DNA of 32,000 bases from Acaryochloris marina MBIC11017 (lineage in GTDB: Bacteria; Cyanobacteriota; Cyanobacteriia; Thermosynechococcales; Thermosynechococcaceae), in the NCBI RefSeq assembly GCF_000018105.1, contig NC_009932.1, positions 1 through 32,000 of the forward strand, in the 5' to 3' direction. The translations under genes were made by a program, and so were the position numbers. A model generated the notes under the pieces. That model was not told the origin of the DNA. It saw only the letters and a program-made list of their open reading frames with translations, and searched no databases. Positions 1 to 32,000 of the stretch are shown here, piece after piece (within the stretch, counting starts at the first letter, position 1; every line of letters starts with the position of its first letter).

Positions 1-1117
1 ACCCGTTTTGGTTATCCCACCAAGGATGCTGCGCAAAGTGTTGATGTGCCACTGGACAAGAGTCATTGAAGACATCAGCGAACAAACTCACCATCAAGAA
101 AGCGCTCATCACTATCTCCCACCACTTTTCAATTTGTTCGTAGTGCGTCATGCGAAAATCAGCCCAACCCAAGGTATCTTTAGACTGTTTGAGACCATAC
201 TCAATCCAAGTTCTGAAGCCATAGCAATCCCCAATTTCATCCAGCTTGATCTCGGGTGCCGCTGCCATGACATAAGAGGTTGAGTTCTCTGGTAGCGTTT
301 GGGGGTCCGTGGTTAATAGCCAATAGCGCTTCTGGTGGTGTCGCTGGCCATAAATGATCTCTTGCCTGTAACGAGTTTCAGTGGTGCCATTGCTGAAGGT
401 TCGTTCAAATGACTGCCACGGTTCGGCAAAGACTGCTTGTTCTGCGGGTAACCACACCGCATGATTGCTACGAATCGCTAGGATATAGGGCAGCTTTAAC
501 TCCTCTAAGACATTCACAAAGTTTGTTTGAGCTTCCCCATACAAGCTGTCAGCCAGGACGAGCTCAAAGCAAAAGCCCATCCCTTGCAACTGTCGGATCA
601 TTCCAGCAGCAATTTGGGGTTTGCTGAGATACTCATCCTCCTCTTTAAGACGTTCTCGGGGTTTGTACACTTCAAAGGACAAAGGCAAAATCATCCCTTG
701 AAACAGCCCGTAGGCAGTGACTGCGACGATGCCATTCTCTTTCTTGCCCACATTGCCGATATACTGCCGTTTCACATAGTCGGTACTCTTGCCTTTTTTG
801 CAATCGCCCGTCTCATCGATCAATAGAATTAACCTGCGCCCATCCAGTATTTTCAAGATGATGTCCAATCTCTTGTCAGACAAATGTGACGCTACCCAAG
901 GTGATTCACTCAGAAAATGATGCAGGCTTTGATGGTTCTCCAAGCCCACTGCTCTTGCAATGGCGGGCAATGATTTACGTTTGATATCACTAATCATCCC
1001 CAGATGGAGATGCTTGAAGGCTTCATAACTGCGGACTTGGGGAAATAACTCTGCAAATAGTTGGCAGTACTCATCAACAAAGCCAATGGTTGGTTCTGGA
1101 CTTCTTGAAGCTGACAT
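1..1117 (-). CDS. IS701-family (IS4 superfamily) DDE transposase; 3' end runs off the left window edge
   Basis: Own minus-strand translation from ATG (CAT at 1115-1117): MSASRSPEPTIGFVDEYCQLFAELFPQVRSYEAFKHLHLGMISDIKRKSLPAIARAVGLENHQSLHHFLSESPW...LILLIDETGDCKKGKSTDYVKRQYIGNVGK...ELVLADSLYGE...WIEYGLKQSKDTLGWADF. It is open for all 372 codons down to position 2. It is absent from the ORF track only because no stop lies in the window. The D/D/E-K motif order and the N-terminal 'RKS...IA' region fit IS701-like transposases as I remember them. Confidence 0.8.
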   Translation of the reverse strand, partial: MSASRSPEPTIGFVDEYCQLFAELFPQVRSYEAFKHLHLGMISDIKRKSLPAIARAVGLENHQSLHHFLSESPWVASHLSDKRLDIILKILDGRRLILLIDETGDCKKGKSTDYVKRQYIGNVGKKENGIVAVTAYGLFQGMILPLSFEVYKPRERLKEEDEYLSKPQIAAGMIRQLQGMGFCFELVLADSLYGEAQTNFVNVLEELKLPYILAIRSNHAVWLPAEQAVFAEPWQSFERTFSNGTTETRYRQEIIYGQRHHQKRYWLLTTDPQTLPENSTSYVMAAAPEIKLDEIGDCYGFRTWIEYGLKQSKDTLGWADFRMTHYEQIEKWWEIVMSAFLMVSLFADVFNDSCPVAHQHFAQHPWWDNQNG

Positions 1118-1190
1118 CACTCATTAGAAAAATAGAAACTGAGAATAGTCTATTTTTTATCTGTCTAAAGTGATAAAAGAGGGATAAGAA
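1..1190 (-). mobile_element. Partial IS701-like insertion sequence; right terminus only approximate
   Basis: Contains the transposase ORF above. The terminal inverted repeat cannot be defined because the other end lies outside the window. The boundary is guessed to fall between the ATG at 1117 and the composition change near 1160-1200. Confidence 0.4.
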
Positions 1191-1611
1191 CGACCATGCC
1201 GACCAGGAAACAGGTAGGTGCGAGTCAGGTCAGGTGCATAAGCCACTAAATAGTCATGCAACTGGGATGCATCGGCACTTATCGCGTATCACGCTTGCCC
1301 TTCGTCTGATGCCAGCGAAACAACACCGATGGCTTGGGTCCACTGACGTTGTGTAATGGAATTTGATTAATAGTGACTCGGCTAATAAAAACTGGCTTCT
1401 TCAACTCATTATTAAAGTGCAATAATAGCTTTTTAAAATTTTATAATTACTTTACCCATTTCCTTTTTATAGATAATTACAATGTTGTAAGAGAAAAGTA
1501 TTGATAACAAACTGACAACTATTCTAAAACTTTTAAATGCTTACATTCTAGAAAGAAAGAAATCAAAAATATTCCCCGTAAGCTACATTAGAAATATGTA
1601 ATTTACTAAAA

Positions 1612-2736
1612 TTATTCATATTTTTTGAGCCATTGATCTATCATTTCTTTATCTCTATCTGACTGTGCAACCTCACGTGCAAAAATCAAAGATTCTTTTA
1701 CTGCTTCGAACTCTCCAATATCTTCTAAAACAAATGCACGATAATACCTTAACTTAAAATCATTAGGATCAATTTCCAATCCACGATCTATACATGTCAA
1801 CGCATTGGAATATTGTTCTAATTCACTCATAGATAAACTCAGCACCCTATAAAGGGTTACTTTATCTTTATCCACATAATTTTTCTCAAGTAGTGACCAA
1901 CAATCTTTAATAGCTTTTTTATACTTCTTATTATGATATTTTATAATAACTTTCAATATCTCAATTCTTTTATCCTTGTTCCATGTATGACAAACTTTTC
2001 TAGCATGTCGTTTTGCAGCTCGATGCTCATCATAGCTGAAGTAAAAATATATCAAGTTTAAATGATTTTCAATATCTCCTGAATCTTCAAGCTTTCTAAT
2101 GATTTTTTCTAATCCAGTTTTAATATGTGATTCTCGGGATAACCTCCAATTTACAACCCACCTACTTGAGTCAAAGCACCAAAAGCATATTAAGAGAATT
2201 ATTTGAGCTATTACAATTAAACTTGCATGAGGTTGAATTTCAAAATTATAAATTATTAACCAGTCACCAAATTGAAGAAGAATAGAACTTATTGGGTAAA
2301 CTATCAATACAAAAATTAATTGTATATATATGTAAAAGTAAATTATTTCAGCAATAATACGTTTCCGAATGCGTTGAAAGAAAGGAATACAGATAATTGC
2401 AGTAAAAAATGACAACAAATTTCCAAATAACGAAACCCACCATTGGTCTGTTTGATAAAAAATTCCTATTTTCTTGATGTATCCCCAAAAGAATCGCCAT
2501 TGGAAATCAGTTACGATCCCACCAAAATGCCAAACAGCTAAACAATGCCCAAATTCATGAATAGGTACACTTAATGGAAGCAAGAAAAATATTACAACTT
2601 GCTTAGCTAATTTCAAGTCATTATAGGTTATTTTGTCATCACAAAATTCTTTTCTTTGTTCAATTAATTCCTTTAATACTTTTGCACAATAAATCAAGAG
2701 TAGAATATTAGATATATCTACAATATATTTCATCAA
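1612..2736 (-). CDS. Polytopic membrane protein with an HExxH (HEFGH) zinc-metalloprotease motif (M50/site-2-protease-like) and C-terminal TPR-like repeats
   Basis: 374-aa ORF. The motif 'PIHEFGHCLAVWHFGG' sits in a hydrophobic segment and is followed by several more predicted TM helices. The C-terminus (YSNALTCIDRGLEIDPNDFKLRYYRAFVLEDIGEFEAVKESLIFAREVA) looks TPR-like. The gene is very AT-rich compared with its flanks. Confidence 0.6.
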   Translation of the reverse strand: MMKYIVDISNILLLIYCAKVLKELIEQRKEFCDDKITYNDLKLAKQVVIFFLLPLSVPIHEFGHCLAVWHFGGIVTDFQWRFFWGYIKKIGIFYQTDQWWVSLFGNLLSFFTAIICIPFFQRIRKRIIAEIIYFYIYIQLIFVLIVYPISSILLQFGDWLIIYNFEIQPHASLIVIAQIILLICFWCFDSSRWVVNWRLSRESHIKTGLEKIIRKLEDSGDIENHLNLIYFYFSYDEHRAAKRHARKVCHTWNKDKRIEILKVIIKYHNKKYKKAIKDCWSLLEKNYVDKDKVTLYRVLSLSMSELEQYSNALTCIDRGLEIDPNDFKLRYYRAFVLEDIGEFEAVKESLIFAREVAQSDRDKEMIDQWLKKYE

Positions 2737-2825
2737 TACTAATTCACCATATAGATTTTTATTGTTAGATTATTTATAGAATAAGGTCAAATAAATCTGA
2801 TTAAACTTGAATAATATTTAATTAA

Positions 2826-2877
2826 TTTTTTTCACTTTCTCAAAAATCAGATTTGATTTTTGAGAAAGTGAAAAAAA
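2826..2877. repeat. Perfect 23-bp inverted repeat (TTTTTTTCACTTTCTCAAAAATC / GATTTTTGAGAAAGTGAAAAAAA) with a 6-nt spacer
   Basis: Read directly: left arm 2826-2848, right arm 2855-2877, no mismatches. It lies 90 bp upstream of the HExxH gene start and about 220 bp downstream of the FHA-like stop. Confidence 0.9.
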
Positions 2878-2989
2878 TTTGCTGAGATGTAGCAGAATAT
2901 TGATGCCAAAAGAGAGAATAATTTTGGAATTATAGCTGGTTTCTATACCTCCACATCTTTTATCTAGGAGATTCCTTCACTCAATATGG

Positions 2990-3027
2990 AATTAATTACC
3001 CCTCTGCTTGCAGCGGGGTAATTAATT
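2990..3027 (-). terminator. Candidate intrinsic (possibly bidirectional) terminator downstream of the FHA-like gene
   Basis: 13-bp arms AATTAATTACCCC (2990-3002) and GGGGTAATTAATT (3015-3027). The loop contains a further CTGC/GCAG pairing. A GC core is flanked by A/T-rich tails, about 70 nt 3' of the stop at 3094. Confidence 0.4.
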
Positions 3028-3093
3028 ATCTGTATGGATGAAGGGCAGCTGAGTCACTGACAAAACAACATGCACTAAAAGAATTTGGATTAA

Positions 3094-6000
3094 TCAGGGA
3101 CAGTCAGCCCCTAACGCTTGTTGACTTTCTTCTGGAGGAGGGGTTTGACCTTGAACATCAGGAATATCAATATCTACCTCCAAATTCACTGTAGGAACTG
3201 CTCCGCAGGCAACATCAGATGTCTTTGACAACTCCTGTAGATCAGTCCAAAATCCTAAGAATTCCGTTGCAGGGATATCAGGGGTGGTTGGCGCAATGGG
3301 TGAGTTTGTCAGGGTAAAATTACCTGCCGTAACGCCAACACCAGTAGCAGTAACCGTAAAGGTACCCGCCGTATCATTAGCTGTGGCGCTCACACTGGCT
3401 ACCCCATTATTGTCGGTGGTGACGGTGGTCGCGCTGAGGGTGCTGGAGGCTCCAGTGCTCGGTGCACTGTAGTTCAGGGTCGTGTTGGGGACCAGATTGC
3501 CAAACTGGTCAGTGACGGTAACATCTAACGTATTCGCAAAGGCGGTGTTGACGGTGGTTGATTGGTTGTTCCCCCCACTGATGGTTAACAAAGCCGGAAC
3601 ATCGGGAGTATTGGTGAGGTTGAAGCTGACTGGGGCAAGGGTACCAGAGCTGCTGGAGATCACATAGCTGCCAGCCACGGTATTGCCAGTGGCACTCACA
3701 CTAGCCACTCCATTACTATCGGTGGTGGCGGTAGTGGCACTGAGGGTGCTGGAGGCTCCAGTGTTCGGTGCGCTGTAGTTCAGAGTCGTGTTGGGGACTA
3801 GATTGCCAAACTGGTCAGTGACGGTAACATCTAACGTATCCGCAAAGGCGGTGTTGACGGTGGTTGATTGGTCATTCCCCCCACTGATGGTTAACAATGC
3901 TGGAACATCGGGGGTATTGGTGAGGTTGAAGCTGGCCGGGGTAAGGGTGCCAGAGCTGCTAGAGATTACATAGCTGCCAGCCACGGTATTGGCAGTCAAA
4001 GTGGGAGCTGTGGCCACCCCTGTGGCATTGGTGACTACCGTGGTGGTGGGGTTGCCATTGAAACTCCCCGTTGCCCCCGTGGGTGAAGGGGTAGCCGTAA
4101 AGGTAACATTGAGCCCCGATACTGGAAGGGGTGAATTAGCAAAGTTTTCTGTGACTTGAGCTTCTAGAGCTGTGGTGAAGGCCGTATTCACAGTCGTTGT
4201 TTGATTATTGCCCGCAGTCACCGCCAAGCTATACCCTTGGGACTCAACAGCCCCAATATCTACTGTGCCGTTGAAACGATTGGCTCCTCGTTGGTCCGTG
4301 GTCAGCGTGGCTGCCATGGCAAGGGCATCACTCCCTGCATTGAGAGCAGGGCTATCCAGGAAAAAGGCGTGAGTTTGGGTGGGGCCGCCATAGTCGCCGA
4401 GGGGGAGCAGCATCGGATCGAGAGGGGTAGCCACACTGCCGACCAGGGTACTGGTGGTGAAAATCCCCTGGTTATCAACGCCAATCAGGTTATTACCCCC
4501 GTCGATAATCGGGGAATTGGTGGCACTTGCTCGTCTTACATCTGGAAATACCGTAGCTGTATTCAGGGCAATGATACTGTTAGCCACGGTTACCCGCGCA
4601 GTATTAGCACCGCCCAAAAAATTAAGATTGAGAATGCCACCTGAGCTGCTCCCTGGATTGGTCACTTCATTCTGGACAATGGTGCTATTGGTGATGGTGA
4701 TGGTCGCGCCCAAGAGGGAAGTTTGTCCCCGGTTGTAGATGCCACCGCCCCCGAAGACCACTGTATTCCCAGAAATGGTGCTGTTGTTGACGATCACCAC
4801 TGCACTGTTGTTAGCATTTTGTCCCAATTGGGCAATGCCACCGCCCACATTGGCATTATTGCCAGTAATCGTGCTGTTGTTGACGGTCATCACCGTACTA
4901 TTAGGGCCGGCCCCCGTAAAGGAAGTGTTGGACAGGGCACCGCCATTACCCATGGCCGTATTCCCAGAAAGGGTGCTGTTGTTGATGGTCACCGTCACAG
5001 CATTGGCAGTAGTATTAAAGCTGGAAATAGCACCCCCATCATCTGCGGCTGTATTGCCAGTAATGATGCTGTTGTTGACCGTTAGCGTTCCTCTGTTGTG
5101 GATGGCCCCACCATCGTCTCCTTGACCACCAGAATTGGCTATCCCACCCGTCAGGGTGATATCGTTGACCTCTAACTCGGCACCTAGGGCTACATGTATC
5201 AACCGAAAGTCAGGGGCAGTAGTATCCCGCGCAAGGGTATTGCCCATGCCATTAATCGTCAACTTTTCGGGTGCCGTAATGGAGGGCAAACCATTCGCTC
5301 CGTTAGTCGCGTTATCTACCGCTGCCAGGGTGATATTATTCGCCAGATTAATCGTATCCGTCTCTGTATTGCCATTCGCAGTATTAATCGCGGCAATCAA
5401 GCTCGCGGCATCCGTTGCGGTAAAGACCTGTAATAATCCCGTATAGTCTGCTAGGGTGGTGGCCTCAAAAGCGCTACCCGTTTCAATGCTGCCAATCGAC
5501 TGCTCCAGTATCCAGTTACCGCCTCGGGCTGTATCTCCGGTTAGATCTGTACTACCTGCCACATCCGCATGGGTCAATTCGGCAATTTTATTCAGCAGCG
5601 CCAGCCCCTCGGGTCCACGGGCTGTCAAACAGGCATAGATTAAAATATCTGCTTCAGTACTGAGTAAGCCTCCCCATTGCTGAAAATGGGCTTTGTATTT
5701 GTCTAAGGTTTCATTGCTCACATAGGCATTGCCCAGCCAAAACTCGCCCTCATCTCCCTCTGAAACGATATGGACGGCATCAACAGCTCCCACCTGTTGT
5801 AAGACGCTGGTGACTCGTTCGATGCCATTTTCGCTCACGGGGATGGCGACCGTTGTCGTCCCGGCTTCAGTTCCAAACAACAGCCTTTGATAGTCCGGTA
5901 CTGTAGTGTCGAGAAAGACTAACTCGTTGGCGTTAGTGCCATCTGCATTAAATCGCGTCACGATTGGGGCACTATGTTGGCCATTGTGAGTGGTAATCAG

Positions 6001-6993
6001 CTTTTCACTGTCCCCCATCACATTGATGCGATTCGCTGCCGCCAACTGCACCTGATTGCCAGTGACGTCCCCGGCAATGGCGACGTCGCCATTCACTACT
6101 GGGGTATTCAGTAGCCAAGTACGACCTTCTGCATCAACCTCCACACCGGTTGCCACTGGGATATCCCCCCCTGTTAATAGTTCTGAAAGGGATACTGCTC
6201 TGGCGTTCTCTGTTGTATCAGGATCCAGTTGGTTTACTTCCAAACTGAGCAACATATCTGGATGATTGATACGTACCCGACGTTGACCGGGTACTGCAGC
6301 CAGGGTAACTTGCCCCCCCTCAGCGGAGAGGGAGCCTGTATTCACGACCGTGCCGCCAATCAGGCTTAAGTTCTGCCCTTTTGCCACTGCTAGGTGACCG
6401 GCATTGACGATGCTACCGGGCTGGTCCGTATTAAACAACAAACTTTGAGGGGTTCCCTCTAAAGCAGCATAGTCATTGTCGCCAACGGCGTTAAACCAAC
6501 CCTTTTCAAAGCCAATTCCATCGGCAGTGGTTGCGCGAAAATCTGCAGGGACATTGATTGTGGCATTGGGACCAAACACAATCCCTGCCGGGTTCATGAG
6601 GTACAGGTTGGCATTGCTTCCCTGGACTTGAATCATGCCATTAATAATCGAGGCATCTCCTCCGTTCACGCGCCCAAGAATATTCTGAATGCCGGGATTG
6701 CTGAGAAAGGTTGCAATTTCCCCTTGGCTAAGGCCAAATTTCTTAAAGCTATGAAATAGATTGGCCCCATCGCCTGAAAGACTGCCACCACTGATGTTAA
6801 ACCGCTTACCATCAGCGGTGACAATGGTCTGAGTGCCGTTGGGTTCAGTGACAATCGATTGGGCGTGGGCTGGCTGCATCCATAAGTACACTCCCAAAAA
6901 CGGTAGCAATAGAAGTCTGGGTATAGGCCAAAGTTTCATAACAACCCTTGGATAAAGATGATTTAGACCGAAGCTGCGCTTGAGTATGCCCAT
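3094..6993 (-). CDS. Filamentous-haemagglutinin-like TpsA exoprotein: TPS domain, DUF4347-like, right-handed beta-helix, three Ig-like repeats
   Basis: TPS signature NGTQTIVTADGKRFNISGGSLSGDGANLFHSFKKFGL...NILGRVNGGDASIINGMIQV...NLYLMNPAGIVFGPNA. DUF4347-like segment LVFLDTTVPDYQRLL...AVHIVSEGDEGEFWLG...ILIYACLTA...ADVAGSTDLTG...GGNWILE. Beta-helix repeats (GGAIHNRGTLTVNNSIITGNTA..., closing DQRGANRF..DIGAVE). Three ~102-aa Ig-like repeats. The likely true start is the internal ATG at 6939 (MKLWPIPRLLLLPFLGVYLWMQPAHAQ, a signal peptide). Confidence 0.9.
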   Translation of the reverse strand: MGILKRSFGLNHLYPRVVMKLWPIPRLLLLPFLGVYLWMQPAHAQSIVTEPNGTQTIVTADGKRFNISGGSLSGDGANLFHSFKKFGLSQGEIATFLSNPGIQNILGRVNGGDASIINGMIQVQGSNANLYLMNPAGIVFGPNATINVPADFRATTADGIGFEKGWFNAVGDNDYAALEGTPQSLLFNTDQPGSIVNAGHLAVAKGQNLSLIGGTVVNTGSLSAEGGQVTLAAVPGQRRVRINHPDMLLSLEVNQLDPDTTENARAVSLSELLTGGDIPVATGVEVDAEGRTWLLNTPVVNGDVAIAGDVTGNQVQLAAANRINVMGDSEKLITTHNGQHSAPIVTRFNADGTNANELVFLDTTVPDYQRLLFGTEAGTTTVAIPVSENGIERVTSVLQQVGAVDAVHIVSEGDEGEFWLGNAYVSNETLDKYKAHFQQWGGLLSTEADILIYACLTARGPEGLALLNKIAELTHADVAGSTDLTGDTARGGNWILEQSIGSIETGSAFEATTLADYTGLLQVFTATDAASLIAAINTANGNTETDTINLANNITLAAVDNATNGANGLPSITAPEKLTINGMGNTLARDTTAPDFRLIHVALGAELEVNDITLTGGIANSGGQGDDGGAIHNRGTLTVNNSIITGNTAADDGGAISSFNTTANAVTVTINNSTLSGNTAMGNGGALSNTSFTGAGPNSTVMTVNNSTITGNNANVGGGIAQLGQNANNSAVVIVNNSTISGNTVVFGGGGIYNRGQTSLLGATITITNSTIVQNEVTNPGSSSGGILNLNFLGGANTARVTVANSIIALNTATVFPDVRRASATNSPIIDGGNNLIGVDNQGIFTTSTLVGSVATPLDPMLLPLGDYGGPTQTHAFFLDSPALNAGSDALAMAATLTTDQRGANRFNGTVDIGAVESQGYSLAVTAGNNQTTTVNTAFTTALEAQVTENFANSPLPVSGLNVTFTATPSPTGATGSFNGNPTTTVVTNATGVATAPTLTANTVAGSYVISSSSGTLTPASFNLTNTPDVPALLTISGGNDQSTTVNTAFADTLDVTVTDQFGNLVPNTTLNYSAPNTGASSTLSATTATTDSNGVASVSATGNTVAGSYVISSSSGTLAPVSFNLTNTPDVPALLTISGGNNQSTTVNTAFANTLDVTVTDQFGNLVPNTTLNYSAPSTGASSTLSATTVTTDNNGVASVSATANDTAGTFTVTATGVGVTAGNFTLTNSPIAPTTPDIPATEFLGFWTDLQELSKTSDVACGAVPTVNLEVDIDIPDVQGQTPPPEESQQALGADCP
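3385..3996 (-). repeat. Two near-identical 306-bp (102-aa) tandem coding repeats (Ig-like modules) in the FHA-like gene
   Basis: The shadow ORFs 3482-3667 and 3788-3973 are near-identical and offset by exactly 306 bp. In the protein, TPDVPALLTISGGN(D/N)QSTTVNTAFA(D/N)TLDVTVTDQFGNLVPNTTLNYSAP... occurs twice. A third, diverged copy lies upstream at about 3997-4300. Confidence 0.85.
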
Positions 6994-7188
6994 TATGAAA
7001 GCATATTTGAATACTCACATATCATCATCCAGCACCATTAAAATATTTAAAAAGAGAAAATTATTTGATGTAGTTGAATGGCTAAATCCTCGAAATCATA
7101 GGCAGTCAAATGTAATGAGTTTTTATAGCAAGTTTTTGAGCATAAAAACCCCGTAACTTAGGCAGTAAGCCTAGATTTTTATCACTTT

Positions 7189-7385
7189 GGCCCAATTGAA
7201 GAGTTGCTGATACCAACTGCAACGAAAGCTAGAAGCTATACAAAGCAGAGACTTCAGGCCTTAGTATTTCTCAATTTTCTTTAGCCTTTAGTAATAATTT
7301 GGATTCTTCTCGAACGTATTTGCGTCGTTTCAAGCCCCTAAAAGTGTTTGATTGCAGCTGGTGTCAGCGACCCTTCAATTGGGCC
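7189..7385. repeat. 34-bp imperfect inverted repeats enclosing about 130 bp (MITE-like or long-stem element) in the divergent intergenic region
   Basis: Arm 1 at 7189-7222 is GGCCCAATTGAAGAGTTGCTGATACCAACTGCAA. The reverse complement of arm 2 (7352-7385) is GGCCCAATTGAAGGGTCGCTGACACCAGCTGCAA. That is 30 of 34 identical, and all four differences are transitions. Confidence 0.8.
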
Positions 7386-7554
7386 TTGTAGTTTCTTGAA
7401 TTTTTGGATAATTCTTACAGATGGGAGTTTACCTTTCATCAGGCCTATATTAGGTGCAAATTATTTTAGCTAATTTAGGGTTATCTAATAATTCAAAGAA
7501 TTCGCTAATTCATCTCAAAACTCTAATCTAATGACATTTGGCCACTCTGTTAAT

Positions 7555-7660
7555 TAGCTATTTCAGGTAATAAATATCAACAAGATAATACTTAATAATT
7601 TGTCTTAATCAAGACCTTATTAACGCTAACTACTAAACTAAAAAGTAGCTATTTCAGGTA
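7555..7660 (+). repeat. 15-bp exact direct repeat TAGCTATTTCAGGTA (7555-7569 and 7646-7660) upstream of the inverse-autotransporter gene
   Basis: Read directly. Spacing is 91 bp and the distal copy ends 92 bp before the ATG at 7752. An AAGGAG Shine-Dalgarno sits at 7739-7744. Confidence 0.6.
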
Positions 7661-7751
7661 GGTTACACACAAAATCCGAAATCATTTATCAGATTATAAT
7701 TTCCCCTCAGCATCGTTCCATTTCCTTTCCTGAAAATTAAGGAGCTAAGTT

Positions 7752-10700
7752 ATGGCATTATTTTGCGATCGCATAGCCATCACAGCGATTACCCTTACTG
7801 TTTTTTATAGCCTGCCTACGATCGCTGAGCCTCAACCTTCAACTCAAGCCTCTGACCTACGCTTCTCGCCTCGCTTCGGTATTGGCGCGAATAGCCCCAG
7901 CAGCGGTACAAACACCACCACTCGCCTCGAAACCTTTGTTCCTGTTTGGCAGAAGCCGGGTCGAGCATTGACCTTCTTCGAAGGCCGTCTCCTGCTAGAT
8001 GACCAGGGCAACCCAGGTGGAAATATTCTGTTCGGCTTCCGTCAGTATAGTGATGATCTAAAACGTATATTTGGTGGTCATCTAGGTTTTGATATTCGTA
8101 ACACCGATAATAATACCTTCCAGCAATTGAGCTTGGGTATAGAAAGCCTCGGAAAGGATATTGACCTTCACCTGAATGGGTATTGGCCCGTTGGCAGTAC
8201 TCGCCGCCAAACCAGGCAACGTATTTTTGAGGTATTGCAACTTAATGGTGACCCTCGATTTACTGGGAATATTCTACTTTTAGACTTGCTGCGGCGACGT
8301 CTGATTACGCGTCAATTTGAAGAAGCCTTGGCCGGAGTGGACTTTGAAGTTGGAAAACAACTCCTTAGTTTTAAGAATGGAGGTGATTTACGAGCATACC
8401 TAGGCCCTTACTTTCTCCATAGCAGTATTCGAGGTAATACGATTGGAGGTCGGTTGCGCTTACAGGTACGACCTACTCCTAATATCAGTGGTGGAATTGG
8501 AATTCAGCATGATGATTTTTTCGGCACCCATGTGTTGGGAAATATCACCTTTACACTCTCAGTAAATCAGCCTCAAAGCCCAGTTTCACCAGCGAACAAT
8601 GTTGTGGCACGAATGGGTGATTCAGTCATTCGCAACAACAGCATAATTGTAGATACCCCCAACACTACAGAACTTCTTGAAACTGAGACTCAAACGGTTG
8701 CAGCAATGAACCCAACCACGGGAGAGCCATGGTTTTTTCACCATGTCAACTTAGGTTTGGGCAATAGCGATGGCACCTTTGAATCACCATTTCCTAGCTT
8801 GGAAGATGCACTAGGAGTGATAAGGGGGGATGGGAATGACATCGTTTATGTAGCAAATGGGATAAATTCAGGTATTGAAGGATTTACGATTCCTGACAAG
8901 GTACAAGTTCGTTCAAGAGGAGCTGTACAGCAGATTGATGTTAACCCCATTTCATTCCCATTGCGGCCAGAGAGTGTTCTTAGGCTAGGCCAGGTTCAAC
9001 TTCCCTTCTCTGGCGATAGTAGCTTCCCTCGCATCACTAGTACCGTCAGTTTGGGGAATAACACGCTGCTCTCAGGGTTTGATGTACAGGTAACGGGTGC
9101 CCCAGCATTAGTAGCTAACAACATTACTACTGCGACTGTTATAGATAATAGTCTTGCTAGTACAAATTCAACTACCAATGGCATCTCAATCAATGGCATT
9201 AGTGGCTCACTCAATCTTGACAATAACGCGATTAATATTGATAACCCTGCGATGGCAGGAGTGGATATTAGCAATGTTAGTGCGTCTACAGGCTCAGTTC
9301 GAATTGTAGGTACCTCAGGGAGCCGCATCCAACGCACGGGAAGAGATGGAGTGGTGCTGGGAAATAATACTACCATCGCAAATTTAAACATAGCCCCTTT
9401 ACCCAACAACGTAGATTTTTCAGGCAATCGAGGCATCTTTGGCCGTAACGTTCGTAATGTTAGGGTGCAGAACAATCAGATTATTGTTATCGGGAGAGAC
9501 TTTTCTCCAGGCATCAAATTAGAGAACATAACAGGTTCTGCTGAAATTATTAATAACCAGATTACCAGGAACCCTATATTTGTTGATCCTGCTGCTCCAG
9601 GTATATCTCACGGTATTTCTCTCAGCTTATCCAACATCAATTTGGACCGTGTAGTCATCTCTGAAAACACAATTAAAACAACAGGGATCAGTACTGACGG
9701 CATTGTGATTCAGTCTTTGAATGATAGTGCTATTCAATCCGTTACTATCTCTGGAAATACGATTGAAACAAATGGAGTACAATCTGACGGCATCGTGGTT
9801 CAATCTTCCAATAATAGTACTATTCAATCCGCTAACATCTCTGGAAATACGGTGGAAACAGCAGGATTGAACTCTCAGGGTATTTCCGTTCGGCCTATCT
9901 ACAACAGTGTCATCACTACTGCTACTATCTCTGGAAACACCGTCTCAACGGATAGAATCTTTTCTTATGGCATTTTGGTTGAGCCGTTCAACAAAAGTAC
10001 TATTACTACCGCAACCATCTCTGAAAATACTGTCTCGACTACTGGAATTGCTGATGGGATCTTGCTCCGACCCGGCTATAACAGTGCTATTACCACCACA
10101 ACCATCTCTGGAAATAAAATTTCAACAGCTGGTTTAATTTCTGATGATATGGTTTTAAGACCTTTCTTTACTATTCCTAGTACAACTGCCAGTATTAATA
10201 TCAGGCCTACTACTAATAGCGTTATATCCACTGCGATCATCTCTGGAAATACCGTCTCGACAACTGGACTTGCCTATGGCATTAACGTTCAACCTTCCCA
10301 AAACGGTACAATCACCGTTGCGACTATTTCAGGTAACACTGTCTCAACGGATAGATTCAATGCTGCTGGTATTAGGGTCCAGCCATACATAGACAGCACT
10401 ATCAATAAAGCGACTATCTCTGGAAACACGGTTTCGACGTCAGGGAAAAATGCTGACGGTATCTTAGTAAGGCCTGTTGGCAATGGAGCCATCCAATCCG
10501 CTACTATTTCTAATAATAAAATCCTTCAAGCAGGGCGGGACAGTGTACGGATTCAAGCAAGACAGGATAGTTTACGGATAGGAAATTATGATGTTAATCC
10601 CATCTGTGCTGCTATTTCTGGCAATCGTAGTGATAATCCCAACGTTGCAATGGCAGGAGGGTTAGATTTTAATCTAATCTCTGCGAGGAGTCCTTTCCAG

Positions 10701-10820
10701 GTGGAAAGTTTAACAACTGTCAGTCTTGACAATAATAATGCAATCTTCAGCTTCGATGGCACGTTGGTTCCTCCTGGAACTCCTTCTAGTCCCTTTACGA
10801 ATGTAGTTAGTTGTCCCTAG
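7752..10820 (+). CDS. Inverse autotransporter (type Ve, intimin/invasin-type N-terminal beta-barrel) with a parallel beta-helix repeat passenger
   Basis: The N-terminal ~280 aa follow the intimin beta-domain pattern: ILFGFRQYSDDLKRIFGGHLGFDIRNTDNNTFQQLSLGIESLGKDIDLHLNGYWPVGS...AGVDFEVGKQL...GGRLRLQVRPTPNISGGIGIQHDDFFGTHVLGNITFTL. The passenger has ~10 repeats of 29-30 aa, 'ATISGNTVSTxG...GI.V.P..NS.I..'. A Shine-Dalgarno precedes the ATG. Confidence 0.85.
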   Translation: MALFCDRIAITAITLTVFYSLPTIAEPQPSTQASDLRFSPRFGIGANSPSSGTNTTTRLETFVPVWQKPGRALTFFEGRLLLDDQGNPGGNILFGFRQYSDDLKRIFGGHLGFDIRNTDNNTFQQLSLGIESLGKDIDLHLNGYWPVGSTRRQTRQRIFEVLQLNGDPRFTGNILLLDLLRRRLITRQFEEALAGVDFEVGKQLLSFKNGGDLRAYLGPYFLHSSIRGNTIGGRLRLQVRPTPNISGGIGIQHDDFFGTHVLGNITFTLSVNQPQSPVSPANNVVARMGDSVIRNNSIIVDTPNTTELLETETQTVAAMNPTTGEPWFFHHVNLGLGNSDGTFESPFPSLEDALGVIRGDGNDIVYVANGINSGIEGFTIPDKVQVRSRGAVQQIDVNPISFPLRPESVLRLGQVQLPFSGDSSFPRITSTVSLGNNTLLSGFDVQVTGAPALVANNITTATVIDNSLASTNSTTNGISINGISGSLNLDNNAINIDNPAMAGVDISNVSASTGSVRIVGTSGSRIQRTGRDGVVLGNNTTIANLNIAPLPNNVDFSGNRGIFGRNVRNVRVQNNQIIVIGRDFSPGIKLENITGSAEIINNQITRNPIFVDPAAPGISHGISLSLSNINLDRVVISENTIKTTGISTDGIVIQSLNDSAIQSVTISGNTIETNGVQSDGIVVQSSNNSTIQSANISGNTVETAGLNSQGISVRPIYNSVITTATISGNTVSTDRIFSYGILVEPFNKSTITTATISENTVSTTGIADGILLRPGYNSAITTTTISGNKISTAGLISDDMVLRPFFTIPSTTASINIRPTTNSVISTAIISGNTVSTTGLAYGINVQPSQNGTITVATISGNTVSTDRFNAAGIRVQPYIDSTINKATISGNTVSTSGKNADGILVRPVGNGAIQSATISNNKILQAGRDSVRIQARQDSLRIGNYDVNPICAAISGNRSDNPNVAMAGGLDFNLISARSPFQVESLTTVSLDNNNAIFSFDGTLVPPGTPSSPFTNVVSCP
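7765..7772. repeat. HIP1 octamer GCGATCGC
   Basis: Exact match read in the sequence. Confidence 0.95.
9651..10560 (+). repeat. About 10 tandem ~90-bp (29-30 aa) beta-helix coding repeats (ISGNTV/I-S/E-T...)
   Basis: Periodicity read from the translated protein: VVISENTIKTTG.., VTISGNTIETNG.., ANISGNTVETAG.., ATISGNTVSTDR.. and so on. One unit is expanded to ~45 aa. Confidence 0.7.
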
Positions 10821-11185
10821 CAACTCATTTCAGTTTTTATTTTAGAGGTTGATTGAACTGAAATCCATTCCCTGTATGTCATTCAAGCGATACAAACTAA
10901 AATAGTTATAAAGGGCTTCGGGTTTTTATTCTGTTGACCTAAACTATTGCCTTTTAATGTTCAAAACCCGAGTTACAGAACATCCTTCCTTCCTCCATAA
11001 TCTCAAAACCACGTTTCAAAAACCTTCTTATAGCAGCAAGGGTATTTTAGTAGTTATTTCTACTCCAAATAATCCCTCTTATCTGTATTACACGAAAACT
11101 TACACTAAAAAATGACCGTTTCACTCTAGACTCTGGAGTTCTTGCCAGGATTGACTTTTGGATTTCTGATGTTTGCTGAGGTCAA

Positions 11186-13273
11186 CTAGAGCAATGACTC
11201 TAAGTTATTCCGGATAGCCATAGTTGTAGAATGCTCAAGACCCAAGGTGACTACTGCGATACTCAGAGCTTGCTGAAAGCAAGAAATAGCCTCTTCATAG
11301 CGCCCTTGGTTGTTGTAGAGTCCTGCCAGGTTATTGAGGCTAATCACGACAGAGGGGTGTTCGCTGCCCAAGAGCTTCTGTTTCATCTCCAACGCTTGCA
11401 CATAGAGCGGTTCTGCTTCGCTGTAGCGCTCTTGGTTGTTGTAGAGTAATGCCAGGTTATTGAGACTTTGAGCGACATCAGGGTGTTCGCTGCCCAAGAG
11501 CTTCTGTCTCATCTCCAACGCTTGCACATTGAGCGGTTCTGCTTCACTGCAGCGCCCTTGGTTGTAGTAGAGTCCTGCCAGGTTATTGAGGCTTTGAGCG
11601 ACATCAGGGTGTTCGCTGCCCAAGAGCTTCTGTCTCATCTCCAACGCTTGCACATTGAGCGGTTCTGCTTCGCTGTAACGTCCTTGATTTTTGTAGAGTC
11701 CTGCCAGGTTATTGAGGCTAAGAGCGACATCAGGGTGTTCGCTTCCCAAGAGCTTCTTGCTCATCTCCAACCCTTGCACATAGAGCGGTTCTGCCTCGCT
11801 GTAGCGCCCTTGGTTGAAGTAGAGTAATGCCAGGTTATTGAGGCTTTGAGCGACATCGGGGTGTTCGCTGCCCAAGAGCTTCTGACTCATCTCCAACGCT
11901 TGTACCAAGAGGGGTTCTGCTTCTATGTACCGCCCTTGGTTGACGTAGAGGAATGCCAGGTTATTGAGGCTCGTTGCAACATCGGAGTGTTCGCTGCCCA
12001 ATCTCTGTCGAGTTTGTTCTAAGCATTTTTGTCTCCAGGGCAGAGATAAGCCATAGTTTCCCTGCCCTGCATAGAATCGACTGATGCCAACATAGGGCCA
12101 TATCAATTCATCGTCATTTAGTGAGTCAACCCATTGATTGATCAGTTCCTCTAAGTGAGGAATTTTTGCACTCATCTGAGCAATCACATCAATCGTTGGA
12201 CTTTCATCAATCTCCTTAGCCGCGACTACCATTCCTATACAAAAGGCTGCCTTAAGGGGTTTCCCCTGATCAGGACGCTGATTTAGTTTAATTCGGAAGT
12301 ACTCCTGCACAATTTGATGAAGCTTGTAAGTACCCTGGACTACTCGTTTGAGTAAGTTTCTAGCGATTAAACCGTCATCTCTGGTGTCTTCTAATGCATC
12401 TGGATCCTGTTCAGACAGGCAGCTTTCAACCAAGGTCCAAGGAATAGGTGCAACCGCAAACATCCCCAAGAAGCAAGCAAGTTCTTGTTCTGCCTCACTC
12501 AACTCTACCCAGCTTAATTCCAACGCAGCAGCGATACCAAACTGTGCGGTCATTCCTGATTCTCTTTCTGTCAGCGCTTTAGCATCAAGCCGCTTGGATT
12601 CAAGTCGCTTAATCAATTTATGGAGGGACCAGTCGGGCTTATTGGCTAGATACCGCCCCACTAACTCTAGTCCTAAGGGCAGGTTCCCCACCCATCTACA
12701 TAAGGCTTGGGCATCGTCGAGCTGAGGATCAATGCGCTCGGCTCCAACTAGAGTTCTCAGTAGGGATAAGGCACTCGTATCGCTCAGTTCTGTGATTGGG
12801 AGGGAATGAACGGATAGACCTAAATCCTGACGGGTTGTGATTAGAACTTTATACTGTGGATCTGATGGCGGTAAGTACGGTTCGATGGTCTCAAGGTCCA
12901 TCACATCATCAAAAATAATCAGCACCTTTCCGGTGGGCCAGTGCCCCCAGATATAACTCACTTGTTTTTCTTCATCGAGTCCATCCGGGAAGGTCAGGAC
13001 TAACTTGGTCCGGGCAAATTCGATAATTTGGGCGGCTAGCTCTTGACCTTTCACTCGCAACCAGCAGAGTCCACCCGGATAATGACCCTGATTGAGCTGG
13101 GAGATGGCATATTGCAGAGCAAGTTCGGTCTTCCCGATCCCACCCATACCTGCTAATGCAGTGAGGGCTACCGGATTGTTCTCTTGGAGGAGCTGGTGCA
13201 ATTTGTGCAGCGTTTGGTTACGACCGACAAATTTAACGACACCGCTACGAGGGAGATTATGAGGGGGACTCAC
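11186..13273 (-). CDS. STAND NTPase: NB-ARC (AP-ATPase) domain plus a C-terminal 42-aa TPR array; no N-terminal effector domain in this ORF
   Basis: Walker A LAGMGGIGKTELALQYA, Walker B KVLIIFDDV, LITTRQ, and GLPL-type GNLPLGLELVGRYL. Six TPR units of the form HPDVAQSLNNLAxLYxNQGRYSEAEPLxVQALEMxQKLLGSE. The start in the ORF track is a GTG (13271-13273), and the frame is open for 46 codons further upstream with no start codon. Confidence 0.85.
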   Translation of the reverse strand: MSPPHNLPRSGVVKFVGRNQTLHKLHQLLQENNPVALTALAGMGGIGKTELALQYAISQLNQGHYPGGLCWLRVKGQELAAQIIEFARTKLVLTFPDGLDEEKQVSYIWGHWPTGKVLIIFDDVMDLETIEPYLPPSDPQYKVLITTRQDLGLSVHSLPITELSDTSALSLLRTLVGAERIDPQLDDAQALCRWVGNLPLGLELVGRYLANKPDWSLHKLIKRLESKRLDAKALTERESGMTAQFGIAAALELSWVELSEAEQELACFLGMFAVAPIPWTLVESCLSEQDPDALEDTRDDGLIARNLLKRVVQGTYKLHQIVQEYFRIKLNQRPDQGKPLKAAFCIGMVVAAKEIDESPTIDVIAQMSAKIPHLEELINQWVDSLNDDELIWPYVGISRFYAGQGNYGLSLPWRQKCLEQTRQRLGSEHSDVATSLNNLAFLYVNQGRYIEAEPLLVQALEMSQKLLGSEHPDVAQSLNNLALLYFNQGRYSEAEPLYVQGLEMSKKLLGSEHPDVALSLNNLAGLYKNQGRYSEAEPLNVQALEMRQKLLGSEHPDVAQSLNNLAGLYYNQGRCSEAEPLNVQALEMRQKLLGSEHPDVAQSLNNLALLYNNQERYSEAEPLYVQALEMKQKLLGSEHPSVVISLNNLAGLYNNQGRYEEAISCFQQALSIAVVTLGLEHSTTMAIRNNLESLL
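11189..11989 (-). repeat. Tandem 126-bp (42-aa) TPR coding repeats, six units plus a partial one, central units near-identical
   Basis: First unit (HSDVATSL...) begins at nt 11989. Units 2-5 (about 11360-11863) differ at only a few positions, which gives the periodic plus-strand shadow ORFs 11231-11449 and 11468-11827. Confidence 0.85.
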
Positions 13274-13311
13274 CTGGGAAGAAGGCGAGGCTTCTGATCC
13301 CTGACTCTGAT

Positions 13312-13360
13312 AACTCTCCGTTGGTGGGCTGAGTCCTGACGGAGAGTTGTCTACTTTTTT
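13312..13360 (-). promoter_or_regulatory. Candidate programmed -1 ribosomal frameshift cassette: A_AAA_AAG heptamer, UAG, 5-nt spacer, 10-bp hairpin
   Basis: Minus-strand mRNA reads ...CUA ACA AAA AAG UAG AC AACUCUCCGU-(17 nt)-ACGGAGAGUU. The heptamer is at 13354-13360, in the X_XXY_YYZ phase of the TIR ORF. The stop is at 13351-13353. Stem arms are 13339-13348 and 13312-13321, perfectly complementary. The downstream NB-ARC ORF is in the -1 frame. Confidence 0.45.
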
Positions 13361-14493
13361 GTTAGGGACTCTACCGCCCTCCGTATCCCATTGACAACAT
13401 CCAAGAAAGCTTCATCGCGATCCGCCCATTTCGTCACGGGCTTGGCATCTTTAGGTAATATCTGAAGCTTACTGAAGGGTGACCCTTGCCAGTCACTGGG
13501 ACGCAGAATAATAGGGATGACTCGGGCCGTGCCTTCGTTATGTCGGTCCATCGCTCTTTGCATCTCAATGTCGTAGCAATAGTCAGAGGCCATAAAGGGT
13601 GGGCTGACCAGTAGCAGAATGATTTGAGCAGATTCTAGATGGCTGTCGATTTTTGTTTTCCATTCTTCCCCGGCTTCGATGTCTCTATCATGCCAATCTG
13701 CAATTTTCCCCTGGCGTTTCAGGTTGGAAAGATGGGTGACTAGCTCTTTGCGCAAATCATCGTCTTCATGGGAATAGGAAATAAAGACCTCTAAGGGGTT
13801 GTTGGCGTCTGGATTCATGGGAGAAGGTGTGGGTGTTGGAGGAGTTTGAGCATTGCTTTTATCCTGATTCTTAGTTTCCTCTGTAACGGGCTTTTTGATC
13901 AGAACCGGGGTGAGATGTTCTTCAATACCTTCCATGCGGATAGAGGCACAGCCCAGGTTGAAGGCAAACTCCACATCTCGACCAGAACCCAGGGCATCAT
14001 AGAATCCCACGGCAAAGGAGATCGCCGCTTTATCCTGGATCGCCCGTTTCATGCCGATGACGTAGGGAATATGTTCTGAGATGGCTTTTGCTTGCACCTC
14101 GGTGTAGCAGCCATTGAGGACCACACAGCGCAGTTGATCGGCAAACAGACTAAACAGGTCTGCAATCGCTTCACCACTGACCAATTGGGTGTTGCCACTG
14201 ACATCTTCAAAGACCAAGCCCTCATCCCCTTCCCCATGACCTGAGAAATGAACGATCTGGGGATTCAGATCCAGCATGGCCCGCTGAATATCACGGGGAC
14301 GGACTGCCAGGCGCTGTTCAAGCTGGAACTCATCTCGATGTTGTGCCCGCTGTAAACCCTCATCAATATCCCTTAACTCCTGATCCAATCGGAGAGGCTG
14401 TGTATCTTTGGGATTCGCTGCAAGGACAAGAATGGTTTGGGCAGTCATAATGGCAGGGCAGATAAATTCGGGCAGAGATAGTGGAACGCTCAA
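13351..14493 (-). CDS. Two-effector-domain protein: N-terminal short caspase/CHAT-like (His-Cys dyad) domain plus C-terminal TIR domain
   Basis: The N-terminal ~190 aa contain IVHFSGHGEGD (His86) and CVVLNGCYT (Cys129), a CHAT/caspase-like dyad context. The TIR signature is LEVFISYSHEDDDLRKELVTHL...AQIILLLVSPPFMASDYCYDIEMQRA (candidate catalytic Glu present)...VIPIILRP. The track start is a TTG; the ATG at 14448 (MTAQTILVLAANP, aligning with the paralog N-terminus) is more likely. Confidence 0.85.
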   Translation of the reverse strand: MSVPLSLPEFICPAIMTAQTILVLAANPKDTQPLRLDQELRDIDEGLQRAQHRDEFQLEQRLAVRPRDIQRAMLDLNPQIVHFSGHGEGDEGLVFEDVSGNTQLVSGEAIADLFSLFADQLRCVVLNGCYTEVQAKAISEHIPYVIGMKRAIQDKAAISFAVGFYDALGSGRDVEFAFNLGCASIRMEGIEEHLTPVLIKKPVTEETKNQDKSNAQTPPTPTPSPMNPDANNPLEVFISYSHEDDDLRKELVTHLSNLKRQGKIADWHDRDIEAGEEWKTKIDSHLESAQIILLLVSPPFMASDYCYDIEMQRAMDRHNEGTARVIPIILRPSDWQGSPFSKLQILPKDAKPVTKWADRDEAFLDVVNGIRRAVESLTKK

Positions 14494-14583
14494 TGATTGA
14501 AATGCGACGTGGATGTCCTTCGGTTCTGAGAGAACACCCCAAACGTTGAGGCAGGCATTGAAGGGAGATTAGAACGGTTTAAA

Positions 14584-17500
14584 TCAAGAGATGACCTCCC
14601 CATCGCCTGTGAAGTTGGGGCCTTCTAGCCGCAGAAAGTAAAGCTGTCCCCCATAATCTCCAGCAACAACTGTGCAACCATCTAGGGCAATCTCACAACA
14701 TCGAAATGCACCTTCTCCGGTGAAGCTCATCACTTCCATGCCTGTCTCCAGGTCCCACACCTTGAGGGTACTGTCCCCAGACGCGGAGACCACGGTTTGG
14801 CCATCGGGGCTGATGCTCACGCCAGTGACAAGTGAAGTATGTCCTATGAGGGTGCGCTGCTCCTGGCCCGTCGCCAGGTCCCACACCTTCAGGGTATTGT
14901 CCCAAGACCCTGAGACCACGGTTTGGCCATCGGGGCTGATGCTCACACCAGTGACAAGCGAAGTATGTCCTGTGAGGGTACGCTGCTCCTCGCCCGTCTC
15001 CAGGCCCCACACCTTCAGGGTATTGTCCCCAGAAGCGGAGACCACGGTTTCACCATCGGGGCTGATGCTCACACCAGTGACAAGTGAAGTATGTCCTGTG
15101 AGGGTGCGCTGCTCTTGGCGCGTCGCCAGGTCCCATACCTTCAGGGTATTGTCCCCAGAAGCGGAGACCACGGTTTGGCTATCGGGGCTGATGCTCTCGC
15201 CAGTGACAGAGCCAGTATGTCCTATAAGAGTGCATAGTTTCTTTCCAGTCTTTAGGTTCCACACCTTGAGGGTATTGTCCCTAGACGCGGAGACCACGGT
15301 TTGGCCATCGGGGCTGATGCTCACGCCAGTGACATATTCTGTATGTCCTATAAGGGTGCATAGTTTCTTTCCAGTCTTTAGGTTCCACACCTTGAGGGTA
15401 TTGTCCCTAGACGCGGAGACCACGGTTTGGCCATCGGGGCTGATGCTCACACCAGTGACAGATGAAGTATGTCCCTTGAGGGTGTGATGCTCATTTCCAG
15501 TCTTTAGGGACCACACCTTGAGGGTATTATCACTAGACGAGGAGACGATGGTTTGGCCATTGGGGCAAATGCTGACGTCCCTTACAAAGTCAGTATGTCC
15601 TGTGAGGGTGCCATGCTCATTTCCAGTCTTTAGGGACCACACCCTGATGGTATTGTCCAAAGACGCAGAGACAACAGTTTGACCATCGAGGCTGATGCTC
15701 ATGCTATAGACAAAATCAGTATGTCCTGTGAGGGTGCGCTGCTCATTTCCCGTCTCCAAGACCCACACCTTCAGGGTCTTGTCCCTAGACGCGGAGACGA
15801 TGGTTTGGCTATCGGGGCTGATGCTCACATCAAAGACAGATGAAGTATGTCCCTTGAGGGTGCGCTGCTCATTTCCTGTCTCCAAGTCCCACACCTTAAG
15901 GGTCTTGTCCAAAGACGCAGAGACAACAGTTTGGCCATCAGGGCTGATACTGACGCCAGTGACAGATGAAGTATGTCCTATGAGAGTGCGCTGTTCCTCG
16001 CCCGTCTCCAGCTCCCACACCTTCAGGGTATTATCACTAGACGCGGAGACGACGGTTTGGCCATCGGGGCTGATACTGACACCAGTGACAGATGAAGTAT
16101 GCCCTGTGAGAGTGCGTAGCTCCCTTCCCGTCTCCAAGTCCCACACCTTCAGGGTCTTGTCCCTAGACGCAGAGACGACGGTTTGGCCACACGGGCTAAT
16201 GCTCACACGCCTGACAAAGTTAGTATGTCCTGTGAGGGTACGTAGCTCCTCGCCCGTCGCCAAGTCCCACACCTTGAGGGTATGGTCCCTAGACGCAGAG
16301 ACGACGGTTTGGCCATCGGGGCTGATGCTCACGCCAGTGACAGAGTCAGTATGTCCTGTGAGGGTGCGCACTAATGCTCCCCCCGCTTGGTTGAGGTGGG
16401 GGAATAGACACCGTATCCAGCACTCTCCCTGTCCCTGAGCCAAAGATTGAGTCAAAGCGGTCATATCCGGTGAATTTTGACTCAACAAACGCCCATAGAG
16501 CTGACTGCGAAGCTGCTCAGGATGCTGATTTAAGACATGGCTGGATAACCGCAATCCACTTTGGACTATGTTTAGGTCTTTGTCCCTGGGTAACGTCTCA
16601 TAGTCCAATAGCAGCGCATTGATATCGGTGACTCCCAATTTGCGTTGCATCCAACGATAGTCCCAGAGTAATTGGCGTAACTCATCGGTGCGTTCTGCCT
16701 GCTTGAGGTGATGGGCCAAATGCTCATAGAAATACCCATCCTTTGGTCCACGATGCCACCCCTCAGTGCAGCTCTGCTGATAAGCCTCCAGAAGTTCCTG
16801 ATGCAATGCTTTTTCGTCGGCCTGCTGGGCCTGTAAATAATCCTGCTGTAAGTCATGGAGGCTGACTTGCCGCTGAGGATAGTCCCCCTCTAGCCGCAGC
16901 ATACCTTTACTCGATAAGGTCGTTAGGATTTTGCCCGCATCTCGCTCCTTTAATGCTCCGGTATATTGCCATAGGCGAACAATGACTGCTTCAGGAATCA
17001 ATTCATCGGCTGGAAACACTGCCAGTTCTTGATACCGTTCGGCAGCGATGGGGTTGGTTTCTGCTAAGACTGTTGCACTGACATGCAGGGCTTTGAAGAC
17101 ATCGGGGTAGGAATAATGACTAAACTGTTTTTGGATAAATTCAAGATCTGAATCTTGTAAGGCACTGAGGACATGGGGCCATGGGGTTAAATCCCGCACC
17201 ATGGCACCGCATTGGGCCAGGGCTAAGGGCAAGTTTCCACATTCTCTTGCTACCGCCTGGGCTTGGGAAGGCAGTTCTGATATAGAGACGCCCACCCAAG
17301 CAGCTAATAACTCCAGCGCCTGATCGTCATTGAGTACTGACAGGGAAAAGTCAGTGGCTCCTAATCCCGTGATTAATTCTGAGTCACGGGTTGTTACCAC
17401 CAAGGTACTTTGATGTCCTAGGACATTGAAGACTTCAGCATCATCGATGCGCCAGACATCATCTAGGATCAATAGACTTTGGCGTCCCTGCCATAGGGTT

Positions 17501-18465
17501 TGAAGTCGGGTTTTCCCTTCATTGATATCTTCAAATACCTGGCGTTCACCACAAAGGGCTTCTGCTAGATCGGTTTGCTGGGCCAGCAGGTTGGGTTCTA
17601 TCCCCACGGTTAGCCAATAAATCCCATCAGGGAAGGCTGCTTGAACTTGAGGGTCATAGGCTAGGGCTGCGGCCAACACCGATTTGCCAATACCGCCCAT
17701 GCCCTGGACACCAATGCGTTGCTGATGCCCCGTCATCACTACGGGCTGAGCTAGATTGTTGAGGACTTTCTCTCTCAGGGCTTTTAGGGTCTGAGGACGA
17801 GGTAAAAAGTGGGGGGGTAACTCTGGCACTCTCCACAGCTTTTCAGGGGGCGGTTGTTCTGATAAGGGTTGGAGGGGTTCGGTTTGAATACTGGATTTTT
17901 GGACTAAGACTGGGGTGTGGGATTCGGGGAAGCCCTCGATTTGAATGGCACTGCGTCCTAGTTCAAAGGCAAATTCAATATCTCGGCCTGCACCCAAGGC
18001 ATCGTAGAAACCCACGGCAAAGGCCTGGGCTGCTTCGTTGCTGATTTCCTGCTGCATACCCACCACATAGTCAATATGTTGGGCGATGGCTTGGGCTTGC
18101 TCCTGGGTATAACATCCATTCAGAATGACGCAGTGGATATCCTCAGCAAACAGAGTAAACAAACCTGCGAGAGCTGCACCTGTGACGAGTTTGGGATTGC
18201 CTAATTCATCTTCAAAGAAGAGTCCTGCTTCACCTTCTCCCCGACCAGCGAAGTGAATTATCTGAGGAGTTTCATCCAATAATGCCCGTTGAATATCTTT
18301 AGTGCGTACATCCAGGCAGGGGCTTAGAGTGAACTGATCTCGATGCTCAGATCTGCGTAACCCGTTTTTAATGTCGCGTAATTCTCGTCCGACTTGGCGC
18401 AATCCATCGGGGTTGCTGGCAAGGAATAGAATGGTTTGCTGGTCTGGTGGGTGCGGACTCGTCAT
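14584..18465 (-). CDS. STAND/NLR-like protein: CHAT-like N-domain (catalytic His replaced by Arg), NB-ARC NTPase, 14 WD40 blades
   Basis: The N-terminal ~190 aa are paralogous to the TIR protein's N-domain (QTILFLASNP...IIHFAGRGEGE...CVILNGCYT...AVGFYDALGAGRDIEFAFELG). Walker A GVQGMGGIGKSVLAAALA, Walker B LLILDDVW, VVTTRD, and GLPL-type CGNLPLALAQCG. There are 13 canonical 42-aa WD40 repeats (LTGHTSSVTGVSISPDGQTVVSASxDNTLKVWDLETGEEQRT) plus one degenerate closing blade. Confidence 0.9.
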   Translation of the reverse strand: MTSPHPPDQQTILFLASNPDGLRQVGRELRDIKNGLRRSEHRDQFTLSPCLDVRTKDIQRALLDETPQIIHFAGRGEGEAGLFFEDELGNPKLVTGAALAGLFTLFAEDIHCVILNGCYTQEQAQAIAQHIDYVVGMQQEISNEAAQAFAVGFYDALGAGRDIEFAFELGRSAIQIEGFPESHTPVLVQKSSIQTEPLQPLSEQPPPEKLWRVPELPPHFLPRPQTLKALREKVLNNLAQPVVMTGHQQRIGVQGMGGIGKSVLAAALAYDPQVQAAFPDGIYWLTVGIEPNLLAQQTDLAEALCGERQVFEDINEGKTRLQTLWQGRQSLLILDDVWRIDDAEVFNVLGHQSTLVVTTRDSELITGLGATDFSLSVLNDDQALELLAAWVGVSISELPSQAQAVARECGNLPLALAQCGAMVRDLTPWPHVLSALQDSDLEFIQKQFSHYSYPDVFKALHVSATVLAETNPIAAERYQELAVFPADELIPEAVIVRLWQYTGALKERDAGKILTTLSSKGMLRLEGDYPQRQVSLHDLQQDYLQAQQADEKALHQELLEAYQQSCTEGWHRGPKDGYFYEHLAHHLKQAERTDELRQLLWDYRWMQRKLGVTDINALLLDYETLPRDKDLNIVQSGLRLSSHVLNQHPEQLRSQLYGRLLSQNSPDMTALTQSLAQGQGECWIRCLFPHLNQAGGALVRTLTGHTDSVTGVSISPDGQTVVSASRDHTLKVWDLATGEELRTLTGHTNFVRRVSISPCGQTVVSASRDKTLKVWDLETGRELRTLTGHTSSVTGVSISPDGQTVVSASSDNTLKVWELETGEEQRTLIGHTSSVTGVSISPDGQTVVSASLDKTLKVWDLETGNEQRTLKGHTSSVFDVSISPDSQTIVSASRDKTLKVWVLETGNEQRTLTGHTDFVYSMSISLDGQTVVSASLDNTIRVWSLKTGNEHGTLTGHTDFVRDVSICPNGQTIVSSSSDNTLKVWSLKTGNEHHTLKGHTSSVTGVSISPDGQTVVSASRDNTLKVWNLKTGKKLCTLIGHTEYVTGVSISPDGQTVVSASRDNTLKVWNLKTGKKLCTLIGHTGSVTGESISPDSQTVVSASGDNTLKVWDLATRQEQRTLTGHTSLVTGVSISPDGETVVSASGDNTLKVWGLETGEEQRTLTGHTSLVTGVSISPDGQTVVSGSWDNTLKVWDLATGQEQRTLIGHTSLVTGVSISPDGQTVVSASGDSTLKVWDLETGMEVMSFTGEGAFRCCEIALDGCTVVAGDYGGQLYFLRLEGPNFTGDGEVIS
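14725..16362 (-). repeat. 13 tandem 126-bp WD40 coding repeats with very high inter-unit identity
   Basis: The first blade starts at nt 16362 (checked against the DNA: CTC ACA GGA CAT ACT GAC TCT, i.e. LTGHTDS). Period is 126 bp. Units 8 and 9 are almost identical. The long periodic antisense shadow ORFs (14672-15487, 15728-16438) follow from this. Confidence 0.9.
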
Positions 18466-18777
18466 TCAGCGTTAATCTATGGGATATTTTGTTGTCTTTT
18501 TTCAATGGGGTTGAGCGTTTAGAAATGACTGCCTGCAATAGATAGCGAATGATGACGGAGGGCTATTTTGAAATTTAATTTAATCGCATCTAAAATTATC
18601 GTCACTTTTGATATGCTTTACGCAATTATTAAGGATATTTCTGTAATCTAGGACGTTGGTGGGAATGGAAATAATTGCTTTTTTAAGGGCTTTTTAATGG
18701 CTCACAAATTTGATTGAGTCCTGTCAGCCTCCTGATTTTTATGGTCTATCACGGGTATTGATCCAACAGAACGAACC

Positions 18778-19305
18778 ATGCCACTTCCCCCTAACCCAAT
18801 CTGTCTCCAATGCATCGACTATTCCCGAAGGGAAGCAAAGCGAGTTCATGGGCCGCAAGGGGATGGCTGCTGGACGGATAATCGGTGCGATCGCAAACGA
18901 CATCACTACCGTCACCGCAAGGAAAGCAATGCTAAGCGCCGAGGAGAATACGCTAACCAGAAAGCAATAACAACCCCAGCAAAAACCACTGAAACCTTCT
19001 CAATTCCTGTTCAAGCACCTCCCGTGGCTTTGCTCTATCTCTACAAAGAAAAGCCCAAGGATGCCCATCTCCATGCTCTGGCCGTTAGTGTCTGGCAAGG
19101 GAGCGAGAAGTTAGCAGAAATTGAGACTGTCCACTGCATGGGCATGACCAATACTCAGGTGAATCGATACTTGAAAGAGGTATTGCAGGTACTAAGAGAA
19201 AGGTACGGCATCACGGAGTTTGAACCCCCGATTCGCATGGAGCCTTCTGAGTGTGAGATCTCGGATTGTCCACTGAAGGATAAGCTCCATGTTCAAACAG
19301 CTTGA
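18778..19305 (+). CDS. Hypothetical protein with an N-terminal Cys4 (CxxC...C-x5-C) basic region
   Basis: 175-aa ORF: PICLQCIDYSRREAKRVHGPQGDGCWTDNRCDRKRHHYRHRK..., then a globular-looking C-terminal part (LHALAVSVWQGSEKLAEIETVHCMGMTNTQVNRYLKEVLQVLRERYGITEF). Divergent from the WD40-STAND gene. I recognise no family. Confidence 0.4.
   Translation: MPLPPNPICLQCIDYSRREAKRVHGPQGDGCWTDNRCDRKRHHYRHRKESNAKRRGEYANQKAITTPAKTTETFSIPVQAPPVALLYLYKEKPKDAHLHALAVSVWQGSEKLAEIETVHCMGMTNTQVNRYLKEVLQVLRERYGITEFEPPIRMEPSECEISDCPLKDKLHVQTA
18887..18894. repeat. HIP1 octamer GCGATCGC
   Basis: Exact match read in the sequence. Confidence 0.95.
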
Positions 19306-19474
19306 GCTAGATTTTGCTAGTACGTTGGCTTCTGCTTTGGATGAACCGGAGCAGGCTGATATTTCTCTGATGTGTGCATCGTTGGATCAGCATTTGCAGG
19401 GTCGATCTACCCATGAACAGCTTCGATTAGCTGGTAAGAAATTGTCAAGGGTGCAAACTCCAAGAATGGATTAG
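19289..19474 (+). CDS. Hypothetical small protein (61 aa); overlaps the upstream ORF by 17 nt
   Basis: ORF only (MFKQLELDFASTLASALDEPEQADISLM...). The overlap suggests translational coupling if it is real. Confidence 0.25.
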   Translation: MFKQLELDFASTLASALDEPEQADISLMCASLDQHLQGRSTHEQLRLAGKKLSRVQTPRMD

Positions 19475-19880
19475 ACCTCTTGCAATATTCGTTTCATGGT
19501 GTGTTACGAACTCAGTAAATGCCGTGATCTGACTTAGATTTTTTGTCTTCTACTATATCGGTAACTGAATCATGCAAGAGGTCTATTGACTACCTCAAGG
19601 TTCAAAAATCCTTTATCGCCAATTACAATGAGCGTCGTCAGTAACCACAATATATGGAGAGTTCTCATACAGAGGAAGCGTGTGATTTGTTTGTTGCCAA
19701 ACGACAGAAGAACAAAGGGATACATTGTTCAGAAGCCTCTGCTGATGCTCTTGCTGCGATGAAGACTGTTAAGTTAAATCAGACATGGGAGCATCTACTG
19801 GGTTGACCAGTAAATTCTGCCTCTCGTTTCAGCCCCTTAACCTAGACCTTTTGGCCATTAACTGGGCTATTTATACGTTG

Positions 19881-20285
19881 TTATCGGAAAGCCACTACTC
19901 TAGTTTTAGAAAAACTATCATGCCAGCCATAGAGATCATCACCTAAAAAAGAGAACGCTTCGAAAGGTATAAGTCGACATAATGTTCGAACAAAAATACT
20001 ACTAAAACCTGGTTTTTTCCCAGAAATAGTAACAACCTTAGTTTTAGTAATAAACTTGGCTATAGTTTTCCCAAAGAGGCACTCAAGGCTCACATAATAT
20101 GTTGTATAGAGTATTAGACCTAATAGAACGTCATTCATGTTTAGTATTACTTCTTCTAGACCCATGATGCCAAACAGGAGTCCTACTATAAATGCGAATA
20201 AAAAGAAAAATATATAATCAAGAATTAGATTAGTGAGTCTTTTCCCTTTTGGTGCAAGGTCAAGCTTTGAATATACACTTGCCAT
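19881..20285 (-). CDS. RDD-family small membrane protein
   Basis: 134 aa: KRLTNLILDYIFFFLFAFIVGLLFG...LECLFGKTIAKFITKTKVV...FVRTLCRLIPFEAFSFL. This matches the RDD-domain pattern (conserved R/D, a TM pair, G-x-T/S-hG-K, basic C-terminal helix). The gene is AT-rich. Confidence 0.65.
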   Translation of the reverse strand: MASVYSKLDLAPKGKRLTNLILDYIFFFLFAFIVGLLFGIMGLEEVILNMNDVLLGLILYTTYYVSLECLFGKTIAKFITKTKVVTISGKKPGFSSIFVRTLCRLIPFEAFSFLGDDLYGWHDSFSKTRVVAFR

Positions 20286-20730
20286 CGAAAACCTCTTATA
20301 TAACTTATTTAGTCATATTATAAATAAGTTGGTTGCCATTTTTGTTCTTAAGATAAACAACTTAGATCTAATTTTTTGCCAAATATTTAATGACTATTTA
20401 AATCTTTATTCTCAGTATTAATATGGGCAATAATAGCGGATTTTCAATTAAAAAACAATACTATCGCTGTCAAAATCAAAACTTTTCCCGTGTTACCTTT
20501 TTCCTCAAATTACTCCTATCAAATGATATTAGCATTCATAAATTTTGAGTTGAATATAAATTTAATTTCTGTCCAGTCTGAAGTATTGGTACTACAGGAG
20601 TGCGGACAAAAACACTTCTGAGTGAATCAGGTACAGGGATATCTTACTTTCTCAAAGTCTAAATATAACTGCGAATACTGCAGAACTGCTAAGCACTGGC
20701 CAACGATCGCAAGCAGCCTTAGATCTTCTG

Positions 20731-20778
20731 CTTCAATTTCATCATGCTAATATGCTGATTAGCATGATGAAATTGAAG
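20731..20778. repeat. Perfect 21-bp-stem hairpin/palindrome (CTTCAATTTCATCATGCTAAT - ATGCTG - ATTAGCATGATGAAATTGAAG)
   Basis: Read directly: arms 20731-20751 and 20758-20778, no mismatches. It lies in a 942-bp ORF-poor gap (20286-21227) about 450 bp upstream of the trypco2-like gene. Confidence 0.9.
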
Positions 20779-21227
20779 AGAACCTGGAAATCATACATAA
20801 ATGGCGGGGATTCCTCAATTTTAGACAACCAGCCTTGACAGATTCGGTGAAGTGGCTGGGTTTGCCTTTAGTAGCTATGTTGATCGGAGTATTGCTGGGT
20901 GGTTATCGGGTGGAGCAACAAGAATGTTTTTGCGGGGGAGAGGTTGGAGCATGTCAACTTTTTGAGGGAATATTCAGACTGCACACAAGCCTATTGTATT
21001 GGTAGTGGTTGAAACTTGTAAAATTAAAGAATTTAATTTTCTTCCCAAGAGGTGACACGTTCCTGGTGAGGTTTTTATAAAGTAGGAGAAATAATTTTTT
21101 TCGATTCATCATATTGATTGCGTAATAGTTCTAATGATTGTTGATAAATTATTGCTACCCTGTTCTTTGAAATCGTGAGAGACAAACATTAGGTAACTCC
21201 AAAGGCAATAAGATTAAACTTCAATTT

Positions 21228-21578
21228 ATGAATAAAAAAGCGATCGCACAATTTCACCTTGTTAATGGTACAGAAGTACTGTTTGAGGTTCCAAAACCCT
21301 CATCAGATGTGAAGTACAAAGAAGTAGCTAACGGTGACTTCAAACAAAAGGTAATAGAAATAGCTGATGGTGCAGAAGGTACTTTAGAGGCGGCCCTTAG
21401 CAAAGTTGCACCCGTTGCAGATACCGTTTTAAGTCGTTTGAAAGAAGGGTTAACCACCCCGGCGAATGAAGTGGAAGTCAAATTTGGGGTGAATTTAACT
21501 GCCGAGGGTGGTGTAATCTTTTCCACAGTGGGAGGGCAAGTGAGCCTAGAAGTCACCCTGAAGTGGACCCAGAATTAA
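21228..21578 (+). CDS. Small trypsin-co-occurring (trypco2 / CU044_2847-like) protein
   Basis: 116 aa. The C-terminal signature EVEVKFGVNLTAEGGVIFSTVGGQVSLEVTLKW matches, from memory, the 'eveFgvkl...lkVtLkW' motif of trypco2-type proteins. It ends 13 nt upstream of the trypsin-like gene. Confidence 0.7.
   Translation: MNKKAIAQFHLVNGTEVLFEVPKPSSDVKYKEVANGDFKQKVIEIADGAEGTLEAALSKVAPVADTVLSRLKEGLTTPANEVEVKFGVNLTAEGGVIFSTVGGQVSLEVTLKWTQN
21240..21247. repeat. HIP1 octamer GCGATCGC
   Basis: Exact match read in the sequence. Confidence 0.95.
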
Positions 21579-21591
21579 CCCTAAGCCTGCA

Positions 21592-23472
21592 ATGACCGAG
21601 CCAGCAGTTCACCCAGACTATCGACAGGGAATTGTCCGTATCGTTAGAGTCAGTGATGATGATGATAAGGTTATCGAGAAAGTCATTGGAACGGGCTTTT
21701 ACCTGAGTGGACGATACATCATTACTTGTGCCCATGTGGTTAAAGAGACACTCCACATCGACACCGCGACAGAGTTTACATCCGTGGAGGTTGCCGAGGG
21801 TCGGGATATCTATGTTCAATTCAACTGCATTGAACGAAACGCTGACCCCTTAGCCACACGGGTGGTTCCTTATAGTTGGCGGCTCCATGATGAAGATCTC
21901 GTCTTACTAAAACTCCAAGTGTCTCCACCACCCGGCGTTTCACCCAGTCCAATAACGCCAACTATCACCTCATACTATGACCATCCTTTTAAGGTTTTCG
22001 GCTATCCCAACGAAGATGGCCATTGGGCACAGGGTAAGTTATCTGGGGAAAATGATCGCCAGTGGATTGAAATGTATGGTGAAGATGAGCAATGCATTAG
22101 AATACAGCCCGGTTACAGTGGTTCTCCCGTTTGGGATGTTACGTTAAGTACGATTGTTGGCATGACCGTGGCGACCCTCGTCGAAGAAGATTCAGAACTC
22201 TACGATAATCCTGAGTCGAAAATTGGATATATGATTCCTTACCGACGACTTTTACCCCTCATACAGGAGATTGAGGTTCAGTTACTTCTCGACTTGCTTA
22301 AACCCCATCAGAAAGCGGTTGAGGATCACCTACAGGAGGCTTATGGGATCTACCACCCCATATCTGAAGATCCTCCAAGTGCTCTCGCTGACAAGCTCAG
22401 GGCAGCCATGAAGGCTAAGAAACTCCCCCACTTAATGGCTTGTCTCCTTCTCCCAGAGGCTCAAGCCCCGGAGACATTAAATCAATCTCTACGGCAATGG
22501 TTTTCAGATCGTGGGTATGACATTGAACAATATAAGTTCCAAGCGGATCAAGATTACAAAGCTCACTCTCCAGAGGATCATGAAGATAAGCAGCCTCATT
22601 TACTTTTCTGGGTCCAAGATCAAGGAGCACTCTACAATGTTCAAGCTCTGTTAATCAAAGATGCGGAGTCCTACAATCCACGCAAATCCCTTGGTTGTGA
22701 CCGTTTACTAGCCCCAGGTCAATTTGATGAGGCTCTCCCCTATGAAAAATTAGAGGAGCTTCTTATTGCCTGTCTTCAAGAATGTTCTGTTCGAGGGGTG
22801 CCAGCGAACCAAAAGCTGATTGTAGAACTGTTGCTCCCGATTAAACTGCTCAATAAGGCCGTGGAGCATTGGCAGGCTGAGTCAGCAGGAGAAGATGATT
22901 TCCTTTGTTTGCCAGAATCGATCGGTTTTCGGACCCAAGTGGTGATCCGGGCCGCAGATCGCCTTCGGGCATCTCAGGATCGCAAACGCAGAGACTATTG
23001 GTATGCTGAATGGAAAAATTATCAAAAATTAAAAGAGAAACGGGCTGAAAACTGTCTGTCCTCTGGGGATGACTTGCCCCCTCAACAACTGATGGCTAGG
23101 TTGAACACTATTCAACAGGTCGGTTTATATCTCACGGAGCCTCCCACCGAAATGGCTCCAAAGACCTCTTGGACTGGAGTGCTTTTTAGCTCAGTTGCTC
23201 CCATTGCTGCTTTATGGCCTCGGCAAAAACCTAAAAACATTGACTGTTCCCAAGAATGTTGCGAGCTATTAAGTCACCCGCTATGCGAATTGCCATTTCA
23301 AATCCATTGTTGCCGTAGTCAGGCTCACGGGACTGACACTGAGGACCATCTGGGCCACCATTTGTCTTTGATGTGGGAGAATCCCCATATGATCCCTCCC
23401 AAAGTTGCCCAGCGAGATCCTGAACCTGACCCAGCGTTAACTCCAACAATTGACCATCCTTCTGAGGTTTAA
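21592..23472 (+). CDS. Trypsin-like serine protease fused to a large C-terminal VMAP-C-like (vWA-MoxR-associated) domain
   Basis: Catalytic triad contexts are present: GTGFYLSGRYIITCAHVV (His), EDLVLLKL (Asp), QPGYSGSPVWD (Ser). The C-terminal ~350 aa include LIVELLLPIKLLNKAVEHWQAE...FRTQVVIRAADRL, resembling the VMAP-C pattern as I recall it. Confidence 0.85.
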   Translation: MTEPAVHPDYRQGIVRIVRVSDDDDKVIEKVIGTGFYLSGRYIITCAHVVKETLHIDTATEFTSVEVAEGRDIYVQFNCIERNADPLATRVVPYSWRLHDEDLVLLKLQVSPPPGVSPSPITPTITSYYDHPFKVFGYPNEDGHWAQGKLSGENDRQWIEMYGEDEQCIRIQPGYSGSPVWDVTLSTIVGMTVATLVEEDSELYDNPESKIGYMIPYRRLLPLIQEIEVQLLLDLLKPHQKAVEDHLQEAYGIYHPISEDPPSALADKLRAAMKAKKLPHLMACLLLPEAQAPETLNQSLRQWFSDRGYDIEQYKFQADQDYKAHSPEDHEDKQPHLLFWVQDQGALYNVQALLIKDAESYNPRKSLGCDRLLAPGQFDEALPYEKLEELLIACLQECSVRGVPANQKLIVELLLPIKLLNKAVEHWQAESAGEDDFLCLPESIGFRTQVVIRAADRLRASQDRKRRDYWYAEWKNYQKLKEKRAENCLSSGDDLPPQQLMARLNTIQQVGLYLTEPPTEMAPKTSWTGVLFSSVAPIAALWPRQKPKNIDCSQECCELLSHPLCELPFQIHCCRSQAHGTDTEDHLGHHLSLMWENPHMIPPKVAQRDPEPDPALTPTIDHPSEV

Positions 23473-23475
23473 GCG

Positions 23476-24447
23476 ATGAGTGACTGGAAAATCTTCAAAG
23501 GTGATCGTCAAAAGAAGCCAATGGCCATCAATAGCCTACCTGCCCCTCCCCCTTGGCGGAGTTTTACGGGTAAAGAGTCCGTTTCCAGTACCCAAAAAGA
23601 GCGGCGGGGAAAGAATTTCTATCCTCGTGAAGATGAAATCGAGATGGTCAATGCTGCGCTTTACCTTCGTCGTCCACTACTGGTGACGGGTAAACCAGGA
23701 ACGGGAAAAACTTCCCTGGCTTATGCCATTACCTATGAACTAGATCTGGGTGAAGTCCTCACCTGGTCCATTACGACCCGGAGTACCCTTAGCCAAGGAC
23801 TCTACAGTTACGACGCTGTGGGGCGATTGCAGGATGCCAAACTTCAAGGTCAAGATAGCCATAAACGGTTGGGTAAATACCTTAGATTAGGGCCATTGGG
23901 GACGGCCTTACTCCCCACAGATAAGCCTCGCGTATTGTTGATTGATGAAATTGATAAAAGCGATATCGATTTTCCCAATGATCTGCTGCATGTCTTTGAA
24001 GATGGCGAATATGTGATCGAAGAACTGGCTCGGATTGCGGATGAAGCCCCCACCATTGATGTACAAACTGCCTTGCGGGATGAACAGGAAGAGAGTTATC
24101 AAGAAACCGTCTCCATTCACAAAGGGCTGGTGCGATGTACGACGTTCCCGTTGGTGATTATGACCAGTAATGGAGAGCGAGATTTTCCACCTGCTTTTTT
24201 GCGTCGCTGCTTGAGATTGGATATGGGTGAGCCGACCCCAGAGCGATTAAGGGATATTATTGAAGCCCAATTGGGTAAATCACTGGCTGACGAAGCCGGA
24301 AAAATGATTGATGACTTTGATCAAAAACGCAGGAGTGGCGATGGGGATTTGGCAACGGATCAACTCCTCAATGCGGTCTATCTGATTGGTAAAGAGGGGG
24401 CACCCGAAAAGCTGAAAGAACAGTTGCTGCAATATCTCAATCGCTAA
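23476..24447 (+). CDS. MoxR-type AAA+ ATPase (AAA_5-like)
   Basis: Walker A LLVTGKPGTGKTSLAYAI, Walker B RVLLIDEIDKSDIDFPNDLLHVFEDGEY, sensor-1 VIMTSNGER and Arg-finger region PPAFLRRC. It starts 3 nt after the protease gene's stop. Confidence 0.9.
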   Translation: MSDWKIFKGDRQKKPMAINSLPAPPPWRSFTGKESVSSTQKERRGKNFYPREDEIEMVNAALYLRRPLLVTGKPGTGKTSLAYAITYELDLGEVLTWSITTRSTLSQGLYSYDAVGRLQDAKLQGQDSHKRLGKYLRLGPLGTALLPTDKPRVLLIDEIDKSDIDFPNDLLHVFEDGEYVIEELARIADEAPTIDVQTALRDEQEESYQETVSIHKGLVRCTTFPLVIMTSNGERDFPPAFLRRCLRLDMGEPTPERLRDIIEAQLGKSLADEAGKMIDDFDQKRRSGDGDLATDQLLNAVYLIGKEGAPEKLKEQLLQYLNR

Positions 24448-24455
24448 GATTATCC

Positions 24456-27323
24456 ATGAGTTCAGCCCAGCCATCTCCCGATCCTATAAGAGGGTTTGCG
24501 ACTCTCTTAAAGGGGGCTGGTGTTGAGTTGGATGTTACTGACCTTGCGGACACCTTGTGGTTAGCGAGCAAAATTGGCCCATCAGCAAGACAAGGATTGG
24601 TTGAGAGTCCCATTCCTGAAGACCCTCAGCTACCTCTTATTCCTGAAGAGGTTGGATCTAGTGTTCCACCTACTGAGAATTTGCCTGAAGCTGCCCTCCC
24701 TACCCCCCCCGATATCCCTTTAGTCAGTCCCTCTCAAACCGTTGAAACTGAAATGAAACCCGAAGGGTTTCCTCTGCAAGTCCCTGCTGCCCCATCTCTG
24801 AGGGGAAGACTGAATCTCTCCAGAGCGTTACGTCCCCTGAAACGCAAGATCCCGTCTCCTACGCAACGGGTATTTGACGAAGCAGCAACGGTTCATCAGT
24901 ATGCAGAACAGGAAATTTTGTCTCCCGTAATGACTCCAGCCAAAGAGCGGTGGCTAGATTTGACCCTGTTAATTGAAGATCATCCCTCCACGTTCCTTTG
25001 GGAAGACACCCTGCTAGAACTAAAGCAAATCTTGGAGCGCCAGGGAGCCTTTCGCCAGATCCATACATGGCAAATACAACTACAGGTAGGGAGGGTTCGT
25101 TTATCCCCACGGCGGTATGGCCAGACGATTTCAGAACGCCACTATTCCAATCCTCGTATTCTTCAAGATCCGACACAGCGACAAGTGATTTGGATTGTGA
25201 GCGACTGTACGTCTAATCTTTGGGAAACAGCTCAATTTCAGGAATGGCTGGGACTTTGGGGTCGTAGTTCTCCCTTGGCACTGTTTCAACTATTGCCTGA
25301 GCGACTCTGGGACAGCACCCATTTAGGACAGGGGCGACCCATCCAATTAAGCGCTACTTCTGCGGGTGTTGCAAATTCCCGGCTGAAGTGGGAGCGACTG
25401 CTGGCTGATTGGGACAAAGAAGATGAGTTTGGGGATTTAGATCTTGAGCCAACACCTGAGACAGAATCCTCTCAGGCCACAGAAGAACCTAGCTCAGATC
25501 TAGATGTGTATTTGGAAACAGGAACCGCCTCGGATGATGACCCATTAGAGCAGGGAAATGGGCAAAGCAAGATTGCCTTAAACAACATTTATAAGAATCA
25601 GGTTCTATGTTTGCCAGTCATAACCCTAGAACCGGAGCCATTAAATCAATTGTCTCGGGTCATTGCTGGTCAAGTCGGATTTCAAGTGGCAGGCGTCGAA
25701 CTCCATTGGCAAGACATAGCTGAATACAAATCAGTCTTAGAACGGATTTCCAATCATAAGATGTCCCCTGAGGAACGGGTGCGTAAGTTCCATACGAATG
25801 CATCCCCCACGGCCAGTAAGTTGGCGGGGATGATGGCGGCAGTTCCCGTTAGTCTGCCAGTCGTTCAACTGATTCGCCAGACATTGCTGCCCCAGTCTCG
25901 GCAGGTGCATATTGCTGAAATCTATATGAGTGGCTTGCTAGAGCTTCAACAGAAAGCTCCAGGACCTGGCAATCCTCATTCGCCTGAGCAGCCTGAATAT
26001 GATTTTTTACCCGGAATCCGTTCGCTCCTATTGGAGACAGTCTTTAGGGATACGACTGAAGCAGTTCTTGACGCGGTGTCAGCCTATATTTCCAAACGTT
26101 TAGGGCTTTCAACCCGAAGTTTTGAAGCCTTAATTGCCAAGGCTCCTGATTTAGCCCCGGATCAACAAGCGGTTGCGATTCCCTTTGCCAGAGTTGCCAC
26201 CCAGACTTTAAGGCAATTAGGAGGGTATTACCGCGATATAGCTGAGCAGCTTGATCCGAACCCTGAGCCAGTTCAGCCTGAAAACACTAATCCTGAACCT
26301 GAGGAAGCCTTTCCACCCTTACAAATCCTTCATTTTGAGACAGCACAGCTCATAGATGAAATTGAGACAAATTTTCCAGCTCAATTGCAGTCCGAGGAAT
26401 TTGTAGTCAAAACTCTGGCTATACGAACCGGTCCAACGATTCAATCCTTTGAATATCAAACAGCCCAACTCACCTATTCCTCTGGGCAGCTTTTCCCGCC
26501 TCAACTCGCTGGATGGAAAATCCAATCCCAGCAGAGGCGAGGCCAGTTTTACTGTGAAACGCTTAGTGACGATCTGGTATTGAGAATGGTGTCCATTTCT
26601 GGAGGTCAATTTATGATGGGTTCACCAGACGACGAATCACAACGAAGAGACTGGGAAGTCCCCCGGCACCCAATTAAAATCCCAGCCTTTTTTATGGGCC
26701 GATACCCCGTTACTCAAGCTCAATGGAAAATCGTCGCCAGCTACCCAGAAATCAATCTTGGACTGAACCCCAATCCATCCAACTTCAAGGGCGACAATCG
26801 TCCAGTAGAGCAAGTGAATTGGCATGAAGCCGTAGAGTTTTGTGCTCGACTCTCTGCAACGACGAAACGCCCCTATCGTCTTCCGAGTGAAGCAGAGTGG
26901 GAATATGCCTGTCGAGCGGGAACTACAACCCCATTTTATTTCGGCGAAACTCTGACAACAGACATTGCTAATTACAACGGAGGCTATACCTATAATAACG
27001 GGCCAAAAGGGAAGTATCGGAAAGCGACAACCCCTGTAGATCACTTTCAGTATGCCAATGCTTACGGATTAAATGATATGCACGGCAATGTATGGGAATG
27101 GTGCCAAGACACCTGGCATAGGAGTTATAACGGTGCTCCAGAAGATGGGAGTGCATGGATAGGTGAGAATGATAACAATTCTAGTAAAGTCAGGCGCGGC
27201 GGTTCTTGGATCTACAATCCGAGGTACTGTCGCTCCGCGTCTCGCAGCGACGCTTATCCCGGTGACCGCAACTACTTTATCGGTTTTCGGGTAGTGTGTT
27301 CCGCGCCGAGTCCTTTTCCGTAA
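24456..27323 (+). CDS. Large multidomain protein: SAV_2336-like N-terminal domain, Pro-rich linker, possible degenerate vWA-like middle region, acidic linker, C-terminal FGE-sulfatase-fold (FGS) domain
   Basis: N-terminus: FATLLKGAGVELDVTDLADTLWLASKIG (the 'eLaDaLWLA' signature). Middle: RWLDLTLLIEDHPSTFLW...VIWIVSDCTS. C-terminus (about nt 26541-27320): GGQFMMGSPDDE...FFMGRYPVTQAQW...RPVEQVNWHEAVEFCARLS...YRLPSEAEWEYACRAGT...DMHGNVWEWCQD...RGGSW...CRSASR...IGFRVVC. Confidence 0.85.
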   Translation: MSSAQPSPDPIRGFATLLKGAGVELDVTDLADTLWLASKIGPSARQGLVESPIPEDPQLPLIPEEVGSSVPPTENLPEAALPTPPDIPLVSPSQTVETEMKPEGFPLQVPAAPSLRGRLNLSRALRPLKRKIPSPTQRVFDEAATVHQYAEQEILSPVMTPAKERWLDLTLLIEDHPSTFLWEDTLLELKQILERQGAFRQIHTWQIQLQVGRVRLSPRRYGQTISERHYSNPRILQDPTQRQVIWIVSDCTSNLWETAQFQEWLGLWGRSSPLALFQLLPERLWDSTHLGQGRPIQLSATSAGVANSRLKWERLLADWDKEDEFGDLDLEPTPETESSQATEEPSSDLDVYLETGTASDDDPLEQGNGQSKIALNNIYKNQVLCLPVITLEPEPLNQLSRVIAGQVGFQVAGVELHWQDIAEYKSVLERISNHKMSPEERVRKFHTNASPTASKLAGMMAAVPVSLPVVQLIRQTLLPQSRQVHIAEIYMSGLLELQQKAPGPGNPHSPEQPEYDFLPGIRSLLLETVFRDTTEAVLDAVSAYISKRLGLSTRSFEALIAKAPDLAPDQQAVAIPFARVATQTLRQLGGYYRDIAEQLDPNPEPVQPENTNPEPEEAFPPLQILHFETAQLIDEIETNFPAQLQSEEFVVKTLAIRTGPTIQSFEYQTAQLTYSSGQLFPPQLAGWKIQSQQRRGQFYCETLSDDLVLRMVSISGGQFMMGSPDDESQRRDWEVPRHPIKIPAFFMGRYPVTQAQWKIVASYPEINLGLNPNPSNFKGDNRPVEQVNWHEAVEFCARLSATTKRPYRLPSEAEWEYACRAGTTTPFYFGETLTTDIANYNGGYTYNNGPKGKYRKATTPVDHFQYANAYGLNDMHGNVWEWCQDTWHRSYNGAPEDGSAWIGENDNNSSKVRRGGSWIYNPRYCRSASRSDAYPGDRNYFIGFRVVCSAPSPFP

Positions 27324-27363
27324 CCCTTTCTCCCTCTTATCCTCTTACCCTCTACCGCACCCC

Positions 27364-28242
27364 ATGTCACAAGCCACCGCAAAAGAATGGATTATCCAGG
27401 AAGCAACTCATCGAAACTCTTTTTATCTTGAAAACTTGGGGAATGATCAGGCTCTGAAGATGATGGATATTCCCAAAGGGGAGTTTCAAATGGGTTCACC
27501 TGACGGGGAGGTTGATCGGAAAGATGATGAAGGGCCACAGCATTTGGTTAAGATTTCTCGATTCTTTATGTCCAAGACTCCCATTTCTCAAGCTCAATGG
27601 CAAGTGGTCGCTAAGATGCCAACGATCAATATTGAGCTGGAGGAAAGTCCTTCAAACTTCAAAGGGGTGAAGCTGCCCGTTGAGCATGTGAGTTGGCATG
27701 AGGCCGTTGAATTTTGCGATCGAATGACACAACAAACGAAAAGTCAATATCGCCTGCCCACAGAAGCAGAGTGGGAATATGCCTGTCGTGCTGGGACCTC
27801 AACTCCCTTCCACTTTGGCGAAACCATCACAACTGATCTTGCTAATTACCGTGGTACAGATTGGGAAGAATACAAATGGTCGGGTTCTTATGGTGGGGGA
27901 CCTAAAGGGGAGTATCGCCAACAAACAACTCCCGTCGATCAATTTCAAGCACCTAATAGGTACGGCCTTTGTGATATGTATGGCAACGTGAGGGAATGGT
28001 GCCAAGACATCTGGCATAGCAACTATAACAATGCCCCAGAGAATGGAAGTGCATGGATATATAAGAATGATAATGAGTCGTCAAAAGTTCTTCGCGGTGG
28101 CTCTTGGCTCGATCTGCCGGGATATTGTCGCTCTGCATCTCGCTACTATGTTCAGCCCCACTACCGCGACAACAGCATCGGTTTTCGTGTCGTGTGTTCA
28201 TCACCGAGGATTCTTCACACCAAAAAGATGGGCAAAAACTAG
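27364..28242 (+). CDS. Stand-alone FGE-sulfatase-fold (SUMF1/EgtB/PvdO-type, 'FGS') domain protein; the divergent paralog
   Basis: KGEFQMGSPDGE...FFMSKTPISQAQWQVV...LPVEHVSWHEAVEFCDRMT...YRLPTEAEWEYACRAGT...DMYGNVREWCQD...RGGSWLDLPGYCRSASR...IGFRVVC. Confidence 0.9.
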   Translation: MSQATAKEWIIQEATHRNSFYLENLGNDQALKMMDIPKGEFQMGSPDGEVDRKDDEGPQHLVKISRFFMSKTPISQAQWQVVAKMPTINIELEESPSNFKGVKLPVEHVSWHEAVEFCDRMTQQTKSQYRLPTEAEWEYACRAGTSTPFHFGETITTDLANYRGTDWEEYKWSGSYGGGPKGEYRQQTTPVDQFQAPNRYGLCDMYGNVREWCQDIWHSNYNNAPENGSAWIYKNDNESSKVLRGGSWLDLPGYCRSASRYYVQPHYRDNSIGFRVVCSSPRILHTKKMGKN

Positions 28243-28387
28243 CAGCATGGAATCTGTTGGGCGTTCCAGGGAAGAGTCCAGAACTATTCCAGTGATGCTC
28301 TACATCCGAAAATCAAACCAGGGTGTTTATCTTGGTTAGCCTAGACTGAAGAGTTGACTGCCCCATCAGATATTTGAATGATCCGAT

Positions 28388-29206
28388 ATGCCAGAGCTGA
28401 TCCTCCGACCTGAACCCAAAATGGTCCAATACTTTATTGAAGACCTGACGAATGAGAAGGGTTTATCTATGGTGTTGATACCTGTGGGAAAGTTCCTAAT
28501 GGGTTCACCGGAGGATGAACCGGAACGAAGGGAAAGAGAAGGCCCTCAGCACCCAGTAGATGTCTCAACTTTTTTTATGGGTCGCTACCCCGTTACTCAG
28601 GCTCAATGGGAAATCGTTGCCAGTTACCCAGAAATCAATCTTGAACTGAACCCCGATCCATCTAACTTCAAGGGTGACAATCGTCCCGTAGAGCAAGTGA
28701 ACTGGCATGAGGCAGTAGAGTTTTGTGCTCGTCTGTCTGCAAAGACGAATCGCACCTATCGTCTCCCGAGTGAAGCAGAGTGGGAATATGCTTGTCGAGC
28801 GGGAACCACAACTCCCTTTTACTTCGGCAAGACCCTGACAACAGACATCGCTAATTTCGATGGAAACTATATCTACAACGATGGACCTAAAGGGAAATAT
28901 CGGGAAGAGACCACCCCTGTAGATCACTTCAAATATGCCAATGCCTACGGGCTACATGATATGCACAGTAATGTGGCTGAATGGTGCCAAGACACTTGGC
29001 ACGACAACTATACAGGTGCCCCAGAAGATGGGAGTGCATGGATAGATGAAAATGATACTAATCCTAATAAAGTCCTACGGGGCGGTTCTTGGTACCTTGA
29101 TCCGAGACACTGTCGCTCTGCGTCTCGCGGCACCGATGAGTCCGATATCCGCAGTTACGTTTTCGGTTTTCGAATCGTATGTTCAGCGCCGAGCTCTCTT
29201 CCATAA
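28388..29206 (+). CDS. Stand-alone FGS domain protein; a recent paralog of the C-terminal module of the 955-aa protein
   Basis: VGKFLMGSPEDE...FFMGRYPVTQAQWEIVASYPEINLELNPDPSNFKGDNRPVEQVNWHEAVEFCARLSAKT..YRLPSEAEWEYACRAGTTTPFYFG. Nucleotide similarity to 26613-27355 is obvious by eye. Confidence 0.9.
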   Translation: MPELILRPEPKMVQYFIEDLTNEKGLSMVLIPVGKFLMGSPEDEPERREREGPQHPVDVSTFFMGRYPVTQAQWEIVASYPEINLELNPDPSNFKGDNRPVEQVNWHEAVEFCARLSAKTNRTYRLPSEAEWEYACRAGTTTPFYFGKTLTTDIANFDGNYIYNDGPKGKYREETTPVDHFKYANAYGLHDMHSNVAEWCQDTWHDNYTGAPEDGSAWIDENDTNPNKVLRGGSWYLDPRHCRSASRGTDESDIRSYVFGFRIVCSAPSSLP

Positions 29207-29345
29207 TCCTCGCCCTCTTTTATCCTTTTACCCTTGTCTTTAACGCGTCAGGGCAATCGGTTGTCTTGTCTAAATCTGAAAATAAAATATTCGACCCATA
29301 TCTTATGTTCGCTAAATCTTAGACAAAAAAGTACCGCTACCTCAC

Positions 29346-29972
29346 TCAAGGATTGAGATCACGAATCCACAAATCATCTTCGATACAACTCTCTTTAGCC
29401 CATTCCAATAGATGATTCTGAATCTGATGTTGCACCTCCAAAGACTGACTGGCTATGTTGGCTCGTACACTAAAATAGGCAGTGCCTCCCTGAGGACCAT
29501 CGGAATTATGGGTAATGCCTACTAAATAGACAAAATTCCCTGCACTGAACGGAATGTTGGTATTGCGAGGGGTACTGACAATATTCGATATTCTGGCAAT
29601 AAGACCCTCTTGGTCTGGCGTGTTTAAGGCAAGATGCATCATGTAAGCCTGCGGCCAATAGAGACAGGTGTTTTGGGAGCTAGAGACTGGCTGCAGAAAT
29701 TGATTAGCTTGGATGCGACCCTGAATGCAGGTCAAATCCTCTAAGGCTCCTTTGGCAAGAATTTCCATTTCAAATTGGTTTTGTTCTGGCAAAATCAGAT
29801 TAAACTGAATGGCTTCAACATATAGGTGCTGAAGTTCCAATAACCCAGTAACTTTGGCCACTACTCCAGCACGATCTTGCCCTCCCATGCGGAATAATAA
29901 GGAACGATTTTGGCTATCTAAATTTTTGACTGTGACCCAATCTGTGAAGACCTTGTCCATTTTTCTAACCAT
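29346..29972 (-). CDS. ACT-domain (GcvR-like, two ACT-like halves) regulatory protein
   Basis: 208 aa. The segment GGQDRAGVVAKVTGLLELQHLYVEAIQFNL is a typical ACT beta-alpha-beta start. A second half follows (LALNTPDQEGLIARISNIV...). Convergent with the FGS operon. Confidence 0.55.
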   Translation of the reverse strand: MVRKMDKVFTDWVTVKNLDSQNRSLLFRMGGQDRAGVVAKVTGLLELQHLYVEAIQFNLILPEQNQFEMEILAKGALEDLTCIQGRIQANQFLQPVSSSQNTCLYWPQAYMMHLALNTPDQEGLIARISNIVSTPRNTNIPFSAGNFVYLVGITHNSDGPQGGTAYFSVRANIASQSLEVQHQIQNHLLEWAKESCIEDDLWIRDLNP

Positions 29973-30034
29973 TAAGCAGCTTAAGAATCTTGTCTTACCC
30001 CACCTTCACATTGATACCAAAGGTCTCTTACTGA

Positions 30035-30274
30035 TCAACCCCAAGATAAGGCCACTCGCTCGCGATCGAGAAAGTCTCCGACCATCTCCGCGATCCGCTC
30101 CATCGCTTCTGTTGGTCGCTGCTCGATCACTTGCTGAATATCAAACGTAGCCTCAAGTTCCAAACAACATTCCCAGCAATATTTAGAAGTATCAAAAACT
30201 GCTCTTACAAAAGGTTTTCGTGAACCTCTCTCGATGATCCAAAATTGCCCAGCCCCTATCTTTGATACTCTCAA
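30035..30274 (-). CDS. Hypothetical small protein (79 aa, TTG start in the track)
   Basis: ORF only. The sequence has plausible globular composition (GQFWIIERGSRKPFVRAVFDTSKYCWECCLELEATFDIQQVIEQRPTEAMERIAEMVGDFL). Its start overlaps the upstream ORF's stop (TTGA). Confidence 0.3.
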   Translation of the reverse strand: MRVSKIGAGQFWIIERGSRKPFVRAVFDTSKYCWECCLELEATFDIQQVIEQRPTEAMERIAEMVGDFLDRERVALSWG

Positions 30275-30510
30275 GCACTCAAGCTTGGCTCGTTTCCTGG
30301 TCTTTTGAGCAATTCGCTTTTGGTAAGATCAAGTCTTTGGAATCTTCTTTCTAGACTGGCTGATGGTTTCAGAGATCTCTGCTGGTTGGTTCGGGGTTGA
30401 ATCGTGGGCAGGGGCACCGATTTGTAATGCTTTGATGGGATCTGGATGATCGGGCTTGAAGTTTTTTGGAGGACTAGCTTGGGTTTGAGAAGCGTTGTTG
30501 AAGAATTCAA
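30271..30510 (-). CDS. Doubtful hypothetical ORF (79 aa, low complexity)
   Basis: ORF only. Ser/Pro/Lys/Thr-rich low-complexity translation, competing with plus-strand ORF 30446-30649. Confidence 0.15.
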   Translation of the reverse strand: MNSSTTLLKPKLVLQKTSSPIIQIPSKHYKSVPLPTIQPRTNQQRSLKPSASLERRFQRLDLTKSELLKRPGNEPSLSA

Positions 30511-30584
30511 GGCTGATATCCTCCGCTCATTTCACGGCCAGTTTAACGGGACAACCGCCGAAGCTAAAGGTAACGTTTCAAAAC

Positions 30585-31043
30585 TTACAGACGGCTGTTT
30601 ATCTTCGACAGCAATTCCCTCGCTGCCTTTGTCTTTGCTTCCTGCTTAGATGATCCTTCACCATTTTCTTGAAGGCCCATCGCTTGGACATTACAACTGA
30701 ACCCGTTTGGTCTCTCCGAAAACCCATATCTGGGCAAAGTAATCTGCTGCTTTTGACACAGCTCCTGCAATTGCCCGATTGGATTCTCCACCCAATCATC
30801 CCCCTGGCTAATGGGTTTTTCTGGGATTTCTCCTTGGTTTTCTTCGGATTCTTGGCCCAGATGTAAGACTCTAATCTGTTTCTCTGCTTGTCGAATAGCT
30901 TGTTTCCTGGCTCTCTCAAGAAGCTTGACCAGGGCATCTTCTGGGTCGTCGTTTGGGAAAAGGTAGGCGAGGAATCCAATCTGCTCTTCGGTTATATGGA
31001 TGTTGAGGTTGTGAGAATGTTGCGATCGCAAAGTCGTCTCCAA
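30585..31043 (-). CDS. Protein with a C-terminal double-stranded-RNA-binding domain (dsRBD) and a possible N-terminal ribbon-helix-helix
   Basis: The C-terminal segment NPIGQLQELCQKQQITLPRYGFSERPNGFSCNVQAMGLQENGEGSSKQEAKTKAARELLSKI fits the dsRBD alpha-beta-beta-beta-alpha consensus (P..L.E..Q....P.Y...F...V...G.G.SKK.A...AA..L). The N-terminal NLNIHITEEQIGFLAYLF..PEDALVKLLERARKQ could be an RHH. TTG start in the track. Confidence 0.7.
   Translation of the reverse strand: METTLRSQHSHNLNIHITEEQIGFLAYLFPNDDPEDALVKLLERARKQAIRQAEKQIRVLHLGQESEENQGEIPEKPISQGDDWVENPIGQLQELCQKQQITLPRYGFSERPNGFSCNVQAMGLQENGEGSSKQEAKTKAARELLSKINSRL
31022..31029. repeat. HIP1 octamer GCGATCGC
   Basis: Exact match read in the sequence. 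Confidence 0.95.
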
Positions 31044-31149
31044 AAAATTTAAGACCTGGACTTAATCAAAAATAATCTGAATCGTAAGCCCCTAAAGGGA
31101 TTCAATCTAAGATTTTAATCCAAATATATAAGATAGTAGTTTGCACACA

Positions 31150-31356
31150 TAGGCATTTAAATATTTAAGTATTTACTTATGTACATGTATACGTAAATGC
31201 ATAAACAAAGAAATACGTAATATTAGTCATACTGAAGTCTATCAGCATTTACTTATAAACACGCATAAGCCTGTACTCATGTATTTGCGTATGCATTTGC
31301 ATAAATATGCTCATACGTATAAGCTTGCTTATGCAAACATTTAAGAGACTACGTAT
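31150..31356. promoter_or_regulatory. Iteron-rich AT-rich leader between the dsRBD gene and parA: candidate centromere (parS-like) or operator
   Basis: The TACGTA palindrome occurs four times (31190-31195, 31214-31219, 31314-31319, 31350-31355). TGCATAAA occurs twice, exactly 100 bp apart (31198-31205, 31298-31305). ATTTACTTAT occurs twice (31171-31180, 31247-31256). ATAAGC-TT-GCTTAT lies at 31319-31332. Confidence 0.5.
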
Positions 31357-31998
31357 GTGGGTAAGATCATTAGCTTAGTCAATGAAAAGGGTGGAAGTAC
31401 AAAAAGTACAACCTGTGTACATCTGGCGACTTGGCTTAAGAATGCTGATTACAACGTGTGCGTCATTGATGCCGATCCTCAGAAAAGCTCATCTGTATGG
31501 ATTGAGTCCTTAGAATTGGATATCCCATGCACATTGATGTTTTCTGCGGACGACCTAATTGATAAGACTGGAGACCTCGCCGATGAGTTTGACTATGTAG
31601 TCATTGATAGTCCTGGAAAAACTGATGAAATTACTCGCGCAATTTTGTTAGTGAGTGATTTCGCACTACTACCAGTCCCCCCAGCGGGCTTGGATCTACA
31701 TCCAAGCCAAAAAACTGTTCGCCTCGTCAAGCAAGCGCAGAAAGTTAGGGGTGGATTGCCAAAAGGAGCGCTATTCATAAACAGAGCAGGTAAAAATACT
31801 CGCTTAAAGGATGAAACGAAGCAAGCTCTGAAAGACATCAAGGAAGTAGACACTCTTGAAACGATAGTCCATTTCAAGCAAGTGATCATCGATTCATTTG
31901 GTCAAGGTCAGACCGTCTTCTCAATGAAAGGTAGAGCTGCCAAAGATGCGGCGAGGGAATTCAACAAGTTATTTACTGAGTTATTGGAGATTATGTAA
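31357..31998 (+). CDS. parA: ParA/Soj-family partition ATPase (short, type Ib-like, no N-terminal HTH)
   Basis: GTG start. Deviant Walker A: IISLVNEKGGSTKSTTCVHLA. Also VCVIDADPQ and DYVVIDSPG. The stop TAA (31996-31998) overlaps an ATG (31998-32000), which suggests a coupled downstream partner gene beyond the window. Confidence 0.9.
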   Translation: MGKIISLVNEKGGSTKSTTCVHLATWLKNADYNVCVIDADPQKSSSVWIESLELDIPCTLMFSADDLIDKTGDLADEFDYVVIDSPGKTDEITRAILLVSDFALLPVPPAGLDLHPSQKTVRLVKQAQKVRGGLPKGALFINRAGKNTRLKDETKQALKDIKEVDTLETIVHFKQVIIDSFGQGQTVFSMKGRAAKDAAREFNKLFTELLEIM

Positions 31999-32000
31999 TG

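What the first reader, a model, noticed from the sequence alone, without database searches (positions are those of the whole stretch)
13273..13414. dnaX/IS911-type -1 frameshift cassette at the TIR / NB-ARC junction would fuse CHAT-TIR to NB-ARC-TPR
SEEN: the CHAT-like/TIR ORF ends ...CUA ACA AAA AAG UAG on the minus strand. The heptamer A_AAA_AAG (13354-13360) is in the correct X_XXY_YYZ phase, and the stop (13351-13353) follows it directly. Five nt after the heptamer (spacer UAGAC) starts a perfect 10-bp hairpin, AACUCUCCGU-17 nt-ACGGAGAGUU (13339-13348 / 13312-13321). The NB-ARC/TPR ORF is in the -1 frame. Its only candidate start is a GTG at 13273, yet its frame is already open for 46 codons upstream (to 13411) with no ATG, GTG or TTG. 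The 27 codons between the TIR stop and the GTG encode a typical Ser/Pro interdomain linker (VDNSPSGLSPPTESYQSQGSEASPSSQ). ESTABLISHED: A AAA AAG is the -1 slippery site of E. coli dnaX and of IS911/IS150, stimulated by a hairpin about 5-8 nt downstream. INFERENCE: slippage would give two products from one locus, a ~380-aa CHAT-TIR protein and a ~1,100-aa CHAT-TIR-NB-ARC-TPR fusion with junction ...ESLTKK|VDNSPSG... The fusion has the same effector-NTPase-repeat layout as the neighbouring CHAT-NB-ARC-WD40 gene, whereas the unfused NB-ARC-TPR has no effector. I am not aware of programmed frameshifting setting the ratio of free effector to sensor-tethered effector in a bacterial NLR-like system. 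ALTERNATIVES: a simple A6/A7 homopolymer indel (one extra A also restores the fusion), a sequencing error, or independent GTG initiation.
Basis: partly seen in the sequence, partly recalled or inferred. Interest (0 to 1): 0.85.

Follow-up and report, generated by a model that had tools for sequence, protein, structure and literature searches.

The report
Conserved frameshift joins TIR effector to sensor
A slippery A_AAA_AAG site, an adjacent stop codon and a co-varying RNA hairpin are conserved at the end of a cyanobacterial CHAT-TIR "effector" gene, so ribosomes most likely make both a free effector and, by slipping back one base, an effector fused to an NLR-like sensor; this use of frameshifting has apparently not been described.

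Summary
The window comes from Acaryochloris marina MBIC11017 (155-kb replicon).

- About 30 related loci come from at least eight cyanobacterial lineages and from metagenomes. In them the CHAT-TIR ORF ends NNA AAA AAG + stop, and the -1 frame runs straight into a partner module.
- The codon before AAA AAG always ends in A, although it encodes six different residues.
- A 9-13 bp hairpin starts 3-8 nt downstream and co-varies: 83-91% of cells are paired against 37-53% in slid controls, and 7/10 or 11/13 pairs show double changes.
- Relatives without the heptamer have neither the hairpin nor a -1 ORF. Examples are a synonymous AAG AAG version and the EAD1-adaptor versions.
- The GTG at 13273 is not conserved. 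Eight loci have no in-frame start codon before the conserved NTPase N-terminus.
- The partner varies: NB-ARC-TPR, an AAA_16-type ATPase, CHASE2, TPR or a coiled coil. The cassette therefore belongs to the effector module.
- All independent assemblies show A6, so this is not a sequencing error or phase variation.
- Genuine single-ORF homologues are collinear with the predicted fusion.

Frameshifting itself is untested. No prior description was found.

The parts
13351..14448 (-). ORF1, the zero-frame product. It is a 365-aa CHAT-like (caspase-fold) + TIR protein, ABW33190.1, ending ...ESLTKK*.
   Evidence: Pfam finds CHAT at residues 22-159 and TIR_2 at 221-328. PADLOC finds ThsB-like TIR and chat. 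The exact sequence is on record as a 365-aa protein of A. marina MBIC11017. His71, Cys114 and Glu295 are invariant in 12 homologues. I infer from known motifs that these are the caspase-like dyad and the TIR catalytic Glu.
13354..13360 (-). Slippery heptamer A_AAA_AAG in X_XXY_YYZ phase.
   Evidence: In the 24 heptamer-bearing loci tabulated (23 AAAAAAG, one AAAAAAA), the preceding codon is ACA, TCA, GCA, CCA, CTA or ATA and so always ends in A. Four further SRA assemblies show the same.
13351..13353 (-). Zero-frame stop (TAG) immediately 3' of the heptamer.
   Evidence: Across loci the adjacent stop is TAG in 19 and TAA in 4, and lies one codon later in 1.
13312..13348 (-). Stimulatory hairpin. 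The 5' arm is 13348-13339, the 17-nt loop is 13338-13322 and the 3' arm is 13321-13312. It starts 5 nt after the heptamer.
   Evidence: MFE is -16.9 kcal/mol with z = -2.9. Covariation is shown. The covariance model R1 hits the window only here, at 70 bits.
13274..13354 (-). Transframe linker in the -1 frame (VDNSPSGLSPPTESYQSQGSEASPSSQ). It contains no start codon and is readable only after a -1 shift.
   Evidence: Among six Acaryochloris copies the stretch has no stops and no indels. Variable sites by -1-frame codon position are 15/5/24, and the synonymous fraction is highest in the -1 frame.
11186..13273 (-). NB-ARC + TPR sensor module. It is listed as a 695-aa ORF from GTG 13273 and annotated by NCBI from TTG 13201.
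   Evidence: Pfam finds NB-ARC at residues 19-231 and TPR_12/TPR_10 repeats. P0001 is 100% identical. The conserved N-terminal motif NLPRSGVVKFVGR starts 5 codons after the GTG.
13378..13382 (-). GGAGG (within CGG AGG, coding Arg-Arg), 17 nt upstream of the heptamer. It is a possible lineage-specific SD-like enhancer.
   Evidence: It is present in the Acaryochloris copies, L001 and L006 (AGG AGG). Elsewhere it is replaced by CGG CGA, CGT CGT or CGC CGC. It is not a conserved part of the cassette, and the spacing is longer than the 10-14 nt optimum I recall for dnaX-type sites.
14584..18465 (-). Neighbouring single-ORF CHAT-NB-ARC-WD40 gene (1,293 aa). It shows the effector-NTPase-repeat layout in one frame.
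   Evidence: The syntenic gene in L002 carries NB-ARC, APAF1_C and WD40.

Best explanation
This is a conserved -1 programmed ribosomal frameshift cassette at the 3' end of the CHAT-TIR effector ORF.

Most ribosomes decode ...ACA AAA AAG and terminate at the adjacent TAG. This releases a free 365-aa CHAT-TIR protein. A fraction pause on the hairpin that begins 5 nt downstream, and tRNA-Lys re-pairs one base back on A_AAA_AAG. Those ribosomes continue in the -1 frame (...LTKK|VDNSPSG...) through a Ser/Pro linker into NB-ARC-TPR. The result is a 1,088-aa CHAT-TIR-NB-ARC-TPR protein with the classical effector-NTPase-repeat layout of an NLR-like STAND receptor.

The cassette (heptamer, stop and hairpin) belongs to the effector module. 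In other cyanobacteria it couples that module to different sensor or partner modules.

Shown here: the sequence features, their conservation and covariation, the frame relationship, the lack of a conserved start, and the collinearity with single-ORF homologues.

Inferred: that slippage occurs, how efficient it is, and that the ratio of free to tethered effector matters. One possibility is that free CHAT-TIR subunits join or modulate the oligomer nucleated by the sensor-tethered copy.
For: 1. Heptamer and -1 ORF go together. I surveyed 52 loci whose TIR ORF ends within 3 residues of this C-terminus.
   - 20 have an in-phase heptamer and a -1 ORF of at least 100 codons (or open to the contig end).
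   - 3 have the heptamer and a short -1 ORF.
   - 4 have no heptamer but a long -1 ORF. These are GC-rich or terminator-containing and unrelated.
   - 25 have neither. Fisher p = 1.3e-7, not corrected for phylogeny.
2. Selection acts on nucleotides. The codon before AAA AAG ends in A in 24/24 loci while encoding T, S, A, P, L or I. From the window's own codon usage, the chance of NNA AAA AAG given x-K-K is about 0.06.
   - L090 has the same AKK* end but is spelled GCA AAG AAG, and it has no -1 ORF.
   - L088 (AGG AAG) has a decayed -1 ORF.
3. The hairpin is conserved and co-varies.
   - Its start is 3-8 nt after the heptamer in nearly all loci. Mean MFE z is -2.4 against -0.36 in controls.
   - In alignment A2, 90.7% of cells are paired against 41-53% when slid. 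7 of 10 pairs show double changes, and 0 of 500 shuffles reach the observed value.
   - In alignment A4, the 13-pair stem has 83% paired against 37-49% when slid, and 11 of 13 pairs show double changes.
   - RNAalifold finds the same stem independently.
4. A prediction was tested on three loci chosen from their protein C-termini alone.
   - '...TLIKK*' and '...SLAKK*' have the heptamer, the hairpin and -1 ORFs of 777 and 305 codons.
   - The EAD1-adaptor version '...SLTNK*' (ACA AAC AAG) has no hairpin (-0.3 kcal/mol) and no -1 ORF.
5. No conserved independent start exists.
   - GTG 13273 is GCA, ATA, GAA or GTA in the sister copies.
   - 8 of 23 loci have no in-frame ATG, GTG or TTG before the conserved NTPase motif.
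   - Annotators chose TTG, CTG or even the Met inside the Walker A motif (P0006 starts MGGIGKT).
6. The linker is coding in the -1 frame. All hairpin-loop length variants differ by multiples of 3.
7. The fusion is a natural architecture.
   - P0002 and P0005 are single-ORF CHAT-TIR-NB-ARC-TPR proteins.
   - P0009 and P0013-15 are TIR-NB-ARC-TPR.
   - One HSP spans the junction against P0002: 52% identity, E = 2e-113.
8. This is not an assembly artefact. Nine cluster members from Sanger, long-read, SRA and ENA assemblies are all 365 aa. Four SRA-run assemblies show A6.
Against: - No experiment, mass-spectrometry or ribosome-profiling evidence for the shift exists.
- The loci are phylogenetically related, so the counts overstate independence.
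- It is unknown whether the hosts carry a tRNA-Lys(CUU), which would reduce slippage on AAG. There are no tRNA genes in the window.
- The only frameshift that the two cyanobacterial studies I consulted report or demonstrate is the +1 event in prfB.
- The upstream SD-like element of dnaX/IS911-type sites is not conserved here.
- The purine-rich 3' arm of the hairpin could double as a sequestered SD. Eight of 23 loci of other partner classes have an in-frame GTG or ATG at codon 17-18, so some independent or coupled initiation cannot be excluded there.
- Several partner ORFs are themselves broken (L083, L020, L100, L086, L005). This shows rapid decay in the family.
Confidence: 0.75

Rival explanations
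1. Two separate genes are joined by translational coupling. The ribosome terminating at TAG melts the hairpin, which exposes an SD-like purine tract in its 3' arm. ORF2 is then initiated independently at GTG 13273, at TTG 13201 or at a non-canonical codon. The heptamer would be an accident of a Lys-Lys C-terminus.
For: - The 3' arm always has a GAGA, GAGG or AAGG core. A44 and G45 are invariant in A4.
- 8 of 23 loci have an in-frame GTG or ATG at codon 17-18 of the -1 frame. Four of these have an SD-like element 4-12 nt upstream (L100, L013, L092, L098).
- Many stand-alone CHAT-TIR proteins end at the same position.
Against: - In the window and its eight closest relatives there is no start codon after the hairpin. 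The only candidate, the GTG, has no SD and is not conserved.
- The TTG or ATG starts used by annotators truncate the conserved NB-ARC N-terminus or the P-loop.
- Coupling does not explain four observations: the NNA AAA AAG spelling kept across six codon families, the invariable -1 frame, the absence of stops from the heptamer onwards, and the multiple-of-3 loop indels.
Confidence: 0.1
2. Transcriptional slippage: RNA polymerase adds one A in the A6 run, giving mRNAs in which ORF1 and ORF2 are in frame. The fusion protein would be the same but the mechanism different.
For: - Homopolymeric A runs are known slippage sites (reviewed in PMC5009743).
- L001 has A7.
- A hard-wired A7G in-frame variant exists in L021.
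Against: - From my own knowledge and from PMC3711429, efficient bacterial transcriptional slippage needs runs of about 8-9 or more. Here the run is A6 followed by a conserved G.
- The conserved element is a hairpin 5-8 nt downstream. That is the geometry of a ribosomal stimulator, not of the upstream nascent-RNA hairpins known to promote polymerase slippage (my knowledge).
- The adjacent stop and the codon phase are conserved. Both are irrelevant to polymerase slippage.
Confidence: 0.07
3. A broken gene, a phase-variable contingency locus (A6/A7 slipped-strand mispairing) or an assembly error in a homopolymer.
For: - One extra A restores the fusion, and L021 shows exactly that state.
- These plasmid-borne conflict genes often carry idiosyncratic frameshifts. 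One example is the neighbouring CHAT-NB-ARC-WD40 gene in L083.
- Several partner ORFs are disrupted.
Against: - The same A6 state occurs in about 30 loci from Sanger, long-read and Illumina assemblies, and in different families at 60-90% protein identity.
- A search for proteins that read through the KK junction found none.
- A pseudogene would not keep a co-varying hairpin, an open -1 frame and a nucleotide-level heptamer over this divergence.
- A6 is short for phase variation.
Confidence: 0.04

Closest known systems
E. coli dnaX -1 frameshift site (tau/gamma subunits)
   Same: It has the same heptamer, A_AAA_AAG, and a stem-loop a few nucleotides downstream. Two products come from one locus and share an N-terminal part (PMC3711429; PMC5009743).
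   Different: - In dnaX the shifted product is the shorter one. Here the shift extends the protein by about 720 residues.
- The dnaX upstream SD stimulator is not conserved here.
- A zero-frame stop directly abuts the heptamer here.
- There is no sequence or Rfam relationship.
IS3-family transposases (IS911, IS150): OrfA / OrfAB fusion by -1 frameshift
   Same: The heptamer A_AAA_AAG and a downstream structure are present, and the shift fuses an upstream ORF to a downstream ORF that lacks efficient initiation of its own. The logic is the same: a short product plus a fusion.
   Different: These are host conflict-system genes (CHAT-TIR and STAND NTPase), not a transposase. The stimulator is a simple hairpin. 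The cassette is linked to an effector domain and to variable partners.
Phage tail assembly chaperones gpG/gpGT and retroviral gag/gag-pol
   Same: Frameshifting sets a fixed ratio between an abundant short protein and a rare C-terminally extended form that shares its N-terminus and acts in the same assembly (PMC5009743; PMC13581612).
   Different: The heptamers and genes differ, and those cases are viral rather than cellular. A stoichiometric role here is only inferred.
Bacterial NLR-like STAND systems (AP-ATPase/NB-ARC-TPR, Avs, bNACHT) and the NTP-dependent conflict systems with EAD adaptors of Kaur/Aravind
   Same: The layout is N-terminal effector (TIR or caspase-like), STAND NTPase and C-terminal repeats. 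The locus sits in a conflict-gene island in a multicellular-habit cyanobacterial lineage (PMC7159879, PMC8195603).
   Different: In known systems the effector is linked to the NTPase either by fusion in one ORF or by homotypic adaptor domains (EADs). Here the link is made by recoding. Close homologues that carry EAD1 lack the cassette.

Membership tests
-1 programmed ribosomal frameshift site (bacterial, X_XXY_YYZ type) | Slippery heptamer in the correct zero-frame phase | tested here: met
   A_AAA_AAG lies at 13360-13354 in phase. It is in phase in 24/24 related loci.
-1 programmed ribosomal frameshift site (bacterial, X_XXY_YYZ type) | Downstream stimulatory RNA structure about 5-9 nt from the heptamer, supported by covariation | tested here: met
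   The window has a 5-nt spacer and a 10-bp stem with z = -2.9. 7 of 10 and 11 of 13 pairs show double changes, and 83-91% of cells are paired against 37-53% when slid. RNAalifold agrees.
-1 programmed ribosomal frameshift site (bacterial, X_XXY_YYZ type) | The downstream ORF is in the -1 frame, open from the shift site and without its own conserved initiation signal | tested here: met
   No start is present in 8 of 23 loci, and the GTG is not conserved.
-1 programmed ribosomal frameshift site (bacterial, X_XXY_YYZ type) | The whole arrangement is conserved across diverged relatives, and the signal is lost where the downstream ORF is absent | tested here: met
   The contrasting loci are L090, L088, L004 and L166.
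-1 programmed ribosomal frameshift site (bacterial, X_XXY_YYZ type) | Demonstrated transframe protein and a measured efficiency | not testable with these tools
   This needs reporters, western blots, mass spectrometry or ribosome profiling.
-1 programmed ribosomal frameshift site (bacterial, X_XXY_YYZ type) | Shift-prone decoding of AAG, meaning a sole tRNA-Lys(UUU) as in E. coli | not tested
dnaX ribosomal frameshifting element (Rfam) and other curated frameshift RNA families | Match to the family covariance model | tested here: not met
   A cmscan of 13150-13500 at E <= 10 returned only a 14.9-bit Ocean-VII hit, which is noise.
NLR-like STAND (NB-ARC/AP-ATPase) conflict or immune receptor | NB-ARC NTPase with a Walker A motif, followed by C-terminal repeats | tested here: met
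   Pfam finds NB-ARC at 8e-16 and TPR_12 at 4.5e-100. The Walker A motif is GMGGIGKT.
NLR-like STAND (NB-ARC/AP-ATPase) conflict or immune receptor | N-terminal effector on the same polypeptide | tested here: inconclusive
   This holds only if the -1 shift occurs. Homologues P0002 and P0005 have the effector in one ORF.
NLR-like STAND (NB-ARC/AP-ATPase) conflict or immune receptor | Protective (anti-phage or cell-death) function | not testable with these tools
   No functional data are available. PADLOC gives only domain-level hits.
Phase-variable homopolymer (contingency) locus | Tract length is polymorphic among close strains or assemblies, giving ON and OFF forms | tested here: not met
   All nine cluster members are 365 aa. 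A6 is present in every Acaryochloris copy and SRA assembly. One distant A7 variant exists, in L021.
Intrinsic terminator / integron attC-type recombination hairpin | A U-tract after a short-loop GC stem, or RYYYAAC...GTTRRRY core sites | tested here: not met
   There is no T-run after the stem and the loop is 17 nt. The terminator scan finds nothing between the ORFs. The arms vary freely and lack attC cores.

The most novel reading that the evidence does not exclude
The cassette may be more than a fixed-ratio device. It may be a regulated input to the immune receptor.

The heptamer is nearly always followed directly by a stop codon, UAG in 19 of 24 loci, and UAG is read only by RF1. It also relies on tRNA-Lys. 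The fraction of ribosomes that shift could therefore rise when termination or Lys decoding is perturbed, for example during phage takeover or by anticodon nucleases. That would raise the dose of sensor-tethered CHAT-TIR relative to free CHAT-TIR exactly when it is needed.

The cassette would then act as a portable 'recoding linker' that lets one effector module be plugged onto many sensors.
Probability: 0.15. Interest if true: 0.92.

Novelty: new variant of a known kind. Interest (0 to 1): 0.82.

Why it matters
- **A new cellular frameshift case.** Very few non-mobile, non-viral bacterial genes are known to use -1 programmed frameshifting. The examples I recall are dnaX, copA, csoS2 and cdd. 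This would add a whole family, and the first in NLR-like STAND/TIR conflict systems.
- **Annotation.** In cyanobacteria, many 'TIR domain-containing protein' plus 'tetratricopeptide repeat / NB-ARC / ATPase' gene pairs would really be one receptor plus a free effector. Current annotation truncates the NTPase N-terminus and in one case starts inside the P-loop.
- **A third coupling route.** Recoding would join gene fusion and adaptor (EAD) domains as a way to couple effectors to sensors. It also gives a testable handle on how the stoichiometry of free to tethered TIR or caspase-like effectors controls activation or autoimmunity.
- **A tool.** The co-varying hairpin and heptamer give a ready covariance model for finding more cases.

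Tried and rejected
- **Rfam.** A search of the junction found nothing.
- **tRNAs.** A scan of the window for tRNA-Lys found none.
- **Upstream SD stimulator.** GGAGG lies 17 nt upstream of the heptamer, but it is present only in the Acaryochloris copies, L001 and L006. It is therefore not part of the conserved cassette.
- **Promoter or terminator between the ORFs.** Only chance-level matches were found.
- **Heptamer frequency.** AAAAAAG alone is not enriched in the window.
- **Proteins reading through the KK junction.** None was found, but that search scored only 72 candidates, so its sensitivity is limited.
- **Exact look-ups.** Look-ups of ORF1 and P0004 in the contig index failed.
- **L020.** Its CHAT-TIR ORF could not be aligned because the low-coverage MAG has internal stops.
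- **Motif search.** A regular-expression search for the TIR C-terminus missed many loci. I replaced it with tblastn anchoring.
- **Alignment.** MAFFT left L093 and L100 out of register because their loops are 3 nt shorter, so I dropped them from the pair counts.
- **attC-type recombination site or terminator.** Rejected on sequence grounds.
- **Translational coupling through an SD in the 3' arm.** Tested and rejected for the window's class, but kept as a possible add-on in other classes.
- **Literature.** Searches found no description of frameshifting in these systems. The library is limited to open-access papers and bioRxiv.

Full report
**What is there**

On the minus strand the sequence reads ...GAG TCC CTA ACA AAA AAG TAG AC AACTCTCCGT (17 nt) ACGGAGAGTT.... 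The features are as follows.
- The heptamer A_AAA_AAG (13360-13354) is in X_XXY_YYZ phase.
- The stop (13353-13351) abuts the heptamer.
- The perfect 10-bp stem (13348-13339 / 13321-13312) starts 5 nt after the heptamer. It is the minimum-free-energy fold: -16.9 kcal/mol, z = -2.9, and 1 of 200 dinucleotide shuffles folds as well.
- ORF1 (ATG 14448 to 13351, 365 aa) carries a CHAT-like caspase-fold domain and a TIR domain.
- The ORF listed from GTG 13273 to 11186 (695 aa) is NB-ARC plus TPR repeats.
- That ORF is in the -1 frame relative to ORF1. Its frame is open from 13411 and holds no ATG, GTG, TTG, CTG or ATH codon before the GTG.
- A -1 slip gives a 1,088-aa protein with the junction ...ESLTKK|VDNSPSG....

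First, TTG 13201 is a second candidate start and is the one NCBI uses (P0001, 671 aa). Second, AAAAAAG alone occurs at chance frequency in the window, 11 found against 9.6 expected.

**Source and context**

ORF1 is ABW33190.1 / WP_012168259.1 of Acaryochloris marina MBIC11017, on a 155,110-bp replicon. The window is an island of conflict-system genes.
- A single-ORF CHAT-NB-ARC-WD40 gene lies directly upstream (14584-18465).
- A trypsin-VMAP, MoxR-type AAA and FGE-sulfatase-domain (FGS-type) set lies at 21.6-29.2 kb. This is the 'VMAP ternary' type described by Kaur et al. (PMC7159879).

**Relatives**

A homologue search with the conceptual fusion gave three classes.
- Genuine single-ORF CHAT-TIR-NB-ARC-TPR proteins (P0002, 1,125 aa; P0005, 1,132 aa) and TIR-NB-ARC-TPR proteins (P0009, P0013-15).
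- Acaryochloris NB-ARC-TPR proteins annotated without an effector.
- Stand-alone CHAT-TIR proteins.

The fused proteins carry the motif NLPRSGVVxFVGR directly after a Ser/Pro linker. In the window this motif starts five codons after the GTG. It is cut off by the starts annotators chose in the Acaryochloris proteins: TTG, CTG, and in P0006 the Met inside GMGGIGKT. The conceptual fusion aligns to P0002 as one HSP across the junction, at 52% identity and E = 2e-113.

**The junction in other loci**

I collected DNA for 174 loci from GTDB genomes, JGI metagenomes, PLSDB plasmids and exact-protein look-ups. I anchored every locus by tblastn with the last 110 residues of ORF1. I then surveyed the 52 loci whose TIR ORF ends within three residues of the window's C-terminus.
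- 20 have an in-phase A_AAA_AAG (one has A_AAA_AAA) and a -1 ORF of at least 100 codons or open to the contig end.
- 3 have the heptamer but a short -1 ORF.
- 4 have a long -1 ORF without a heptamer. These are GC-rich planctomycete or Chloroflexota loci with terminators, and the ORFs are unrelated.
- 25 have neither. Fisher p = 1.3e-7, not corrected for shared ancestry.

The heptamer-bearing loci come from these sources:
- several Acaryochloris strains and plasmids;
- an Acaryochloridaceae MAG and a Stenomitos MAG;
- three Elainellaceae MAGs and a Prochloraceae MAG;
- other uncultured cyanobacteria and mat or lake metagenomes.

**Selection acts on the nucleotides**

In 24 of 24 loci the codon before AAA AAG ends in A. 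The codons are ACA (6), TCA (6), GCA (5), CCA (3), CTA (3) and ATA (1), so six different residues are encoded. In the window's own ORFs AAA:AAG is 28:20 and 24% of codons end in A. The spelling NNA AAA AAG is therefore expected in only about 6% of x-Lys-Lys ends.

The adjacent codon is a stop in 23 of 24 loci (TAG 19, TAA 4). In L094 the stop lies one codon later.

Natural controls agree with this.
- L090 ends AKK* but is spelled GCA AAG AAG, and nothing lies downstream.
- L088 (GCA AGG AAG) has a decayed copy of the -1 ORF seen in L103.
- L004 (TCC CAA AAG) has no -1 ORF.
- Nostoc loci keep a relic TCA AAA AAG TAG behind a premature TAA, with no -1 ORF.

**The hairpin**

In nearly all heptamer loci a 7-13 bp stem starts 3-8 nt after the heptamer. 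Mean z is -2.4, against -0.36 for 21 control TIR ends.

Fourteen sequences align without gaps in the same register. On the window's 10-pair stem:
- 90.7% of cells are standard pairs, against 41-53% when the partner is slid by 1-3 columns.
- 7 of 10 pairs show changes on both sides, in 30 cells.
- No shuffle out of 500 reaches the observed value.

RNAalifold independently predicts the same stem, with 6 of 9 pairs compensated. With 18 sequences and a 13-pair stem the figures are 83% paired against 37-49% when slid, and 11 of 13 pairs with double changes.

A covariance model built from these (R1) gives these results:
- It hits the window only at 13302-13360.
- It recovers non-training junctions: L006, L100, L093 and L021.
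- It picks up the Nostoc relics weakly.

**A predictive test**

From protein C-termini alone I chose three further CHAT-TIR proteins with different N-terminal architecture.
- '...TLIKK*' (L168) has ATA AAA AAG TAG, a -16.6 kcal/mol hairpin and a 777-codon -1 NB-ARC-TPR ORF.
- '...SLAKK*' (L169/L170) has GCA AAA AAG TAA, a 13-bp hairpin (-22.9 kcal/mol) and a 305-codon -1 ATPase ORF.
- '...SLTNK*' (L166) is an EAD1-CHAT-TIR protein next to EAD1-trypsin and EAD1-VMAP-C genes. It is spelled ACA AAC AAG TAA, with no hairpin (-0.3 kcal/mol) and no -1 ORF.

So where a homotypic adaptor does the coupling, the cassette is absent.

**The partner varies**

The -1 products are of five kinds (Pfam):
- NB-ARC-TPR (the window, the Acaryochloris copies, L006, L020, L100, L168);
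- an AAA_16/nSTAND-like ATPase (L013, L016, L022, L103, L094, L086, L169);
- a CHASE2 domain (L093);
- TPR only (L015/L096);
- an unassigned coiled-coil protein (L092/L098).

The first ~15 codons of the -1 frame, which encode the hairpin, are homologous across these classes. The cassette therefore belongs to the 3' end of the effector module.

**Independent initiation**

The GTG at 13273 is GCA, ATA, GAA, GCA and GTA in the five sister copies. It has no SD-like sequence upstream. Eight of 23 loci have no in-frame ATG, GTG or TTG between the shift site and the first conserved NTPase motif.

The six Acaryochloris copies were compared over the 207 nt after the heptamer.
- They have no indels and no -1-frame stops. 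The other two frames have 3-5 stops each.
- Variable sites fall 15/5/24 on -1-frame codon positions 1, 2 and 3.
- The synonymous fraction of codon differences is highest in the -1 frame: 0.45, against 0.30 and 0.15.

All hairpin-loop length variants differ by 3 nt.

**Rivals**

*Translational coupling.* The 3' arm is purine-rich (GAGA, GAGG or AAGG), and 8 of 23 loci have GTG or ATG at codon 17-18. Four of these have a well-spaced SD-like element. This may add a free-partner product in the AAA_16 and coiled-coil classes. It cannot serve the window's class, and it does not explain the heptamer spelling or the invariable -1 frame.

*Transcriptional slippage.* This would give the same fusion. However, the run is only A6 followed by a conserved G, and the conserved stimulator lies downstream with ribosomal geometry.

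*Error, pseudogene or phase variation.*
- All nine members of the three 90% clusters are 365 aa, across Sanger, long-read, SRA and ENA assemblies.
- Four separate SRA-run assemblies show A6.
- No database protein reads through the KK junction.
- One distant locus, L021, is an A7G in-frame version that keeps the hairpin. This shows that the hard-wired fusion is viable but rare.
- Ordinary, non-conserved homopolymer frameshifts do occur in these plasmids. An example is the neighbouring gene in L083. They look quite different from this cassette.

*Terminator or attC-type site.* Both are excluded on sequence grounds.

**Comparison with what is known**

The signal works like the dnaX and IS911/IS150 sites: the same heptamer and a 3' stem-loop (PMC3711429, PMC5009743). 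It is not a member of any curated frameshift RNA family, and it lacks a conserved upstream SD.

Its logic is a short product plus a C-terminally extended fusion. That matches IS3 OrfA/OrfAB, phage gpG/gpGT and gag/gag-pol.

I found no report of frameshifting in STAND, TIR, CHAT or EAD conflict systems in any of these sources:
- the Atkins 2016 review;
- the GeneTack survey;
- the Aravind-group papers;
- a 2026 screen of RNA structures in 202 cyanobacterial genomes;
- a 2026 Synechocystis ribosome-profiling study.

The two cyanobacterial studies report only the +1 event in prfB. The library does not cover subscription journals, so prior mention cannot be fully excluded.

**Verdict**

Not shown: that the shift happens, its efficiency, the host's tRNA-Lys set, and what the two-product ratio does. 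My preferred inference is that a sensor-tethered CHAT-TIR nucleates or regulates assemblies that also contain free CHAT-TIR subunits. A bolder reading is that the efficiency responds to translational stress during infection, because the heptamer abuts an RF1-only UAG in most loci and depends on tRNA-Lys.

Noticed in passing
window 21592-29206 (+): The stretch reads, in order: trypsin-VMAP-M1-VMAP-C protein, MoxR-type AAA ATPase, a 955-aa protein with a C-terminal FGE-sulfatase (FGS-type) domain, and two further FGE-sulfatase-domain proteins. This looks like a 'VMAP ternary' conflict system of the Kaur/Aravind type. The window is therefore a conflict-gene island.
   Followed up: partly
window 3094-6993 (-) and 7752-10820 (+): There is a 1,299-aa TPS-domain/DUF4347/Big_1 exoprotein, which looks like two-partner-secretion cargo. 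There is also a 1,022-aa protein with a weak inverse-autotransporter beta-domain match.
   Followed up: no
L021 4442-4497 (Leptolyngbya sp. Cla-17 plasmid scaffold): The junction reads GTA AAA AAA GTA ACC. The A-run has one extra A, so the former TAA is out of frame. The TIR ORF then runs on through a retained 10-bp hairpin (-19.3 kcal/mol) for 84 more residues. This may be a hard-wired fusion or a homopolymer error.
   Followed up: partly
L008, L010, L011, L012, L087 (Nostoc), about 10 nt after the TIR stop: The TIR ORF ends early (...AVNSL TAA), but an in-frame relic TCA AAA AAG TAG follows, together with a weak match to the hairpin model (~20 bits). No -1 ORF is present. These look like decayed cassettes.
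   Followed up: partly
L083 1-200 compared with window 17780-17900 (neighbouring CHAT-NB-ARC-WD40 gene): In Acaryochloris 'Moss Beach' pMB06 the neighbouring gene is split into CHAT and NB-ARC-WD40 ORFs by two homopolymer differences: A7 against GAAAAG, and C8 against C7. This is an ordinary, non-conserved disruption.
   Followed up: partly
P0006, P0001, P0004, P0007, P0008 (public annotations of the partner gene): Annotation pipelines start the NB-ARC-TPR gene at TTG, at CTG, or at the Met inside the Walker A motif (P0006 begins MGGIGKT). This truncates a conserved N-terminus and is a systematic mis-annotation if the frameshift is real.
   Followed up: yes
L013, L103, L005, L169, L006, L100, L092/L098: codon 17-18 of the -1 frame: A semi-conserved in-frame GTG or ATG lies 10-13 nt after the purine-rich 3' arm of the hairpin. 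It is a possible secondary, translationally coupled start that would make a free partner protein in these classes. It is absent from the window's class.
   Followed up: partly
L166 3001-7527: This locus has EAD1-CHAT-TIR, EAD1-trypsin and EAD1-VMAP-C genes in a row next to a PIN/PhdYeFM toxin-antitoxin pair. The same effector is used here with adaptor domains instead of the frameshift cassette.
   Followed up: partly
window 11393, 11519, 11645 (+): Three identical terminator-like hits (CGCTTGCACATTGAGCG...) lie 126 nt apart on the antisense strand of the TPR region. They simply reflect the 42-codon TPR DNA repeat.
   Followed up: no
L171-L173 (Logan assemblies of runs DRR194262-DRR194264): Three separate sequencing runs each assemble the second MBIC11017-type copy (the partner of P0006). 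Each has A6 and an uninterrupted contig across both ORFs. If these are RNA-seq runs, they would show co-transcription and a predominantly unslipped mRNA. I could not check the run type.
   Followed up: no

Follow-up and report, generated by a model that had tools for sequence, protein, structure and literature searches.

How a dual caspase-like/TIR effector might be coupled to the STAND NTPases encoded on either side of it is the question raised by three co-directional ORFs in the 32,000-nt stretch of Acaryochloris marina MBIC11017 DNA analyzed here (the window). The likely answer, in our judgment, is a plasmid-borne STAND module in which B and C are linked by -1 frameshifting and A may serve as an adaptor, giving four proteins from three ORFs. 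An earlier note on this sequence had placed the ORFs on the minus strand, 90 and 77 bp apart; its coordinates are exact, and its domain calls were all borne out by Pfam:

ORF A, 14584-18465, minus strand: CHAT-like domain (aa 1-190, a probable pseudo-CHAT carrying FAGRG), NB-ARC, APAF1_C helical region and ~14 WD40 blades

ORF B, 13351-14493 (longest ORF) or, from its most likely start, 13351-14448, minus strand: CHAT (His71/Cys114), disordered linker and TIR (Glu295), with a 365-aa zero-frame product

ORF C, 11186-13273, minus strand: NB-ARC and TPR (six to seven 42-aa repeats)

Divergent hypothetical gene, 18778-19305, plus strand: 175 aa, conserved, upstream of A

Seven Acaryochloris copies and one distant relative from a metagenome share the order A-B-C (syntenic relatives include L001, L006 and L170-172). 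The divergent 175-aa gene neighbors A in all Acaryochloris copies, and its membership of the system is uncertain. The sequence comes from a plasmid-type locus of Acaryochloris; in relatives, too, the locus is plasmid-borne, and the close copies all lie on plasmids, beside partition, toxin-antitoxin, transposase and Tn7-like genes. A VMAP-MoxR-vWA system sits ~3 kb from the locus in the same window and, together with the plasmid location in relatives, supports the proposal that this is a conflict island. We infer an anti-phage function. The same molecular arrangement could instead serve competition between plasmids, plasmid addiction, kin discrimination or programmed cell death tied to social or multicellular life, a role that we regard as possible though unlikely: it would suit the plasmid neighbors just named and the link drawn by Kaur et al. 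between such systems and a multicellular habit (PMC7159879), and PADLOC, which the earlier note had proposed running, called no system, but the adjoining VMAP system suggests a defense island, and the related systems that were tested (Avs, Thoeris and type IV Thoeris) protect against phage, as cited in PMC13581612. B matches the PADLOC ThsB model (PDLC00420, 5e-61), but the locus does not qualify as Thoeris, no ThsA-like gene (SIR2/Macro-SLOG) being found among the window ORFs scanned. Nor does it belong with the Avs family, as neither A nor C matched a PADLOC Avs model at E<=0.01.

Gene B contains a CHAT domain (Pfam, residues 34-174, E 4e-9) and a TIR_2 domain (236-343, E 1e-17). Its start is most likely the ATG at 14448 rather than 14493, because the same start is found in more than 100 orthologs. 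The caspase/CHAT fold that had been proposed for the N-domain held up in an AlphaFold model (pLDDT 80) whose nearest solved structure is the SAVED-CHAT protease (PDB 8tl0; Foldseek E 1e-11, rmsd 2.8 Å, 29% identity, profile match E 4e-22). The caspase-hemoglobinase fold of CHAT/caspase-like proteins (clan CD) is present, and B retains the His-Cys dyad, with His71 and Cys114 aligning to the HFIGHG and LNAC motifs of 8tl0. The C-terminal domain combines a TIR fold (Foldseek matches include the RPP1, SARM1, ThsB and SPARTA TIRs) with Glu295, which aligns to the Glu of the TIR NADase Cat1. His71, Cys114 and Glu295 are invariant in the 40 B proteins compared. B is predicted to be an active dual effector, joining a caspase-like CHAT protease to a NADase-type TIR. 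A large annotated family of stand-alone CHAT-TIR proteins exists in cyanobacteria (>4900 matches).

Gene A resembles Apaf-1, with NB-ARC (Pfam 232-463, E 3e-28), APAF1_C (552-625, E 1e-12) and 13 WD40 matches plus one degenerate blade, the WD40 array being a 126-nt tandem repeat; it thus has the composition of an AP-ATPase, or Apaf-1-like STAND. The NB-ARC motifs read earlier are seen in the translations of A and C (GMGGIGKS/T, LILDDVW/IIFDDVM, TTR, GNLPL). The N-terminal CARD of Apaf-1 is not in A, and a CHAT-like domain (Pfam CHAT 21-165, E 6e-6) stands in its place. The 190-aa domain common to A and B is indeed paralogous (58% identity over 183 aa, E 9e-79), and is CHAT, not a Pfam EAD. A lacks the catalytic dyad: FAGRG replaces the FSGHG of B, and the caspase His position is occupied by R, S, N or Q across the A clade (Arg in the window), with the Cys and the fold retained. 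Because the catalytic His is lost and variable across the clade, this domain probably serves as a pseudo-protease adaptor rather than as a more direct effector. The earlier picture of two sensors, WD40 and TPR, sharing one effector-domain family gives way to a revised one that is probably of one active effector (B) and one pseudo-protease adaptor (A).

On the evidence of the junction sequence, effector gene B appears to be joined to sensor ORF C by a conserved dnaX-type -1 frameshift signal made up of the following elements:

Slippery heptamer A_AAA_AAG, 13354-13360, minus strand: (AC)A AAA AAG in the B frame, with the stop TAG (13351-13353) directly after

Predicted stimulatory hairpin, 13312-13348, minus strand: arms 13339-13348 (AACTCTCCGT) and 13312-13321 (ACGGAGAGTT)

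Linker specific to the -1 frame, 13274-13353, minus strand: VDNSPSGLSPPTESYQSQGSEASPSSQ, which would connect B with C in the trans-frame product

The hairpin in the window has a 10-bp stem and a 17-nt loop and begins 5 nt past the heptamer. From 13411 the -1 frame stays open into C, and the predicted trans-frame junction peptide is VDNSPSGLSPPTESYQSQGSEASPSSQVSPPHNLPR. Loci fetched by B homology only yielded 68 distinct B-type termini, 26 of which carry A_AAA_AAG followed by a stop. A long -1 NTPase ORF follows in 23 of the 26 heptamer termini versus 9 of the 42 termini without a heptamer (Fisher p 5e-8; this and the p-values below overstate independence because the loci are related by phylogeny). 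Five of those nine are variants, with the heptamer displaced by 1-5 codons (L025, L101) or with ..CC CCT TAG and a hairpin (L035, L037, L108); the -1 ORF is truncated at the three remaining heptamer loci (L089, L094, L097). The codon before AAA AAG is NNA in 26/26, over eight codons and seven amino acids, against a third-position A background of 22% and without bias in the codons flanking NNA AAA AAG. The two Lys codons are invariably AAA then AAG (general usage 255:200), and the heptamer has decayed where the -1 ORF is gone (AGG AAG in L093, AAG AAG in L095).

Downstream, mean folding energy is -15.3 kcal/mol at heptamer termini versus -6.5 at control termini (p 9e-9; GC of these regions also differs, 0.54 with and 0.40 without a heptamer), with shuffle z-scores of -2.5 versus -0.4. 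Pairing is preserved across at least 10 unrelated stem sequences, the arms score -17.1 when paired in cis versus -11.2 in trans (p 9e-7), the spacer from heptamer to hairpin is ~5 nt, and no T-tract or terminator was found after the hairpin. Across loci the -1 frame invariably leads into a P-loop NTPase (C-type NB-ARC, A-type NB-ARC-WD40, nSTAND1/AAA_16 or iSTAND) through a linker of 20 to 42 codons, in frame every time. The junction therefore combines the slippery heptamer, downstream structure and -1 ORF without its own initiation signal of dnaX/IS3-type sites, and the frameshift coupling that the earlier note had raised as a possibility has become the strongest and most novel feature of the locus.

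ORF C (Pfam NB-ARC 19-231, E 8e-16; seven TPR_12 stretches) bears on whether recoding is needed at all. A canonical start upstream of its conserved NLPRSG..FVGR N-terminus, a segment that also occurs in C homologs, is found in the window copy only and in none of the other six of the seven Acaryochloris copies; the GTG in question, 27 codons past the heptamer, is ATA, GCA or GAA elsewhere. We nevertheless considered that A, B and C are translated separately, C starting at an internal TTG or GTG or a non-canonical codon, and the A-rich end of B and its hairpin serving mRNA stability, processing or termination-reinitiation coupling. NCBI annotates C from a TTG 17 aa ahead of the P-loop (P0121, 671 aa), ATA is the annotated start in CCMEE 5410, Shine-Dalgarno sequences are missing from many cyanobacterial genes, and C-type paralogs elsewhere are conventionally translated downstream of a small gene. 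The window GTG, and the TTG kept in all copies but one, make some independent initiation of C possible. As a full account, separate translation is nonetheless improbable: the TTG start would remove the NLPRSG..FVGR segment, on which purifying selection acts in the -1 frame (dN/dS 0-0.37, versus 0.6-2.5 in other frames); L171 has no ATG, GTG or TTG in 60 codons; and the conservation of NNA AAA AAG across eight codons, the strict -1 phase over linkers of varying length and the decay of the heptamer upon loss of the downstream ORF would all go unexplained.

The same fusion protein would arise if RNA polymerase slipped on the A-run and added one A to the mRNA. The site is homopolymeric (A6; A9 in L102), and certain dnaX and IS genes use transcriptional slippage in place of the ribosomal event (PMC5009743), but A6 is short for efficient slippage, and the invariable G at position 7 and the covarying hairpin are hallmarks of ribosomal -1 frameshifting, so that we hold polymerase slippage to be very improbable. 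That B-C represents pseudogene decay or an artefact of assembly, from a fused CHAT-TIR-NB-ARC-TPR gene broken by a homopolymer indel, is hardly credible: homopolymers are hotspots of sequencing errors and indels, fragmentation is visible in some copies (pMB06 L171, L169) and rare single-ORF TIR-NB-ARC-TPR relatives exist (P0144, P0240), but the same arrangement recurs across 26 independent assemblies and lineages, in which B identity falls as low as ~55%, with C ORFs of 700-1100 aa intact (dN/dS ~0.2), the zero-frame stop directly after the heptamer every time and the hairpin conserved.

With ribosomal frameshifting as the favored reading, most ribosomes would stop at the TAG of B and release free CHAT-TIR, while some, under the stimulus of the hairpin, would shift into the -1 frame at A_AAA_AAG and cross the Ser/Pro-rich linker into C to give a CHAT-TIR-NB-ARC-TPR protein of ~1090 aa, a complete effector-NTPase-sensor STAND protein. 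Slippage efficiency at A_AAA_AAG depends on the tRNA-Lys repertoire. One gene pair would then yield the effector in two forms, free and fused to a sensor. Gene A would supply a second, Apaf-1-like sensor (NB-ARC, HD2 and a double WD40 propeller) and, we infer, its His-less CHAT paralog might recruit free B as a homotypic adaptor, by analogy with caspase recruitment through a CARD or the pairing of FLIP with caspase-8. Once the TPR or WD40 repeats bound a ligand, NTP-dependent oligomerization would follow, clustering CHAT and TIR and switching on proteolysis and NAD+ cleavage or signaling, such that the invaded cell arrests growth or dies.

In heptamer (identical A_AAA_AAG) and stem-loop spacing, the B/C junction is like the -1 frameshift sites of dnaX and of IS3/IS911 orfA-orfB, in which one mRNA gives two products, as B/C would, in a fixed ratio; as in IS3 and the phage tail chaperones G/GT, the zero frame terminates just past the slip site, and a large C-terminal extension is encoded in the -1 frame. 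Unlike these, which serve replication, transposition or phage assembly, it lies in an effector/STAND pair of immune type, and the predicted site has no match among Rfam frameshift elements and an SD-like upstream enhancer of inconsistent presence across loci.

Avs proteins and plant TIR-NLRs share with the predicted products an N-terminal effector, a central STAND NTPase and a C-terminal repeat sensor, with a TIR that would be activated by oligomerization. In plants, alternative splicing of TNL genes (N and RPS4, for example) yields truncated TIR-containing isoforms beside the full-length receptor, whereas the short and long forms here would come from frameshifting. The NTPases here differ from Avs in being of NB-ARC/AP-ATPase type and in their association with a dual (protease plus TIR) effector.

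The combination of caspase-like, TIR and STAND modules, which the earlier note had thought undescribed, is already known from cyanobacteria, where Kaur et al. (2020; PMC7159879) described caspase-like and TIR effectors with STAND and iSTAND NTPases (see also PMC8195603) and where Apaf-1-like STANDs with N-terminal caspase-like domains have been noted (PMC13581612). The earlier interpretation stands for domains, paralogy, fold, synteny and context and needs revision for this combination and for A as an effector. The domain architecture is not new; for the B/C frameshift coupling we found no earlier report, our literature search returning no effector-STAND frameshift coupling and the word "frameshift" occurring 0 times in the papers of Kaur, Burroughs, Iyer and Aravind (PMC7159879, PMC8195603).

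Like the bacterial Apaf-1-like STANDs of PMC13581612, A couples NB-ARC and APAF1_C to a double WD40 propeller and has a caspase-like domain where Apaf-1 has CARD, and its nearest relatives are cyanobacterial; unlike them, its clade has lost the caspase His, and a CHAT-TIR gene predicted to be active invariably lies behind it. Type IV Thoeris also links TIR and caspase-like activities in bacterial immunity, a TIR signal activating a caspase-like protease (Rousset 2025, as cited in PMC13581612). In B, by contrast, TIR and CHAT share one polypeptide, the SAVED sensor of SAVED-CHAT is absent, and control would, as far as can be seen, lie with STAND NTPases rather than a cyclic-nucleotide or cADPR-isomer receptor. 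The systems of Kaur et al. resemble A/B in that the NTPase component and the separate effector have a common domain, implying homotypic coupling, but here it is the (pseudo)protease that is shared rather than a Death-like EAD, and a second, predicted coupling is translational. A further likeness to those systems, beside the VMAP neighbor, is the occurrence of EAD1/EAD-type fusions among relatives of B (P0016, P0031; L009).

The island comprises three minus-strand ORFs whose boundaries fall exactly where the earlier note had placed them, and Pfam matches every one of its module assignments:

14584–18465, minus strand: gene A, ORF of 1293 aa; partial CHAT, NB-ARC, Apaf-1 helical domain and WD40
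13351–14493, minus strand: gene B, longest ORF of 380 aa; CHAT and TIR_2/TIR
11186–13273, minus strand: ORF C, 695 aa with a GTG start; NB-ARC and TPR_12

The WD40 array of A accounts for 13 Pfam hits plus a degenerate last blade, C carries seven TPR_12 stretches, and the N-domains of A and B share 58% identity across 183 residues (E 9e-79). The ORFs are separated by 90 bp (A/B) and 77 bp (B/C); neither gap holds a predicted terminator (the promoter/terminator scan gave nothing beyond shuffles), and an Rfam scan of 11000–19500, B/C hairpin included, returned no family at E ≤ 1. Stop-codon readthrough from A into B is ruled out because the intergenic gap contains two in-frame stops.

An exact-sequence lookup of B gave no match, and orthologs at 89–92% identity served as the basis instead. 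The AlphaFold model of B (40 homologs in the alignment, mean pLDDT 80) places a disordered linker at residues 190–215 between two recognizable halves. The N-terminal half superimposes on the SAVED-CHAT protease 8tl0 (Foldseek E 1e-11, rmsd 2.8 Å, 29% identity), a relationship recovered independently by profile search (E 4e-22, with HFsGHG/LNgC aligned to HFIGHG/LNAC of the protease); the caspase-like fold proposed from sequence is therefore upheld. The C-terminal half matches plant, animal and bacterial TIRs by Foldseek, and its profile matches the CRISPR-associated NADase Cat1 with the catalytic Glu aligned. His71 (HFSGHG), Cys114 (LNGCY) and the TIR residue Glu295 are invariant among 40 B-family proteins. 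Stand-alone CHAT–TIR proteins of ~365 aa return >4900 matches, the best 120 all at least 54% identical to B, and form a large, well-conserved cyanobacterial family, some members of which have Effector-associated domains and are located in VMAP or iSTAND systems (homologous loci L005 and L009). Since this family is large and the domain combination has been described before, the claim that a caspase-like/TIR/STAND grouping was undescribed proved too strong; the parts list of the island was already known. A PADLOC check, likewise proposed in the earlier note, supported components and not a system: a ThsB model matched the B TIR and "chat" models also matched, with no Avs model, no ThsA partner and no system called on the island or its neighboring genes. 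Two loci show further arrangements. At L007 (13785–16426) a 584-aa CHAT…TIR protein has its caspase His replaced (HFSGSG), and its gene still terminates in A_AAA_AAG TAA plus a hairpin, with an AAA_16/nSTAND1-like NTPase in the −1 frame after the heptamer and then an nSTAND1 gene; at L024 (10634–12919) four tandem TIR-type ORFs lie 3′ of a CHAT–TIR gene.

The 3′ end of B reads …ACA AAA AAG TAG, which in the B frame is A_AAA_AAG with the stop immediately after. A_AAA_AAG is the slippery heptamer of dnaX and IS3 elements, and the B/C junction is a predicted canonical −1 frameshift site. To check the arrangement against chance, loci were fetched from species-representative genomes and metagenomes by B homology only, such that the heptamer was not a selection criterion in either scan, and every distinct B-type terminus was scored. 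A_AAA_AAG plus stop is present at 26 of 68 distinct termini, and a long −1 ORF follows 23 of these 26 as against 9 of the other 42 (Fisher p 5e-8). Among these nine, five still carry a modified form of the arrangement: at L025 and L101 the heptamer sits 1–5 codons ahead of the stop, and L035, L037 and L108 have the ..CC CCT TAG terminus described below. The codon preceding the two lysines ends in A at all 26 sites, despite comprising eight codons for seven amino acids (third-position A background in the same genes 22%, flanking codons unbiased), and the lysine pair is always AAA then AAG (general usage 255:200). Loci without the downstream ORF, which they have lost, show a broken heptamer but retain the Lys/Arg residues (AGG AAG in L093, AAG AAG in L095). 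This invariant NNA AAA AAG, together with decay of the heptamer upon ORF loss, argues that selection acts on the nucleotides rather than the peptide. In Nostoc-type loci (L015, L017, L020, L056, L091 and L092) a new upstream stop ends B early (..NSL TAA), and beyond it lies tCAAAAAAGTAGAT without a −1 ORF, a relic heptamer that looks like the fossil of a frameshift cassette after loss of its NTPase partner. At three loci (L035 ~2058, L037 ~11068, L108 ~7098) B instead ends ..A(A/C)C CCT TAG, lacking A_AAA_AAG; a strong hairpin directly follows the stop, and the −1 frame encodes an A-type NB-ARC. These loci possibly use a different slip site, either A_AAC_CCU or, by slippage in the P site, C_CCU ahead of UAG.

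Downstream of the stop, the window copy forms a perfect 10-bp stem (AACTCTCCGT / ACGGAGAGTT) that starts 5 nt past the heptamer and encloses a 17-nt loop, with no T-tract. The 50 nt past the stop fold with a mean of −15.3 kcal/mol at heptamer sites versus −6.5 at the B termini lacking it (p 9e-9; dinucleotide-shuffle z-scores −2.5 and −0.4, respectively), and the stem starts 3–7 nt past the heptamer, mostly at 5 nt. At least 10 unrelated stem sequences occupy this position (for example ATCGTCCTC/GAGGACGAT, GGTTCTCCGC/GCGGAGAACC, GGGGCAACGGA/TCCGTTGCCCC and GGTCTACT/AGTAGACC). Because loop lengths are too variable for reliable MAFFT alignment, a cis-versus-trans arm duplex test was used in place of a covariance model; 5′ arms pair better with their own 3′ arm than with arms from other loci (−17.1 vs −11.2 kcal/mol, p 9e-7).

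In the window, the open stretch of the −1 frame begins 17 codons 5′ of the heptamer and runs via a Ser/Pro-rich linker into the C NB-ARC, with a predicted B–C trans-frame junction peptide of VDNSPSGLSPPTESYQSQGSEASPSSQVSPPHNLPR. At the surveyed loci the −1 frame after the slip site always begins KKV…, continues through a variable linker of 20–42 codons in unbroken −1 phase, and then enters a P-loop NTPase: a C-type NB-ARC–TPR, an A-type NB-ARC–WD40 (L029, L036), an nSTAND1/AAA_16-like protein or an iSTAND (L027). One and the same effector-plus-signal cassette is therefore joined to at least four sensor families. Among seven Acaryochloris copies, only that of the window has a canonical start 5′ of the conserved NLPRSG..FVGR N-terminus of C, a GTG without a Shine–Dalgarno sequence, where the other copies have ATA, GCA or GAA (in L171 there is no ATG, GTG or TTG within 60 codons). 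Elsewhere C is annotated from a non-canonical ATA, from a TTG 17 residues before the P-loop, or from the Met of GMGGIGK. The 24 codons 5′ of this TTG show dN/dS of 0–0.37 in the −1 frame, similar to the NB-ARC body (~0.2), against 0.6–2.5 in the other two frames, which argues that the segment is translated, with the slip site as the sole apparent conserved route into it; current NCBI annotation cuts this conserved N-terminus off.

Independent initiation of C is a less probable alternative, most plausible for the window copy with its GTG, and would leave the nucleotide-level conservation, the constant phase and the decay of the heptamer unexplained. Transcriptional slippage on the A-run would yield the same fusion protein, although A6 is short and a hairpin favors the ribosome as the slipping machine. 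A pseudogene or assembly error is ruled out, because the junction recurs in 26 assemblies whose ORFs are intact and under constraint. Frameshift coupling is not a general property of C-type NTPases: paralogs at L173–L176, preceded by a 145-aa gene or by different genes, have ordinary GTG starts. On Acaryochloris plasmids (L173 2748–5081, L174 2738–6083, L175 3024–5957) the C-type NB-ARC–TPR gene follows a ~145-aa hypothetical gene; in L173 and L174 the C-terminal motif of the latter (..DNAKGWQTKVEGGTAYIG..) is repeated in the NTPase N-terminus, like the shared-adaptor logic of EAD-type domains, and in L175 the GTG of the NTPase abuts the TGA of the preceding gene.

The partial CHAT domain of A has Arg at the catalytic His position. 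Both locus scans, of genomes and of metagenomes, took the peptide HFSGHG as seed and are unusable for judging His loss; a separate A-homolog search was used. Across the A clade (≥62% identity) this position is R, S, N or Q, varying even among close strains, while the Cys motif and the remaining fold are conserved; more distant CHAT–NB-ARC–WD40 proteins retain HFSGHG. Two ortholog loci of the clade are poorly informative (the L168 gene lies at the edge of its contig, and the assembly of L169 is fragmented, a piece of TIR following the gene). With the fold kept while the His drifts, the domain is best read as a putative pseudo-protease serving as an interaction module. Caspase-fold domains operate as dimers or filaments, and since the A domain is paralogous to the active domain of B, we infer that A may recruit B through it. 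A His-less CHAT on an Apaf-1-like partner suggests that adaptors of the caspase fold arose before CARD-type recruitment or in parallel with it, a point relevant to the origin of apoptosome logic in bacteria.

In Apaf-1, Avs proteins and plant TNLs, ligand binding to the sensor drives NTP-dependent oligomerization. In the proposed mechanism, default termination at the B stop would release free CHAT–TIR and a −1 slip would produce a CHAT–TIR–NB-ARC–TPR fusion; by analogy with those proteins, ligand on the repeat arrays would cause NTP-dependent oligomerization, placing the TIR and CHAT domains as close together as their NADase and protease activities require. Free B could add to or amplify such assemblies, and the pseudo-CHAT domain of A could also capture it, so that a trigger sensed by WD40 would act through the same effector. 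Every step beyond the conserved signal is our inference. The sensors themselves contain 126-nt tandem repeats free of indels (C TPR array, 11298–12001, 88% DNA identity; A WD40 array, 14744–16369, 83%), and repeat number varies among plasmid copies (A 1080–1332 aa, C about 695–890 aa), which fits rapidly diversifying sensors with ongoing repeat expansion and contraction.

Taken as a whole, we tentatively propose, at a little under an even chance, a conserved and modular wiring of bacterial NLR-like immunity by programmed −1 frameshifting: a portable "CHAT–TIR + A_AAA_AAG + hairpin" cassette before at least four unrelated STAND/iSTAND sensor families would fix the ratio of free to sensor-fused effector, with free effector shared with an Apaf-1-like sensor via a pseudo-caspase adaptor, as in an apoptosome-like recruitment platform. 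STAND/NLR immune proteins are usually seen as single polypeptides or simple operons. If correct, the proposal would describe the first case of recoding in a gene for an immune receptor, would add translational stoichiometry control to prokaryotic innate immunity (one gene pair giving effector alone and effector–sensor fusion, much as plant TIR-NLRs have paired truncated and full-length isoforms), and would explain hundreds of "effector-less" or truncated/non-canonical-start cyanobacterial NB-ARC/nSTAND/iSTAND genes. The coupling is sharply testable, at seven nucleotides or at the hairpin, and would alter the annotation and understanding of such loci. The island belongs with STAND conflict systems and its junction with dnaX/IS3-type recoding. 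Within incomplete literature coverage, no source describes recoding in TIR/STAND genes; coupling by frameshift between a TIR/caspase effector and a STAND NTPase is absent, by term search, from Kaur 2020 and the 2026 STAND survey, and also from the title and abstract of Kaur 2021, from the GeneTack catalogue, from the Atkins 2016 review of recoding and from a systematic preprint on frameshifting of 2025. The pseudo-protease status of the A domain is similarly absent from the sources covered, themselves an incomplete set. The coupling above all, and the status of A, thus appear new, a prior description elsewhere being possible.

The A-B-C order is retained in Acaryochloris sp. CCMEE 5410 (L001), in plasmids of A. 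marina S15 and strain "Moss Beach" (L170–L172), and in metagenomic L006, where B is just 72% identical and the upstream gene has an A-like end; the objection that the genes lack synteny in any relative therefore fails. B is 92% identical to a CCMEE 5410 protein and 89% to an A. marina protein, C is 100% identical to an A. marina RefSeq protein, and the whole island (7.3 kb) shares ~85–86% identity with four Acaryochloris plasmids. Two further features lie near it in the window:

18778–19305, plus strand: hypothetical protein, 175 aa; divergent, ~310 bp upstream of A
21592–29206, plus strand: complete VMAP–MoxR–vWA/FGE-sulfatase system, a Kaur-type ternary system

The 175-aa protein, without a Pfam or PADLOC match, is conserved in L001 and L170–L172 beside plasmid partition genes. 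The VMAP system consists of a Trypsin–VMAP-M1–VMAP-C protein (626 aa), a MoxR-like AAA protein (323 aa), a 955-aa protein with a C-terminal FGE-sulfatase and two more FGE-sulfatase genes; it matches no PADLOC system model, and its type is among the NTP-dependent conflict systems of Kaur et al (PMC7159879). Other island copies are flanked by ParA, HicAB, IS630 and Tn7-like genes, and the neighborhood is mobile and conflict-rich; the biological role may lie in anti-phage defense or in plasmid-related conflict. Directly 3′ of C, CCMEE 5410 has a Tn7-like tnsA/B-tniB-tniQ set (L001 13813–18441) at the site where S15 has an IS630 transposase, which places the island at a hotspot for insertion of mobile elements. 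Elsewhere in the window, GC falls to 0.28–0.34 at 1001–3000 (~0.48 elsewhere), and near this stretch lie a 1299-aa TPS/DUF4347/Big_1 two-partner-secretion-type exoprotein (3094–6993, minus strand) and a 1022-aa repeat-rich, beta-helix-like protein (7752–10820, plus strand).

Follow-up and report, generated by a model that had tools for sequence, protein, structure and literature searches.

The six-gene locus at positions 21228 to 29206 of the window (the whole 32,000-nucleotide stretch of DNA analyzed) is, judged by its sequence, a VMAP-type MoxR-vWA ternary conflict system in its cyanobacterial trypsin/Trypco1 and FGS form. The VMAP ternary system, so far known only from comparative genomics, has already been catalogued, and the one unusual feature here is the probable loss of its diversity-generating retroelement (DGR). 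The explanation that we consider quite probable combines this identity with a history of DGR deletion and a mechanism that would lead from the FGS modules to the peptidase.

Gene layout and protein families

All six open reading frames are on the plus strand and start with ATG, with intergenic gaps of 13, 3, 8, 40 and 145 nt; the ORF listing agreed exactly with the gene coordinates and gaps of the first-pass annotation. A promoter and terminator scan, bearing on whether genes 5 and 6 belong to the operon, gave a signal no better than that of shuffled sequence. In Acaryochloris marina MBIC11017 the locus is carried by a 155 kb replicon and is surrounded by other conflict genes of the NTPase/TIR/caspase type, with TIR, CHAT and NB-ARC genes in the window. 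All domain assignments passed curated cut-offs, except for the ATPase subfamily and the vWA domain.

Gene 1 (21228-21578, 116 aa) encodes Trypco1 (trypsin-co-occurring domain 1; CU044_2847 family), as indicated by matches to Pfam PF19493 (4.6e-21) and NCBIfam NF041216, CU044_2847 (2.7e-18). It had been labeled Trypco2, an assignment rejected since the profile searches matched Trypco1 and gave zero Trypco2 matches. In the locus survey Trypco1 was found directly upstream of the trypsin-type VMAP in 20/20 loci with enough upstream sequence. Gene 2 (21592-23472, 626 aa) encodes a VMAP protein with a trypsin-like serine peptidase domain (aa ~30-195; Pfam Trypsin_2, 1.2e-16) followed by VMAP-M1 (aa 235-341; Pfam, 6.2e-18) and VMAP-C (aa 376-598; Pfam, 5e-30). 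The protease triad, already described as intact, consists of His48, Asp102 and Ser176 and is invariant across 7 homologues. Profile search also tied the non-protease tail, composed of VMAP-M1 and VMAP-C, to the VMAP-C family suspected earlier. This tail matched 633 cluster representatives at E<=1e-3, and VMAP-M/C identity among relatives was just 25-41%, although their gene 3 ATPases share 57-77%.

Gene 3 (23476-24447, 323 aa) encodes a VMAP-type MoxR-like AAA+ ATPase, assigned from Pfam AAA_5 (8.5e-8, full model length) and from its N-terminal motifs. The motif set is complete, as previously noted, with Walker A GKPGTGKT (aa 72-79), Walker B DE (157-158), sensor-1 Asn232 and the RR243-244 pair, all invariant in 28 homologues. 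Pfam AAA_3 was not matched, and a profile search of the PDB returned generic AAA+ matches only, giving no placement in the MoxR clade. The N-terminal extension carries WKIFKG (aa 4-9) and PPWRSF (aa 25-30), which fit WxhapG and PsWRxa, the motifs described by Kaur et al. (PMC7159879) as unique to VMAP-system MoxRs; residues W4, P25, W27, R28 and F30 are unchanged in the 28 homologues.

Gene 4 (24456-27323, 955 aa) encodes the vWA-component, assigned with NCBIfam, Pfam and AlphaFold2. Its SAV_2336 N-domain, which includes DLADTLWLA at aa 29-37, was confirmed by NCBIfam SAV_2336_NTERM (2.5e-112, aa 28-550), and its C-terminal FGE-sulfatase-fold module by Pfam FGE-sulfatase (9.7e-54, aa 710-947). 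AlphaFold2 models (pLDDT 78.6 and 80.2) predict an N-terminal helical extension at aa 10-39 and, after a disordered linker (aa 44-113), a vWA-like alpha/beta domain (aa ~131-314) with Glu174 and Asp250, then a C-terminal helical extension (aa ~370-600), a linker and an FGS/C-type-lectin-fold module (aa ~689-955); low-confidence linkers span aa 44-113, 326-366 and about 600-690. The top Foldseek PDB matches of the vWA-like domain were the vWA domains of NorD (NorQD complex), CMG2, CLCA1, TRAP and TFIIH-p44, but these matches are weak (E 2.6e-3 to 7e-2, TM 0.26-0.42) and phosphoribosyltransferases score alike, so that aa ~131-314 may only tentatively be called vWA-like. The locus had been suggested to be a vWA-degenerate variant. 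Among 66 cyanobacterial homologues, however, Glu (E174) invariably serves as the first MIDAS acid, with x-[S/T]-x-S after it, and Asp (D250) invariably as the second, indicating that Glu174/Asp250 is the norm and not a trait of this locus; A. marina departs from the clade only by a His at +2, found in 2/66 homologues.

Genes 5 (27364-28242, 292 aa) and 6 (28388-29206, 272 aa) encode the two stand-alone FGS modules recognized before, now confirmed by Pfam FGE-sulfatase (8.5e-53 and 6e-52, respectively). Family-invariant residues are kept in the FGS cores. NCBI annotates the FGS proteins as members of the formylglycine-generating enzyme family, with PvdO as top NCBIfam match, and classical MoxR-vWA pairs are maturation chaperones (PMC7159879). 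Both facts would suit a role outside defence, in which a MoxR-vWA chaperone matures or regulates FGE-family enzymes, or in which the locus is a tunable signalling pathway. On the other hand, every enzyme-family match of the FGS proteins lies far under its equivalog cut-off (PvdO, 150 versus 500 bits), and the module is nearer to TvpA, a DGR variable protein of Treponema denticola, than to true formylglycine-generating enzymes: the nearest solved relatives of gene 6 by sequence were PvdO (6e-36) and TvpA (7e-23), the true enzymes trailing at 1e-16. Moreover, hypervariability clusters at DGR positions (Fisher p 7e-6 and 4e-7 in two of the pairs), and the presence of a protease together with Trypco1, the rapidly evolving partners and the conflict-gene neighbourhoods, both in the window and in a relative (L015) set among restriction-modification and DarTG genes, fit conflict systems. 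A non-defence role is thus regarded as very unlikely. The classical pairs RavA-ViaA, NorQ-NorD, CbbQ-CbbO and CoxD-CoxE do resemble the locus in that an AAA+ ATPase gene adjoins that of a vWA-type partner, and NorD is the top structural match of the vWA-like domain, but they serve metalloenzyme maturation, have a canonical DxSxS MIDAS and are devoid of VMAP, protease and hypervariable module, whereas the ATPase of the locus is without the AAA_3 match.

Related loci and the known VMAP system

Gene order was essentially invariant across 87 related loci. VMAP-C was upstream of MoxR in 72/73 loci, the vWA component was downstream of MoxR in 74/87, the remainder being truncated, and FGS was fused in 33/40. 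Leptolyngbya iicbica has the identical six-gene layout, adjoining DarT/Macro and a type I restriction-modification system. The genes are therefore co-conserved elsewhere and the suspected families are linked by profiles. In agreement with this, the core call of the first-pass annotation, a VMAP/MoxR ternary conflict system, stands, whereas its Trypco2 label and its locus-specific vWA degeneracy do not.

The VMAP ternary system of Kaur, Burroughs, Iyer and Aravind (eLife 2020, PMC7159879), whose data set included the MBIC11017 genome, matches the locus in its three core proteins and in their strict 5'-3' order. Shared features are VMAP-C, a trypsin N-domain with a Trypco neighbour, the MoxR N-terminal aromatic/Arg motifs, helical extensions flanking the vWA domain and the placement of FGS at the extreme C-terminus; the vWA-component, at 955 aa, is near the ~850-aa mode of that study. 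The first MIDAS acid differs, being Glu here and in the whole sampled cyanobacterial clade but Asp in the system of Kaur et al. A DGR in cis is absent here, whereas about 80% of cyanobacterial systems are DGR-associated according to the same authors. Architecture, gene order, Trypco-trypsin pairing, C-terminal FGS syntax and the DGR link have thus been described already (PMC7159879, PMC10907252); PADLOC contained no model covering the VMAP ternary system.

Traces of a diversity-generating retroelement

Close relatives, including a plasmid of a sister strain, carry avd, a reverse transcriptase (RT) gene and a template repeat (TR) between FGS genes. In three relatives with avd, RT and TR (L011, L012 and L016) the TR and the variable regions (VRs) differ at 15-17 of 31 adenine columns and at 0-2 of 85-92 other columns. 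The C-termini of the relatives' FGS modules thus depart from the TR almost exclusively at TR adenines, a targeting that was overlooked in the first-pass annotation and, with it, the loss of the DGR at this locus. No avd, RT or TR was found anywhere in the 32-kb window.

Plasmid pREC1 of Acaryochloris marina MBIC10699 (NZ_AP026076.1, 48.5-59.8 kb) likewise encodes Trypco1, serine protease, MoxR, vWA/FGS, FGS and FGS, and shares with the locus the VR-type ends, the C/T-rich flanks and, ahead of the third FGS gene, a post-TR RNA element. In pREC1 alone, the second and third FGS genes are separated by RT, avd, two transposase genes and a TR, and the three pREC1 VRs agree with this TR at 90/92 non-adenine positions. 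The two systems are paralogous, not orthologous, with FGS DNA identity of about 72%.

The following traces all lie on the plus strand. At its 3' end, gene 4 carries a VR homologue (27195-27310) that aligns in register with both the VRs and the TRs of relatives bearing a DGR. Next come the VR-type end TCTTCCGTAA and then a C/T-rich flank (27324-27363) whose motif also occurs in the VR flanks of pREC1. In gene 6 a VR-type end and a C/T-rich flank (29207-29250) likewise come after the VR homologue (29078-29193). Gene 5 has, at its 3' end, a VR/TR hybrid (28093-28208) in the position of the relatives' template repeat; it has no VR-type stop or flank, continues into a TR-type flank and gives the protein an aberrant C-terminal tail (..SSPRILHTKKMGKN). 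A degraded relic of the structured post-TR RNA (the downstream 'Sp'-type part of DGR RNA) was detected by blastn and a covariance model at 28233-28366, within the 145 nt that separate genes 5 and 6. Blastn matched it to the post-TR sequence of 10 relatives (E down to 1e-12), and its covariance-model score of 76.9 bits (E 2e-20) falls short of the 116-140 bits reached by copies in DGR-bearing loci. With the same model this RNA, whose alignment has 39 pairs with compensatory changes in 18, was found as a single copy per locus, always immediately 3' of the TR. From the gene 5 hybrid through the RNA element to the next FGS start the alignment with the TR loci of six relatives was unbroken. The hybrid keeps adenine at 10/14 TR-adenine columns in its 3' half and 4/14 in its 5' half, the former value being reached by only 2/51 other VRs, a weak signal (p about 0.03). 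We infer from these sequences that avd-RT was removed by VR x TR recombination at gene 5, the crossover point not being mappable.

The ancestor would thus have had a DGR (avd, reverse transcriptase, TR and structured downstream RNA) separating its second FGS gene from the third. In each of the three FGS modules, this element would have rewritten about 28 adenine-templated positions within the final ~40 codons. Recombination between the VR of the second FGS gene and the TR would then have deleted avd and RT. As a result, gene 5 would have become fused to the TR flank, and the post-TR RNA would survive ahead of gene 6 as a relic in decay. Since then the three putative FGS binding sites would have been frozen and drifting. 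Identity between VR scaffolds inside the window was 0.76-0.85, no better than that of the adjoining 300 nt (0.68-0.82), compared with 0.92-1.00 within loci with a TR; synonymous-type divergence was 0.25-0.33 for the VR scaffolds versus 0.28-0.44 for the remaining domains. Divergence so near the domain level suggests either that the last homogenization happened long ago or that the three modules never shared one TR.

The DGR-less state could also have arisen without deletion, being ancestral or reflecting FGS genes diversified in trans by a remote DGR. Among the 19 FGS-fused loci for which 6 kb or more of downstream sequence was available, 11 had no RT within 9 kb, some RT-less loci (L014 and L096) retain homogenized VR scaffolds (0.98-0.99), implying a DGR out of view, and remote DGR targets are on record (PMC5758913). 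However, the VR scaffolds in the window are not homogenized and hence are not being rewritten by any single TR, and in the only DGR reported for MBIC11017 an IS4 element interrupts the RT (PMC3521204). In addition, an ancestral DGR-less state leaves unexplained why the RNA element, which in relatives occurs only beside TRs, directly follows the gene 5 VR with a reduced score. A history without deletion is accordingly judged improbable.

DGR loss, the degrading RNA relic, the altered gene 5 C-terminus and the His in the MIDAS-like loop of the vWA domain, where Ser/Thr is usual, could instead mark the whole locus as a decaying remnant whose function was lost. This is unlikely, since six reading frames are intact across 8 kb, all tested catalytic and signature residues are conserved, the FGS cores included, and the divergence built up since DGR loss should have broken unconstrained ORFs.

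Proposed mechanism and direction of signalling

[quoted passage not shown] Remodelling would activate the trypsin-like peptidase, acting with its obligate partner Trypco1. The peptidase might then cut either the vWA-protein linkers or, in an abortive response, cell targets. The signal takes this direction, with FGS sensing, MoxR relaying and the protease executing, in the model proposed by Dore et al. (PMC10907252).

In the model put forward by Kaur et al. (PMC7159879) the signal flows the opposite way in the same system. The variable VMAP-M region would sense the invader, MoxR-vWA remodelling would lead the trypsin to cut vWA-protein linkers, and FGS would be released as diffusible effectors that bind and neutralize invader molecules, the stand-alone FGS proteins being extra effectors. 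The fast evolution of VMAP-M/C relative to the ATPases and the long low-confidence linkers of the 955-aa protein, as modeled possible cleavage sites, are consistent with this order of events. Against it, DGR-diversified C-type-lectin folds bind ligands in every studied case, so that a sensor fits at least equally, and a sensor role was argued by Dore et al.; the FGS sequences also appear to be without enzymatic features, with one Cys where formylglycine-generating enzymes need two. The present observations are compatible with either direction; we hold the opposite flow to be possible but somewhat unlikely.

Further close counterparts of the locus are the DGR-diversified ternary and STAND conflict systems that Dore et al. 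[quoted passage not shown] Variable regions in the FGS modules and several targets per locus are likewise common to both. Those loci show active diversification in natural populations, whereas at the MBIC11017 locus the retroelement is gone and the VRs are fixed.

The VMAP ternary locus

Six plus-strand genes were recovered from the ORF listing at 21228-29206, separated by gaps of 13, 3, 8, 40 and 145 nt as the first-pass annotation had described. The six proteins (ABW33198-ABW33203) are encoded on a 155,110-bp replicon, which we take to be plasmid pREB7; the presence of a ParA-type gene (31357-31998) is consistent with a plasmid. Each protein is a singleton in its own 90% cluster, and the RefSeq product names are 'CU044_2847 family', 'VMAP-C domain-containing', 'MoxR family ATPase' and 'formylglycine-generating enzyme family'. 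A promoter and terminator scan for operon structure gave fewer sites than shuffled sequence.

Gene 1 matched Trypco1 (PF19493, 4.6e-21) and CU044_2847 (2.7e-18) in Pfam and NCBIfam; since neither database gave a Trypco2 match, the Trypco2 label attached to it earlier is wrong. In Pfam, gene 2 matched Trypsin_2 (1.2e-16), VMAP-M1 (PF19963, 6.2e-18) and VMAP-C (PF20028, 5e-30, 105.5 bits against a cut-off of 27), and the last two matches link its non-protease tail to the VMAP family, as had been supposed. The protease triad consists of His48, Asp102 and Ser176, invariant across 7 homologues. Gene 3 matched generic AAA+ families in Pfam, with AAA_5 as the top match (8.5e-8 over the whole model) and no match to AAA_3; the ATPase motifs first read from the sequence (GKPGTGKT, DE157-158, Asn232 and the RR243-244 pair) are all invariant across 28 homologues. 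The translation of gene 4, a 955-aa protein, contains DLADTLWLA at aa 29-37, and searches of Pfam and NCBIfam gave SAV_2336_NTERM at its N-terminus (aa 28-550, 2.5e-112) and FGE-sulfatase at its C-terminus (aa 710-947, 9.7e-54). The two stand-alone FGS genes downstream, genes 5 and 6, matched FGE-sulfatase in Pfam (8.5e-53 and 6e-52). Thus the domain layout claimed for genes 4 to 6 was recovered, and the three FGS modules are paralogous, with a mutual identity of 61-71%.

In the VMAP ternary system of Kaur et al. 2020 (PMC7159879), VMAP, MoxR and a vWA component follow in strict order, VMAP proteins carry VMAP-C and VMAP-M regions with an N-terminal peptidase, and trypsin-type VMAPs are adjoined by Trypco1 or Trypco2. 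In agreement with this description, the order VMAP, MoxR, vWA component is present in the window, VMAP-C is C-terminal in gene 2 and preceded by VMAP-M1, and a Trypco1 gene accompanies the trypsin-type VMAP. The C-terminal effector domains of the vWA component are variable; in cyanobacterial systems this domain is FGS, always last, and about 80% of these systems are linked to a diversity-generating retroelement (DGR) (PMC7159879). The FGE-sulfatase match at aa 710-947 of the 955-aa protein places the locus with this cyanobacterial FGS subtype. On the other hand, no avd, reverse transcriptase (RT) or template repeat (TR) occurs in the 32 kb, unlike in the DGR-coupled ternary systems.

The genome table of Kaur et al. 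2020 lists A. marina MBIC11017 (PMC7159879), and the architecture, phyletic pattern and DGR link of the system are already published from comparative genomics, this genome included. The earlier interpretation was right in kind and erred on Trypco2, on a variant vWA domain and on novelty; the DGR was overlooked. A search of the full-text literature found no experimental characterisation of the VMAP ternary system. No PADLOC v2 system model was matched by the locus, the partial matches (IetA, mad8 and RT-protease) being at the P-loop or protease level over short stretches (E 1e-5 to 1e-8).

Co-conservation was surveyed on the contigs of 5 ATPase homologues and in 80 metagenome loci, scanned with custom-built HMMs. 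VMAP-C was directly upstream of the ATPase in 72 of the 73 loci having room, and SAV_2336-N directly downstream in 74 of 87, the others being truncated. Trypsin-type VMAPs were accompanied by Trypco1 in 20/20 surveyed loci, and the vWA component was fused to FGS in 33/40. Homologues number more than 8000 for the ATPase (the best at 57-77% identity) and at least 301 for the vWA component, nearly all of the latter with an FGE-sulfatase end; for the VMAP tail, 633 cluster representatives were matched. The six-gene layout of the window recurs in Leptolyngbya iicbica, where the locus has three FGS modules, lacks an RT and adjoins DarT/Macro and a type I restriction-modification system.

ATPase, vWA-like domain and FGS modules

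The N-terminal MoxR motifs WxhapG and PsWRxa are unique to the VMAP ternary system (PMC7159879). Gene 3 carries WKIFKG (aa 4-9) and PPWRSF (aa 25-30), which fit these motifs, and W4, P25, W27, R28 and F30 are invariant across 28 homologues. A profile search of PDB with gene 3 returned generic AAA+ proteins only (RuvBL1, ClpC and midasin at 3e-4) and a sequence search of PDB nothing beyond such matches; its putative placement in the MoxR clade of AAA+, which is marked by a helix-2 insert, rests on the signature motifs and the literature. NCBIfam MadB/IteA and PADLOC IetA/mad8/TRIP13 were rejected as the family of gene 3, their matches being weak and covering little beyond the P-loop region.

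The vWA domain of VMAP ternary systems carries one acidic residue at the end of strand 1 and another at the end of strand 4; the helical extensions around it bear an acidic/aromatic motif on the N-terminal side and conserved S, E and R residues on the C-terminal side (PMC7159879). Gene 4 gave no Pfam VWA match, and its N-terminal 680 aa gave no phmmer match in PDB. Confident AlphaFold2 models of gene 4, one of aa 1-600 (pLDDT 78.6) and one of aa 115-330 (pLDDT 80.2), show a predicted alpha/beta domain in which one strand ends at Glu174 and another at Asp250, each leading into a helix; predicted helices at aa 10-39 and 370-600 flank this domain. NorD of the NorQD complex was the top Foldseek match to this domain in PDB, followed by the vWA domains of CMG2, CLCA1, TRAP and TFIIH-p44; the matches are weak (E 3e-3 to 7e-2, TM 0.26-0.42), with phosphoribosyltransferases interleaved among them. 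The modelled fold thus leans towards vWA, inconclusively. Among 66 gene 4 homologues the end of strand 1 reads E-x-[S/T]-x-S, with Glu174 invariant, S (43), T (11), N (7) or H (2) at +2 and S at +4 in 51; Asp250 (SDC) is also invariant. The locus had been described as a possible 'vWA-degenerate variant'. Since A. marina departs from the pattern by His176 only, the non-canonical MIDAS is a property common to the clade and not special to the window. In the extensions, D29, D32, W35, L36 and A37 are conserved in the homologue alignment; R522 is almost invariant, and S450 and E488 fully so.

The sequence relatives of the FGS modules ranked as PvdO (6e-36), Treponema denticola TvpA (7e-23), which is a DGR variable protein, and true formylglycine-generating enzymes (about 1e-16). 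A pair of catalytic cysteines is required in the true enzyme, whereas direct reading of the CRSASR segment of the FGS modules revealed one Cys only. Equivalog-level similarity is likewise absent, all NCBIfam enzyme equivalogs scoring far below their cut-offs. Judged by sequence, the FGS domains appear to be binding modules rather than sulfatase-maturing enzymes.

In the model of Kaur et al. FGS is the released effector (PMC7159879). Dore et al. 2024 proposed FGS/C-type-lectin modules as sensors and showed DGR diversification of such loci in nature (PMC10907252). The best-supported mechanism would start with the binding of an invader molecule by the FGS modules; a complex organised by VMAP-C would next be remodelled through the MoxR ATPase and the vWA-like domain, and the trypsin domain, together with Trypco1, would then be switched on.

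Variable regions and a probable retroelement deletion scar

In the two closest long-contig ATPase relatives (68% and 67% identity), bAvd and an RVT_1 RT lie between the vWA/FGS gene and the stand-alone FGS gene. The order on pREC1, a plasmid of the sister strain A. marina MBIC10699, is Trypco1, protease, MoxR, vWA/FGS and FGS, followed by RT and avd on the minus strand, two transposase genes, the TR and a third FGS gene. The last approximately 120 nt of each FGS module, the variable region (VR), matches the TR in DGR-bearing relatives, where TR and VR mismatch at 15-17 of 31 TR-adenine columns as against 0-2 of 85-92 others. The three FGS ends of the window (27195-27310 in gene 4, 28093-28208 in gene 5 and 29078-29193 in gene 6) can be aligned with these VRs in register, and their variation falls on the same columns, with an excess at adenine columns (Fisher p = 0.009, 7e-6 and 4e-7).

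No RT, avd, TR or fourth repeat copy was found within the 32-kb window. Its VR scaffolds mutually differ at 13-21 of 86 non-adenine positions; those of TR-bearing relatives mostly show 0-2 non-adenine differences, and 7 at most. Within-locus identity of FGS paralogues was compared across 23 loci. In loci with a TR in cis it was 0.92-1.00 over the VR scaffold (non-adenine columns) and 0.62-0.84 over the preceding 300 nt, and in the window 0.76-0.85 and 0.68-0.82, respectively. On these comparisons the window VRs are no longer rewritten by a common template. Synonymous-type divergence of the window FGS sequences was 0.25-0.33 in the VR scaffolds versus 0.28-0.44 elsewhere in the domain; the two levels are close, and therefore the last homogenisation is old. 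A VR/TR pattern scan of a genome contig collection that does not include MBIC11017 returned 5 unrelated loci, and the best 120 homologues of the 272-aa FGS protein included no further A. marina paralogues. The sole DGR reported for MBIC11017 has an RT split by an IS4 element (PMC3521204); to judge by its GI number, this DGR lies on the chromosome.

The 145-nt spacer between genes 5 and 6 matches one place in each of 10 relatives, down to E 1e-12. In the nine with a detectable TR the match lies 20-40 nt past it, and the tenth is L079, a locus with an RT fragment only. The stretch from the gene 5 VR to the start of gene 6 aligns continuously with the TR, downstream element and third FGS start of six relatives. 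The ends of genes 4 and 6 are VR-like: ..TCTTCC(G/A)TAA is followed by a C/T-rich tract common to all three pREC1 VR flanks. This tract (CCCTTT.CCC.TTTTACCCTCTT-like; 27324-27363 and 29207-29250 in the window; 6885-6913, 7767-7793 and 12240-12265 in L016, a DGR-carrying relative) lies directly past the stop codon in all VR-bearing FGS genes of both A. marina strains except gene 5, and may be a target-recognition element for retrohoming; no hairpin was predicted downstream of the VRs. Gene 5 has the tail ILHTKKMGKN because it reads into a TR-type flank.

The post-TR element is a structured RNA of about 137 nt immediately 3' of the TR in cyanobacterial VMAP-linked DGRs, with 39 predicted pairs, 18 of them showing compensatory changes; Rfam has no family for it. 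It was located at 28233-28366 in the window and, among other relatives, in L011 (15757-15894), L012 (15834-15972), L016 (11305-11443), L019 (9375-9519) and L094 (15707-15844). A covariance model was built without the window and with L094 held out of training. Single copies scoring 116-140 bits were found in the DGR-bearing loci; L094 scored 123 bits, L079 95 bits and the window copy, a relic of the element, 77 bits. The RT-less loci L014, L015 (beside DarTG and restriction-modification genes) and L021 gave no match to the model. Since conserved RNA elements just downstream of TRs, cyanobacteria included, were described by Handa et al. (bioRxiv 10.1101/2023.10.23.563531), the class is already known, and the post-TR RNA probably corresponds to their downstream DGR-RNA elements.

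This scar is most simply read as the outcome of a deletion of avd and RT, in which the second VR and the TR would have recombined as direct repeats. In the gene 5 VR, adenine occupies 10/14 TR-adenine columns of the 3' half versus 4/14 of the 5' half, and only 2/51 other VRs reach 10/14; this retention weakly favours a mid-repeat crossover. We also considered the gene 5 VR as a working TR, and rejected it because just 50% of its TR-adenine columns are A and the RNA downstream scores low. The deletion scar recording retroelement loss is the sole new item of this analysis, a small evolutionary observation about DGR loss.

A broader proposal is that the locus represents a natural 'retroelement knockout', in which VR x TR excision of avd-RT fixed three receptor specificities and the six genes stayed intact through substantial later divergence; we offer it tentatively and consider it rather unlikely. 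If it were true, the ternary machinery would work with germline-fixed receptors, bacteria would shift between diversifying and fixed-repertoire modes of one immune system, and recombination of VR with TR would count as a general route by which DGRs are lost and a scar is left behind. The value of the locus is as a compact test case, with a cultured strain, six plasmid genes, no retroelement and fixed binding sites. The sister-strain locus retains the DGR and is usable for comparison, and the pair could help to separate the sensing from the executing component in ternary systems.

A second decayed DGR was observed in the related metagenome locus L079 (15655-16305), comprising a 342-nt RT fragment and the post-TR RNA. 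Since the two FGS VR scaffolds of this locus are still 98% identical, its DGR loss is suggested to be more recent than that in the window.

Assembly breaks and neighbouring genes

The assemblies of this locus on Logan contigs (L001-L005, runs SRR29694078-91), which come from independent sequencing runs, all break at the same point, near aa 818 of the 955-aa protein. The shared break falls within the first FGS module and ahead of its VR, and was likely caused by the near-repeat nature of the three FGS copies.

A 942-nt AT-rich intergenic region contains a perfect 21-nt inverted repeat (20731-20778, loop of 6 nt), some 450 nt before Trypco1 begins; it was not found in the related loci. The system is directly followed by a 208-aa ORF of opposite orientation that has no family match (29346-29972, minus), and a 152-aa ORF at 30585-31043 (minus) matched a double-stranded-RNA-binding motif (2.5e-6). 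A 1299-aa TPS-domain/DUF4347/Big_1 protein is encoded at 3094-6993 (minus), and at 7752-10820 (plus) a repeat protein of 1022 aa that weakly matched an inverse-autotransporter beta-domain. The surrounding G+C falls to 28-34% at 1001-3000, which suggests a mosaic plasmid region. At 11186-18465, conflict-type genes lie in a row on the minus strand, encoding NB-ARC-TPR (695 aa), CHAT-TIR (380 aa) and CHAT-NB-ARC-APAF1_C-WD40 proteins. The last of these, which is Apaf-1-like, has 13 WD40 repeats that correspond to 126-nt DNA repeats, most of them 79-91% identical.
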